From Ruditapes philippinarum (taxonomy: Eukaryota), in NCBI RefSeq assembly GCF_026571515.1, contig NW_026860885.1, positions 1 to 64,000 on the forward strand: a stretch of DNA of 64,000 nucleotides, in the 5' to 3' direction. The translations under genes and the position numbers were made by a program. The notes beneath the pieces were generated by a model, which saw only the letters and a program-made list of their open reading frames with translations, had not been told where the DNA came from and did no database searches. Positions 1 through 64,000 of the stretch are shown here, piece after piece. Within the stretch, counting starts at the first letter, position 1; each line of letters starts with the position of its first letter.

Positions 1-148
1 TGTATGTAAGAAAATTAATAAACATAAACAAAATCTTGCCCACTTTTTTTATAATGACAATATATGGATTTTTCATTGCTGTCCTGTGTGTTTACACTAT
101 TATCATGCTCTTATATAAAGTCAAAACATTTAATGTGTTCATGATACG

Positions 149-303
149 GAATCAATGATAGCTAAGAGTTTTGTTTTGATAATCAAATTAAACGGGGTCA
201 CTTGATTTCTATTATAAATCAATAATTAATTAAACAGAATCAATGATAGCTAAGAGTTTTGTTTTGATAATCAAATTAAACGGGGTCACTTGATTTCTAT
301 TAT
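149..303. repeat. Short direct duplication (~67 bp, 88-bp spacing) followed by an AT-rich low-complexity tract
   Basis: GAATCAATGATAGCTAAGAGTTTTG...CTTGATTTCTATTAT occurs at 149 and again at 237. Confidence 0.9.
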
Positions 304-1019
304 TGATTAATTAATTAATTTATTTATTTATTTATTTATTAATCAAATTGATTAATTAATTGATTGATTAATTAATTCAATCAATCGATCCTTCGAATTA
401 ATTTTTTTAAGTTTTTTTAATTATTGATTTTGCACCGATATTTATTACAACCAAAGAAAAGAAATATTAGAAATTACGCTTTCTTTTGATAGAAGTGATT
501 TAGTTCCTGAGCGATTTTGATCAACTACTATCAAAGATATAGAACGGATTTATTTATGATTATTAATCCTAATAATGTGTTTTTGTATTTTCTTTTTTGA
601 AGAAAGTATGTGTCATAGATATTGATATTGTAGCAAAATAGAAAAGAGAAAATATTGTTAAATTTATCATTTAGCCGTAATGTTTTGTCTATCTACGTGT
701 CTCTATATATATACCAAAATTTTCCCCGGCAAAGAAAACATAAAACTGATTTTCATTATTAAATATGAATAAGATATCCGGATAAATTTCCACGTTGGTT
801 AAACATCCTGGTATGGTATGTTTTATGACTTGTTTAAATATCGTAATGCGTAAATAGTTAATTGCATCAATGTATAGTAAGTGCAGTGAAATGTGAAATG
901 ATATTTAACTTTCTTCGATGAAATTGTAGGGTTGTGCATTATGACAAAAATAAAATAAAACATAAATAAAAAGAATATAAATTGAATATAGATATATATT
1001 AATTGAATATAGAAGACAC

Positions 1020-2210
1020 TGTACTTATATTACTTTTGTTTGCTGATGATATGGCTATTTTTAGGTAAATTCGAACACATTTAGATTAAGATAATTTATT
1101 TTTATATTGCAATACTTTGGGTCTAAAAGTAAACACGTCCGAAACAAAAATTATGTTGGTTTTTGTTTGTTTGCGCCAAAATGAGTCGTGTACCTATGAA
1201 TGCCATAATATCGAGGTAGTAGACAGTTTTGATTATTAAATAACGTTATAAATTATACGGGTAGATATACATTGAACCAAGAACATTTGGCTGGTAAAGG
1301 TCTTCAAGCTATTTCTACTTTATTATATAAATGTAAAACATGTAACTTAGAACCTGGAAATAATTGCTAATTGTTTGATGCTTTAATTTGTTGGTTCAAT
1401 TTTAGGAAACGCTTCTAAAATATGGAGTTTAACAAAGTCTAAAGTTTTAAAACGAATTCATTTGAAGTTTTTCAAACGAATATTACATGTTAGGTTAAGT
1501 TGTATATGGACTTGGGAAGATATCCGTTAAGCTGGATATGGAGTTGGGAAGATATCCGTAGCATATAAACCGCTATGTAAGGGGATAAATATTCCCGTTT
1601 AAACATTAGCTCGAATGATTAATAATTGTGTAAGATTTGTTTATAAAATAAGCGCTAACCACTGTAATAACGGTTATATTATTTTGATTTTTCATGCTAA
1701 GAGGATTTAAGATAATTACGGATTCACAAATGCATTTGAAAACCCTAGTTCTCTAAATGTTAACGCATTTATTTGTGAATTTAAATGTAGATTGATAGAT
1801 ACTGTATGGAAATATTAATTTAATTTGTATAGAATATTTAAAACTACCCTTCAATATGAAATATACTTAGATTTATTACCAAAGATATTACGCACTGATT
1901 TGGTTAAACTTAGAAATTCCTTCCATCCTTGAGAATACAAATAGAGAAGCATACCAGTAATAATTTACCAAGAAACGAAAGATATTGTTTATGTAGTAAC
2001 ACAAGGGATATTGAAGGTGAATTCCACTTTATTTGTATATGTCATTGCTATTCTCAAATAAAAAAGAAATATATCAAACATTTTTTATTTTGTCAATCTA
2101 TCTGTTAAATTTCATGATTTGCTTACTTCTTCAAATAAAAACAATATTGTTAAATTGTGCAAATATATGAAGGAGGCATTTGTTACTCAAAATTCATTTA
2201 AAACTTATAT
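1020..2210 (+). mobile_element. Decayed 5'-truncated non-LTR retrotransposon (RT C-terminal half plus Cys/His tail; RTE-X/CR1-like group)
   Basis: Fragmented translation gives YLLLFADDM (RT YADD motif) at ~1025, YGxLGRYP at ~1505 (locally duplicated), and RYCLC...DIEGEFHFICIC at ~1980-2050. Many stops and frameshifts. Confidence 0.8.
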
Positions 2211-2808
2211 GACTCTATGCTATAGTAATTATTACCTTACTGTCTTTGTTATACATGTATGTATTATATGTAAATATATGTTAAAATGCATATGATAAAA
2301 CTTTTGTAATATGTTCTAGATATGTGACATCTTTATCATTGATGTTTATGTATTAAGATGGTATACGTATGTACATGTCTAATTAAATGTCTTTCTGTTC
2401 TGTTCATAAACAACAACAACAACAACAAAATTTACAAAATGTTTGAACGTGTAAAAGCGTGTCAACTTTAAAGAACAAATGTACGGAAGCCCTGGAGGGA
2501 CATTTATTATTTAATAATTATTACTTATTACTTAAAACCAATAATCATTATTTAGCACATATACCCCGTTATTTATAATTTATTACTTATTACTTATTAC
2601 CTATTATCTATAACTTATTATCTGCCAGTGGCGGGAAATAATGAACACATGGTGCAAAATGGATGTCAAAAGTACACTTCTGTGAAAAGTTACATTGTTA
2701 CGCAGCACAAGACAAAAACCAGTAACAGAGGGTATGTAATGTTGTTTTTTATTAAATCAAATCCTATATGTGCTGGTGTATCTTAAAAGTTACATGTATA
2801 TACTTGAG

Positions 2809-3311
2809 AAATAACATCGGTCTGAGTGGTGTTTATCGGTTATTAAACACAAAATTAACCAGGAAGGCCGTTTTCCTGAGTGGTAACATTTTGCATCAAA
2901 ACGACAAATAGGTGTTTAATAGCCGATAAAGACCGCTCAGATCGATGTTATTTTGTTTCTAACATGACCACAAAGAGCAAAGTAATGGAGATTATTGAGG
3001 CTTTTTTTTCAAGCGGATATTATTTCCGCTGCCAATTTTCACATTTGGCTGTTCTATTCAACATCCTCCATACACTATGGTAATTAACAAACAAAAAATA
3101 ATGAAGAATGCATTTTTATTTCAAGTATCGTACGTTTCTGTCTTATTTAAGTATTTTTTACATCGGAGATAGATAAATCAATTTTATCCCAATTTTATCA
3201 CCAACTCATATAACTTCTATATGATGTAATTCTGGCGCCTTCATGCATGCCAGAAATAACGTCATCAGCTGGTTCTAAATATTAATGAATTTATAACATC
3301 AGTTGAATAAA
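2809..3311 (+). mobile_element. Hairpin-headed non-autonomous element (Crypton-like architecture), partial
   Basis: AAATAACATCGGTCTGAGTGG..TATTAAACAC (2809-2850) pairs imperfectly with GTGTTTAATAGCCGATAAAGACCGCTCAGATCGATGTTATTT (2912-2953). The 3' boundary is uncertain. Confidence 0.55.
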
Positions 3312-3457
3312 GGTAAAAATAAAACTCAAAACTCGGCGCAAGTATCGATCCCTTTGTGCTACTTATGCATGTTACACAATGGAAAGGGAAAATATCAATG
3401 AAAAGCATAATTAATGTAGTAATATTTATCAATCTTTTTTTGTAAATTGCAGGTCAG

Positions 3458-5225
3458 ATGGAAATGCTTTGGAGTGCAAGGGTTGTACTGTTCTCAACAA
3501 TTCTGATAAGCCATGCAGGAGCTGTTGTACCTCATAAAACACCACCAGTGAATCAAAATAAACAGTCTAGACTAAATTTGGTGAAAGAATATTTCAGGGA
3601 TGGTTTTAAGTACTTTGAAATCGTTCTTCTTTTATTTTCTCAACACAATATTAAAATCAGCATACGGCACTTGAAGCGAATATTGAAGGCGAATAATTTA
3701 TGCCGCCGAGGAGATGTTCTTACCGCAAATGATGACGTTATTAAAGATTTGATAGAGAAAGAACTTCAGTACAGTGGAAATTGTATCGGCTATAGAAGTA
3801 TGTGGCGTCGTTTAATGTACGACTATAAATTAAAAGTTGAGAGGCATGATGTAATGCGGTTAATTAGAGAAATAGATCCTGAAGGGGTACGCTTGAGAAA
3901 GGCCCACAGGCTAATTAGAATGAAATATTGTGCACAAGGCCCCAATTATATTTGTCACGTTGACGGATACGACAAACTTAAACAATTTGGTTTGTGTATT
4001 CATGCAGCAATAGACGGGTATAGTCGTAGAATTATCTGGTTAGAAGTTGGGGCAAGTAATAACGATCCAAAATGCATCGCTGATTATTATATTGAATCGA
4101 TTAAGACTTTAAAACTTGTCCCTCGTATGGTTAGAGCTGACTGTGGCACTGAAAACACACACATCAGTTTTCTACAACCCTTACTTCGACGGAACCACAA
4201 TGATTCAATGTCTGGAACCAATAGCCTATGTTTAGGAGAAGTACCTCGAACCAACGAATCGAAGCCTGGTGGAGCTACCTGCGACGTCAAGGAATACACT
4301 GGTGGATAAATAAAGTGAAAGATTTGCGAGATACTGGCAAATTTAATCGCTTAATCCGATACATAGAGAATAACAGGTTACTGTCTTTTGAGAAAGGGTT
4401 TCTCAGACGAGGTTAGATATGGTCCTGGAAGGGGCGAGGCTTGCCGAGCCCCTTCCGGACCATATCTAGCCGAGTCTGAGAAATCCCTTTCTCAAAAGAC
4501 AGTAACCTGTTATTCTTTTTATCATGCCTCTATTATGATTTTGCATCTTATTTTTTTAATTCGGGGCGCTAATTTCTGAAAGTACGGTAACCACAAGAGG
4601 GTTATACGCCAAAACAGTAGTCCTAGGGTTTTTACCAATAATTTTATAACACAACGCAATTTTTGGTACAATTTGCTTTAACAATTTATTTACTGTGTAT
4701 TATCATAAATATTCAGCAAAGTCAATTAAACAATACCAACAATAAACATCATCAGTGCTGATCTTGCGTAGGAATATAGTGTTCTCAAGTCACTGACTGA
4801 GAAAGGTTGCTGTTCTCAGACAGGCTTTATCAGGCAGTTGTCATAGTAATGGCATGATAAATATAGAGTGTGTCCGTTTTTGCCTTATGGATGTTCTGCA
4901 AGCAGAACTAGACCGTATTGCAAAACACTGGAATTTACACAATATCCGACCTCAGAAAAGTGTAAACGAACTTCCTTCTGGTAAGCCAGATATATTATTT
5001 TACGTTCCAGAATTATTTGGTGGATACGAAATGGGGAAAAGTGTTGACGATATTGAACTAAATCTTTGCCAAGAAATGTATGCTACCCCCAAACAAAAAG
5101 AGAGAGCAGAATTCCATGAACTGGCATACCTTCTTAAGCCAAATCTACAGATCCCGTGTAATGCAAATGATGGTTTAAAGTTATATGAAGAATTGATATG
5201 CCTTTACGATCAAGAATGTGACTAG
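3458..5225 (+). pseudogene. IS3EU DDE transposase (integrase-like), disrupted by a frameshift and a 500-bp insertion
   Basis: Motifs GYRSM, HVDGYDKLK (D), HAAIDGYSRRIIWL, RADCGTEN (D), STSNQRIEAWW (E, after a frameshift at ~4228) and WNLHNIR..PSGKPDILF. Acceptor TTGCAG at 3447-3452. Removing 4369-4868 fuses ...RYIE to CVRFC in frame. Confidence 0.9.
4369..4868 (+). mobile_element. 500-bp hairpin plus second-IR non-autonomous element inserted in the transposase (Crypton-like)
   Basis: Near-perfect palindrome at 4368-4515. Second IR pair TTTATCATGCC (4518-4528) and GGCATGATAAA (4851-4861). Flanked by direct ATAGAG (4363-4368, 4863-4868). Its removal restores the host reading frame. Confidence 0.8.
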
Positions 5226-5638
5226 CATATGCGCATGAACAGTAGCATACTGAACATATACATATATATACGAATGATTGCATAAATGTCTTTTGATAAT
5301 TTAAAATAAAGTTGTGATATATTCAATAACTTGAGTATTAAATGGACACAATTTTTTTGCTTAACATTACTTCTATACAGCCTCTTAAATACTATAATTT
5401 TCACTTTAGTCTTTATTTGCATTATAAAGGTTTGCTTTACTGACAATTGAGATATATAAGAATACACTTTTGTATGGTACTTGTGTTATTTAATATCTAA
5501 TTTACGAAGTATTCTTTTGTATTATAAGTGTTTCTTTGTTCGACAACTACCGAAAATGAACAATTGTCTGTAGACACTGGAATCTAAGTAACCCAAATTC
5601 GAAGGGTCCTTAAAGCGACTAGCTAACATATTTACGGA

Positions 5639-6035
5639 ATTTATCTCGAAAGATAATATTGCATCATTTTCATAAATGTATTTTTCACACACCCGTGCCG
5701 ATTTTGAGACTCCGTAAAAATGCTATTGCGCGGCCGTGCATATATTTTGACGTGACGTTATTAGCGTTATACAAATATAATGTAAAGAAACGCTGAGTGT
5801 TAGCGTTATACTATAGGTGCGTCAATGGAAAATTACTCTTATTTCACTTTTTAAAAACGGTATTTATATTGTGTATGTGATAAATAGAATATTAAATTCG
5901 TGTAAGTTCATTACTGAATTTATTGCACTCGTTGAATAAAATAATATTATGTATGCCAGAGGCTCGCATAATATAATTTTATTCAACGAGTGCATTAAAT
6001 TCAGTATTGAACTTACACTCATTCAATATCCTCTA
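5639..6035 (-). mobile_element. Hairpin plus second-IR non-autonomous element, reverse orientation
   Basis: Palindrome arms at 5900-5942 and 5976-6018. Second IR ATTTATCTC (5639) and GTGATAAAT (5877). Confidence 0.6.
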
Positions 6036-6119
6036 CATGTATATACAACTAAACCATTGATACATGTCTTGATTCAGCAAGATTATTTAACCGAGTTTCA
6101 ATTTTTTATTAGTATTAAA

Positions 6120-6500
6120 TTTTTAGCTTGTCTATTCAAAGTATATGGACAGCTGTCCAATTCAGCCAGGCGTCCGCGTCCAGATTTCAGATTAAAGATT
6201 TTGTGCAGTTAAATATTTTTTTCTATAACTTTTTCTTGAGTTATCAACTTCAAACATACGTTCCATATCATCAACCACATTTTATGTGTTAAGGTTCATA
6301 ACTCTAAATGCAATATTTTCAGAATTATGTCCCCTTGAACATAGCATTTTCCTAAAAAATATTATGTTTTACTGTAACTTATCAGGAATAAAATTCATTG
6401 TTAAATTTATGACACCCTTCACCCAAGGAACAATCCTGGCAAGTTGCGTTGAAATTGGACTTGTGGGTTTTAACAAAAGGATTTTTTAAATTCACTATAA
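6120..6500 (+). mobile_element. Degenerate HINE/pearl-like (Helentron-associated) fragment
   Basis: TTTTAGCT.. start, GGCGTCCGCGTCC microsatellite-like block and a CATAACTCT...AATTATGTCCCCTTGA core motif. Confidence 0.45.
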
Positions 6501-7582
6501 CATATGCACGCACAAACATGAATCGCAAAATATGGCAGTGGCACAAAGAATTATAAATTTTAATTTTACAGGATTCGGACCAGGGTCTCTAGTCTGTTTA
6601 TAAACGAGTAATGCTTCAATTTGTACAAGACTCAGATGTATGATTTTATTGGCTCTTATGAAATGCTTTTACTTTGGCCTATGGAAGGAGCTGTTATCAT
6701 TAGCAGTTAATGTCTTGTTGTGTTAATTAGTTTTATTTTGATTCGTAAAAATCAAGTAAACTAATACATGTATGTTGTTATATTTGTATTTAATAACATT
6801 ATGTAAAAAGCATTTGCATTGTGATATTATTTTCACGAAATTGCAGCTTGTCCCTTAGCTTTATTGGCAATACTAAAGCCCGAATTTCGAATATCGTTGT
6901 GGTCTACATTGATGCTGTATTCTTTTTCATTCATTTATATATTTTCAAAATGTTCCTACAAGAAGAACGTTCACCTGTAAATGAGTATTAAGATTGGTAT
7001 TGGAACTGTTGTAAACGATTATCCTATTGATTTTATCCATATTACGTTTATCTATTGCACAGATTGATTGTTTTTACAAAGTGTACCAGTATCCGGATGT
7101 TGAAAGCTATTTGATTTACTGCAATTACTGCTGTCACATGGCCATCTAACTTTTTATGAATACTTTACCATTACTTTGCATGGCTTAATAAACCTGATCC
7201 TGCAACATTTCATAATTTTGCTGTTTAGGGTGTTCTTTTGGGTTTCAGGTTTTCTCTATTTCAAGGGGAAGTAACTCATGTTTACAAAATTATTTATTCT
7301 TTTCTGTCTATCTTAATTATTACTTACTATTTTTGTAGTATAAAATTTACCAGTTGTAAAATTGTTTAGTGGATATAAAAATGTATAAAAATATGTGCAT
7401 TTGCATGTCTCATCGTTCAATTCATACTTTCATTGCATACAACAAATGAAATCCCTAATTGATGCTTGTCACATGATGCTCTGAAAAAAAAAAATCTTAA
7501 AACACTGTCTCTGTTGAATATTTTTCAAGAGAACATTTGCAATGGTCATTTCTAATGTTATGTTAAGAAGGCAATATGTATA

Positions 7583-9474
7583 GGATATCGACCGAGTACG
7601 AGGTCTTTCTGTTTAGGAAAGAACTGGTCACGAATTTCATGTGACACCGAGAGCGCGTAGCGCTCGAGGTGTTTCATGAAATTCGTGACCAGGTCTTTCC
7701 TAAACAGAAAGATCGATGTACGAGGCCGATATCCAACTTACACACCGTTAAACTATTGGCTTGAGCTGCATTTGATGTAATGCACAAGATTACTTTTAAC
7801 ACAGCGCATATACAAGTAAGCTTTTATTAACGTTCTGTTTAAATATATAATTTGCATTTAACTCTGCTTTTCCCTTTAAAATAATAATCAAAAAAGCTAA
7901 GTGTGTAATTTGTCAATAATAAAGTCAATGGGTCTGTAATGGAAGGTATGTAAAAGAATGAATAATTATGTTGATAATATTTCGTATCAGACATTGTTGT
8001 TTCTAGGACATTTGCTGCCGGACAGTTGGCCCCTCGGACGTTTGCTTCCTGTTTTTTTTTGCTATGGCAACTTGTCATATGTCAGAGGGCATCTCTTGTA
8101 TAAATTTTAAGTATGTAATTTAATAATGGAAACGTTCTATTTCATTTATTTATGGATGTTATTTTGTTTTCACAAATTTGCGCGAAAGTTTGTGTATTGA
8201 AGCACAACGGAATTTCGACAATAGAAGATGAAGTTTGGTATCAATTTAACAATGTAATATTTCAACTTTTTTAAAACGGGGTGGGGGGTGGGGGCAAATG
8301 TACGCCCCTTCCAAGGATATGAAGGGTGCAAATGTCCACCACAGCAAACTTCCGAGGGGGCAAATGTCCGGATACCCAGGAGACTACGAAAGACTTGCAT
8401 ATGAATATTGTTGTCTGAGATACATGATCCTATATTATATTTTATATAGCAGATTATAAATTGTTATGGAATAAAACATGATCGTTCAGCATATAAATTT
8501 GTATACTAAATCACCTATAACGTTATTAACATTTCTTTTAATCAAGAATTCTTTTAATAATACAGTTTTACCGTTTCTATCGGTATTTAAAATTATAATG
8601 GGAGATGTGCCCACCCTACGTTGACCAATCCACTTTAAGTACTTGTATATGCATGATACTATATAGCAAGTTTTGGAGTATATTTATACAAAATTCTTTT
8701 AACGTTGTTGTGTAGCATTCTTTGAGACTAAGTCCTTGCTTCGACGGTTTTCAGGGCATATCTGTTTTGATTTTTCGCCGGTTGAACAGAACGGCAATGC
8801 TGCCAACACAAATAGAGCAAATAGAGGGGGAGGGGATAAACGGGGATTTAACAATCTGAGTGATCCCGCGGTTGGGACTTCGCTATTAACAGTGGGTAGC
8901 TGCGGTTTCCAATGCAAAGCATATTCAAATAGGCATTATTTTAATCACAAATTCGTTTGAAACGGACATATTCTCGTTATATTTTTTCGATATGATTTTT
9001 CGGTACAATTTTTATGTACTATGGATTTTTTAGAACGTTTAAGATGTTTTAAATGAATTTGAAGCGTCTATTTTTGTTACATTGTGAACTTAATGACAGA
9101 AGATCCGCTTACATTAATATTACTTTGAAAAACTTTGATACCCTGTCCATAATTTTATTCAAATATTTGATATAGGGATGTTGGAATTATTGCTAAGTGC
9201 ATTCATTAAACATCCAGATTTTGTAGGTCATAGACAGGAATGTTATGACAATCATATACATTTTATTTTCATTTTCATTTTCTATTGCATATCATGTTGT
9301 CTTTGCATGCGCATAGGCAGGTCTATTTTTTCACGCGTTTTTCATGACCGGGTCTGTCTGACTAGAGCAGACCTGTGCACGTGCAAAAGATAGACCTCAT
9401 AACGGACTTTCTTTTGTTTAACAGGTCTATCCGAAAAATATAGACCTGTCACAAACAATAGAGGAGGTGTGTAA
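7583..9474 (+). mobile_element. 1.9-kb hairpin plus second-IR element (Crypton-like) with a nested insert
   Basis: Palindrome at 7583-7734 with a central GAGCGC-GTA-GCGCTC mini-hairpin. Second IR TTACACACC (7738-7746) and GGTGTGTAA (9466-9474). Confidence 0.65.
8000..8378. mobile_element. Small MITE-like element with inverted subterminal GGACATTTGC/GCAAATGTCC repeats
   Basis: Three GGAC(A/G)(G/T)TTG motifs at 8007-8045 and three GCAAATGT(A/C)C motifs at 8294-8370. Confidence 0.55.
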
Positions 9475-9959
9475 CCTTTGTTCATATTGTATCAAAAGAC
9501 CCGATTCAGTTAGTAGAGAAAATGTATCTGTCTCTACTCCCCTAAAGATATAAATTAATAACAGTCACTGTCTACAGTCTACACTGTGCTGGCAACGGCA
9601 TCTTGCAAGATCCGTGCAGAAGAAATCCGCGAGATAACCGGACTTGAAGATCATGTATAAGTATGCAGGCGAATCCAGAATGAGTTGTCGTAAATGCCAG
9701 ATATTTGGCTTGTACATGTGATAAGGATTACTTTAAAATATCAAAATAAGACAAAAATATTGCGCTAATTTTCACTTACTTATTTTAATTATTAAATTTT
9801 GTCATAATTTTTACTTATAAGCTTAAGCGTTAGATAGTGCCTCTAAAGCGCATTCGTAACAAAGCACAAAAAATCGATAGTTAAAACTTTATTAAGCTTT
9901 TGAAATGTAACCGACAACTTTTTTTACATAAAAACTACAATATATAATTCACTTTAATA

Positions 9960-10055
9960 CGGAAAACAAGAACACAAAAGAAAGGCAGCGTTCAATGAAC
10001 ACAACCCCACACGACCAAGCGTTCAATGAACACAACCCCACACGACCAAGCAAAA
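9960..10055 (-). repeat. Retroelement 3'-tail fragment (GCGTTCAATGAAC motif), internally duplicated; other copies at ~22790-22850 and ~62620-62655
   Basis: AACAAGA..AAGG(C/A)..GCGTTCA(A/T)TGAAC is shared by three loci. A ~32-bp tandem duplication occurs here. Confidence 0.6.
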
Positions 10056-12609
10056 CATAATCTGCAATCTATTCAAAACAATTAAACATTAAAAGTCGAG
10101 ATCCTACTACCATAAAATGACTTCAGTATGGCGAAAGTTCTTTCAGCTTTTCTTATATTTCACTCGTATGGGATGATTTAGTGCAATAATGGGAATAAAT
10201 ATTTTAATGAAATGTAGTTACAATTTCTCTTAAGAAATGACAATAAATATTTGTAGAAATTTATAATACCTTTATTTAACACAAGGTTTTTAACAAAACG
10301 AGTATAGTATATAAACATAAGTGTGTATTAATAATTTCTGTAAGCTCAAAAGCTAATTCTTAAAGGAACTCAACTGAGATTTTTGATATACTGAAATTGA
10401 TTTTTTTTTTGGATTTAAAAGGACTTTAGCATGTTATATTGAAAAAAATATGAAATATTGTCAGGCATCCTATAATAAGATGATTCAAGTCGTCAGTTTC
10501 ACACCCATGAATAATATTCGGTCCATGAATGAAGCAAACAACTTGATTTGGATCAAAATTGACTTGTGGGAAATAGTAAACATTTTCCTTGTCTACCAAA
10601 TATTCTTTATTGTCTTTCTGTACACTAATTACTGAATAGCCATCATTGAAAACATTGTATTCTTCAAGATCATCTTTTGCCAAAGACATAGCAGTTCTGT
10701 ATGATTTAATGAAAATGGAACTTCCTGTATCAGCATATACAGATTGTGTTTTTTTCTCATATGATATTTCCAGCAATCCAGCTTTAATGTTGTTTACAAG
10801 GAAATACGGACCTTCTTCTTTTGTTTTTAAACATTTATCTGTATCCGATTCTGATTTCATTTTCGTTCTTAAGTATAAATGACACTGAGATGGGTACAGT
10901 CCATAAGCTTTAACATACTCTGTGAAGCAACAGGGCAGACCATTTCTGTCTGTGAAGCCTGAAATTTCTTGTCCAGAAGCTGTGACAAGCGTAACAGCCA
11001 TTTCCTCTAATAAACCAAACTTGCTTTTGCCATCCTTTAAGTAAAATGCTTTCCCTTCTACGAGTATTTCATCTACTGTTACTTCTTCATCAGAATTCTT
11101 GTATATATATATTGTGTACCACCTCCATTCCTTTGCATAACAATTCTGTATTTCCCTTTGCTAAAATGTTGCCAACCTATGGGCACCTTGTATTCTGACC
11201 TCCTTCCACGCCCACGACCACTTCTAGTATAAGGACTCGTGTGCTAAAAACAGAATAATATTTAGTTTATAAATTAAAGAAGCCATGTAAATATAATTTA
11301 TCATTACTTATTTCTATACTTTTATTTGTTGTTACTAAATTGTTATTTGTAAGGAGTTATAGATCTATTATAGACTTGGTTAATTGCAACAATGGCAAAA
11401 AGGAGAACAAAGAAATTATTCTAAAAATGTTATTTTAAGTCATGTTTTCAGTATGTTTATATTAAATTGAATTGTTCATTACTCAATACTGCTTCATAAA
11501 AAACTATAATATAGTTGTAGCTATCATTACTTGGTCTTACTTGTTTTATCTTCATTAATATCATTTAATATAAGTTCTTAATAGACTGCATACATCACAT
11601 GACCAAAGTAAATATATGTTTGTCCATATAGCAAACGACAACCATAAATACCAATCTATATCAAATTGATTATGTTGAAATCAAGATAAATTCAATATTT
11701 GCTGTCATAAAACTGGGTGGTGACCCTGACCTATATTCTTTCCAAGTTTCCAGGTCTTAGAAAAGTAATGATGCAACAAGAAAATCATGCATGAAATTAT
11801 AATATTATCACCAAAATTAACTGAGGGTGATAAACCTTTTCTGACTTTTTTCAAATTTGAATATGTTACAAAGACCTGCAGAATTGAACAAATAACCTTA
11901 AAGGTAAATGTTATCTGAAGGTGAAGGTCTTGCTCAAATTGCTTAACATATCAGTTTGTCAAAGGTACTCAATTACGATTAGCATCTGTCAAGTATTTTC
12001 ATAGTTCTGACAATTTGCGCAATTCAATGAATTGGCCTTGATGCCCAAATTCCTATATGAATCATTCATTATGTGCAATTTGTCAACAGTGTTGTTTAGT
12101 CTCAGAATGATAAATAATAATTCAAATAAGAACAATGCAGCATTACATTTAGCAAAATTCAAGAATTAACCTCTAAAGTTGAAGACCATATAAATGTCAG
12201 GATCAAGTTCAGATTGATCAAACTATAGGTACTTTTTAAATGGGTGTTAAGCATGAACATATCAAACACTTTACAGACATGTTTTGGTCAATTTTAGCAA
12301 ATTCAATTTCGTGATCAATTACATCAAGTCTGTTTTCTTGTAAACGTCAAGTTCAGTTGGAATATGATAATGGCATCGAGCATTGTTATAACAATATTTT
12401 TGCCATTAATTGCTAAATTCAGGCAATATTTCACAAGTGGACCTAAAATATAAATCAATGTCAAATTCAGTTTGGGATATTGGAAGCTCTTTTCCTAAGA
12501 GTTATTGTTTTAAGTAAGAAGACAATCCAATCATTAATAACAAATAATGAATACGTAAAGTAATAAATTCTATTACTTAAAGTTTTAAAAGAGCATAATT
12601 CTAGTCAAA

Positions 12610-13472
12610 ACAAGCAATTATCATAGTATTGCAAGCAATCCATAAGTCCCCTACCGATTAGAACCCCAGCAACATTCTGATGGGCCATTGGCCATTCAAT
12701 TTTACCAGTGAATGAACTAAAATCTTTTGAGTTCGAAGTTTGTCTATATCACAGTAATGTGTTAAGTTTCCCTGCCTTAGTAAGTAAATTATATTTATAC
12801 AACCTTGTCATATTATTATGATGTGGGATTTTAAAGTGAATCCTATTAGGAATGAAGAAGTTGGAGTAAAAAATACCAATTTCTCGAAAAAAATCTAAGT
12901 TCAAGGGGAACATAATTCTGAAAATAGTCATGCTAGAGTATTTAACCTTCTCAAAAATGTTGAGTGATAATAAGACACATATAAAAATATTATATGATGT
13001 TTGAGGAACATACATTAGGAAATAAAGAAGTTATTTAAAAAAGACACTATTTTTCATAAAAAATCTTAGTTCAAGGGAGTTAATACTGATACTTTTTGAG
13101 CTAGAGTTGTAAACCTTGTCGCATATGATGTGGATAATGACAAGAAACTTATATTTAAAGTTTGAAGTAAACACCTTAAGAAATAAAGAACTTATGGTGA
13201 AAAAGCTGAAAAATCTAAATCAGAAATCTTGAAATTCAGGCTATTTGTTGCCATAGCAACCAGAATTTTCAACATAGGAACAAAAGGAAAAGACGTGCAT
13301 AATTTCCATACTGCCATCTATCCATATATTAAGTTTCATAAAAATATTTTTAGTATTTTTTGCGTTGTCGCGGGATCCAGTTTTGTGGACGGACTGACGG
13401 ACTAACAGACAGACAGACGGACGGAGGTTTAAACCTGAAGTCCCCTCCGGTTAAACCGGTAGGGGACTAATT
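12610..13472 (-). mobile_element. HINE/pearl-like non-autonomous element inside an intron of the IS3EU partner gene
   Basis: AAGTCCCCTACCG at ~12645 matches the terminal hairpin AGTCCCCTCCGGTTAAACCGGTAGGGGACT (13439-13468). (GACA/GACG)n microsatellite at 13388-13425. Two core repeats containing TTCAAGGGG/TTCAAGGGA. Confidence 0.7.
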
Positions 13473-13640
13473 AAGACCTATTACTTAAGACCTATTACTT
13501 AAGACCTATTACTTAAAATTTATTACTTAAGACTTATTACTTAAGACCTATTACTTAAGACCTATTACTTAAGACTTATTACTTAAGATTTATTACTTAA
13601 GATTTATCACTTAAGACTTATTACTCAAGATTTATTACCT
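13471..13640. repeat. 14-bp tandem repeat (TTAAGACCTATTAC)n, ~12 copies
   Basis: The periodicity is directly visible. Confidence 0.9.
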
Positions 13641-15639
13641 ATCATTAAAGGCGTATAAATGTATATCCATATTGGCTGTGTAACCTAGTTTTTCTAGTAA
13701 CCTAGTGTAACCATATTTGACACTGCCCTAGAAATCATCAGCACAACCTTTTACACCAATTTCCAGGATATTTTGACTGAAACAGTAGTCTCTATAGTGT
13801 TTTTTCCATATTGGAAACCTATGGCCATCCAGGCTGGGGTCAATTTTGACAATTTAAAATAATTGGTGACACTAAACCTCTTTAAAAAGCATATTCATTT
13901 CCCAAATGAACTAACTTTTGCAAATAATACATAAATAACAAATTCTGAGAATTTTACTTTCCATCATACCTTTGAAAGAGATTGCCTTTCAGTTTTTTAA
14001 GTGGCCATTATGCTTTGTACTAGCTGCTGTTACTTCTGTTTCCGCTTTGTACGATCCTGCAAAGCATAAAAAATACTTTACTAACTATTTCTTATCTTTA
14101 AAGGTGATTCTTTACCTTGTCTGATACTAAATAAGGTTTATACACTGCCACCCTGCTATAAAATTAGCCCCATTTTAATGCCAAGTCCATTATAATGCTC
14201 AAAGAACAAACTTGGTAAAGATTTACAATGTGATCTTTGTGTTGACATATCATTTATCAATCTAACATTTTATATTGAATATATACACACTATTTATTGC
14301 AAAAAACAATACTTATGGTACTTTTCCTTATTTATACATCCAACATCAAGTATCATTTCAATGTGTTCTTTGTATGTATGCAGTCTTTTCAACTTTTAAT
14401 CTTCAAACTTTCTATTAAGCTACCACTCAGAATAAGTGTAGACATATTATCATCTGCTCTGCAATATACGCCCGAATTTATTGCAGGAGGCCACATTAGA
14501 AAGAAAATATCAACAACAGATAATCAATCTTTTAAATGAAAATCTAAAAGAGGATGAGTTTAAATAAAAATGAGAAGAAATATCGGTATGCAAAATGATT
14601 TTTAAGTACACAAAAGACAAAAATAACAATAGAAGAAAATGGAACTTATGTACTTCCGGTACTTTCCGTACATAGCTCTGGGGAGTGTAATAATGAACTT
14701 TTATGGTTTTGGCCTTTCTTGAATTAAAGTGAAATAAAAAAGTTATTTCTTTGAAGATTATATAGTTAAATATCATTGTTCTGTATGAATAATTCCATAC
14801 AAAAAGTAAAGTAAATACACACATTTACGCATAAAATATCTCTATTTATTATGGAAGATGTCACAATGACTGTTTTAATTTAATTGATTTTCATTATAAA
14901 CATTTTTTTTTGAAAATATGCACCTCATATTTTTCATCTGAAACGGTAAAATAATGAAGAAAAATAGAAATATCATGTAAGTGTGTTGTGTACTTCATTT
15001 GGTACACAGCTAAATCCATAACGTACCGGAAAACGGTATTTAGCTAGGTTTTCGAAAAGGTCCAATCCAATACACTTAAAAACTTTCTCAAGGCTTTACT
15101 TAACAGAATGGGATGCTTTAATTATAATCAGGAACCTAGAGCAAATAATATATGAAATAAAGGTCGCTGTTTCATTGCCGCAGATAGTCAGAATACTAGA
15201 TCTAAAATGACCCTGTACCTACTGCTGTAATCGGGACATTTCTTTTTCAACAAAATTGAGAACAAGAAAAATTGTTTCCTATTTAACGTCAACAAAAAGG
15301 TTTCAATAAAGTAGAAATTATTCCAAACAGCGTGCAGTTACATTTAATTATTGACTTATTAATGTATCATACATACCATCTGTAACTGATCCTCAACTTC
15401 ATCCTTTTCGGTCATCGCCTCAATTAAAACATCTTGTTTCTCCCGCCAAATATAGCGCGGTTCAGATAATATGTAAATAATATGTCATAATCTTTAAATA
15501 ATAAGTTATAAGTTATAGATAATAGGTAATAAGTAATAAATTTTAAGTACTAAATTTTAAATAATAAATGTCCCTCCAGGGCTTCCGTACAAATGAGTTC
15601 AAGCATACATGTTGTCATTATCGCAATTTTTTATCTGTT

Positions 15640-16410
15640 TAGACAAGAACGATCAGTGATCACATGTGTCGCCTGATGATAGCAAAACGGAACGGAGCAG
15701 GACAGAATTCTAATTAACGTATACAATACATGCTATTGTTTTTTGTTAATAAAACATCAAATTAAATGTATAATGCCCGTGATAAGCAAGCATGTCAGTC
15801 ATATAATTGAAGATTTACAAGATAGCAATTTAAGGTGTTTTTTATTTTTATTTTTGCTTTAGAGGTATTTATCCTTTAGACACCAAAATCAATATTCGTA
15901 TAAAGAATTTAGACTAAAAAATCATTAAAGGACTATAACTCGGTTATTGAACCTGAAAATGCCGACGGTATGCACACCTAAGAACTGATCATTCCTGTAA
16001 AGTTTGGATGAATTTGCACAACTAGTTTTTGGGGAGTTGTCTGGACGTGTAGCAGGCAACACAAAATTCAATAACAGATCAAAACACCTTTTAAATTCAA
16101 GGGCCAAAATCAGTCATGCGCAAGGACTTGTGTTACCGATCAATCTTGTAAAGTTTCATTGAAATTGCATTAGTGGTATAAGACGAGTAGTCCGGACAAA
16201 CTTTGAAAATAAAAGTTATTAAAGGTCAATTTCTCTGAAAAAATCATTAAATCTTACAATGCCGAGGATATGTCCAAGTAGACATAGTACCTGTAAAGTT
16301 TTGATGTAACTGCACCAGTAGTTTCTGAGAAGTAATCCGGATAAATTTTGTGACTAGCGGGCAGACAGACGACGGAAAAGTGATTCTTATATGTCGCAGG
16401 CCACACAAAA
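15640..16410 (-). mobile_element. HINE/pearl-like element with degenerate core repeats
   Basis: Repeated CCTGTAAAGTTT..TGCAC..TAGT..GAGT(T/A)GTCCGGA cores at ~15995, 16145 and 16290. GCAGACAGACGACGG microsatellite and matching TGTCGC subterminal motifs. Confidence 0.6.
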
Positions 16411-18019
16411 ATGATAGTACAAAACACTATAATAAAATAACCACATAGCGAATTGAAGAAAATCTTAAACGGAAAAAGAAGTAATTAAATGTAGCATATA
16501 AAACACATTTACATCCCATACAAGAACAAAAATGAAAACAAAACAAACAACAAACGTAAACGTGTTATAATTCATTGTTCACTAGTTAGTGATAGAATGT
16601 AATGGTTCCACATTAAGAATATGATACATAATTTTGTCTCCATAGTTACTGCAATATTTTGGCATTTTACTGAGTAAAAATTTATCTTATCATTAATGGG
16701 ATGGATAGTTCAAACAAAAATAGGCACGACAATAAACGAGCATGTTAATAAGCATAACATACACGCTCAATTAGCAATTAGCTCAATTATGTTCTCTAAA
16801 AATCGGAAGCCATTAGCGAATCTGAATTATTTACACTGATATACAAAGTGATATTTGGCAGATTGTTTTTAATGAATATTATTACAAAATGTATCAAAAT
16901 ATTAAAATTTTATTATCTGGTGATATTTTTACAACACTTTTACCAAATTGGCAATACAAAATACGGTACAATGATTCATGGTCAGGGAGAAAAATATGAA
17001 ATGCCAGCTAATAATATGACATTATGAAAAAAAAAACAAAAACACACACACACAATGCAAATCTAAAATGCTTGCGGTATGATTAATATCAGTTGATCTT
17101 TTGAAATGTACGTTATAATAATAACTGCTAATTACTCGGAAATGAGACAAAAGTTAATGTTATTGACATTTTAGAATTGCCTAATATAGAGGGACACAGC
17201 CTTACAATCAATTTAGTTTGTCGAGATTCTGCCTAAACAAACGCATCAAATTACTCCGAAGATTCATTCGATACCTTGTTGGGGACTTTTGTTTTAATTG
17301 TTATACACGAATTTTAAGCATGCATTGAGTGTAATGAAGTTAAATATTTGTCTACAACCAACATGACTTTGAAGTGGCTCATCATCTATATTTGTGTTGG
17401 CTATTTAAATACAGGTTAGTGTTTTTTATTCTATTGTTTGGAAATTTGGAGGTACAAATTAAATAAACTGTGATTTGTAATAATTTGGATGTAACATAAA
17501 AAGAAAATGTCAATGGCCCGTTCGCATTCAAATACTCAGTAATCAAGCAAAATTATCTTTTTACAAATTTAAGAATATTTTTACTATGATGCTGGCATGG
17601 TATCGACAAGATTTTGTGAAATTTGAATTATTATCCTGAGTTTATTGGCCCGGCCGAAAAGCAGTTTACTCGTACATGGTTTCAATTAAGACGCTTGATT
17701 TTCTGTGGAAAGACACGATTTTTTTGCGAGTTGTCAACAAAAATACATAAACATAACATATATGTATTCTTTATTTGGCATAAATTGACAATACATATTT
17801 ACAGCCAATACAATTAACAATCATGTAATGGAAGAACATGATACATAATATAAAGATCTTTACGAATTTGAATGTTTTACAGAGAAAGTTCTTGATGCTA
17901 AGTTCCTGTTATCTATTCTTGTAATGGAAGAACATGATAAATATTATTTAGACCTTAACAAAGTTGAAATGTTGTACGAAAAATGTTCTTGATGCTGCAA
18001 AACTTGAATAAATTGAAGA

Positions 18020-18345
18020 AACTCACTGTTGTCAGTTCTTTCTTTAAATGAAAAATAGAAAAAAATTAACAAGTGAATAAGTTAAAGATACTTACTGTTG
18101 TCAGCTCTTTCTTTAAATGAAAAATACAAAAATTTTGACTAGTGAATAAATTTAAGATACTAACTGTTGTCAGCTCTTTCTTTAAATGAAAAATACAAAA
18201 AAAATTGACAAGTGAATAAATTTAAGGTAATAACTGTTGTCTATTCTTTCTTTAAATTAAAAATCCAAAAAATTGACAAAATTTAATATACTAGCTGTTG
18301 TCTATTCTTTCTTTAAATGAATAATACAAAAATTTTGACAGGTTA
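18020..18345. repeat. ~65-bp tandem repeat (5 copies) at the 3' end of the adjacent LINE
   Basis: Unit CTGTTGTCAGCTCTTTCTTTAAATGAAAAATACAAAA...TTGACAAGTGAATAAATTTAAG, contiguous with the end of LINE ORF2. Confidence 0.85.
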
Positions 18346-20950
18346 TTCAACATTTGCGTGTTTGTTGTAGACATTAGTTTTCCAAATTTATAAATTGATG
18401 GCCAGCGACAATAATATCGTTTTAAGTATTTGCGACGTTAACTTTAGTATTTTGGACAAACTAGCAAAAAATGAAATTCGTTTTCTATCATTGCAATTCG
18501 TACATAGTCTGTTTTCTTGCCCAACGATTTCGTATCGACCCGTTTCGATTGCTACATTATGGGATGACAATCTAAATTTTGTAAGTGATAATTGGAATTT
18601 GTTAATTTTAACTTAATAAAGATATTCTTCAGTTTCGAATGAGCGTTTATAGATGCTGTATGACGACAGCCTACTAGAATTTCTTATATTGTTATACCAT
18701 TCTTGCTTGTAAATGTCCAGTATTCTGTTCTTAATTTGTTGAAAATTGATTGTTATGTGTTCTTGATTAATCCATATGTTCGACATTCCTATTTTATTTA
18801 AAATATGTTTAGTTTAATTTTGCATGCCCAGTTGTTACCACCATAAGAAAGACTGTTTTCTGCATCAAATTTTAAGACATTATACATACGTTTAAGCAGG
18901 CAGTCATTTAGTAAACGAATTAATTTTGTCCAATATTTTAACATGATACATTTACGATGTATTCGCATTCAATTTGGATACCTACCGGTTTAGCCATAAA
19001 AACCATCCAGGTTTGTTGCTTTCTTAACACATAAGATTTTTCTGAGGAATTTACAATGGATATTGTTTTTCCTTCTTGATATCCAAAAACTATAGCACCA
19101 TAGTTTAAAAAGTGAATCTACCATACTATCAAAAAGTCTGATTTTGTCTCCAATAGGTAATTCTAATTGATTTAACACAGTGAATAAATTATGCTTTGAA
19201 AGCGAAGCATGTTGAGCTAATTTCTTTTGAGTTCGATTCCAATGACCATTTTTAAATAAATTTATCCCAGGATATTAAAAAAGATACGTTTTCCAGAACT
19301 ATGTCATTATATACGAAATTGTAACTTGTATGTCTACCTTTTTCAAAAATTATAATTCAACAATCTTTTGCGCCGACGACTTTACACTATTAACAAAAAA
19401 ATCAGTCACTTCATTATATCCTCGTTATCTATAACTCTATCTGTAAGCCTTGAGAATATATTTTCATCTTGCAATAATGATTGTTTAAATTCTATTATTT
19501 TATCGTCATCCCATTTTAATATGATTTCTGCTTTATATTCTTATATTCATCGTCGTATAATGGTTGGACAGACTGTTTACTTAGAATATTAAGCGAGATA
19601 CCCGTGTGATCAGAAAATTCATTCGGTTGTAAAACCAATCTGTGACGCAATCAAAAATCATGAATATTTAAAAGCAAGTAGGCCACTACACTCGATCCAT
19701 TCATTGAATGGTATGTAAATTCGCCTTTACCAAGGTCATCGTGCAATCGACAGTTACCAATGACGAATGATGTTGATTGGCATAGCTCAATCAAGCGCCT
19801 CCCCTTTTTTTATCAATTACCTTATCGCGTGATTTTCGCGTAGGAATACATGGGTGATTCGACAATATATCGTCTGCATCAATATACATGTCATAATCTA
19901 ATATATCCGAAAAATCAGAGGTACGACTATTAAAATCACCTGTAACTAGACATTTACCCTGTAATTTATACTTCTCTAAACCAGTTTCTATTTTTTGCTT
20001 AAAAAAAGTCAAAATCCTAGTTGTCAACAAGTACAAGATTATTTGGAGTTATATATGTATTACAATGTACAAATATAAACATTTTCTTCGAATGCAAAAA
20101 GATTCTTACCAAGTTCTACCCATATAAATCCATTTTGATTTTTTCCACTATTTTTATATCATTTCCTAGGAATTGTTTAAAATACACACTTATACCACCA
20201 CTATATCTGCCTCTATGGGCATAACGCGATTTGTTACCAAATAAATGATCACTATAAAATACATCTATGTTTAGATTAACAGCTGTATTTTTAGATATCC
20301 TTGATTCCGATAAAAAATAATGTCATATTCTTTTATCAAATTAATAAATTCCGGGGCTTTTAATTTCCTACTTAATCCATGTACATTCCGTGACCGAATT
20401 TTAATGTCTTTCTCACGACATCTCCAGTCATAGATAAATACTTTCCCATTAACAAATTTCTGGGTTAACTTATTAACATATAGTTTATTTCACACGATAC
20501 GGGTATTCTTTCCAAGGTTCGTTTCGTCCTTCGCAGAGTCTGAAAGTACTTGTCTTGCATCACGGTATTCTTGTGGCATTTGGACCCCGATGCCCATCTT
20601 CAAATCATTTAGCAGTTTATTAATGTCCTCCTTGTTTGATTTCATTCGGATTTCCTCTTTGTCCGCCGACCGCTGGAAATTTACAACAATTGGCCGTGTT
20701 TTGTTTGCACGGTTACTGCCCAGTCGGTGCATCCTGTTGAATTCTATATTTGTTATATCAAAGCACTCGTATGTTGAAACATTCACACACATCAGCTTAA
20801 CACTTCGGGACCAATTTAAATGTCTTGCTTTGTTGCAAAACATTTTACTTACATTTTCTCCAAATGGAGAGACAATGTTTTCCTATCTCCTTAAACAAAT
20901 GACAGCTCTCTTATTTCATGCAATGAGGGTAGTTTTCGTGGAACCAGGAT
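18300..20950 (-). mobile_element. Internally deleted LINE: ORF1 remnant, APE endonuclease, RT C-terminus and Cys/His tail
   Basis: ORF1 IEFNRMHRLG..RPIVVNF (20490-20843). Endonuclease motifs NVHGL (~20390) and VTGDFNSRT (19791-20036). C-terminal SSHNVAIETGRY..ENRLCTNCN (18388-18570). The RT core is largely missing. Confidence 0.85.
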
Positions 20951-21511
20951 AAAATAAAATCATGCGTAAACATGTTGTTTTCATCTAAAGGCGACCTGTT
21001 TTGCATCTGACATCTGAATTGTTTTAGTCTACCAATGTGTTTACCTTCAGGAACAATAAAATCCATTTTTAACAAATTTAAACATATACTATCTTGTGAA
21101 GTTTAGTATTTTTCTTATTAGATGATAAGGATAGTGCTGTGCAGACATAGTTCTGACTTTATTGTTGATCCTTTGCTTATTAAAAGTTTAAATATCGTTT
21201 AGTTAGTATATAATTAATTGATGTCCGAGGCATTAAGATGAACCAATAAACCATCAAGAGCAAGCGTGTAAGCACTGTTTATATATAAGAAAGACATGTG
21301 GCAAAATTGATGGTTAACTTTCCATTTGGCTTTGACTTGAGCTTTCCCGTCTTAAATAAATCCAGAACTGGTGCGGTAGTAAATTCAAGTAGTGATATTA
21401 CCGTGTGGGAACGCTTACCCTTCAGTTTCAAACAGACATTTGTAAAGGTAGTATTTACAAGGTATACAATACACAGCTAACCTCTCTTTCGCAGCTATTT
21501 TATGCGTCTTG

Positions 21512-22312
21512 TTATTAGCTCACCAGAACCGAAGGTTCAGGGTGAGCTAGTAGTCTCAAAGGGGGATGCTGCGGTGTCCGGCGTCCGTTGCATGCGTCAA
21601 CAATCGTTTTCTTCTCTGAAACTCCTTGGCAGATTTACTTCAAATTTGGTCTGTAGCATCCTTGTGACAGTCACACTTGAATTTGCTCATGTTATTTCAA
21701 CTGGCTCCGTTTAGGGGTCAACAGAGCTAAAAATAGATAACCATTTAAACATTGTCTACTACAGAACTAATTGATGAATGATCACCAAATTTTGTCTGTA
21801 GCAGTCTAGGGTAGTCTTTCATGAAGTTTGCTCATATTAATTTGATTGGCCAAGTGTAGGGGCCGCTAAGGCTAAAAAAAGAAAAACCTTTTAAAATCTC
21901 TTCTACATAACTAATTGATGGATGATCACCAAACTTTGTTTGTAGCATTCTAAAGTAGACTTTTATCAAGTTTGCTAATATTAATTTGATTGGCTCCTTT
22001 TAGGGGCCACTGAAGCAAAAAATAGAAAAACCTTTCAACATCATTTCCTACTGAAATAATCGTTAGATGATCACCAAATTTCGTAGCATTCTTAGGAAGT
22101 CGGTAGTCTTTGATCAGATTAGCTCATATTAATTTGATTGGCTTCGTTTAAGCTAAAGCTTTAATGCCCCAGGTCATGGCATTTCTTCAAGTTATTGTTT
22201 AAACATATTCTATGCTCAAATTTAATATATCAAAAATTGACAATGGATAATTTCCAATTATGAAAAGCAGTTGATACTGGTGAACGACATAGGGCCATCA
22301 TGGCCTTCTTGT
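21512..22312 (+). mobile_element. HINE/pearl-like element with ~4 internal ~120-bp core repeats
   Basis: 5' TAGCTCACC..GGTGAGCTA stem-loop, GTCCGGCGTCCG block, repeated ATCACCAAA.TTTGTCTGTAGCA cores, and 3' GGTGAACG..GGCCATCATGGCC palindrome followed by CTTGTT. Confidence 0.8.
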
Positions 22313-22789
22313 TATTTTTATATTGCTTAAAGCTGTTTTTGAAATACGCGGATTGTACACACGTTAGAAGTAATGTGTGCTTTCAAATGACAGGACAACC
22401 AATGCCCTTTGTATTTTTGAAGCAATTCGACATAGCAATTTTTAAGCATAACATAAACTGCAAAACTATACTATTGTGGCCGGTTGTGGCCATTTCAAAT
22501 CCGCGAAAAAAAAATGTCGTTTCATCATAAAATGTTGCGGGTAACTTATTTCCTACGAGATTTTATGCCGAAATCGTACAAAAGTCGCAGGAAATGTATA
22601 AATATCGATATTTTATAACAGTTGCTGGAGACAGCAAGCAGTGGCCTGTAGCGTCAAAGCGTTGACTACATTTTATCCATTGTTTGTTAATAAAAAGCTG
22701 AGGAACAAAAAGAAATCCGCAACATATTTTGCAAGTATTGTAGAAATTTTACGCAAAGTCTAGTGGAAAAGCTAGGTCAAAATATGATA

Positions 22790-24262
22790 AACAAGATCAA
22801 CAAGGAAAGGCGGCGTTCAATGAACGCAAGCCCCATATGACCCAGCAACAAGAACCAATGGCAAGGAGCCCAGGCGGACCCCAAACAAAAACAGGACAGG
22901 GCAAAGACAGAGCACGGACAGGTTAATCAGTAAATGATAAATAATTTGTAAACTGATTAGGAATTCAAAGAAAAGAATAATAGGCCCACAAAGGGGAAGG
23001 GGACAGGAGACCGGGGGAAGGGGGGGGGTTTAATCAAAGAAATACAAACTAAAGGCAAAAGGGAAGATACTTACCGTAGACGAGAAAACAACAAGGGACA
23101 CAAGCAAAAGTGTCGCCAAAACAGTATGAAACAACATAGACATAAATCTGAGGAACACAGTGGGGCGCCGCCTTGGAACGGTCAGCAGCATAATAATGAC
23201 TGCTGGGGAGCTTAAACCGGTTAATGGTGCACCAAACCTCGCTCTTAGCCCCTTCATGTTCCTATAAACGAGACAGTGTAAATAAAATGAATCCCCGCCG
23301 AGTGAAATTCTAACAGTTGTCATGGTTACAAAAGGTTAAATAAGTAAAACACTAAAATGATCATGTAGAAAGATATAAAAGTAAACCCAATGACCATAAC
23401 AAAAGTACTCAATGTCCTAACGGAAGACAGAGCAACAAGAAAATCCCCTACAAGGGCCCGACGAAGCAAGGCAGAAGACGAACATTAAGACAATTCAGTC
23501 CCAAAGGGCTTTACGAACTATCAATCATAGAGTCTCCCACTTGGTCAGTCAGATGCAACCAAAAGAGGTAAGCGTAGTGTCCAACTGTAAAAGGGTTGAA
23601 CACTAAACATGCAGTATGTCTTAAAATAGTAGGGTCATAACCTCTTTTAATAAAACGTTTAATGATTTTAGTAAAAACAGCAGAAAAATTACCATGACCC
23701 AAAATCTTACGAAGTTTGTAAATCACATCGTTATAAAAACCAGGCTGGCTAATCCCTTGTCGCAGAAGAGTTTTTAAATCACTATTGAATTTAGAAATTA
23801 ATTCAAAGTTACGAGTGTAAAATTTAGTAAAATATTTCCGTAATTTATTATAGCGGTAGCCCTGTTTTAGAAGCTTCCTGGTAATAAAAATATTCCGCTC
23901 GTTGAAATCCTTTACGTTGCTACAAGCTCTAGCGAATCCAATCAACTGAGAAACATAAACCCCGTAAGATGTTGCATGGGGTACGTCTCCATCTAAATGT
24001 GGATAATTAACTATACAAAAGTCAAAGTCATCTCTTTTATCATAGATTTTCGTGTGAATAGAATTGTTGTTGATAGTAATATGAAGATCCAAAAATTTCA
24101 AGAGTTCGTTTTATTAAGTTGTAGTTCATGCGGATAAATGTCAGACACCATCTGATCAAAATAAGCATTATCTAAATTAAAAATATCATCAAGGTATCTG
24201 GAAGTATTATTAAATGCGACTATAACATCTTGTTGTTTATCTTCAGAGAGACTCAACATAAA
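22790..24262 (-). mobile_element. 5'-truncated Penelope-like retroelement (Naiad/Chlamys-type RT C-terminus) with 3' UTR
   Basis: SRYLDDI (RT), then FLDL..KIYDKRDDFDFCIVNYPHLDGDVP..SYGVYVSQL..ARACS, the thumb-region motif typical of this PLE group. Frameshift at ~24100. The 3' region carries a SINE-like TAAACCGG..CTGACCGTTCCAAGGCGG block (23165-23250). Confidence 0.8.
23475..23536 (-). ncRNA. SECIS-like hairpin (degenerate) overlapping the PLE ORF stop
   Basis: Minus strand reads GAGAC-TCT-ATGAT-T-GATAGTTCG-TAAA-GCCCTTTGGGAC-TGAATTGTC-T-TAAT-GTTC-GTCTT. Helix I, the AUGA core, a 9-bp helix II, an apical AAA and a ministem are present. The 3' core reads UAAU rather than UGAU. Confidence 0.55.
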
Positions 24263-25032
24263 GACTCGACTTTTTGTTACGTATAAAATATCATGGCGAT
24301 TAACATCAATTTTTAGCCGCGACTTTTTGCGCAGAGACATTTCCCGGCATGAAAAGTCCAAGCTTAATGCTCAAACTTGACTTTTTACAAGGAATTCATC
24401 AAAACAAAATATCTTGGATTAAAATGCCCGCACCCGGCTACCTAAAGCAGGCATATATTTGCGTGACTTTCTACGACAGAAGTGGGACACAAAAACTCGA
24501 GAGTTTCTATAAGTTGCGACATTATACAACTTCGACATTAAATCTCGCGGATTTAAGAGTTGCACGCGACATTTATAAATCGACGGTAAATTTCTTGCAG
24601 CTTTAAAATGGGCGCTACCGGCCATTATAATATACAGCTGTATACCTAATTAAATACTTTGTTTTGATACTGTCATACAGATATTTTAGTAAGAAGTATT
24701 CTATAAAAAAATCTAATAATTCCTGTGTAAACAAATGAAAGTCAGTAGATGTATAGTTTTATACACTTTAAGTATATAATATGTTTACTTATGAATTATA
24801 TAATGAATTTATTATCTATTGACAAGTTATCTATAAAATATTTATGTCCGTTTATGAAAGGTTTGTATTGTTTCAAGTTATTGATGACAGCTTACCGAAC
24901 TCTTCCAGACCCATATTAAGACATATTTGATATTTTTTATGAGTCGTTAGAGAGAATATTCAAATTAACACCACGGAGATTTTCTCTGTGAAACACCTCA
25001 ATTTGATTGCTGTATTAGAGAATAGAATAAAC

Positions 25033-25224
25033 GATGATACTTAAAACGAGAGCGCAACCTTCACAAACTACCATTCTCATCATAGCTTTGTGTGTATTTT
25101 TTGCATGGAATTCACTATCATTTTCAAATACTAATAAGCCTCTTTTGGTTATACTAATTTAAACCAATATAACTCTCCCTCATCGTTTACCTAGCATATG
25201 TGCATATGTCGAGACATATTAGAG
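25033..25224 (+). other. Candidate signal-peptide first exon (does not join cleanly)
   Basis: ATG at 25033 gives MILKTRAQPSQTTILIIALCVFFAWNSLSFS (hydrophobic core) and there is a GTAAAC donor at 25225, but in-frame stops intervene. Confidence 0.3.
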
Positions 25225-25662
25225 GTAAACTATGAATGGTAAATGAACAAAATTAAATGACTAAAGATAAGATAACAAACGCTTTAAAACACAATGTTAA
25301 TCGTTAACTTATCATTTTTACAACTATTTCTGTGTACCATGAATTTGCAGTTCGAATCTTTAGTAAAGCAGCCACATATTAGATAAAATTTAGATTTCAC
25401 AAAAAAAAATCCATGAAGTGAATCGAACTGTCAACATCATCCAGGCCTTAGCCATCTTTCGTGGGTTTTTATCAGTGTGTCACCGTTGAAATTGTACAGT
25501 TCAGTAAAGCCCTACCCACTGGCCGAAAACCGAAAGCAAAGTCCTTTTTATATATAGTTTTAGCTTTTCTGTTTTCATTATTTTCGAGGGTTCGGGATTC
25601 TACACTTACAACATAATTATCAGAATACCATTTTTTGTCTTCCATTTGATTTTGTTTTGCAG

Positions 25663-28600
25663 TATCTCTTCAACCTAAGTTTGTTTATAAACCAACGGAG
25701 TTTCCGTACTCGAGGTGCTTTGAAAATGGTACGAACCGAATGGCATGTGAAAAGCTAAATATCAGTAAAGGTAGGTACAGATTACAATAAAATAAATAAA
25801 ATGATATTTACTGTTTTATGAATCAGTCTTAAACATAAGTAGACGAAGCTCATTTAAGCAATGCGTTCTGTTTTCATTGTTTAAAATGTCCTGAAAAAAA
25901 TGCGTTGAACCCACTTGTTTCCTATATGGTATCCGTAAAGTATGTTTTTCTATTATAGAAGAACTGTTTAGAGAGTACATATAGAATGCATGATAATAAT
26001 ATTTTATGTTTCAATATCTAGCAACAGGTTCTAAATAATATCACCCAAGTGATTTATCAAATTTATCGGTCAACGTAAATGGGTATGACAAATATCAAGT
26101 CAGAAACATTTAAAGGTTCCAGATATTTGCATATAAAATGTTAATCGTTTTACCAAGGGACACACTACCGTACTTACAGCCATGAATATTTGAGTTCATA
26201 CATATTGTTTATTCATTGGCATTTCTAGCAAACGGTCGGTAGATTTGATACTGTGACTTTAGAAACTGTGACATTTCAGAATCACCAAAAATATCAATGT
26301 AATAAAGATTTCAGTAACGCAATTCCCGGACTAAAATTCCGGACCATACAAACAATCAAACATTACCATACTCCTGCCAATCCTTCTATAGGCGGGAACT
26401 CGAACAAGTATAAATTATTCAATATTTGTTGCAGTTTTCCCACGAGATTGCGATGGGCGGACTTTAATTCAAATATTACAGTTTAGGATTATATATACAT
26501 GCATATGAAAGTCAGGCTAGGAAAACTGCGATAAAATTGTCTCATAATCACTTCAATTCAGCAAATGATTTTGAATGATTTAACAATGACACGCTAACAC
26601 ATAGAATCACCAAGACCTTTTAAAACTATTATAATAGCAATTTAGTTGGGAAAACGTAATCTTTACCACGCTTAATAGGAATAAAGTTATAATCATTGGT
26701 CTCCACCAGACTAAAATTTGAAAATAACAACAACAACAACATTTTATTTGCATAAATATTATAAAATATACATCATGTTTCTGATTACAGAACGACTGGA
26801 AAAACAAAGCATGTGGCCACCAGGGCCATACGCAATCCCAATGTCCAAGTATGGCTGTCCGGAGTCTAAATCTCAGGGTTGGTTTAAAAGCTTTTTGAAG
26901 GTCAGCATGATTACTTCGGAAAATACTTCTACAGTATTGTATGGGGATTGGTTGAAAAGATTTGTTGAGTTATACGATATCCTTTTCAAATTACCTGATC
27001 GTAAAGAAAATTTGACGCTCTATTTTTGTGTGAAATTCCGAAACGAACCCACACTTGATAAAGAACACTGGATTCCTGGAAACTACAGTATTTACAAGAT
27101 CGGCCCGTCGTGCCCTACAGGTATATATCAATTCTTTGATACTTTAAATTAGAATAACTTCTGATTGAGCCGGTGCTATTATGGGGTTTTAGCTTACACA
27201 ACAGAAAAACGTTTCAATTTTCCATTATTAACATCACAATTGAGACGAGTCTGTAATTTTCAATTATTTATTTTTGCCAATTTAATCAATTATTTTCAAT
27301 GATCTATCCTTTACAGAAGTTTTGTTTAATGAGGTGATATTATTTTAGGTACTTGAGCCCGTAGATATAATTATCTGAAAACCGTTTTTATCTAGTAAAA
27401 AGATAAATAGAATCTTTGTATCACTCTATTTCTAGCATTTGAGGAATTAAACGGAACACTTCCTGTAACTAATGTTGTGTCCTCTGGTCATATTCCAAAT
27501 ATTGCAGTATCAAAAGAAGGTTTGTATGTTGATATTTCTCCCGCTTTATTTCCAAAATTGAACTCTGAAATGTACGAAAAGCGTAGATGTTTTAAAAAAT
27601 ATAACATTGATATTATTGGTATTCCTCCAAAATACATAGCATTATTCAATATTTTCTTTTAATTATTAAAATATTGGTTTTATTTCAGCATTGCATTTTC
27701 CAGTGTTGATATTTTGGAACATTATGACCTTATCTCTTATGAACATGCTACATCAAATCGAATCTTCAATATTTATATAATATTGTTGATTTCATTACTC
27801 CCGAGGGATAATCCATTTTTTCAGATTTTTACACCCGATTAAATCAATTCTGCTGTTTTGATTTTCAATATGTTTCTTGTGTTTCGTCATGTTCAATGTA
27901 TATGCCTTTTTACTATTAAGAATGTAAAACAGAATATTTATTCAATAAAAGGGCAATCTGAAGAAACTTTCAGCATCTCAATGTGTAGAAAAATGGAATT
28001 TACTGACATGGCAGACTTTCATTCAACTGTAACATTCAAAATGTTAGGGACTGATTTCATTCTTGAAAAGGCAAGGTTTCTTTTTTCTTTTCTTTGAACT
28101 ATTTAATAAAAGTATCTTTAATATGAGAATGAAAAAAAAGCAAGTGAAGCAATTATACGTAACCGGAATTATACATATTGTTAACTATAAATTAAAGTAT
28201 ATTTAAAGTCTAGTAAATTCCTAACGAAATGTATTCTTTGTTTATAATTTGCATCTTATTCCATCCTGGACACGAAATAAACATACGTTTAATGAAATAT
28301 TTCTGTTAAATGCAATGTGCAAAAATGACATGTGTTTTATTTGAACTTTTTCTGAGGTAAAATTTCTTCGATAATATAATGGCAGGATCAAGACACACAT
28401 TGCATTGAATTTGACGGTTCAACAGTGTCTCAGGGACCTACATACTGCCTTTATAACCCAAAAGGTATGTTATATTCTGAGTTTGAATGAGGCAATTTTA
28501 ACACAAACCTGGTTATTTAATTCCCAAATACTATGCGTGTAATGTTTCCAGCTAAACGTATTAAGTATTTTAGATTTTTTTATTCAAGTTATACATTCCT

Positions 28601-31600
28601 TTTACTGGTTTATTTTGTGGTTGCTAACAAAACACAGGAAACTTCAAGATCACCTTGTAAATTGCGTTATACCATTGCAAAAATAGTGATATTAAATGCT
28701 TGCAATTATTATATCAATTAAGGTTCGCGATATTAGTTCAAATGTGTATTTTAATTGTTTTCAGTTGTTATGAACTTTGATTATGATACAACAACAGGTA
28801 AGTATTATTAACAATACTTTACATCCTCTGTTATGAAATGCAACATGTCATAATATGACATCTAGATAAAAGGCGCCATCGTAAAATGTTTGTTTACAAG
28901 GCAACTCTTTTATTATTTATTCTTTTTCGATAATCAAAATCGCAGCGTTTACAATCATGTTACTAATTTTATAAAATTCATTTATAAAGTATTTGTTACA
29001 AAACCGTTTACAAGTAAGAGTTTTTTCTTACATGAAATAGGTCTATCAATTGGCAACATATAAAAGATAAAAACATTAAAATATCAAAGTACAGAATACA
29101 GTAATAAACATTGTGAGAGAAAACATAGAATCTACACTTACGAGTTTTAAAAACTTTCTGAAAAGAGTTTATTTTGTGCATTCTCTGTGTGTATCTATTC
29201 CTTTTTCTGAGTTTCAGAGGTGATTCTTCATCAACAAAACCTCATCAAAGCAATTTATCCAGGTAAGATCTGGAAGAAGTAAATGACATACACATAACAG
29301 AAGAAATAACGGCTAAAATGACCTACATATAATTTTCTGATTCAATATATGGGTTTAAAATACTTGCGAAATATCTACAAGCTGTATGATTAGACATGCT
29401 TTTTGTCCATTAGTTTCTTTACCTTGTATGTATATATGGCCGAATTTGTGATAAATAGGCAAAATAAAAACATATATATATCTATTGTTTTATTCCAGAA
29501 CCTTATAATGATGAATTGTATACCATTGACTGTCAGCGCTCACTTGAAGTTGTAATGATTGAAATCACCTCCCCGACTATTGTGAGTATGCTAGTCCTTA
29601 ATTACCGAAAATGCAAATAGAAAAACAGTCCCTAAAGAACGCACAAAACGGGAAACTGCAAATATTGCAGGCTGGTTTAATTGAACTTGTTCATGGAAGG
29701 TTGTGGTAAATGCAAGATACTGCCAATGACCCTGTTCTAAGTAGTTTAATACAATATGCAAGATATTAGTTACAATTTTGATTTTATAAATATTGTCATA
29801 TGATTTTATGTCATATTGCGGGAGAACGTATGTCAACAATTTGTGTAGCGTTTTACTTTCTATAGAACATGTAATATATTTCTCAGTTGAAACACCTAAA
29901 CGTAGTACCGCGAATCTGATAGATTATATAAAATATGATTCAGATTGTCTTTTATTAAATGTTTGTTATAAAGACATGTTTATTTGCAGCAAAAAGATAC
30001 TCCTTTCACATGCCTTGTTTACGATCTGTCATTGGTGGAATCGGTAATGTGTAATACTGAACAAACAAATAATCCTGGAAAAATATATCTGAGGTAATGC
30101 AGCCGTTTTCTATACATTTATTCAATCACTGACATAATCAAAATGATGACGAAACAAATCTTTACATGTATACATGATTTATTATCGTTTAGTTTTGCTT
30201 GAAAAGAGTTGATACTTCATGCAATGCTTCTTTTTGTATTATATTGTATGAATTGAAGTAAAATTTATAAAAAAAACTATTATTCTTCTTTCTTGTGTGT
30301 GTGTGAAAGATTAGTTTTTCAATTGTCTTTACATCACACGTAAACGAGAGCTAAATCATATTTGAGGCTTGATACACTATGTACATTTAGTTACTAAACA
30401 ACGTTCACGCTTTCGTCTTTAAGTCAAAAATAGATATTTACATATATTTTGTTAACACGTAACACTATTTGCATGTGTATGCATGTTTTGTTTCATTTCA
30501 TTTCGTCATTGGTATATCGAAACGTGTATACAGTCTTATATTACTTGTGAGTATGAGAGAAATATCATACCTGTCGTCCATTTATTGACTAGTGAGCCAT
30601 TGTATATTATAAAATTATTGACTAGTGATCAATTCAGTATGATGTGATATTCACCGGCAGATAATTAAATCGACCGAGCCGATAAATATGTAATATATTT
30701 GCTTTGTTATAGAATGAGAAACATATTAATGAGCCGCGTCACGACAAAACCAATATAGTGGGTTTGCGACCAGCATGGATGCAGACCAGACTGCGCATCC
30801 GCGCAGTCTGATCAGGATCCGTGCTGTTTGCTTGCCAACTCTATTACAAGTAGAGAAACTGATAGCGAACAGCATGGATCATGATCAGACTGCGCGGATA
30901 CGCAGGCTGGCGTGGATCCATGCTTGTTGCAAACGCACTATGTTGGTTTTGTCGTGATGCGGCTCATTTAATGCTTGTTTGTCGTCATCAAATGATTATT
31001 CCTAAGCATATGATAAAAAACTTAAAACTTATGAATTTACAGGAATGACATATTTAATCACTTGTTCAGCTGATATTTTATCGTTATAAAACATATTTTA
31101 CGTTATGTTATGAGTTTTACATTTGATATATTTAGCATATTAAGTAATATGCATGTTTTCGTTTAGTATACTAGAGAAAAATGACAAAATTATAAAACAT
31201 TCACAATTTTCCTTGCACAATCGCAATATGATTGATGTTATTTGGGATAAAAATGCAGAAATATCATACCCAAAACTTAAATTGTATTTTGAAAAACAGA
31301 TGCAAATTTACGTAATGTTGATGTAGCCTGACTTAAATTTGTACTTTTATATTCAGATTTACAATGTTCTATATACGAATTCATGAATTAATGCTTTAGA
31401 ATTCCAATAAATGTATGCATTGTTTCGTCTATTAAGATATATAAACACACTTACAATAGCACGATAGTTTGTGCATGAACATTAAAATTTCTTCAACTAA
31501 CTTATACTTACTATAAGCAATGTAATCTTAAATCATCGTATTGCAGAAGAACACGTGGTCGATTTTTCAGCTTCGCGTTCGAGAAATTCATTGATGGTAA

Positions 31601-34600
31601 CTTGTCATTTAAGGCGTACATATCAAGTATAGAAGCACGTAAGTACGTTAACGTTGAATTAAACAACACAACTGGGGAGACCTTTTAATTATTTGACAAC
31701 AATATATATGGAATATATGTCGTATTAGTATTTATTTTTAAAGATATATTATGCTCAAATTTGATATTTAAAAAAAAACCTGATAATTACTATACAGTTT
31801 TTGTTGAATCGAAAATAAGCATCTTGAAATATGTACACAAAAAGGAAACATGATATGTTTTAAACACTAAACACTACAGATAATCACTGTATGATTTCAT
31901 AGNNNNNNNNNNNNNNNNNNNNNNNNNNNNNNNNNNNNNNNNNNNNNNNNNNNNNNNNNNNNNNNNNNNNNNNNNNNNNNNNNNNNNNNNNNNNNNNNNN
32001 NNNNNNNNNNNNNNNNNNNNNNNNNNNNNNNNNNNNNNNNNNNNNNNNNNNNNNNNNNNNNNNNNNNNNNNNNNNNNNNNNNNNNNNNNNNNNNNNNNNN
32101 NNNNNNNNNNNNNNNNNNNNNNNNNNNNNNNNNNNNNNNNNNNNNNNNNNNNNNNNNNNNNNNNNNNNNNNNNNNNNNNNNNNNNNNNNNNNNNNNNNNN
32201 NNNNNNNNNNNNNNNNNNNNNNNNNNNNNNNNNNNNNNNNNNNNNNNNNNNNNNNNNNNNNNNNNNNNNNNNNNNNNNNNNNNNNNNNNNNNATATACAT
32301 AGTTGACAAGATAACATAGGATAAAATAATGAGCATTATTAAATACCTTATCACATACGAGAAAAACTATGACATGCTCACCAAAACCAAGGATAACACA
32401 AAAACGGGCAAAAAGCTCTTATTTTTATTTCCATTGTGATCCTTTGTATTGACGGCATGACATATACAAATAAGTCATAAAAATGTATATCACAGTCAAA
32501 TCTTGAGTTAATGATACTCCTGTTTACAGCTAGGATTTAAAACACATTACTAAAATTGTAAAAAGATAATTAGCAGACAATTTAAAATCCTGAGCCGAAA
32601 TATGTAAAACATAGTAAAAAAATAAATACTGTTCATAAGATGACTTTTGATGGCAACCTTAAATCTTTGTAACCTGTTGTCTCCGTTAACTCTATAGGTA
32701 AATCATTCCATAATTTAATACCAGAGAAAGCAAAGGATTTAGAACCATGACCTTTGACCTTAGGTAGACAATACCCACCCTTTTGACTAAGTCTTGTACT
32801 ATAATTATGTACGGAATCTTGCGAAATAAAGTGTTCAGACATGTAATCCGGAGACAGCCCATTTTTTATCTTAAAAACACGACACAACATTATCTGTTCA
32901 ACTCTTCTGTGGACCGGTAACCAGTTAAGGGACTTAAAGTGGGATGGGTCAATATGGTCTCTGGAATCCAAGTCACGTACAAATCTCATTATTTTATTTT
33001 TACAAGTTTGTAACTTATTTTTTAAAGACTGTGTCAAGCTATTATACCAAACAGAGCATGTATAATCATAGTGACGCTGAATAAGAGACATAACCAGGTT
33101 TCTTGGTATGCTTAGTAAGAAATTTTTTCTTGCGGTAAAGAAATTTTAACCGAGAGTTGGCCTTCTTAAGAACCGACTCGGCCATGTAGCAAAATGACAG
33201 ATTTTGGTCTATAGTAATCCCTAGATACTTGATAGATGAAGTTGATTCAATGGATGTACCAGAACAGGTTAGATTGTGACCTAAGCTTTTGCTTGGACCC
33301 CAAAAAAATTGACTCGGTTTTACCCAAGTGCAATGACAACTTATTGTCCACTAACCATTAGCTGACCAATTCCATATCATCTGTCAATGCCTTTTCAACA
33401 ACAGATAAATTTTACCAGATACAAGGATACCCGAATCATCAGCATATAAAAGAAAATTATTTTTGACCACAGCTGACATATCATTTACATAAATTAAAAA
33501 GAGAAGGGGTCCAAGGATTGAGCCCTGAGGAACACTATATGTTATTTTGGAATTGGAAGAATAAGTACCAGAGACATCTACAAGCTGCTGTCTATCTGAT
33601 AAATATGATTTGAAACAATTTAGGACGGCAATACTAAGACCTGATGCTTGCAGTTTCATTAAAAGAATGGAATAATCGACTGTGTCAAATGGAAGGTTTC
33701 ATAAGAATAGTCCATATGAATTTGACAAGCAATATGGAATGGAGCTTCCCAAACATAGTTTTTATATTCACTTAATTAAATTAGATATATTCAGGAAGAA
33801 TTTACTAGTTTTTGTTTAGAAATTTCTGCAATAAAAATGTAGTAAATAACCCAAACATGAGCATATTATATCTTTAAACTGTCTGGTAAAAACATAATTC
33901 ATTTAACATTTTAACATACAAATATGGAAATGAGTTATTTGTTTAATTGTAGAAATAACAAAGTTTCTATTTCTAAGAAGTGATAATGCAGGTTATATGA
34001 TATTTCCAAACCAACTAGTCACCAGGCAGCGGCCTTAAAACATAATCTTAAATTCAAGTATATAAAAAGAAATTAGTACCATCGTTCAATTTAGATTTGT
34101 CGTTAAAGTTTGACATTGTATTCAAATTGAACGATTTGAACTGTAGAGACTGTTTTTTATTTGTTAAAACATGTTTCTATTGTGTATGCAAAACTAGCTA
34201 TCTTATTGCTTCCTATTTCTTATTTGTAGACAATGGTGAGCCATGTTTTGAAAGTATTAAAATAGATGACAACCAGATAAATGTTTCCTCTGCGCATCCA
34301 AGACAAATACTGTCAGATACCAAATATATTTTCACTGGCTGGATTCATGACATTACCGACCAGACACCTTGGATTTTGGTTTGTTTGTTATTTTAAAATT
34401 ACATTTTTTTTCATGGAATTATGTATTAATAAATACTGATTCAAAGAAAGAGTTCAGTGGTTTTAAGATATTAGCAAATTTCAACTTTGTAAATTGAAAA
34501 TGTAAAGGAAAGTTCATATATAAACTTCAATAATTATATTTGCATGTGCAAATGTTGAAACCAGGGGGGATGGGGTTGGACAATAGCCTGTGAGTACCAC

Positions 34601-37600
34601 TACATTATTACAAAGTCAGAGTAAATAATTGATAAGGAAATCATTGTTTCAAAATATGAAGATAAAGCATGCAATTTTATATATTCAACGACATTTTTAT
34701 TGAAAACATTTTGCGTTCATCTTTCAATGTTACCACCATTGGCTCACTTGAAACTTATAATACATAGTAAGTCCACAAAGCTGATAAAATTTGTCTGCGA
34801 TTCAGGCTTGCATGATCTCAAATATACCCGTGCAACCAAACAATATGACTATATGAAAAGTTAAATATCAACCTTTTCATTGAAACACCTTTACTTTGAT
34901 TTCGTTTATCAAACATTGAATGCGTAATGAATAGAATACTTATCTTTAAATGTAAAGGAAAGAACATGGATTTCTTAAGAACGCCCGAAATGGTAAAATT
35001 GAAAATTTTGCAGGCTCGCTTTGATTGGACGGTAGTAGTAAGCTCAAATTATTGTTCATGCCCCTAAGCAGGCTTATTCTCGTACCTTTCATTTTTATTC
35101 ATCAAGGTGGATCTGATTGCTGTAACAACAATAGAAGGAGTTGGTATTTACTTTTCCAAAGATTGTGACATATGGACAACTTTTAGTTTACATTATGGCA
35201 CGAATAAAGAACAACTACATCTATACAAGCATATGGTAAACTCATCTATGTAAAGATACTCATATAAAAATGTTTATAGGTTGTTAAACATTGAATTGTA
35301 CAATACGGGGATATATATGACGAGTGCACAGCTTGAGAAACTATATTGACCATATTGAGCATGTAAGAGTCCAAATATATATTCCCGTATTCTACATTTT
35401 CAGTGGTTTATAGTCTTTTTCTGTATTCAAATTATATTGATATTGAGTAAAAGCAACATGTGACTTATATATCTTTGTTTGAATTTAAACTTCATAGATA
35501 ATACGTTAGAAAAACTTTTATACAGTCCATAATTTAATTAAAATTATCAGCAATTTTGTGTGGAATGTAATTGTTAAGTAATCAGTATTACAACAGACAG
35601 GGGCTACTTGTAAATAAATGTTGTTAGTTTCTTAGATTAGTTAACCCTTTAACTAGAAATTATTGACATTGGTGTGAACTGCAAGCAGTTTTGCTTTAAT
35701 GAACTGTCAAAGGGGGTGTGCATTAAATTAACTGCTTAAATATTACATGAACGAAACAAAGCTGTATAAAACTAAGTACAGGTGATTTATAATTTCAGGA
35801 ATTTAAGATATTGCCACCTGAGTACGTTTTAGAAGAAGAACAATCTTTCGTTTTTCCTAGTCCAATCAAAGCCAGATACGTAAAATTCAATGATTCACAT
35901 GAAACCCCAGCAGACAAACCCAGATGTCTTTTTTTCCAAATGTTCGGCTGTAAACTGACACGTAAGTAGACACTAACAATATTATAAGTATAAAGTGAAA
36001 TTGATGTTATGTGCGCTTGTCATTGGGTGATTATATCCAGATTTAAATAAAGATTAAGGCATTGTTACATGTATTAACAAACATTTGAAGATAAGGCTTT
36101 TAAATAAAAAGAGAAAGAAAGTTCAAACTTTTAATTATACCGTTTTATATTTTAATGCTATATTTGTAATCAGCCGTAGCGTTACTCTGATTTAAAGGTA
36201 TACTATGCTCAAATTTGATATAAGAAAATACTTTTGATAATTGCTACACAGTCACTTTGTCATTAAAAAGTAAACATGTTGTGACTTCACACACAGAAGG
36301 TACTACCCACTACAGGCGGTTAAAATATGAATATATCATGTTGTATATAGTGTCATTAAAACAAACTGATAGGGTTTTTTTTAAAAGAAAGGACCTACTT
36401 TGCTTGATATGTAATACTGAGCGCACGCAGCTTCCCATTTATAGTTTGGGCTTGTTGTCATAACTATGCAAGGACATCTCATCTCTCGTTGAACAGGTAT
36501 TATTCGACATCAACAACGGCAGCTCATCTGCAATGCTTCCTCTTGACCAAGAGTTCCGATCCGAAGATTCATCATCTATTGAAAATATAAGTGTTGAGGA
36601 ATGTAACAACCTTTGTAGTTCAAAGAACAGTTGTCGTGTTGCAAGTATGAATGAAGAAAGATTTTGTTATCACTACATGGGTAGTGAACTTGGTATATGG
36701 AGAAGTGCTAAGATAACTTCTGGTAGTCAATGGTTTGCAAAACTACAAAACTATGGTATGTCAACATTCACCACTATAACTAATTGCAATAATTCAATAA
36801 ATGTTCAATTGAATAGGTAACAAACAAACGAGAATAAATATTCTTTTGTTGCTGAAGCACAAAATTAAAGTTGTTGTTATAAAAATCTTATTGAACAATT
36901 TTTACGAAGAATTTAACTAATAATTTAATTTCCTGATTTGAGTACTCATTATAATAAAACAAATAAGAAAAATGCGTGGAAATTACAGATTGCGTTTGTT
37001 TAAAACGCACATTACTACAAAAAACCAAACGCAACACATTAATAATTTTAAAATGTTGAAACAACGAAATTATATCGAGTTTACACCATCATAGTTCAGT
37101 TATTTCGACTTTTCACCATCGTATTTGGATTTTTCATGTCGTACTTCCAACTTTTTACCATCGTGGTTGCGTTATTTTGACATTTGATTTTCACCATCGT
37201 ATTTGTGTGTGTTTGTTGTTTCGGGTTACGTGTGAGTCGCGATCGCCCTAAGGCGCCATCGTAAAAATGCCTCTTATTTGAAAAAAAAAAATTGTTTACA
37301 AAGACAAAGAAGGGAAGTTTAACGAGCATAGAATTTTTTTATTTAAATTTGCATGATAATAGAGAATCATGATAAAAAAACGAATTGATGAAATAGTTTT
37401 TGTGGGTCACTATCCTTCTCTAGAGTTGTCTGTCCCTTTGCTCTTTTCAATTCAACGATCGATTACTCAAAACTATACAAAGCAACACATCATATGAATA
37501 ATTTGAATTTGTGTTTGATAACATATTCTCTGTCATAGTGCAAAATTTGTTGAAATTCAAATTATTTGTGACAGAATTTATTCTAATGTTGCTTATGTGA

Positions 37601-40600
37601 AATGATAGAAACTTTTTTTTAAATTTATTCCCGTTTTTGTCTCTCTAAAATGCAGTATGGTCACTCACTGAAGCATAGCAAAACATATTTTAGAAATAAG
37701 TATTTTAATCTTTGCATAATGACTGAAAATAAGTAACATAAATAATTCGAAAGAAATAAAGTATCACTATGATTATTTTGAGCAATACACTCCTTGAAAA
37801 GATCTAAAAGAGTAAAGACTCATTTCAGGGGCAGATATCTCAAACAGTACATTTTTGTAGGTTGGTGATTTCCTATTTGGTCGTAATTTTTGTTTCACTG
37901 GTGACTTTTTAAATCATGCAAAGTTGCACAAATCTTTATGTTCTTCCTTTACTTGTTTAAAATATACTATAATTTCATTTTTTTTTTCTTTTCTTCTTCT
38001 TAAATAAAATGATCATGGCTATGGCAAACGCAAACTTAGCATGTATAAAGATGATTAAAATGGAAAAAAAAATTTAAGTTTGAAACCAGTTTGTTGATAT
38101 AACAAACTACACTGCAATAACTGTTATACATAAAATCTATACGCCTTACTCGTTTCGTTTGACTTTTTGATGAACTGTATTTATGTGGTTTGTGTTTCCG
38201 AAATATTTATATATCTAGACAATTTATCTTTCATAATATATGTAATATAATCAAAGTTGTATAATATTTCCGTTTTAAACAGTATATATAACATCATTTC
38301 CGAGAGCTAAATACACGAATGAATCGTTTTTTGGAAACATTCAGTACATCAATACAGACAGCATAATAACGTCACCCAGTTACCCATTCGGGCCTATTTT
38401 GGACTATGATATACAATGGATTGTGAATTTCGAACCAGGACGGTTTGTCTCATTGGTGTTTACAAACCTATCATTATCTGAGGTATTGATGTAGTTTTCT
38501 TTACAGGGTGGCGTACCAATGTGACTTTTTCGGAAATGTGCACGCCGGAAATGTTTGCATATTACTTCAATTAAAAAAGGGTTTTTTAATTTTTTTTTAC
38601 AAATTAATATATTTTCTTCAGGAGTACATAGACCCTTACATAGAAAGCTTATTCATTACTTATAAAATAATTTAATTGTTTTTTATCATTTGTAAACCCA
38701 TTTAGTTTTATCAAAGATTTTTACCTAAGGGTAGTCGAATAATTAATTAAAACTTACCGCAGTGTACTTTACTAAAACGCCCCAGTGTGTGCATTCATTC
38801 TTTTCATTCATTGCCGAAAATTATATTTTTAAAGCATACTTCTGTTTATGTTTTTTTCAATTTGAACTGTATTGCAATTTGTTAGTAAACCCCTTGCTAC
38901 GTTTGTTAAAAATTGAATATTTGGGAAACGAATAAACAAGGTGGGATTTCTTTTTGGTATCCGTTTCCGGTGTTAGATTCTTGTTTGTTGAATAATGCTG
39001 TATTTTCATGCAGTGTGCACTCATTGTTAGAACATCTGTAGAGGACGACAAAGGATTTACCATTGATGAACGCTTGAATAATGAAAGATTTGAAATACAA
39101 ACATATAAAAGCCTGCTGTTTTTAACAACTTATCTCAAAACGCTACGGTCACCAACAATGAAATTTCGGGCAATTGTTACCGCTGAAGGTAGGTTTTTAT
39201 AATATTCATTTTGAATTAAAGAATTTCTGCGTGTCGTTTAGAAAATCGTGGCTTTACTTTAATCCTAATGTTATGCTTTGAATTGATAGTTTAATTGGCA
39301 ATCTATTTTCTATTGCTGTATAATTTATTTTGTCGAATTTGGCCCTTCAAGATTACCAGTTTCATAAAGACCGTGTCGTAAATAGATTATGCCATTTATA
39401 TATGTTTTGTAATATTGGGTCAAGCCGTTGATTCCTTGAGCTCGAAACTTTAGTACTTTTTTGGGTTCCTGTACGTTTCTTCAAACGTATACATTAAATT
39501 ATTTGATCTTTAATTCTTTTGAGCAGGTTAATTTCTTTGTACATCCGAAAGTTGTATTATTCCCTTAAGAGTGGTGCTTATGCCCTTACTTTCCATAAGA
39601 GTTATTATGATGCATTTTTCAAAAGACATGTCCATTTTCTACTTTCAATAATGATATTGCACGCTGTCCAACAAACATTTACTAGTAGTAGGTATTGAAA
39701 TAATGTTAGTTTTCCCTTTTTCATCGTCTTTATTTTCATAGCAGTTTCTGTTATTCTATTATTTGCATTAGATGTTATGAGATTCTTATAGCAATTATAG
39801 AGAGAAAAACTGAATCCCTAAAGAAATTGCCCAAAACCAACAAAATTGAAAATGATGCGGAATAGGTTTGATTGAGCCTGTTCTTGGACGGTACTGGATA
39901 GTGCAAACTACCATCCACGACCCCTGAAACTTGATATAATATTTGCGGATCGTTAAAAATATTTGGCACTTTTATCTCTACCACCACCCCTTGCACTTTC
40001 CCAATTTTGATTTGGTTCTCTCACGTGGTTCTTTATTAGTTGTCCTAAGTTGCTTGGTTCTATATAAAATGAACACCGCTTTATGTAATGGATCTTGATA
40101 GTGATATTCTACGAGCGTTCCACGGAAAGCATTAACTTAGGCAACGCCAGATTCTTATCAAATTCCCAACATATATGTTTAACATTTTAGAAACTCCAGC
40201 TTGCTTGTCAATCGATTTAATTGGACATTCTGAAAGAAGGCAAGAACTTTGCAGTCAACCATCTATGGTCCTTACATCGTTGTCTATTTTGAACCTTAAT
40301 CAAGATTTGAAAGAAGAGTTCACAATTCAAGCAGGAAAACATCAGAGCATATATATTAATTTCATGTATTTCTACATGCCATGTTATGACGAACTTTTCC
40401 ACTGTAAGTAAATTCAAGTGTAGAGAAATTTTCAAAACTATCTATCCGTTATGATGAAAAATTCGAACTCGTATCATCAGTCTACTGGCTATGCAGGTAT
40501 TATAGAAAAAAGTTCTATCACTGGCAGAAGCATTTTACCCTTAAACTAATGCTCGGCATAGATGGGATTTAAAGTTAACTCAAAAACTATTTTATTCGAA

Positions 40601-43600
40601 ATACCCAAACGGTAGATCCTGGAAGGATATCGCCAGAACTATATAGGCGGTTGATTTAGTCATATAAACTACAATTGTATTTTAAATGGGGATTTATTTT
40701 GAAGTTGATAATAAATGAACTTTATGTTAAGATGGTTTGGCTTTTGGCTATACACTGTAGCTAGGCTAGTGTTATTCATATCAATTTGCATTCAAACGCT
40801 TGTACTTTTTCGTTTTTTCCATGAGCAGAGCTTATCATTCTTTTCCACATGTTCCACTCATGTTATGATTTTGATAAATCTGTTTATTGCCTTTAATTAG
40901 CCAGTTTCCAGTCAAAATTCACAATTGAAGATGTTGTTGGAAAGATCGAAATTTGTTCTGTACGGGAACCACCAGAGATTTACAAATCAAAAGGTTCAAT
41001 GATCCATATTTATTCTTGGGTTGACCCATCCGAGAATGAAATAAGAGGATTTCGAATACAGTATAAATTTTCAGACCATTCTCTTCAAAGATATACGTCT
41101 GAGATAAAAGGAGTTGAATCATCCGGTATGTTCAACGATAAACATGTATTTAAGTATAAAGCGATATTTAAAACCCTATAAAACAAAATATTGTTAATCT
41201 GTAATTAAAAATTGTATATAAACGGACATTGAATAGGGAAGACTAAGAATTAAAAGATTATTAAAATGATAAACGCGCGCAAAATCTTACGTTTGTTTAA
41301 ATAGTGAAATGTAAAGTTTGTTAATGTATATTTTCGTCCAATAACTATGGATATTTGTGAAGAATCGCAGAAGAAGTACTTATGAATAGAATAGCGGGTT
41401 AAAATTTCTAAACAAACTGTCAAACATATTTTTGAATTTAAGTTTGTTCGAGACTTTTCCGGAAATGCTACACTGTGTTATCTGAAGAGGTATCATGGAA
41501 TATTGCAAACACTACATGTCGTAAGCGCAACGAGTATCTTGTGACTATATTATCAAAAAAGGAAATGAATTACGTCCAGTACTTACTTCGTAGTGCATTA
41601 TACCAGCAAATGGAGACGTCAGAAGATGGAGCTGATAAACGAAATGTTCATACAGCACATATTGGTAACATGTCTTTGTTATTTCTTTCTTGGTTACCAA
41701 AACAACGTCTAAGTTTATATCTCTAGCTCTTGTGACACCCTCATTGTCCTTTCCGTTCATTATAGATGTGTCCTTGTGGGCGAGACATATATTTAAGGCG
41801 TGCCACTGTTAAAGTTAAGTCAAATCAGGTTAATAATTGCAATAAATATCCATTTTTATATATAATTATGTGTATATTTTATCATTTTTATTTCATATGT
41901 GTCCATTTTAAGTGCCCCAATTGACTTTATATGGTTTTCAAATGTCATGCTTTTAGGCTTAAGGACCTAAGTGAATTCCTTTGAAAGGTTGTCATGTCAC
42001 TACATATATTTATTCAGACAACAACACTAATTCGGTATGAACATTCACATATATTCATATATTTTGAAAAGTAAGCTGCTTTCTTTTTTATTAAACTATA
42101 TATCTTGTCATCACAATTCGCCAGATATAATACTTAACTCTGATTGATCAACGTTACCGACTAAATTCACACCTTGATAAATGAAATTCTTAGACTTACA
42201 TGATTACTACAAAATAAACGTGCAACACAAAATTAACTAAAAAGCGAGTAAATCGTGTCTATGTTTATATACATTTATTTAACCGATGACGATAGAGATG
42301 ATTAAGCACTAATAGATACTGTTTAGCTTTATTGTAATGTCTCAATTTTTTTTAGCATTTAACAGCTATAAAGTACTTATTATTTGTTGGAAATATAGAA
42401 TTGTATTATTATTCTAAATATAATATATTTTTGTGCAGGCAAAAATGTTCAGTTTTACACTGTTCCCCTATTTAGTCAATCTTTTCATAAAATCAGACAC
42501 CTTGTTCTTGAAATATATTTTGCATGTCTAATATATCACAAATTGTTAAATACACGAACTTATGTTTAAAAATGGTATCATTTGTAAATTGTCTGTTGTT
42601 TCATTATATGTAACCTAGACTAAAAAAGAAATATTGCATTGTATTGCAAATTAATTGATCATTACGACACCCTCGAAAAGAGGTAACAGTTGAAAATAGG
42701 TAATGTGAGGATACAGTCTTTGTAATATATTATCATGTAAGTCACTTATGTTAGTAATGCCTGTTTCAAAATGTTTTTGAACGTATATCCACATCTTTCA
42801 ATAGAACAATTTATTAGAATATTATTTCAATTCATTAGTACAAAGGATAGGAGTAACAGAGATCAATGATTTTCGTTTGCATGGATTAGATAAGAGAAAA
42901 CAAGAAACGAATACATTAGTTTCAAATTGCAAAAAAATAATTAAATATGACTCGAGATGCTACAAACAAAATATTGATCTCGTGTTCGGAGATAGAAATA
43001 TCAACATATATATATTAGTGTTGCCTCTGTATAACTGTTTTGATTCCTTAAGGTTTGAAGCGTTTAAAGGACAAACAGAGAAGGACAGAATTTATCTGGA
43101 TGAATAGCTTCAATGTTACATACAGTGCTTGGTAATGTATCATTGTCATAGTTAAAAGTATAGAATATCTAAAAATGTAGATGCTCAATACAACAAAATG
43201 TAATTACCGACAGTGAATGTTTCCGATTACTCGCTATCGAGCTAACTTGAAACGTGAATTTGTTTAAAAATATCTTTTGCCTCAGAATTACATTATCTTT
43301 TTATGCGTTAGAAATGCCAAACCTGTGTTAGATAATGTTTATATAATTTAGTAAGGAAACCTGTTAAAGAAAGTAGCGTTAAACATGCAATAATGTGACA
43401 TAAAGATAGCAAAATGTAAACAAGGTAGCAAATTGACTCCCATACAAAACACTAATTCATCATAAGCCATTTTCGAACAGAAAATTTCCAAAAGAATGCA
43501 AAATTGTTCATCTATATGGAAAATATGTACTTTATGGACACTGTACCAGGATACAGAAATTAAACAGTTTTTGACAATTTAAATTATAGCATTTCCGAGG

Positions 43601-46600
43601 CATGATTGGCCTTTAAAGTAATATTTTGATATCAGTTAACTTCTCTAGAAATGAAACATTATATTACTTACTTAAAGGGGTAAATGATATAAATCTAGTT
43701 TAAGTTAGTAATTGATAAAATATCAGTATGAATACAGTTGCAAATAATAGTAACTTAATTGAAATAATAATGTTTGTAAATTTAGTTGTTATACATTCGT
43801 TAAACTACCAATGAAGCAGTTTTATATTTAGGAAGGGAACGGTCTATTTTATTAATGTGTCCATGATTTTTAAAACTATGCATACATTTTCAGATACAGT
43901 CAAGGAGAAAAGAACTTAATTAAACAGTGGTTGAAAGTGTTATTGTCTTCGTAAAAGCTTTTCACCAACTTGACACACTTTTGTTTATCACGAAATAGCA
44001 AAAACCCCACATATAACGTAAAACCATTCTTCACTTTGTGTGTTGTATATTTTGTGGTGCTGTTTATGCCTTTTGTTAAACATAATTAAAGATGTTACGG
44101 AATCTGTGAACAAAACGGGACAACCCTTTAAATTTGGATTGTACTCGCATGTCATTTGAGTACTTTAACACCGAGGAACTTTGGGAGACCGAAGATTGTT
44201 ATAATAATGTCGATTTTTTTGTATGTGAGAAACCCTATCCAGTGGACGGTATAAACACAAAGCTTTTTTTTTTATTTATTTGTATTTATCAACATTTATT
44301 ATAACACACAATTAAGTCGTAAGGAAAATACTGCAATAAGTTTCTCTGTCTGTCAGTCCGTCTGCCCTTCAAAGTTTGTTTGTCCGAAACATACGTTTTC
44401 TACATAACTTTTCAATTTTATATAACTGTTTGATACAAATATAAGCTTCGCTGTAACAAAACGATCTTTAATGTCCATGAAGAGACTCGATCAAACCGAG
44501 CCCGAATTATTGTCGGTTTTGCCGTTTTAGACGTTATTTAGGGCTAACTATAGTTTTTCTCTATTTACATTCAGTACTATCATGCAAAAAATAGTAATAC
44601 TTGTATCATCCTTTAATATTATTACTTTTTTCTGAACACAAGGCACAGAAACAATTATATATCTTTGTACTGTTTACTGAATACTATATAAAATGCTTTC
44701 TAGCCGATATCAAGGAAGAAAAGTGTAAAAGTCTACCTAAAAAGGAAGACCACAATGCTTTACCATACTCCGGGAGATCTTGTCAAAATTGGCAAAACCT
44801 ATCTAACAATGCTAAAAATGATTTTGACAAGATGTTTTCCTCCATACGTATCTCGTTAGAAAATTCCAATGTGTGCGAGAATTTTGGGCAGGGTATTTCA
44901 TGGTGCTATGTTAATGATCCTGGCGAATTTATACGGGAACCATGCTTTTTGCATCGTAAGTTGTTAATTAAACATATGAAAAAAGAAATTGAGATTCAAG
45001 AAAAATATGTATTTGTTTTGACGAAATGTGCATTATCTTTAACAAGATGTCATTTCGTTTCAACGAATTATAATACTCGTATATATAGCAACAAAAAAAT
45101 GTTTTAATGTAATGTTAGGAAATATGAAATTATATAACATTATTAAGTTATTTCAATTTTATCGACGACCATCTAAAATCCCTTAAATATTATTCAAAAC
45201 GACTTCTGTGCATACAAGATAACTACATGTTTTTTCTGTTTTCCACGTACCTTTAAATAGAAAGCAAATTCGATTCAGACAATGACAAAAAACCTGTGTT
45301 TTGGAAGAGAATGCCTGAAGTAAATTGCTCTGACGGATCTTCAATACCTTTAATAAATTGGTGTGATAGAAATTTTGACTGTTTAGACTATTCGGATGAA
45401 TTGTCATGCCAGAATAATATCAAAGGTTTGTACATATTTTGTTTTATGTAAAATAGTTATATTGTTCTTAACAGGGTGTTAATCAGTTTTTGAAGTGGCA
45501 ATGTCTTTTTAAAGATTCGTATGCGGAAACCCTTAGTGATAAATAAGTTTCTACCGTTTACATCATGGTCAGATTCAATGATTTCATACATTCGTTTGTA
45601 ATTTATTTAAGTGTGATCACAATTGTTTTAGCGATCGATATGATACTGATAAATCCTTGCTTTGACCTTTGATTTGAATAACAATAAATTTAACCACAAA
45701 CATTAACATGTGCTTTCTTGTTAAAGTGACATTATGTCCAGCCAAGGGTAAGTAGTGAGTGAACAGGTGAATATCAAAATAAGTTTTCATTTTGCCATAA
45801 TTATTTTAAAAATTTAATAATTTACTTCATATAAACAATGAATGATGAACCTATAAATAAAATTTCTGTAAATGTCTATTAGAATTTACCTATAATGCCA
45901 AGTTTATATAAAGAGTGGGACAGTCTTTCTATATTTTAGGCAGATTTATATTTTTTTTTTTAATTTGGAATCTACTTTGTACTTAGATCACAATCTCGTG
46001 AATACCATGACGAACTCTAATTTAACTCAACGTCTAAAAAACGGGACATACTTTACCTGTAAAAATAGCAGAGAGCAGATATCGCTTTTAGCAAATTGTG
46101 ATGACGTCATCGATTGTCTTGATGCTTCCGACGAATCCGGTTGTTTGCATAGCAATATAGGTATTTTGTCTTGTTAACTGAAACTTGAAATCTACTACTC
46201 ATTTTTTATATATATATTTTTTTTTTTTGAATTTCGAAAAGTTGTTCTCATTTAACATTTTCTAATGTGTTTAAATACAATGTACAAGTAAATATCTTCA
46301 ATAAGCATATTTTTGCTGTGTTGGTTGTGTTGATAAGTATATTAAGTACATTTTGTATATCTGTATATTTGTTTAGGAAGTTATTTAAACATAATTAAAT
46401 AATGATTTCGTTAATCATAAGAAAGCATGTAAGCATGTACATTTTGTTACTTTGTTTCACTGTGTCGTGATAACCGTGTCCTTATGAAAGACATACTTGG
46501 TTCATATTTAATGTATTTTAACATAAACTTGTACAATATGAGTATAGAATGTGATGAAAACGAATTCTCGTGTGATGGCGGACATTGTATACAATTAAGT

Positions 46601-49600
46601 CAAGTTTGTGACTTGATATCCGACTGCGCGGACGGAACAGATGAATTTTGTGGTAAGATAATAAATATAATAGATCCTCAATTCCCCTCATGTTGACCGA
46701 TCTTTATTAGGTGTTCAGTATCATCCATGTTGACCGATCTTTTATAGATATTCTGTTTCTTCTATGTTGATCTATATTTAACAGATATTCAGTTTCCTTC
46801 ATGTTGACCAATTTTTAATACATATTCACTTTCCTCTTTATTTTCAGATCTTTAATAGATATTCCGTTTCCACCATGTTTACCAATATTTAATAGATGTT
46901 AAGTTTCGACCGATTGACAAATCTTTAATAGATATGAAGTTTCCTCCATCTTTTCCTATATGTTGACCGATCTTTAATATATACCAAGTTTCGTCCGTGT
47001 TGACCAATCTTTAATATGTATTCAGTTTCATCCGTATTGACCGACTCTTAATAGATATTAAATTTCCTCCATTTTGACCGATCTTTAATAGATATTCAGT
47101 TTCCTCCATTGCGACCGATCTTTAATAGATATTCAGTTTCCCCCATGTTGACCAATCTTAAAAAGATATTCAGTTTCCTCTTTGTTGGCCGATCTTCTAT
47201 AGATATTCAGTTTCGTCCATGATTAAAGATCTTCAATTTCTTCAATGTTGACCATTTTAATCGATATTCAGTTTCCTCCGTGTTGACAGATCTTTGATAG
47301 ATATTAAGCTACACCCATCGTGTTGACAGAACTTACCTCCATTTTGACCGATCTTTAATAGGTAATTCAGTTTCGTCTTCGATCTTTAATTGATATTCCT
47401 CCATGTTGACCGATCTTAGTAAATAATCAGTTTCTTTCATGTTGACCGATCATTAATAGATGTTCATATTTCTTCATTTTGACGGATCCTTAATAGATGT
47501 TCAGTTTCCTTCGTGTGACCGATCTTCGTTGATATATCATTTTTTGCCTAATTTGATATTAGTAAACGTGTGACTAATCTACTCATGATAACAGATCTTT
47601 ATAAGATATTCAGTTTCCTCTACGTTGACCGATCTTAAATAAATACTAAGTTTCGTCCGTGTTGACCGATCTTTAATGGATATCTAGATTGAATTTTTAC
47701 ATTGTGTTTACAGATCTTCGAAAGATATTCAGTTTCCACTTTGTTGACCGATCTTTAATTCCTCCGTGTTGACCGATGATGTATTTTCATTATTCGCCAT
47801 GTTGACTGATCTTTAATACCTATTCAGTTTTCTCAGTTTTGACCGATCGATAATAGATAATCAATTTCCTCTGTGTTGACCGAGCTTTGATATTTCAATT
47901 TTTTACTATTAATCATCTATACTCTATAACGAAAGAAGGCCTTGGACGCCTCAAGCTGGCACTTGCTCAAACTCCTGTCGAGATTCCCTCAACTAGTGGG
48001 AAAGCCAACTAACACAATATAATCCAAAGTCTATGAAGGGATTTGGACCATTATTAGCGGTTTATATACTTTTAACGAATAGATAGTGAGGACAGGTTTT
48101 TATATTTAAAAAATAAACACGATTCACCTAGAGTGATTTGCCGACATTTTATTTTCATCAAACATAGTTACTGTGAGGGCAGTTAATTCACAGCGTTATT
48201 TCTACGTCACGAAACTATTCAAATTACGAAAAATGAATGTCAAAACATATATTTGATTATCAAGCTTAGGGATAAAAAATTATCTAGGGACGATAGAGTT
48301 TGTCAGACAAATAGTCAAGTTATTACCATATTTGGACTTTGACTTGATGTTCAATATACTAGGCAATTTTATTCGTCAAACTTCTCAGTTAAGCACATAA
48401 TTCAAACCTAATGAAACCATTTACGATCGATCATTTTAGATTTCCAAGCGTGCAAAGTAAATGAGTTTACTTGTGAAAATAAGCAGTGTATTTCTGAAGA
48501 GAAGAGATGCAATGCTGTATCCGACTGTTTCGATTATAGTGATGAAATAAATTGTGGTTTGTATAATTAAGATATTGCATTATATAATAAATCAAGTTCA
48601 GAAATGAGAGACATGTCTAAGCACCTTCGCTTCTATGGTCTCAGGATAAGTCAACAAAATCGGGTTCTTTGCTAGATATATTTATTCAGTCTAATATAAA
48701 ATATACATGTAAACATGGACATGAAAAAAGATAGGCATCATAAATATATTACAAACAATATCATTTTACATAAAATTAATATTAAACAAATCAATTTTAA
48801 ATAAGAATTGACTTATTTAAATATGGTCATGTGCTGGAGATCTCGGCAAGCCTCGTTACTGCCCAATGGGCGGATCCCCTCGGCACGGATATTCTAATCC
48901 GAATTGCAACAAATGCTAGATATCATAATGTCGTTTTTATCTATACAAATCAAGACTCCTGTAAACACTCATTTCTCTGTGCTGATGATTACAAATGTAT
49001 CCCTCTACGACTGACATGTGATCGCTACCCTGATTGTAAAGATGCGAGTGATGAACGACATTGTCATGTTAATCCCCCAACTTCAAATGTCTTCACTGGT
49101 AATGACTATCTATGGTCTTTGCACACTTTTACAGGTAAGCGACATTTTTATACAATATAGTTATAAAAGTGGATTTTTATCTGTATATTGAAACTTCATG
49201 ATGCAAGTCTATTATTTGTTTTGTTGTTTGTTTGTTGTTTTTTTTTTTTTTTTTTTTTTTTTGTTTGTTTTATTTTTAATTGATTTTTTTTTTTTCGTAT
49301 ACTGTAACGCAACTGGGAGTTGACAAGACACAACGGATAGGGACCAAGTTAAGACCAATATCAAAATTTAAATTTCATTTTTGTCAATATTCCTTCTCTT
49401 TTAATTCAATAAATTTAACATTCAATACTTACTGGAAAGAAGACTGATCAAAAGACACATTTACTAAAAAAAAATGCTATGACCGTTAAAAATGTGTCAA
49501 GATATCTGAAGTTGGCCCTATCTTTGTTAATTATATTATTACACTTTATATTTATTTATATTGATTAATAATTGTTAATCGGCGGTATGTAACATTTTGT

Positions 49601-52600
49601 TCATAGACGAGATTATAGCATGTTATGATCAATGTGAAATTTACAAAGCAATGCAAAATAAACGGGATAACTTGATAGTGAAGCCTGAAACAGTCTTTGA
49701 GACATTTTAGTTAAAAGAAAGTATAGCAAAATGTTTCATCTTGTTCTTTTGTTGTTTTTCTTTTAAAGACTATTTTCATTGAGTGATGCTACATGTTTTG
49801 GGCGTGGTAATTCAGTGCGGTTTATTTAAACAGTATAACTTTTTAGAAGAATAAAAAACGACCCCTAGTTGAAAATATATGTCTAACATACAATGTTTTG
49901 TTAGGGTTGTGTTATTGGAACTGGGATTTCTGGGGGAATTCATCGAAAGAAAGCATATCTGGATGCACGTCTTTTGCAAAACACGAAGTGTTTAATCCGC
50001 AACGAGAAGTCATCATTGATTATAGCATTTATTATTCTTGTTTTACTCAGGTAAGGTCTGCTTTTAACATATAAATGTATGTGCATAATTTTATCACACG
50101 ATGCATTGTTAAGGGAAATGTTTGAACAATTGCTAAAAAAAAAAATTTCTTTTTCTTGTTCTTTTTAACTTCTATTGATCTGAAAAAAACATGGCTATCT
50201 TTTCCAGAAAACGTATCTAGTCTTAATATTGAGCCTCATCTTTAAAAGCATTTATGAAAATTAGTTTTAAAAGTATTAAGGCCGTTCGTTGCATATAAGT
50301 AAGTAGTTTATGGTCTGCGGGCAATGATTGTCATCAAAATCAATACCTCAGTACATCCAAATAAATATGCCTAAATTAACGGTAATCCGTCCACCTCGTC
50401 ACGTTGGAAATCCAAGTGGTGCACTTTAACGAGCACTTTATTCGCTATTTCTATTCAACGAGATATCCTTAATATTGAATGTTTTTTTTACTAACTAGTT
50501 TCACACATATCTGTCGGGGACCTTCGAGCAATGTATTGATGAGTTTCAAAATCCTTAAGCCGATAAATGTATATAATAAAAGTTTGAAAATTCATCCGAA
50601 CTTTAAGAGATTTCCAAAATCAATGAATTACTAACAGTATAAAAATCTGGAAACAAAGTGATCCCTCGGAAGCATTAATCACAACAAAATTACAAGAGAA
50701 TTGCAGACTCGGTTCTATTGAGTCTGTACATGAGGGATAATGAATAGGTGCAACATCCCTCACGCCCCTTAGCACCGACTTGAGCGGTACTCAATTCTCA
50801 ACACTTAATAGTGCTGGCATCAATGATCCCGAAGGACCAGAAAAATATAACAACACTGAAGTGAAGTACGGGGCAACTTTTTACAGCTGCCACACAGCAC
50901 TTGACACCTGCTGTTGTGAAGTATAAAAATCTGGAAACAAAGTGATCCCTCGGAAGCATTAATCACAACAAAATTACAAGAGAATTGCAGACTCGGTTTG
51001 ATTGAGTCTGTACATGAGGGATAATGAATAGGTGCAACATCCCTCACGCCCCCTAGCACCGGCTTGAGCGGTACTCAATTCTCAACACTTAATAGTGCTG
51101 GCATCAATGATCCCGAAGGACCAGAAAAATATAACAACACTGAAGTGAAGTACGGGGCAACTTTTTACAGCTGCCACACAGCACTTGACACCTGCTGTTG
51201 TGAAGTATAAAAATCTGGAAACAGACTCGGTTTTATTGAGTCTGTACATGAGGGATAATGAATAGGTGCAACATCCCTCACGCCCCCTAGCACCGGCTTG
51301 AGCGGTACTCAATTCTCAACACTTAATAGTGCTGGCATCAATGATCCCGAAGGACCAGAAAAATATAACAACACTGAAGTGAAGTACGGGGCAACTTTTT
51401 ACAGCTGCCACACAGCACTTGACACCTGCTGTTGTGAAGTATAAAAATCTGGAAACAAAGTGATCCCTCGGAAGCATTAATCACAACAAAATTACAAGAG
51501 AATTGCAGACTCGGTTTTATTGAGTCTGTACATGAGGGATAATGAATAAGTGCAACATCCCTCACGCCCCTTAGCACCGGCTTGAGCGGTACTCAATTCT
51601 CAACACTTAATAGTGCTGGCATCAATGATCCCAAAGGACCAGAAAAATATAACAACACTGAAGTGAAGTACGGGGCAACTTTTTTACAGCTGCCACACAG
51701 CACTTGACACCTGCTGTTGTGAAGTATAAAAATATGGAAACAAAGTGATCCCTCGGAAGCATTAATCACAACAAAATTACAAGAGAATTGCAGACTCGGT
51801 TTTATTGAGTCTGTACATGAGGGATAATGAATAGGTGCAACATCCCTCACGCCCCCTAGCACAGGCTTGAGCGGTACTCAATAAATTTAGGTCATACTGT
51901 AATACAGGCTCACCTGGCTCTGTTCTGATGGCTAGAGCTTATCATTTTAGGCTTAGCCAGCAGATAAAACATCATATCCAATAATTACATGTATATAGAT
52001 TAAACCTATATGGGATACATGTCGATCTAATACTGGATTTATTGAACAAGTTGAATGACATTATATAATCTAAATATCAACAAGTTCAATGTAGTAATAA
52101 AGCTACACTCATATAGTGTAATATTATCAAATAGTGCGTTTTACTCTTTGCCTTATGAAGCAAATGACGCCTCGTCAAAATACAGGCATGGCTGTTAAAT
52201 ACAGAGTCCCAAAAACTGCACGGGTATGTGAACTGATCTAAATAATGAATCAAAAGTCAACCCAATAACAAAATTATCTCGTATTTATAAAAGTGTGTGC
52301 CTGTTATTATTTTGAAGTTGTATTGCGCCTAATACGTACATTAAATATAACAATATCAGACCATTATTTATATTTCCTCGATAAAGTGCGTGTTGCAGGA
52401 GAATAATTCTCGCTTCCCACTTCTTCGATATAAACTGTTCTCATAGGAAATAAAATAAATAAGCTATTTAGTTAACTATTGATGATTTATTTTTACCGTA
52501 TATATCAAATGTAAAATTCAAATGACTTACTTTTTGTATAAATAAAATAAGAAAATCGTTGTCAAAATCATTATATATAATATATAGGTATGCAAGTGGA

Positions 52601-55600
52601 TGAAGGTGTTAATTTTTGTTTAGGTACAGATAGAGTGTGGATCCCATTTTCATGATGCAGATCTTGATCTCTTCAATGATTTCGAATATGAGTTTTGTTA
52701 CTGCATACTAGGTACAGTCAGATATAAAGTAGGGTCAATTGTGGGCAGGTATGTGTTAACTATATTTTATTTTACACGAAAACATTAAAAGACAACTAGC
52801 GTTTTAAGTTTTTTCATCAAATATAGATGCAATGTACGTTAATGATGAGAATGGATTTTTGAGCTTTTCAAGCATTATAAGTATGTTTCCAGTGTATTGT
52901 TAACATATATTTTGTAAAATTGTCAGTCAATTGTTAATAAATTATTAGAGTTTACGACATTTGGTAATGCTGTCATTTTCACTTTCAGAGTGGGTTTTTA
53001 TTGTTATGATATTCCCTGTACAAAACAGTATCTTAAACTTGTCTTAAGCTCGCTCGTCTCTTGTAAATAGTTGGTGGCAAAAGAAGTAAACTGTATAATT
53101 TGAAATGTTATCGAAAAATAAATTTTGCTGTTTTCGCGAATAATAGATTTTTGCGAACGTAAATGTACATCTCCAACTTATATCATTTAGATATAGGTCT
53201 AAAATTAAACTGGAAGTGCCAATATGCTAGCACACCTCTTTATCATTAGAGAAATATTAAGTATGATTGTACTATGTATTAATGATCTTAAGACAATTTC
53301 TAATATACTGTAAACTAAAATAAAGTATAGAAAAATCATAAGCCGTATTGCATAAAAAAGAAGAATGTTTGATGTTAACACATTCAAATTTGCAGATATG
53401 ATTTGGTTTCGGTAACAAGATGCGACGGAAGTCAAATGACAGAAATACATGTCGTTGAGGAAAGTATTTATCTTCAATCAGATTCGGGTAATGACGTGTA
53501 TGTTCCCCCGCCAAGTGATTTATTGGACGATACAAATGCACCTGCTTATTGCACTTATGGTAAACTTCCTTTAGAGTTCTCAAATATAATATAGTGGTTT
53601 ACACATAAGGTTTCCCTTTCTGTCGCACTTGCATGTTTGATGTTAGAAGGAAAATATACCTACATTTCAGTTCTTTTTTGAAACGATATTAATCAACCAA
53701 TTTTTCGTTATTAGGCAATGTTCGTGTAAGTTTCATTTAAGATTTACGCTGCTAAAACTCTAGCTGTCTTTTGTAAAATGTTATATGCAGCGTGATTTTA
53801 TATACAAAACATCGTCTTAATGTAGCATTTGAACTGTAGTCGTGTTGTGATAAATTTAGTTGCATGTATAATGCTAAGATAAGTATATGTCAAGGAGAGC
53901 GATGTTCAGAAAACGCAGTACCCAACAATGACGAGCCACACAGGATCATCGTTAAGACACCTTCCAGGTCAACAAACAAAAGGAAGGAGGGCACGTGAGC
54001 AAGACAAGGAAAGGGTGTTTTGTGATTAATATCATATTCTGTTACATACGGCGAAAGCAAAAAAATAACGATTTAAACCGCTTGTGAAGTTTTACAAGAG
54101 AGCTAGGTGTCTTCTATAATTGAGTAATTATAACAGTTTTGTTTATGAAAAGCCATGTATTCCATTGTTATATTTTATTAAAGGGTACAATATGACTGAA
54201 TTTGGTGACTTCTTTCATTGTAAGAGAGATGGAAAAATCATACCAAAGTCGATGAGATGCATTTATGCTGTAGATAATAGCGGGTACATGACAGGATGTA
54301 GATCTGGAGACCATTTACAAAATTGTGGTAATAAAAATATTTATCTGATTATAAGTATGCTATCTGACATAGAAATGAAAACAATCTTAAACTTATTGAA
54401 CAAACACTGTTCTTGCGCTTGATATTATCAGCAACATCTCAATAAATAATTAGACAATGAGCTTTCATAGAAGACAATAGCTGGACAATTATTCTTGAAA
54501 TATTAAAAACAAGTACGTGTTATATAAAGCATAGTCATCGGGTTTATTTAATTTCTTAATTACAAATTATGTTTTCGATAGTTACATTATGATATTATAT
54601 CAATAGTTTTAATAATGTCATGTTACAAAGATAATAATATTATAATCACAATACTATATTTCAGTTATTTAACCCTCCCTCAAACAAAATGGTATGTTGT
54701 ATCATGTTCATGCACTGAGGCTTTCCAAATGGCTAATGAAATGCAGGTTGTGCTACGTTTTTGGTTGTCTGCTTCAGTCTGCATTCTGGGGGAGCCACTA
54801 AGGTTTTCATCCACAGTTAGGCTAAACAGTCGCTATATGACATCAATATGTCACTACTCTGTGACCGTAAATGCATCAAAGTGAACTATCAAAATGTATT
54901 GTTTAAAATTAATTTCTCAAGATTCTAATATAGTATTTGAATTTCAGAAAAAATCAATTGTCCTGAAAATACAGTCAAATGTCCTGGAAGTTATTGTATT
55001 GAGCAAAGATTTCTTTGCGATGGACATACTGAATGTCCTGGAGGAGAAGACGAACAAAATTGCAGTATTTGATTTAAAGCTCTTTTTTCTTTTGTCATTT
55101 CTTATTTTGTTTCGTTTGTTTTGTCACAGGTTTTACAGCATTTCTGTCAGAAATTAGCATTTATTAAAAAGTCTGTATAGGAAGTTTATACGAGAAGTAT
55201 TCATAGTTTTACGTCAGATACCGTATTATACCCGCTTTTGAAAAACGGGTCGTATTATAGTTTCTCCGTGGCGGGCGGGGGGCAGCTTGGTGAGCGGCTT
55301 ACAATTTTTGTCCGGAGCATATATCTTATACACATATATGAATTTTAATGAAACTTCATAGAATTTGTTACAACTATGAAACGCTTTGTCGCTGGTCACT
55401 AGGTTTAAGGTCAAGGTCACACTTAAAGGTCACTGAAAAACGCTTGTCCAGAGCAAAACTTCTACGTGCATAGAGGGATTTCTTTATAACTATTTTGGTC
55501 CCTGCAGCCAAGGTCAATGTCAATGTCACACAGGGTCAAAGTTCAGACAGAAATATAAAAATGTGTATTCGGACCATTTAGTCATCATTTATTGAGGGAT

Positions 55601-58600
55601 TATTGAAACACAAATGGTCATTTTCATGACTTTGTAGAACTAAGCATTGCGAAAAGCACATAATCCAGGTCCCTGCTACCAAATTCAAGGTCACATAGAG
55701 TGGTCAAAGTTTGTGTACGGGGACTATTTAGTCATCATTTTTTGATGGATTGTATCACACATTATAACTATCATGACTACAAATGTGACAATTGTCAATT
55801 AGGGTTAATATTTGCAAGGTCAATGTCACTAGAGATGATAAAATATCCAGATATTGTCCGGACATTGCCCAGAGCATATCTCCTATATGCATATCTATCA
55901 TTCCCACATCTCTGACAAAAGCTTTTGTGACGGGTGAATTTTGAGATAATGTTGCCCTTCTTTTAATAATGTAAGACAAATGCGGAGAACAGGTGGTTTT
56001 ACACCTATTACCCGTTGCTACAGTATGATAATAAAAGGACATTCATAATATTGAAAATGATAAAACAATTACTTACAAATCCTGTCTAATGTTTTTCATA
56101 ACATTAACTTGACTGCCTTGACTGAATAAGCTAAAAATAAATGATTGCACCAATGACGTTTTTGTCTTAAATGACTGTAACTGCCTTTAGATATAACAGT
56201 AAAGTTTACACTGTGACAAAACTGCAGTTTTCCAAAACAAAAAACAAAGCGATTATTATTCTTGAGAATAGTAACGAATCATCGATCGTCTCAAGCTTAG
56301 TATTGTCCAATATTTCAGAGACAGGGTTTCTAATATATCGAGTGATTAAAGATTACAACTCTTCTGTGTATAATGATAACAAATACAAAGTTGCTAAGGA
56401 TATACACATCAGTAAATGGAGTACTCTATTTTTGACTGGATTCCGACGATTTCCAGAAATATGTACAGGTGAGTGAAGGAGATTTTAATAAACTTATTGG
56501 TGAATAAATTATCTGCAGTAATCAATGATACTATGTAAGAATAACATATATTTTTAATGCGCAATCATTTCTTGCATTTATTCAAATAGTCTAAAACTCC
56601 TGCATCAATAACAATTTCAGCTTCGAACGAAATGTCCAGCTGCACATATGTCACAAAAGGCTTTAAAAGAAAATATCGATTCTTTTAACTTGAAAACCAA
56701 TGTTATTATATAGATGACCTGGTTAGAATTTCCTCTCCTCTTTTCTGTATGTTTTATACGGTGTTCCGTTTGGAAAATCGTGATTATTCATTTCGTCTGT
56801 ACGATGGTACGATGGTGAAAACGCGATGGAACGATGGTGAAAACACCATGGTACGATTGTGAAATCGCGATGGCGCGATAGCACGATGGTAAAAACTAGA
56901 TATTACATCGCGTTTTCACCACCGTACCATGTTACATCGCGTTTTCACCATCGTACCATCGCGATTTCACTATCGCACCATCGCGTTTTCACTATCGTAC
57001 CATCGCGCCTTCGTGTTTTCATCATTGTACCATAGCAATTTTACAATCGTACCATCGCGTTTTCACCATCTGACTTTCGCGTTTTCACCATCGTGCAATC
57101 GCGATTTCACGATCGTGTCATCACGCTTTGACTATCGTACCATCGCGCTTTCACCATCGTACCATCGCACTTTCATTATCGTGCCATCGTGCTTTCATCA
57201 TCGTACCATCGCATTTTCACCATCGTACCATCGCGTTTTAACCATCTTACCATCGGGTTTTCATCATCGTGCCATCGCGATTTCACCATCATGTCATCGC
57301 GCTTCCACCATCGTACCATTGCGCTTTCACCATCGTAACATCGCGTTTTCACTATCATGTCATCGTGCTTTCACCATCATACCATCGCGTTTTAACCATC
57401 GTACCATCGGGTTTTCACCATCGTGTCATCGCGTTTTCACCATCGTGCCATGCGCAAATTTAAAACCGCGTGAACTTTTTAATGTCATTTGCGCAATATT
57501 TCATAACAGCTAATGTAAATTATTTCACAGTATTTGTGTCGTATAACATCTCATTTTCGTCGTGTTTGATTCTAAAATATTATCATTTCTGTAACAACTT
57601 TATCAAACATTGTTATGCTACTATAATGATGTTATCATTACTTATGCTTTTGTGCTATATATATTTATAATGATTCACTTACGTTTTAGAGGCTTCATAC
57701 GTTCCATGTGCTGGAAAGTACAGATGTTTGTCTAGTAAGCAATGTATACCACTTCAACAAGTCTGTGATGGTGTCATCCATTGCAGAAATGGGGACGACG
57801 AACGTCTTTGTAAGACTGTGTGCCCTCCGAAATGCAATTGTATCGGCTATGTAATCAATTGTAGGGCGGCCAACATATCTATGGCTGATATTTCATCATT
57901 GACAACACAGGCTATGAGTGCTGATTTAAGTAAAAATCTGGAAATAAAAGAAATACGCAAAGATCAGTTAAACTTTCCCTATATGTTACGACTTAATATT
58001 TCGTCGTGTGACATTGATAATATGCATAGAAAGGCTTTCTATCATTTGCACAATTTAATATCATTAGATCTTAGCAACAATAGAATACAACGGTTACGTC
58101 ATATGATATTTAGTAATCTTCGTAATCTAACACACTTGAATCTTGATAGGAACACGGAATTGACTCGCATTTCATCGACTGCTTTTAAAAATTTAGAATC
58201 AGTAAGAAGTTTAAAAATTTCAGGCACAAAGCTAAAAAAGATTATCTCACTAACGTTCTCTGGCTTACAGTTGGACAGTTTAGATATTTCCCACAACAAA
58301 ATTGAAGATATTGAAGATTATGCCTTCAACAATTCTATTGTTGGTAAGATAAATTTTGAAGGCAACAATGTGATAAAATTCGGAAAGTTTATGTTCAACG
58401 GCGTTTTATCACTTCGTGAGCTTCGTACACCTGCATTTAAATTCTGTTGTATCCGTCCTTGTTATTTGCCTGAAAAAGATTGCAAACCATTGAAGAATGA
58501 ATTTTCCTCGTGTGAAGATCTGATGAGAAATTCTGTCCTCCAAGCAGTTCTCTGGCTAGTTGGTGTATCTTCTTTGTGTGGAAACATATCGTCAATCATC

Positions 58601-61600
58601 TACCGTCTTGTCTACGATCGTGAAAGGCTTAAGATTGGTTATGGCATATTTGTAACTAATCTTGCAGTTGCAGATTTTCTGATGGGGGTATACCTGATCA
58701 TGATAGCTGTTGCTGATTCACTTTATAGAAACAGGTACAGATTTGTAACTGCTTCACTACACCGACACAGACTTTTATTATGTTTAACTGATTCATTCTA
58801 CAGAAATACGTATACTGGTTTATTTCTTCATAAGCAGGTATAGATTAATAACTGACTCATTCTAAAAAACAGGGCTGTACTGATTTTAATCTAATTCACA
58901 CTATTGAATCAGGTACTGATTTATAACATATTAATTTACTCTATAGAAACAGGAAGTGATTTGTAAATTATTCATGCATAAACGGTGTCTTTTGACAGTA
59001 GTCTTAGACTACTTAAACAAATTGCGATCTTCACTCTCCTAAACATTGTACTAAATTTCAACCTTTTCATTCAACTGTCATTTTTACATTAAAGCCCTTT
59101 ATATTTTTCAAAATGCCAATTCTTGTTTTTCAGAAACACTAGTTATAAAAACTATTCATATACATTTTTTTATCAAAAATAAACTAACACCAACAAAAAA
59201 TATTAAATAAAACTGCTTTAACAGTCTGTGATATCATTTGTGATATCATTATTGTAACTATTACATAGGTATTATTATTTCATAAATGCTGATTTGCACT
59301 TTTCAAACTGAATGTTTCTATATGTCTGCTTTACCAAACATACTTTTTTAAAACTGACCATTTGCTACATTAGATTATATACAGATAAAAATAATACTTG
59401 TCTTTTTAATTTTCTTCAATTTTTATCGTTTTAAATAGAGGGTTGTGTTAAAGAATGTCCTATGACTAAAACATAATCGTGTGGTGTTAATAACTAACAA
59501 TAAGCTTTGCTTCTGTATGGAAATATTGGATTAAAATAAGCTGAAATCGATTTTATTAACTCTAAGAGAAGTGATAATAATGTATCTCAAATACAAATAT
59601 CTCTTATTTTTCATTGGTCATTATTTTTGTACCATTTATTTTCAGATATATTTTTATGGATGATCAATGGAGAAACAGTAAATGGTGTGTCACAGCCGGG
59701 GTTTTGTCGACACTTTCGTCTGAAGCAAGCGTTTTCTTTCTTTGCTTGATCACATTAGACCGACTCTTAGTAATCAAGTTTCCCTTCGGCAGAGTCAGGT
59801 TTGGACCTATGAAGGCGTATATCTGTAGCGGAATGTGCTGGCTTATTTCCATAACCTTATCGATCATTCCAGTTCTGTACACTAGTCATTTTCAAAACAA
59901 ATTCTACTCTAAAACAGGAGTTTGTATTGCATTGCCTTTAACACGAGATAAACCTCCAGGATGGGTATATTCTGTGTCAATCTTTGTTGGACTTAATTTC
60001 TGCACTTTTATTCTTGTTGCCATAGGACAAGTTTCAATATTTACAGAACTTCGACGATCCACATCAGTTATGAAGAAGACAGAGAAGTCCAGAAAACGTG
60101 ATTTAAGAGTTGCTAGAAATCTTATTCTCGTTGCAACAACTGACTTCCTATGTTGGTTTCCAATAGGTGTGATGGGTAAGGTCTCGTACAAATCTTAGAT
60201 TGACATTAATTTTTCTTGTAAGTTTTGCATCACGATAAATCGAATGAATTTCCATTACCCAAATCTAGCCTCAACAAGATTTATGTAGGACATATTATGC
60301 AAAAATATATTATTAAGAGCATTTGTGTCTGTTCTACTTTTTTGGTAGAAAACAAATCTTTTGAATCATTTTAACTCCTTTTTTTCCAAACATATAATTT
60401 TATATTCATAAATCTAATATACATGTCCCATTAAAAATAAATACAACAATATCAACATTACTCTCATCTCTCTTTCAGGTATTTTAGCATTGAATGGATT
60501 TTCGATTTCAAGTGATGTTTATGCATGGTCAGCCGTTTTCATATTACCTATTAACTCTGCCCTCAACCCGTTTTTATATACAGTGACAGCAATAATCGGG
60601 AAGAAGGTATAAAATCATATGAAAGCTGATTATCTTAAATACATAAAGAGCACATTAAATACATTTTAGTGCCGTTACCAAGATTTTTTTTGTAGTTACG
60701 TTATAATCTATTTGCAATCCGTTTATGTTTTTCCTTGTTTCATTTTAGAGTTTTAATCCAAGTCTCGATGAGCAGAGTAGAACGTTGGTGCAGAAAGGTA
60801 AACAACTCTTACAAGCTCCAGTTAGATTATTCTTATTTTAACAAAATATTACGTTATATTTAATTAAAGCAACTATTTTTTGCATCACTCTCTAAATAGC
60901 ATTTAAGGGATTGTCTGTCCGTTAGTAAATCGCGGTGTTAAATGTTTGTTTGAAATAGGTTTATTTTTTCTACGTGTAATTATTGATCATGTGTATAATG
61001 AAGTTAAATAAAAAATATTAAATATTTCAAGTGTATCATACTGTAGGCGGTTAGAAATTATTTTAATACCAATACATTCTATTTTATAACCAAATATAAT
61101 CTTATTCCGTTAAAAAGCATACAAAAATTTGCATTCAACATGCTGCGTGTGATTCAACTTTCAAAAGGAGTGACGTTTTGCACTTTAACGAAACCATGGT
61201 GCCTGTACAGGTTTCGAAATATCAATTGTTAATCCTTTTAATGACATCGATCTTATATTTTTACATTCATAACTGTTATGTTAATATGAATCCTTTCAAA
61301 TTGTTTGCAATCATGATAGCCAGTCAAATATAATGCGCTAGCTTTTAGACGCTAAAATTATAAAAGTAATTTGATTTCTGTCATAAACCAGTAACATTTC
61401 TGTACAGTTTAATATTACTTGTCCCTTTTCTGTAGAAATTGGCTCCGCCATTCTAGAATACCAGACATTCAGCAGATCTGTGCGGATGAAACGAGAACTT
61501 GTACCAAAAGGAATGACTCGCAGTATTCAAGAAATACTTTATGACGACAGCTGTTTGTCTCTCAACTTTGTTACAACCATTTCCAAACAACTTGTCGATT

Positions 61601-62155
61601 ATCTGCGTCTATTACACGAGTCTTTTATTGCAATAGACAAGATATGTGAGACAAACATTTACATTAAATATGATAAAACAAAGGTATTTATCTTACATTA
61701 TCTTATACATTAATATAACACTTACAAAAGATATATAAATTTAGCTAAGTCAATTTCGTCAATTAGATGTTATAGACATATTGTGTAGTTTCAAGAATAA
61801 TTACTCCTATCCGTTTTTTAAATACTTGTCAACGATATAAAATGTTCAGTAATTAAACAAAAACATATAATATTCAAAGCGTTTCATTTGTTTTTATATT
61901 ATAAATGTGACATATTTGGTATTTTAAGATGTCGTACACATCGTAGGGATTTCCTAAGTTTCTTACGCAAAACACTTTCACGATATTTTAATTAGTAAAT
62001 TTGACTACTTTTTTATATAGATGAACAAACCAATTGTTGTAATCGATGCAAAAGTCTCGTTAACTGCCGACGAAAAAGCACATCAGGAAAATATCCGCCA
62101 ATATGGAAACCTTCTTCGAAAACTTATTCTAAAATGTAAAAATGGCGTGAAGTAG
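25663..62155 (+). CDS. GRL101-like (LDLa-LRR, type C LGR) rhodopsin-class GPCR with a giant mosaic ectodomain; ~38 exons, ~2,300 aa; possibly partly pseudogenised
   Basis: Hand-traced exons: 25663-25770, 26791-27120, 27436-27519, 27952-28070, 28386-28464, 28765-28797, 29218-29262, 29499-29581, 29990-30093, 31547-31638, 34230-34378, 35107-35235, 35799-35961, ~36497-36755, 38283-38482, 39014-39188, 40191-40403, 40901-41125, 41443-41664, 43053-43131, 44092-44248, 44704-44955, 45261-45425, 45987-46160, 46548-46652, 48440-48556, 48955-49134, 49905-50050, 52624-52748, 53396-53559, 54184-54327, 54948-55064, 57690-58734, 59646-60175, 60479-60606, 60749-60797, 61436-61683, 62021-62155 (TAG). Phases match except around 36497 and 43131-44248. 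The start exon is unresolved. Confidence 0.75.
26791..28464 (+). CDS. GPCR exons encoding an apextrin C-terminal (ApeC)-like domain
   Basis: [56 protein letters not shown]...YCLY match the ApeC WPxGxYxLP..GCP / WPxGxYC..CPxGF pattern. Confidence 0.75.
29218..31638 (+). CDS. GPCR exons encoding a divergent CUB-like domain
   Basis: [21 protein letters not shown]...MC...FFSFAF..SFKAYI; in-phase exons. Confidence 0.45.
30728..30968. mobile_element. 241-bp MITE (almost fully palindromic), intronic
   Basis: AATGAGCCGCGTCACGACAAAACCAATATAGTG... and ...CACTATGTTGGTTTTGTCGTGATGCGGCTCATT. Internal CAGACTGCGC..GCGCAGTCTG repeats. Confidence 0.9.
31903..32292. other. Assembly gap (N run)
   Basis: 390 Ns. 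Confidence 1.
32390..33690 (-). mobile_element. 5'-truncated LINE (L2/Crack/Daphne-like CR1 group), intronic, antisense to the GPCR
   Basis: [42 protein letters not shown] and KLWNDLP motifs. 3' UTR GGATCACAATGGAAATAAA. Confidence 0.9.
34230..35961 (+). CDS. GPCR exons encoding an F5/8 type C (discoidin) domain
   Basis: [13 protein letters not shown]....QTPWILVDL..IEGV..TFSLHYG...[12 protein letters not shown]...CLFFQMFGC. Confidence 0.85.
36497..36755 (+). CDS. GPCR exon encoding a PAN/Apple-like domain
   Basis: [30 protein letters not shown] (C-x3-C-x5-C...C). Confidence 0.7.
37075..37263. repeat. TTTCACCATCGT repeat remnant ending in GGCGCCATCGTA (possible IS3EU-like RTA terminus)
   Basis: Four (C)ACCATC(G)T motifs. 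The same AAGGCGCCATCGTAAAA motif occurs at 28869-28886. Confidence 0.45.
38283..41125 (+). CDS. GPCR exons encoding two CUB-like domains
   Basis: [33 protein letters not shown], then [45 protein letters not shown]. Confidence 0.75.
41443..44248 (+). CDS. GPCR exons encoding a C-type lectin domain (apparent lesions)
   Basis: [36 protein letters not shown]...GQP / DC..W.TEDC...FFVCEK. Exon 44092-44248 is 157 bp (+1 frameshift near 44125-44131). Confidence 0.75.
44704..44955 (+). CDS. GPCR exon encoding a kringle domain
   Basis: C...SGRSCQNW...NVCEN...SWCYV...EPC. Confidence 0.8.
45261..57810 (+). CDS. GPCR exons encoding ~8 LDL-receptor class A repeats (one atypical GRL101-type) interrupted by an unassigned Cys-containing segment
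   Basis: CD..DCxDxSDE motifs in exons at 45261, 45987, 46548, 48440, 48955, 54948 and 57690. The GRL101-type CIY..D....[11 protein letters not shown] variant is at 54184. Exons 49905, 52624 and 53396 are unassigned. Confidence 0.85.
46665..47890. repeat. 37-bp minisatellite (~30 degenerate copies), intronic
   Basis: Unit TTGACCGATCTTTAATAGATATTCAGTTTCCTCCATG; for example GACCG at 47076 and 47113. Confidence 0.95.
50636..51881. repeat. 284-bp tandem repeat, ~4.5 near-identical copies, intronic
   Basis: Unit starts at 50636, 50920, 51204, 51438 and 51723. The third copy has a 50-bp deletion. Confidence 0.97.
55225..55962 (+). mobile_element. HINE/pearl-like element with core repeats, intronic
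   Basis: 5' ACCCG..AAAACGGGT hairpin, GGCGGGCGGG block, repeated AAGGTCAAGGTCAC cores, 3' GACGGGT..CCCTTCTT. Confidence 0.75.
56800..57452. repeat. Foldback array of ~21-bp (TTTCACCATCGTACCATCGCG)n with an inverted 5' block
   Basis: 56800-56895 carries ACGATGGTGAAAACGCGATGG (the inverse orientation); 56905-57450 carries ~25 forward units. Confidence 0.9.
57810..60606 (+). CDS. GPCR LRR-NT, LRRs, hinge and 7TM
   Basis: CPPKCNC; LxxLDLSNNxI repeats; FCC..C...EFSSCEDLM hinge; TM2 [13 protein letters not shown]; TM3 SEAS..ITLDRL; TM6 TDFLCWFP; TM7 [12 protein letters not shown]. Confidence 0.95.
58711..58965 (+). repeat. Degenerate ~38-bp tandem copies of the exon/intron boundary of the large GPCR exon
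   Basis: CTGATTCAC/T..TAGAAACAGGTAC.GATTT.TAA-like units recur about 6 times after the donor at 58735. Confidence 0.65.
61436..62155 (+). CDS. Last two GPCR exons: C-tail resembling a degenerate protein-kinase C-lobe
   Basis: ELVPKG..SIQEIL...[37 protein letters not shown]...IVVID...[13 protein letters not shown], then TAG. Confidence 0.55.
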
Positions 62156-64000
62156 TAGGAAAAAAAAGAAAGAACAGCTAAACAAATCAAAATTGCAATC
62201 TGTTTATACTATAGACTACATGTATGTGAAAATGAATGACAGATCGTGTAATCTTTACCGTTTAGGTACTTCCTCCTGAATCAAAAATGATGTTTGGTTT
62301 TTATAACTTTTATAACTTTATGTCGATTCTTGGGTAAGTGTATATTGTTAGTGAACTATTGAAAATCGAGTAAGTTTGCATTTTGCCAAAATTCCTTTCA
62401 CCTTTGCAATGAATGAAAAAAAGCTGACATGGAAATTACATCACTATAACAATATTTATTGGTATCTACCTTTAACGTTCAATTTATAGAAATACGAGGG
62501 ACATTTTATACTTTATGCAGCTTTATAACTCTATTATATCCTTATAATATTTTCAATTATCAACAGTTGGTCTCAATTTTTAAATATATTGTCAAACCAG
62601 CAAAATATATAAAAAAAAACAAGATCAACAAGGAAGAGTGGCGTTCATTGAACGTATCACTTAACAATGAAAAGAAATGAGCATAATGTCACTTCAAACG
62701 AGACTTGCGAAGGTGTGATACACAAAGCATAAGAAACAAAATCAATGTCTTTAAGTTTACAGCGTTAAGTATTAATAAACTAGTACTATAAATTATATGC
62801 AAAATCGTAGTACAAATATGAAGCTTGTCCCTTTTAACGTGTTATTTTTTACTTTATGATTAATTTTGAAATTAAAGTGACACTTTTATCGTTTAACTGT
62901 AATTGCCTTAAACATCTTTATACATATATGTCCAAGACCATATTTCATATAGGACCAAGTCCATACTATTTCATGTTGTTGTTTTTGTTGTTGTTGTTTT
63001 TGTATTATTGTTGGTGTTGGTGTTGTTGTTATTCTTTAATTCATTTATTTATTAAAAAGCGTGTTCCACTATTTTTGGACATTCATTTGCCAATTATACT
63101 GGACAGGTGTATTTACTTATTGAACATGTATCACAACTAAGGAAGAAACAGTGATGTTGAACTAAACATGTGTTACATGCCCGCTTTTATAAAAATTGCC
63201 ATTAAGTATCTTCACGTTGTCCATTTTGTTGTTATTTTTTAGTGTTTTTATTAAAAGTTGTGACCAACATTCTTTAAATGATTGATTATGATATTTTTTT
63301 AAACTAATTCTGTATATTAAATGTTGTCATAAATGTGTCAATGTTGTTTACATAGATTCTAATATTTCAAACATATTTGTCTTTAATCGTGTCAAATTGT
63401 GTTAGCACAGTTATTTGCAAAATTTTTCATTACTATTTTGTGAGGAGAGCGGTGACCTGGTGTTAAAGCAGCATGCCTCCAGAATATCATGCTAATATTC
63501 ATATAAAAAGGTTGAAAAGTATTTAAAATTAAAATGTTGTGAAGTAACCAAAAGGAAGCGATTTACACATTACAAACAGCACTCACGACCCATTTAAATT
63601 ACCAAAATGTAGTCAAAATATTCAAAAATAGCTTTCACTGCGTTAGTAACATGTAAATTATTACTTAAATCTTGATTTTTTCCCCTTTTCATAAAATCCA
63701 AGTACATTATTCTCAGGTTTAATTTTATTGAACTATTTTGGCTCATCAGGAGGCATGCATGCAGCTTTCAAGGTTTTGCGTTCGGAACCATGGGTTTTAG
63801 CCATACTCGTGTCATAATTAACCATGTTTCCTCATATACTGGTTTCCTCATATACAGAACTGGTAACTTTCAAAAAGTGGACCCAAATATGCTTCAAATA
63901 AGATTAAAGTTTTCATCATCATTGAGCTAAAAAATGTGTTAAATTGAATATTTACTGAAATTTTGTCACAAATGTATTTTGTGTACTGAGCTATAACTAA

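Follow-up and report, generated by a model that had tools for sequence, protein, structure and literature searches.

Structure of the element and its copies

The window, by which is meant the whole analysed stretch of 64,000 nucleotides, contains between positions 2482 and 15589 a copy of an IS3EU transposon with the termini TAC..GTA, exact terminal inverted repeats (TIRs) of 33 bp and the hexamer CAAATG on both sides as target-site duplication (TSD; Table 1), in agreement with the earlier note, which had described a 13-kb IS3EU element with these ends. Two convergent genes were also found as proposed there: a transposase reading inward from the left end on the plus strand (PF24764, E 1e-14), and a second gene, here called gene 2, reading inward from the right end on the minus strand. 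Both genes are broken, the transposase by 1-bp losses near 4226 and 4347 together with a 498-bp insertion, and gene 2 by premature stops and a 2-bp frameshift near 11105 in exon 3. The copy is an ordinary dead member of a known superfamily.

Table 1. Features of the IS3EU copy, with positions in the window and the basis of each assignment
Feature	Position	Strand	Basis
Left TSD, CAAATG	2476..2481		Sequence
Left TIR, 33 bp exact	2482..2514	+	Sequence comparison of ends
Transposase leader exon, 5' end unmapped	2589..2731	+	X1 contig
Genuine 5'-leader intron with GT..AG borders, upstream of the ATG	2732..3452	+	Joint in X1 and X5 contigs
IS3EU transposase CDS	3458..5225	+	One exon, 423 codons in siblings
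Predicted signal peptide of 22 aa; last residues ..AGA, followed by VVP	3458..3523	+	Rule-based prediction
Nested insertion of 498 bp private to this copy; lies between A and T, lacks a TSD and contains a palindrome	4364..4861		Sibling comparison
Copy-specific 1.9-kb nested insertion	7578..9474		Sibling comparison
Gene 2 exon 3: conserved N-module and second domain	10426..11243	-	Sibling RefSeq models
14-bp tandem array similar to subterminal repeats, within gene 2 intron 2	13468..13635	+	Sequence
Gene 2 exon 2; premature TAA at 14032 and 13999 here	13970..14056	-	Sibling RefSeq models
Gene 2 exon 1, 13 acidic codons	15377..15415	-	Sibling RefSeq models
Right TIR	15557..15589	-	Sequence comparison of ends
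Right TSD, CAAATG	15590..15595		Sequence

Beyond the TIRs, a loose resemblance of both ends extends over about 200 bp (2482-2694 and 15380-15589), and the motif GGCGGGA, which we take to be E2F-like, sits directly ahead of the first exon at each end. Because the ends are alike over this length, motif included, the promoters of both genes seem to derive from one terminal module. The 14-bp tandem array in gene 2 intron 2 is also found in siblings and may represent internal transposase-binding sites or the remnant of a nested end.

A 28-mer of the TIR occurs 80 times in the 1.41-Gb assembly, and its reversed control 0 times. A protein with 100% identity to the transposase of a sibling is recorded at NCBI under Ruditapes philippinarum. 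Twelve other TIR-paired loci were fetched for inspection of their TSDs; a 6-bp TSD was present in nine, the hexamers all being distinct, and absent from three. Six of the fetched loci are close siblings of the copy in the window, and all six have the 6-bp TSD that had been anticipated for other copies; a seventh sibling (C15112) was added later. Flank searches for an empty CAAATG site gave no second locus spanning the junction. The copies of the family are only 0.7-2.6% apart, which suggests that it expanded in a single burst.

Several features are private to the copy in the window. The 498-bp insertion, presumably Helitron/Helentron-like, is missing from all six siblings with coverage of the site, as well as from the contigs of runs X1, X2 and X5, whose status as RNA runs is a guess; it is therefore a nested insertion and not an intron. 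Together with the 1.9-kb insertion, the private insertions total about 2.4 kb. Also missing are 52 bp near 2797 that the siblings have and, near 14654, a segment of roughly 1 kb or longer that is carried by four of the six siblings. Other copies with the same TIR host nested elements as well (L033-L034 on C4410, L039-L040 on C8499), among them mariner-like frames and a frame that is open for 1489 aa.

The transposase gene

The coding sequence of the transposase occupies one exon. The earlier note had viewed this gene, like gene 2, as spliced, and that description agrees with the three exons that sibling RefSeq models give gene 2 and with the 5' leader of the transposase, where the only intron shown lies upstream of the ATG, but not with the coding sequence itself. 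The splice joint was seen in contigs of two studies (X1 and X5, RNA status guessed), with 0 reads in the raw run X21. Raw RNA reads across the element were flat, unstranded and unspliced, and the run search returned no RNA run on record as containing the element. The leader exon contains upstream ATGs at 2641, 2649, 2659 and 2663. In siblings, a 58-aa upstream ORF with a CxxC..CxxC pattern overlaps the start of the transposase (2641-3520 in the window), and in C7464 (L085, about 3150) an upstream frame ends in TAATG, its stop sharing bases with the ATG. A conserved zinc-finger upstream ORF or a programmed frameshift was considered and rejected, as neither is kept in C7464 or C7309.

The three catalytic residues lie at 3962 (D), 4139 (D) and 4261 (E) of the window, corresponding to D169, D228 and E269, which are the same in all 61 aligned homologues. 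The AF2 model of a close homologue, P0002 (pLDDT 85), matches TnsB, IstA and retroviral integrases, and the Atlas search returned unnamed eukaryotic clusters with scores of at most 0.85. An unbroken transposase was found in none of the 10 listed copies of the family in the assembly.

Relationship to IS3EU and other integrase-like elements

Ginger elements end in TG..CA. The present element ends in TACGG..CCGTA and has 6-bp TSDs in the window and at the nine paired loci; upstream of W166 there is no invariant set of His and Cys residues that would form an HHCC motif, and the N-terminal domains of the model are helical. TA..TA ends, 6-bp TSDs and the lack of HHCC are what the covered part of PMC10045372 gives for IS3EU/GingerRoot, whose size range of 4-13 kb (PMC10045372 and PMC6839031, both in part) also includes this element. 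The core is nearly colinear with IS3EU-4_CGi, IS3EU-1_CGi and AD_GR-003 (YDKLK type), its identity with IS3EU-4_CGi in the published alignment (PMC10045372 supplement) being roughly 55-60% by eye. The presence of a transposase together with gene 2 matches the two-protein statement for IS3EU quoted in the covered part of PMC8232023. Based on these features, the element almost certainly belongs to IS3EU, a group whose structure and function are described as mostly unexplored (PMC11934779, in part). The assignment to Ginger, Polinton or LTR-derived elements can scarcely be entertained: an integrase-like core and a 6-bp TSD are common to these groups (PMC6839031, in part), but the ends are TA..TA, conserved HHCC is absent, the core motifs fit the published IS3EU rows and differ from the Ginger2 rows in all motifs (by eye), and the window and six siblings contain no polymerase or RT frame and, apart from the two genes, no long frames in common.

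Closer comparison, again from the covered parts of the sources, was possible with two fungal groups. With the TET+ IS3EU elements (PMC12730594), the element shares TIRs of more than 30 bp, ends of the type TAYGG..CCRTA found in fungal members, a 6-bp TSD and, in its sister families, a transposase oriented opposite to a kinase gene. In the fungal elements the partner gene encodes an alpha-kinase, and a TET/JBP gene lies in between (PMC12730594), whereas neither of these was found here, and the clam sister families have a conventional Ser/Thr kinase behind an N-module and an Ig domain, a kinase that this family has likely lost. Styx/REP9 of Zymoseptoria (PMC8232023, PMC10853768) is likewise IS3EU-related, has 6-bp TSDs and includes broken copies moved in trans; its four ORFs are, however, of other kinds, and a signal peptide of the integrase is not mentioned in the parts covered. 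Within the same genome, a second IS3EU clade (NHKL type, e.g. L191 and L192) has the PF24764 core in common, but has at its start a SAM-like domain, recognised by eye and matched by PF07647 on P0402, and carries a hydrophobic leader in only 3 of 61 members.

Signal-peptide-like leader of the transposase

The transposase begins with a hydrophobic leader, a feature absent from the earlier note, which lies wholly within a spliced exon as judged from the joint in the X1 and X5 contigs. A homologue search gave 423 matches, of which the best 120 are listed (molluscs, corals and a hemichordate); 101 of the 120 reach the anchor column, 69 with at least 34 residues before it and 32 with fewer. The usual N-terminus among the listed homologues consists of a hydrophobic run, a small residue and then V-(V/L)-P. 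An uncharged hydrophobic 9-mer core was present in 58 of the 69 long homologues, compared with 18 of 2210 internal windows (0.8%) and 7.4% of shuffles. The residue at position -1 is small in 64 of the 69 (background 23%) and that at -3 is one of AGSCTV in 64, while the same residues occur at -2, -4 and -5 in only 34, 25 and 41, respectively. The predicted leader has a median length of 22 residues and is followed by a conserved mature start (V in 50 and P in 55 of the 69, positions +1 to +3). In a uniform test of the first 30 residues, 58 of 91 passed against 3 of 61 full-length members of the second IS3EU clade, a control drawn from the same databases; since the homologue rows are related by descent, these leader counts are not independent events. 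With the uncharged h-region and the small residues at -1 and -3 recognised by our own rule, and with internal, shuffled and clade controls, the leader is probably a working, cleavable ER signal peptide.

In the AF2 model of P0002, the leader forms a helix (residues 2-18) followed by a low-confidence linker, and a basic HTH/RRR region comes after the predicted cleavage site. A methionine between the cut site and the HTH is found in only 17 of the 69 long homologues, so that no shared internal start accounts for a nuclear form. The leader is not universal, as the group P0034, P0041 and P0060 begins hydrophilic; many other short N-termini resemble clipped models. A type I membrane topology was rejected, the next hydrophobic helix being too weak for stop-transfer (3 of 69 reach KD 1.6) and modelled within a three-helix unit. 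The leader-less transposase P0041 and a full kinase, P0153, possibly belong to one element in another species.

Gene 2 and its kinase in sister families

RefSeq models of three siblings, mapped onto the window, give gene 2 a length of 313 aa over three exons. A contig of run X1 (9765-11245) ends at the acceptor of exon 3 and runs about 660 bp beyond the stop, which is consistent with a short gene 2 transcript. A SAM-like exon near 14460 was rejected, as it is absent from the RefSeq model and contains stops in six of six aligned copies. The differences among four open copies are mostly non-synonymous, resembling neutral decay.

In the genome, 123 matches to exon 3 were found. Longer relatives were not recovered by a word-index search but were by a full HMMER scan. 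Sister ORFs that are 30-40% identical to exon 3 continue, at the point where gene 2 stops, with an Ig-like domain, followed by a repeat linker and a kinase. Exon 3 itself has no Pfam match, whereas the sister ORFs match PF00069. The profile search (HMMER) gave 1690 matches, of which the best 150 are listed, and 42 homologues, chosen among the longer ones with the multi-Ig giants excluded, were scanned; PF00069 was found in 25 of these 42, in 23 above its cut-off, and the catalytic motifs are present in most of the 23 kinases checked. The named homologues come from clams, an oyster and a sea anemone, and the closest solved structure for the sister kinase is the Raf-like CTR1 (E 1e-35). Of ten kinase loci in the genome, nine have an IS3EU transposase facing them no more than about 10 kb away, and four of the ten lie inside TIRs with 6-bp TSDs. 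As judged from these matches, the second protein in this lineage is normally a protein kinase. The earlier note had called the function of the second protein unclear; its nature is no longer wholly so, given the Ig domain and Ser/Thr kinase by which the sister families extend what is here a 313-aa stub.

A search with the kinase profile gave no kinase remnant in this copy or in seven siblings. The family falls into a 20-row clade together with the three clam families that are linked to a kinase (FastTree with midpoint root, support 90), in a tree of our own rows without named reference sequences and with the inner branching of the clade in no resolved order. The kinase was likely lost in this family rather than never present. 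Loss of both Ig and kinase is likely and the simplest reading; the evidence from C7464, where the copy has the Ig but not the kinase, and from C13348, where neither an N-module nor a right TIR lies near the kinase, is partial and counts against it. That the copy in the window defines the full architecture of the family, with two spliced coding genes, is a claim of the earlier note that fails and is very improbable: both ends, the TSD and two convergent genes are indeed present, but so are two private insertions, and absent are segments carried by siblings and the Ig and kinase of the sister families.

Fold searches with gene 2 matched only the Ig part (Z 7.2, rmsd 2.6, 68 aligned). A lead for the N-module is a TDP-43_N match on 2 of the 42 homologues, and a complex prediction for the C7464 transposase with the N-module of its own gene 2, in which alignments were unused, had a score of 0.00. 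Downstream of a distant transposase (L141-L142 on C2610), convergent exons match CIDE-N (E 5e-12) together with the same N-module, which suggests another type of partner. For most of eight further families whose transposase frame is open, no partner was identified.

Possible roles of the leader and of gene 2

The leader and the animal kinase partner were not found in the IS3EU/GingerRoot literature searched. A signal peptide and a eukaryotic-type kinase partner are absent from the covered parts of PMC10045372 and PMC6839031, a term search of the latter giving 'signal' and 'kinase' 0 times, and the leader and animal kinase were likewise not found in what was covered of PMC10853768, PMC4455052 and 10.1101/2021.09.26.461848. 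Both clade-level features, the leader and the Ig plus kinase partner, are thus apparently undescribed within this partly covered literature. The leader presents a paradox, namely a nuclear DNA-cutting enzyme with a conserved predicted export signal.

DDE enzymes bind the TIRs, cut, and join the ends at a staggered target, which gives rise to the TSD. If the signal peptide works, it would route most of the newly made transposase into the ER, only molecules that escape this targeting or return from the ER would get to the nucleus, and the upstream ORFs would cut the output further. Provided that the signal peptide works, it is fairly probable that throttling of transposition is the main role of the leader, a role favoured because the transcript contains upstream ATGs and the element carries no way of its own back across a membrane. 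Simple disposal does not, however, require the conserved mature start V-(V/L)-P, one group of homologues is leader-less, and only 17 of the 69 long homologues have a methionine before the HTH.

It is unlikely that the leader instead tethers the transposase to a membrane or the nuclear envelope, or that it merely arises from gene calling or from an overlapping frame. In many clam families an intron directly precedes the leader or lies inside it, T-rich intron ends translate as hydrophobic runs, and in this family the upstream ORF of 58 aa shares sequence with the leader. Here, however, the whole leader is in a spliced exon, and the cysteine pattern of the overlapping ORF is absent from two sister families that keep the leader; an artefact would not yield the -1/-3 pattern and would strike the control clade too. 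Tethering is opposed by the weakness and modelled packing of the next hydrophobic helix.

Less probable still is a delivery tag, by which the transposase would be secreted, trimmed to V-(V/L)-P and taken up by other cells, for instance from soma to germ line. The strict -1/-3 pattern, the lack of a shared internal start codon and the basic HTH/RRR region after the leader would suit such a route, and it is retained as a candidate because the mature start is conserved. Nevertheless, neither gene contains an uptake or membrane-crossing module, no precedent was found in the literature searched, and both the leader-less group and the second IS3EU clade do without a leader. Its wider form, in which a large animal IS3EU clade would use secreted transposase for cell-to-cell or soma-to-germ-line transposition, with no particle and with the kinase as an optional regulator, is equally improbable. 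If true, either brake or delivery would be a form of control of transposition not found described for DDE enzymes.

Taken as a whole, the reading towards which we lean is that of a decayed IS3EU/GingerRoot copy, with transposition likely throttled through the signal peptide and the Ig and kinase of gene 2 likely lost. The burst of the family would have come after the loss of the kinase, and because of this order an own kinase would not be needed in cis; the family would represent a natural kinase deletion that spread regardless. A sister kinase may act in trans, and if any part of gene 2 matters it is most likely the N-module, which has been retained. The kinase gives a name to the 'second protein' of this lineage and, together with the fungal alpha-kinase, points to a general plan in which a transposase is paired with a convergent enzyme that modifies proteins and sits on a conserved N-module. 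The results also show that many clam kinases annotated as 'uncharacterised', and many annotated proteins that look secreted, are transposon genes.

Other elements and genes

Two elements of 5.1 and 5.7 kb (L131 on C4971 and L134 on C11557) have a TIR, a 6-bp TSD and an open transposase frame, with a second gene not recognised. Close TIR pairs in the same direction are found on several contigs. At C12824:291443-313427, a 22-kb kinase-bearing IS3EU lies 26 bp within the TIR of a second IS3EU, with the TSD CTTTTG, and a third IS3EU adjoins. In the window itself, a multi-exon receptor gene extends over 44598-60195 on the plus strand, with kringle, LDLa, LRR and 7TM matches, and is presumably GRL101-like.

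What the first reader, a model, noticed from the sequence alone, without database searches (positions are those of the whole stretch)
61436..62155. GPCR C-terminal tail looks like a truncated pseudokinase C-lobe
Seen: after NPFLY and a short linker exon, two in-phase exons encode [57 protein letters not shown]-...-IVVID-...[14 protein letters not shown]. Established kinase order is hinge E, alphaD (SLxxxL), alphaE (IxxQLxxxLxxLH), catalytic loop (HRDLKxxNIL), beta8/DFG, alphaF (DVWSxGxLLxEL). Inference: the tail keeps this order but lacks the N-lobe, HRD, DFG and activation segment, so it would be a catalytically dead scaffold fused to a rhodopsin-class GPCR. GPCR-kinase fusions are not standard in animals.
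Basis: partly seen in the sequence, partly recalled or inferred. Interest (0 to 1): 0.8.

Follow-up and report, generated by a model that had tools for sequence, protein, structure and literature searches.

The report
Dead half-kinase tail on clam GPCR
The last two exons of this clam hormone-receptor-like GPCR gene encode a conserved, transcribed ~125-residue domain that descends from the core of a protein kinase but has lost what catalysis needs; the same tail occurs on GRL101-type receptors from molluscs to a centipede, a priapulid and a hemichordate, and I found no description of it.

Summary
Observation confirmed and interpretation supported. RNA contigs from three studies join them, through the 49-base linker exon, to the 7TM exons of a GRL101-type LGR gene (LDLa + LRR + rhodopsin-like 7TM) of what is almost certainly Ruditapes philippinarum.

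The tail exon pair recurs in at least 37 paralogous loci, with dN/dS about 0.2-0.26. Single-sequence searches and Pfam find nothing. Profiles built only from such tails hit only protein kinases in the PDB. The mollusc profile gives B-Raf 3.5e-6 and KSR 1.6e-5. An independent non-mollusc profile gives VRK3 9.9e-6 and titin kinase 2.3e-5. Both align alphaE, the catalytic loop, the DFG strand and alphaF in register.

AlphaFold2 (pLDDT 87.7) with Foldseek, and ESM Atlas neighbours, return kinase folds only.

The domain lacks beta1-3, the HRD Asp, the Phe and Gly of DFG, the activation segment and alphaG-I, so it is non-catalytic and most likely a docking or regulatory module (inferred).

None of about 200 relatives keeps a full kinase. 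Heterobranch snail, oyster and mussel relatives in the sample lack the tail.

This scan has already reached the same reading on paralogous loci of this genome (s1-803779, s1-803797, s1-803707). I found no paper describing it.

The parts
57700..58734 (+). Exon encoding the last LDLa module, the LRR region, TM1 and TM2. Its 5' edge lies at or before 57700; tblastn starts at 57689.
   Evidence: Pfam LRR_8 1.7e-22, Ldl_recept_a, 7tm_1 start. RNA contigs cover it and join 58734 to 59646. tblastn of paralogues.
59646..60175 (+). Exon encoding TM3-TM6 of the rhodopsin-like 7TM domain.
   Evidence: Pfam 7tm_1 2.8e-22. Joints 58734|59646 and 60175|60479 in runs X1 and X3.
60479..60606 (+). Exon encoding TM7 with NPFLY and the start of helix 8 (…[14 protein letters not shown]).
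   Evidence: Translation. Joint 60175|60479. The contig continues from 60606 into the first letters of exon 60749 (table 7).
60749..60797 (+). 49-base linker exon ([16 protein letters not shown], ends in phase 1). The FNPS.(D/E)EQ.RT motif is conserved in bivalve paralogues.
   Evidence: Translation. Joint 60797|61436 in X1, X3 and X5. Alignment of tails.
61436..61683 (+). Tail exon 6: N-terminal helix, hinge-like ELVPKG, alphaD, alphaE, degenerate catalytic loop and beta7.
   Evidence: Translation. Joints on both sides in three runs. At least 37 paralogous copies. Profile hits to kinases in this register.
61495..61512 (+). Hinge-like ELVPKG, corresponding to the kinase E-x-x-x-x-G that precedes alphaD.
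Evidence: The printed HMMER alignments start downstream of it. Low model confidence here (pLDDT block 69).
61561..61620 (+). alphaE equivalent ([20 protein letters not shown]). The His of LLH is nearly invariant in the mollusc alignment A4.
   Evidence: DSSP helix 47-66 of the paralogue model. Aligned to alphaE of VRK3, JAK2 JH2 and B-Raf. H65 at 90% or more in A4.
61627..61668 (+). Degenerate catalytic loop and beta7 ([14 protein letters not shown]). I-D-K replaces H-R-D, so Lys sits at the catalytic Asp position. The loop Asn is kept in this subfamily.
   Evidence: Column-for-column HMMER alignments to LHENEYVHGNVTAENIFV (VRK3) and LHAKSIIHRDLKSNNIFL (B-Raf).
62021..62155 (+). Tail exon 7 with stop codon: beta8 with the DFG-position Asp, a short linker in place of the activation segment, and alphaF.
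   Evidence: Translation. Joint 61683|62021 in three runs, with one contig running on into the 3' UTR. Paralogous copies.
62033..62053 (+). IVVIDAK: beta8 and the DFG equivalent. Asp is kept; Phe and Gly are lost.
   Evidence: Profile columns 'kvtGDvqis' align to 'vkiGDFGLAT' of B-Raf. DSSP strands 93-96 and 100-102.
62072..62146 (+). alphaF equivalent. ENIRQYG (62087-62107) corresponds to the kinase D-x-W-x-x-G motif. The Gly is nearly invariant.
   Evidence: 'seDiyqlGkLlrrll' aligned to 'qSDVYAFGIVLYELM' of B-Raf, and likewise in S. aureus Stk1. G117 at 90% or more. Helix 106-130 at pLDDT above 90.

Best explanation
The gene is a GRL101-type leucine-rich-repeat GPCR (LDLa and LRR ectodomain, rhodopsin-like 7TM). 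After helix 8 and a short linker, its cytoplasmic tail is a compact domain of about 125 residues that descends from a protein kinase domain. It keeps a long helix (possibly alphaC), the hinge, alphaD, alphaE, the catalytic-loop strand pair, the DFG strand and alphaF. It has lost beta1-beta3 (the ATP-binding half of the N-lobe), the HRD Asp, the Phe and Gly of DFG, the whole activation segment and alphaG-alphaI. It therefore cannot phosphorylate anything (inference from the missing parts). Because it is under purifying selection in dozens of paralogues and is kept across protostomes and a hemichordate, it most likely works as a non-catalytic docking or regulatory module on the receptor's inner face. 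It would recruit or position a signalling or trafficking partner as the 7TM bundle changes state, as pseudokinase domains do in JAKs, KSR and receptor guanylyl cyclases. Shown: gene structure, transcription and splicing, conservation, homology and predicted fold. Inferred: loss of catalysis and the scaffold role.
For: Splicing of the tail exons to the 7TM exons in transcript contigs of three studies. At least 37 paralogous exon copies, 35 of them open. The cognate last exon lies downstream. dN/dS is 0.26 and 0.20. Spliced database models join the 7TM domain and the tail (P0008, P0017 and others). Profiles built from tails only were searched against 177,635 PDB sequences. A1 gave 13 hits, all VRK3 or JAK2 JH2. 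A3 gave kinases in 59 of the best 60, best E 0.0019. A4 (pan-mollusc) gave 863 hits at E<=1 with the best 60 all kinases: B-Raf 3.5e-6, TYK2 5.9e-6, KSR 1.6e-5, PAK1 2.3e-5. A5 (non-mollusc tails only) gave VRK3 9.9e-6, titin kinase 2.3e-5 over alphaD-alphaF and KSR1 8.7e-4, with the best 60 all kinases. AlphaFold2 models of a spliced paralogue tail have pLDDT 74.9 and 87.7 and pTM 0.65 and 0.78, with the order helix, alphaD, alphaE, beta6-beta9, alphaF. In the ESM Atlas, 10 of 10 listed structural neighbours are kinase clusters with TMq 0.67-0.71, and kinase clusters lead the named feature neighbours.
Confidence: 0.8

Rival explanations
1. The tail is a lineage-specific alpha/beta tail domain of non-kinase origin. 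The kinase-like motif order is convergent, and the structure predictors copy the most familiar fold.
For: No Pfam hit. No single-sequence hit. Foldseek E > 0.001.
Against: Two independent profiles containing no kinase sequence reach E of 1e-5 to 1e-6 against kinases only. They align the same two blocks in register, with the activation-segment gap where expected. Scallop, ark-clam, hemichordate and sea-cucumber tails carry an H-G-x loop at the place where VRK3 and JAK2 JH2 have H-G-N.
Confidence: 0.07
2. The tail is still an enzyme: a minimal atypical kinase or nucleotide-binding module (Bud32/RIO/Kdo-like short C-lobe) that uses the N-terminal helix or the receptor's intracellular loops in place of an N-lobe.
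For: The catalytic-loop Asn and the DFG-position Asp, which bind metal in kinases, are kept in this subfamily. Bud32, PRPK and Kdo/heptose-kinase clusters are among the structural neighbours.
Against: There is no Gly-rich loop, no VAIK Lys and no room for beta1-beta3; the roughly 150-residue tail after NPxxY is almost wholly taken up by helix 8, the linker exon and the domain itself. The residue at the catalytic Asp position is K/Q/N/E/G and varies. The Asn and Asp are not conserved across subfamilies or phyla.
Confidence: 0.05
3. The tail exons are a gene-model artefact. They would belong to a separate small gene or to a minor isoform rather than to the receptor.
For: RefSeq annotates tail-only mini-proteins (P0004, 132 aa; P0021, 168 aa). 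Some receptor models read through the exon-6 donor into the intron (P0022, P0014).
Against: Overlapping transcript contigs chain exon 3 to 4 to 5 to 6 to 7 and into the 3' UTR in three studies, with no depth in the introns. Many full-length models in two clam species join 7TM and tail.
Confidence: 0.03

Closest known systems
Pseudokinase domains (JAK JH2, VRK3, KSR, RNase L pseudokinase domain)
   Same: They are among the best sequence and fold matches. They share a degenerate catalytic loop (H-G-N type in scallop tails, I-D-K here), conserved alphaE and alphaF, and a non-catalytic regulatory or scaffolding logic.
   Different: They are complete bilobal domains of about 250-300 residues, and many still bind nucleotide. 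The tail has about 125 residues and lacks beta1-3, the activation segment and alphaG-I. It does not reach the Pfam kinase thresholds.
GPCR-kinase fusions: GPCR-TKL/K and GPCR-TK of choanoflagellates and sponges, GPCR-bigrams and GPCR-PIPK of oomycetes and amoebozoans (PMC12716839, PMC6033456, PMC5784254)
   Same: A 7TM receptor followed by a C-terminal kinase-derived domain.
   Different: Those carry full, Pfam-detectable kinase domains on unrelated 7TM families. Among animals they are reported only in sponges (PMC12716839). Here the 7TM domain is a bilaterian LGR and the kinase part is a truncated dead remnant.
GRL101 / type C LGRs (relaxin-receptor-like RXFP1/2; Lymnaea GRL101)
   Same: LDLa + LRR ectodomain and rhodopsin-like 7TM. 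Database relatives are named GRL101-like. The family is known to be expanded in R. philippinarum (PMC6831834).
   Different: The papers read describe only the ectodomain and the 7TM domain. Heterobranch snail GRL101 models (Biomphalaria, Aplysia, Candidula), oysters and mussels in my sample have tails of 12-100 residues without the domain.
Kinase-homology domain of receptor guanylyl cyclases (from established knowledge, not tested here)
   Same: A membrane receptor with an intracellular dead kinase domain that regulates signalling.
   Different: Single-pass receptors with a complete domain placed between the membrane and a cyclase. Here the remnant is the C-terminus of a 7TM receptor.
Minimal kinases Bud32/PRPK, RIO, Kdo/heptose kinases
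   Same: A short C-lobe without a long activation segment. They appear among the fold neighbours.
   Different: They keep the N-lobe and the catalytic residues and are enzymes.

Membership tests
Eukaryotic protein kinase domain (Pfam PF00069 / PF07714) | Score above the Pfam gathering threshold | tested here: not met
   No kinase family at E<=10 for either window exon, for P0004, for full-length relatives or for the 39 rows of A1. No kinase Pfam appears in the precomputed columns of the 240 rows listed (120 per search, overlapping; about 200 distinct relatives).
Eukaryotic protein kinase domain (Pfam PF00069 / PF07714) | N-lobe with Gly-rich loop, VAIK Lys and beta1-beta5 | tested here: not met
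   The whole tail after NPxxY is about 140-160 residues. About 20-25 of them (helix 8 and the linker exon) precede the modelled domain. The model has one long helix and short strands before alphaD. No GxGxxG or VAIK is present.
Eukaryotic protein kinase domain (Pfam PF00069 / PF07714) | Catalytic loop HRDxxxxN | tested here: not met
   It reads I-D-K-I-C-E-T-N here, and the catalytic Asp position holds K/Q/N/E/G in the family. The Asn is kept only in some subfamilies.
Eukaryotic protein kinase domain (Pfam PF00069 / PF07714) | DFG motif and activation segment ending in APE | tested here: not met
   It reads D-A-K here; the Asp is kept in many subfamilies as G-D-V. Fourteen residues separate this Asp from the alphaF motif. 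The kinase alignments need an insertion of about 33 residues at this point.
Protein kinase-like superfamily (homology, not completeness) | Significant profile similarity in the correct register, and a kinase C-lobe fold | tested here: met
   E 3.5e-6 (A4) and 9.9e-6 (A5), with kinases only among the best 60. The alphaF D-x-W-x-x-G equivalent has a nearly invariant Gly. Foldseek and Atlas neighbours are all kinases.
GRL101-type LGR (type C leucine-rich-repeat GPCR) | LDLa module(s) + LRR region + rhodopsin-like 7TM with NPxxY | tested here: met
   Pfam LRR_8, Ldl_recept_a and 7tm_1 on the window exons. NPFLY. Nearest proteins are named GRL101-like, with 73-88% identity between their 7TM regions. 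Upstream LDLa exons lie in the window.
GPCR-kinase fusion families (GPCR-TKL/K, GPCR-TK, GPCR-PIPK) | Complete C-terminal kinase domain recognisable by standard domain models, on their characteristic 7TM families | tested here: not met
   The kinase part is truncated and invisible to Pfam. The 7TM domain is an LGR. The definitions come from PMC12716839.

The most novel reading that the evidence does not exclude
GRL101-type receptors are relics of an ancient bilaterian GPCR-kinase fusion, and their half-kinase tail still signals independently of G proteins. It would do so by pairing allosterically with, or recruiting, a partner kinase or pseudokinase. This orphan receptor family has been proposed as an insulin/IGF-like peptide receptor (PMC8286064), so it would be a hybrid between GPCR and receptor-kinase signalling.
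Probability: 0.15. Interest if true: 0.85.

Novelty: new variant of a known kind. Interest (0 to 1): 0.68.

Why it matters
A recent survey (PMC12716839) reports GPCR-kinase fusions in protists and, among animals, only in sponges. Here a whole family of bilaterian class A receptors carries a selected, truncated kinase remnant that standard domain models do not see. The family is GRL101-type LGRs, which are orphan, hugely expanded in clams, and proposed to be insulin/IGF-like peptide receptors.

It gives a concrete handle on how these receptors might signal or be regulated. It is a natural example of a stable "half-kinase" mini-domain, of interest to pseudokinase structural biology. It also corrects annotation: tail-only mini-genes and read-through C-termini occur in the RefSeq models of Ruditapes and Mercenaria.

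The patchy distribution makes gain and loss testable. The tail is present in venerid, pectinid and ark clams, abalone, limpet, a centipede, a priapulid and a hemichordate. It is absent from the sampled heterobranch snails, oysters, mussels and a coral.

Tried and rejected
- **Pfam:** scans of each window exon, of spliced paralogue tails and of all rows of A1 found no kinase family.
- **Single-sequence searches:** phmmer of exon 6 and exon 7 against the PDB found nothing. phmmer of exon 6 against 1.84 billion representatives found only 16 tails and no kinase. Single sequences are too diverged, so profiles were needed.
- **Tail-region search with P0008:** it found only P0008 and P0017 because of word-index limits.
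- **Alignment A2:** MAFFT misplaced the first 12 residues of the divergent last exons. I rebuilt it as A3 with those pieces trimmed.
- **Raw RNA run X24:** only 6 reads, too few for strand or level, although all first mates lie on the minus strand.
- **Fuller kinase in relatives:** none of the roughly 200 relatives has a tail longer than about 217 residues or a kinase Pfam.
- **Crinoid protein P0166 (Anneissia):**
- **Joined product not made:** Whole-tail profile, fold and Atlas work used database proteins of paralogues and orthologues, plus the window's exons as separate alignment rows.
Full report
**1. What is at the coordinates**

The + strand of 57.7-62.2 kb carries the 3' half of a large gene.
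- Exon ≤57700-58734 encodes an LDLa module, leucine-rich repeats and TM1-2.
- Exon 59646-60175 encodes TM3-6.
- Exon 60479-60606 encodes TM7 with NPFLY (Pfam LRR_8 1.7e-22, Ldl_recept_a, 7tm_1 2.8e-22).
- A 49-base linker exon follows (60749-60797, [16 protein letters not shown]).
- The two exons of the finding come last: 61436-61683 and 62021-62152, with the stop at 62153-62155.

tblastn with paralogous proteins shows further upstream exons back to at least 44.1 kb.

**2. Is the tail really part of the receptor?**

Yes. I laid Logan contigs of three runs from three studies, plus one raw RNA run, on 57700-62400.
- Coverage is confined to the predicted exons, and the introns have zero depth.
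- Contigs carry GT..AG joints at 58734|59646, 60175|60479, 60797|61436 and 61683|62021. The last two appear in all three contig runs.
- Loose ends show 60606 continuing into the first letters of exon 60749, and 60749 preceded by the last letters of exon 60606.
- One 2,313-base contig runs from the end of exon 4 through exons 5, 6 and 7 into the 3' UTR.
- The tool labels these runs "RNA? (a guess)". Exon-only coverage with canonical joints is what RNA gives.
- The raw run gave only six reads, all with the first mate on the minus strand. That fits + strand transcription in a standard stranded library but is too thin to lean on.

**3. Organism and family**

The exon-6 peptide finds 16 proteins among 1.84 billion representatives, and all are the same kind of tail. 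Full-length hits are named [quoted passage not shown] or are Mercenaria mercenaria models. Contigs C67 and C8843 of the window's own assembly have exactly the lengths recorded for the contigs encoding P0008 and P0017. I therefore infer that the genome is R. philippinarum.

In that genome the exon recurs with the same boundaries.
- At least 37 loci match at E 1e-15 to 1e-33. Two of them carry stop codons.
- Most loci checked carry the cognate last exon downstream, and the NPFLY exon lies upstream where the fetched stretch reaches that far.
- A profile search adds six more diverged loci, at least two of which also sit behind GRL101-type 7TM exons.
- Pairwise dN/dS among paralogues has a median of 0.26 for exon 6 (85 pairs) and 0.20 for exon 7 (50 pairs). 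The tail is under purifying selection.
- The expansion of GRL101 genes in this clam is already published (PMC6831834).

**4. Kinase test by sequence**

Single sequences and Pfam see nothing. Profiles do. No profile contained any kinase sequence.

| Profile | Content | PDB result |
|---|---|---|
| A1 | 39 rows, close paralogues plus Mercenaria | 13 sequences at E<=10, all the pseudokinases VRK3 and JAK2 JH2, E 0.45-1.5 |
| A3 | A1-type rows plus diverged paralogues | 282 hits at E<=10; 59 of the best 60 are kinases; best E 0.0019 |
| A4 | 25 rows: tails of scallops, limpet, abalone, a unionid and diverged clam subfamilies, taken from spliced database proteins | 863 hits at E<=1; best 60 all kinases |
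| A5 | 8 non-mollusc tails only: centipede, priapulid, hemichordate, echinoderms, one unplaced | 338 hits at E<=10; best 60 all kinases |

- **A1:[18 protein letters not shown] aligned column for column to LHENEYVHGNVTAENIFV of VRK3.
- **A3:** the S. aureus Stk1 alignment spans alphaD to alphaF with a 33-residue insertion exactly where the activation segment lies. B-Raf rows cover a matching range.
- **A4:** B-Raf 3.5e-6, TYK2 5.9e-6, KSR 1.6e-5, PAK1 2.3e-5. One block covers alphaE, the catalytic loop, beta7 and the DFG strand ('kvtGDvqis' against 'vkiGDFGLAT'). A second block covers alphaF ('seDiyqlGkLlrrll' against 'qSDVYAFGIVLYELM').
- **A5:** an independent replicate. VRK3 9.9e-6; titin kinase 2.3e-5 over profile positions 22-120 against residues 87-197; KSR1 8.7e-4.

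**5. Kinase test by structure**

Instead I folded P0004, a RefSeq protein of a paralogue that consists of the spliced tail. It is 70% identical to the window's exon 6 and 66% to its exon 7.
- With A1 as the alignment: pLDDT 74.9, pTM 0.65.
- With A4: pLDDT 87.7, pTM 0.78, and all five models at 82.6 or above.
- The element order is a long helix, a short strand, alphaD, a 20-residue alphaE, two strand pairs and a 25-residue alphaF.
- Foldseek against the PDB lists only kinases and pseudokinases among the rows shown for both models. Examples are the RNase L pseudokinase domain, ULK2, ASK1, Mnk1, JAK1 and TYK2 JH2, Bud32, LRRK2 and KKT14. The second model gave probability 0.96-1.0 for all but one listed row; the first gave 0.44-1.0. 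TMq is mostly 0.5-0.6. E-values are 0.006-0.15, above the tool's 0.001 line. One row, a pre-40S chain, is not identified by the table.
- The ESM Atlas holds its own ESMFold model of P0004. All ten of its listed structural neighbours are kinase clusters (TMq 0.67-0.71, 110-126 residues aligned), and kinase clusters lead the named feature neighbours.

**6. What is kept and what is lost**

The register below comes from the HMMER alignments.

Kept:
- alphaD and alphaE, with a nearly invariant His in LLH;
- the strands flanking the catalytic loop;
- the loop Asn (ETN) in this subfamily;
- the Asp at the DFG position (VVIDAK here, G-D-V in many other subfamilies);
- the alphaF motif with a nearly invariant Gly.

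Lost:
- the Gly-rich loop, the VAIK Lys and beta1-3, for which there is no room;
- H-R-D, which is I-D-K here, with K/Q/N/E/G at the catalytic Asp position across the family. Scallop, ark-clam, hemichordate and sea-cucumber tails read H-G-x, like the JH2 and VRK3 loops;
- the Phe and Gly of DFG;
- the activation segment: 14 residues separate the DFG Asp from the alphaF motif;
- everything after alphaF.

The leading helix plus VRMK-E-xxP-G looks like an alphaC/beta5/hinge remnant. This rests only on alignment coverage and is an inference.

**7. Distribution**

Two searches on 7TM-containing regions gave about 200 LGR relatives. I scanned their C-termini locally with the tail profiles.

The domain is present, with tails of about 140-170 residues after NPxxY, in:
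- Ruditapes, Mercenaria, Pecten, Ylistrum, Argopecten, Tegillarca, Haliotis and Patella;
- the centipede Strigamia (6e-11);
- Priapulus (1e-11);
- the hemichordate Glandiceps (2.5e-10);
- the brittle star Amphiura, weakly (8.5e-4);
- sea urchins and a sea cucumber, marginally.

These E-values are for small local databases of 137 and 81 proteins.

It is absent, with tails of 12-100 residues, from the sampled heterobranch snail GRL101s (Biomphalaria, Aplysia, Candidula, Plakobranchus), oysters, mussels and Acropora. No relative has a tail long enough for a whole kinase or a Pfam kinase hit. The fusion and the truncation therefore look old (stem bilaterian or earlier) and were followed by repeated loss. 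That conclusion is inferred from presence and absence, not from a tree.

**8. How it most likely works**

With no ATP-binding half and no catalytic Asp, the tail is not an enzyme. It is conserved, compact and placed directly after helix 8, where receptor state is read by G proteins, GRKs and arrestins. I therefore favour a docking or regulatory module, in analogy with JAK JH2, KSR and the kinase-homology domain of receptor guanylyl cyclases. Nothing here tests that. The partner, and even whether the tail acts in cis on the receptor or in trans, is unknown.

**9. Known or new**

- Full-text searches found no paper linking GRL101 to a pseudokinase or kinase-like tail.
- The one LGR/GRL101 paper searched for these terms (PMC8286064) describes only the ectodomain and the 7TM domain in the passages returned.
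- A recent survey states that GPCR-kinase fusions among animals were found only in sponges (PMC12716839).
- I could not query InterPro, Gene3D or SUPERFAMILY, which may already flag a kinase-like superfamily match on some entries.
- This scan has already reported the same tail on paralogous loci of this genome (s1-803779, s1-803797, s1-803707). I read those notes after my own tests. They agree with my reading but are not independent evidence.

**10. Verdict**

Confidence is high for homology and fold, and low for function. This is a new variant of a known kind: a truncated pseudokinase remnant as the conserved tail of a bilaterian LGR family.

Noticed in passing
window 56802-57455: A minisatellite of 22/44-base units (about 21 copies of the 22-mer, 75-77% matches) lies in the intron upstream of the LDLa/LRR exon. 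It produces the long spurious ORFs '[12 protein letters not shown]...' on both strands.
   Followed up: partly
window 44149-57700: tblastn with paralogue P0025 finds further upstream exons of the same gene (LDLa-type pieces at 44.1-49.1 kb, 54.2-55.1 kb and 56.2-56.5 kb). The receptor gene is far longer than the part studied here.
   Followed up: partly
P0004, P0021, P0022, P0014 (RefSeq models of Ruditapes and Mercenaria paralogues); L002: Annotation problems in public models. Tail-only mini-proteins are annotated as separate 'uncharacterized' genes (P0004, P0021). Some receptor models read through the exon-6 donor into the intron and end in junk (P0022, which matches locus L002, and P0014).
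   Followed up: partly
G000:C12751:89042-89287 and G000:C8954:63348-63572: Two paralogous tail exons carry in-frame stop codons (more appear in the profile match of C8954). They are probably pseudogenised copies within the expanded family.
   Followed up: no
window 60749-60797 and the corresponding part of about 40 bivalve tails: The linker exon carries a strongly conserved motif, [KQ]xF(N/S)PS.(D/E)EQ.RT, between helix 8 and the kinase-like domain. It is conserved even in subfamilies whose kinase-like part is very diverged. It could be a phosphorylation or binding site.
   Followed up: no
L033-L035 (G000:C2407, C10607, C3201) and the matching Mercenaria proteins: Diverged subfamilies have a last exon that starts V(T/I)G(D/N)VQ and an alphaF motif D(I/M)(Y/F)x(F/L/V)G. 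This is closer to the kinase G-D-F-G and D-x-W-x-x-G than the window's own IDAK and ENIRQYG.
   Followed up: partly
window 57763-62306: More than 40 single-base differences and one 1-base deletion (62270, 3' UTR) separate the transcript contigs from the window. The runs differ in which ones they carry, as expected for alleles in a highly polymorphic bivalve.
   Followed up: no
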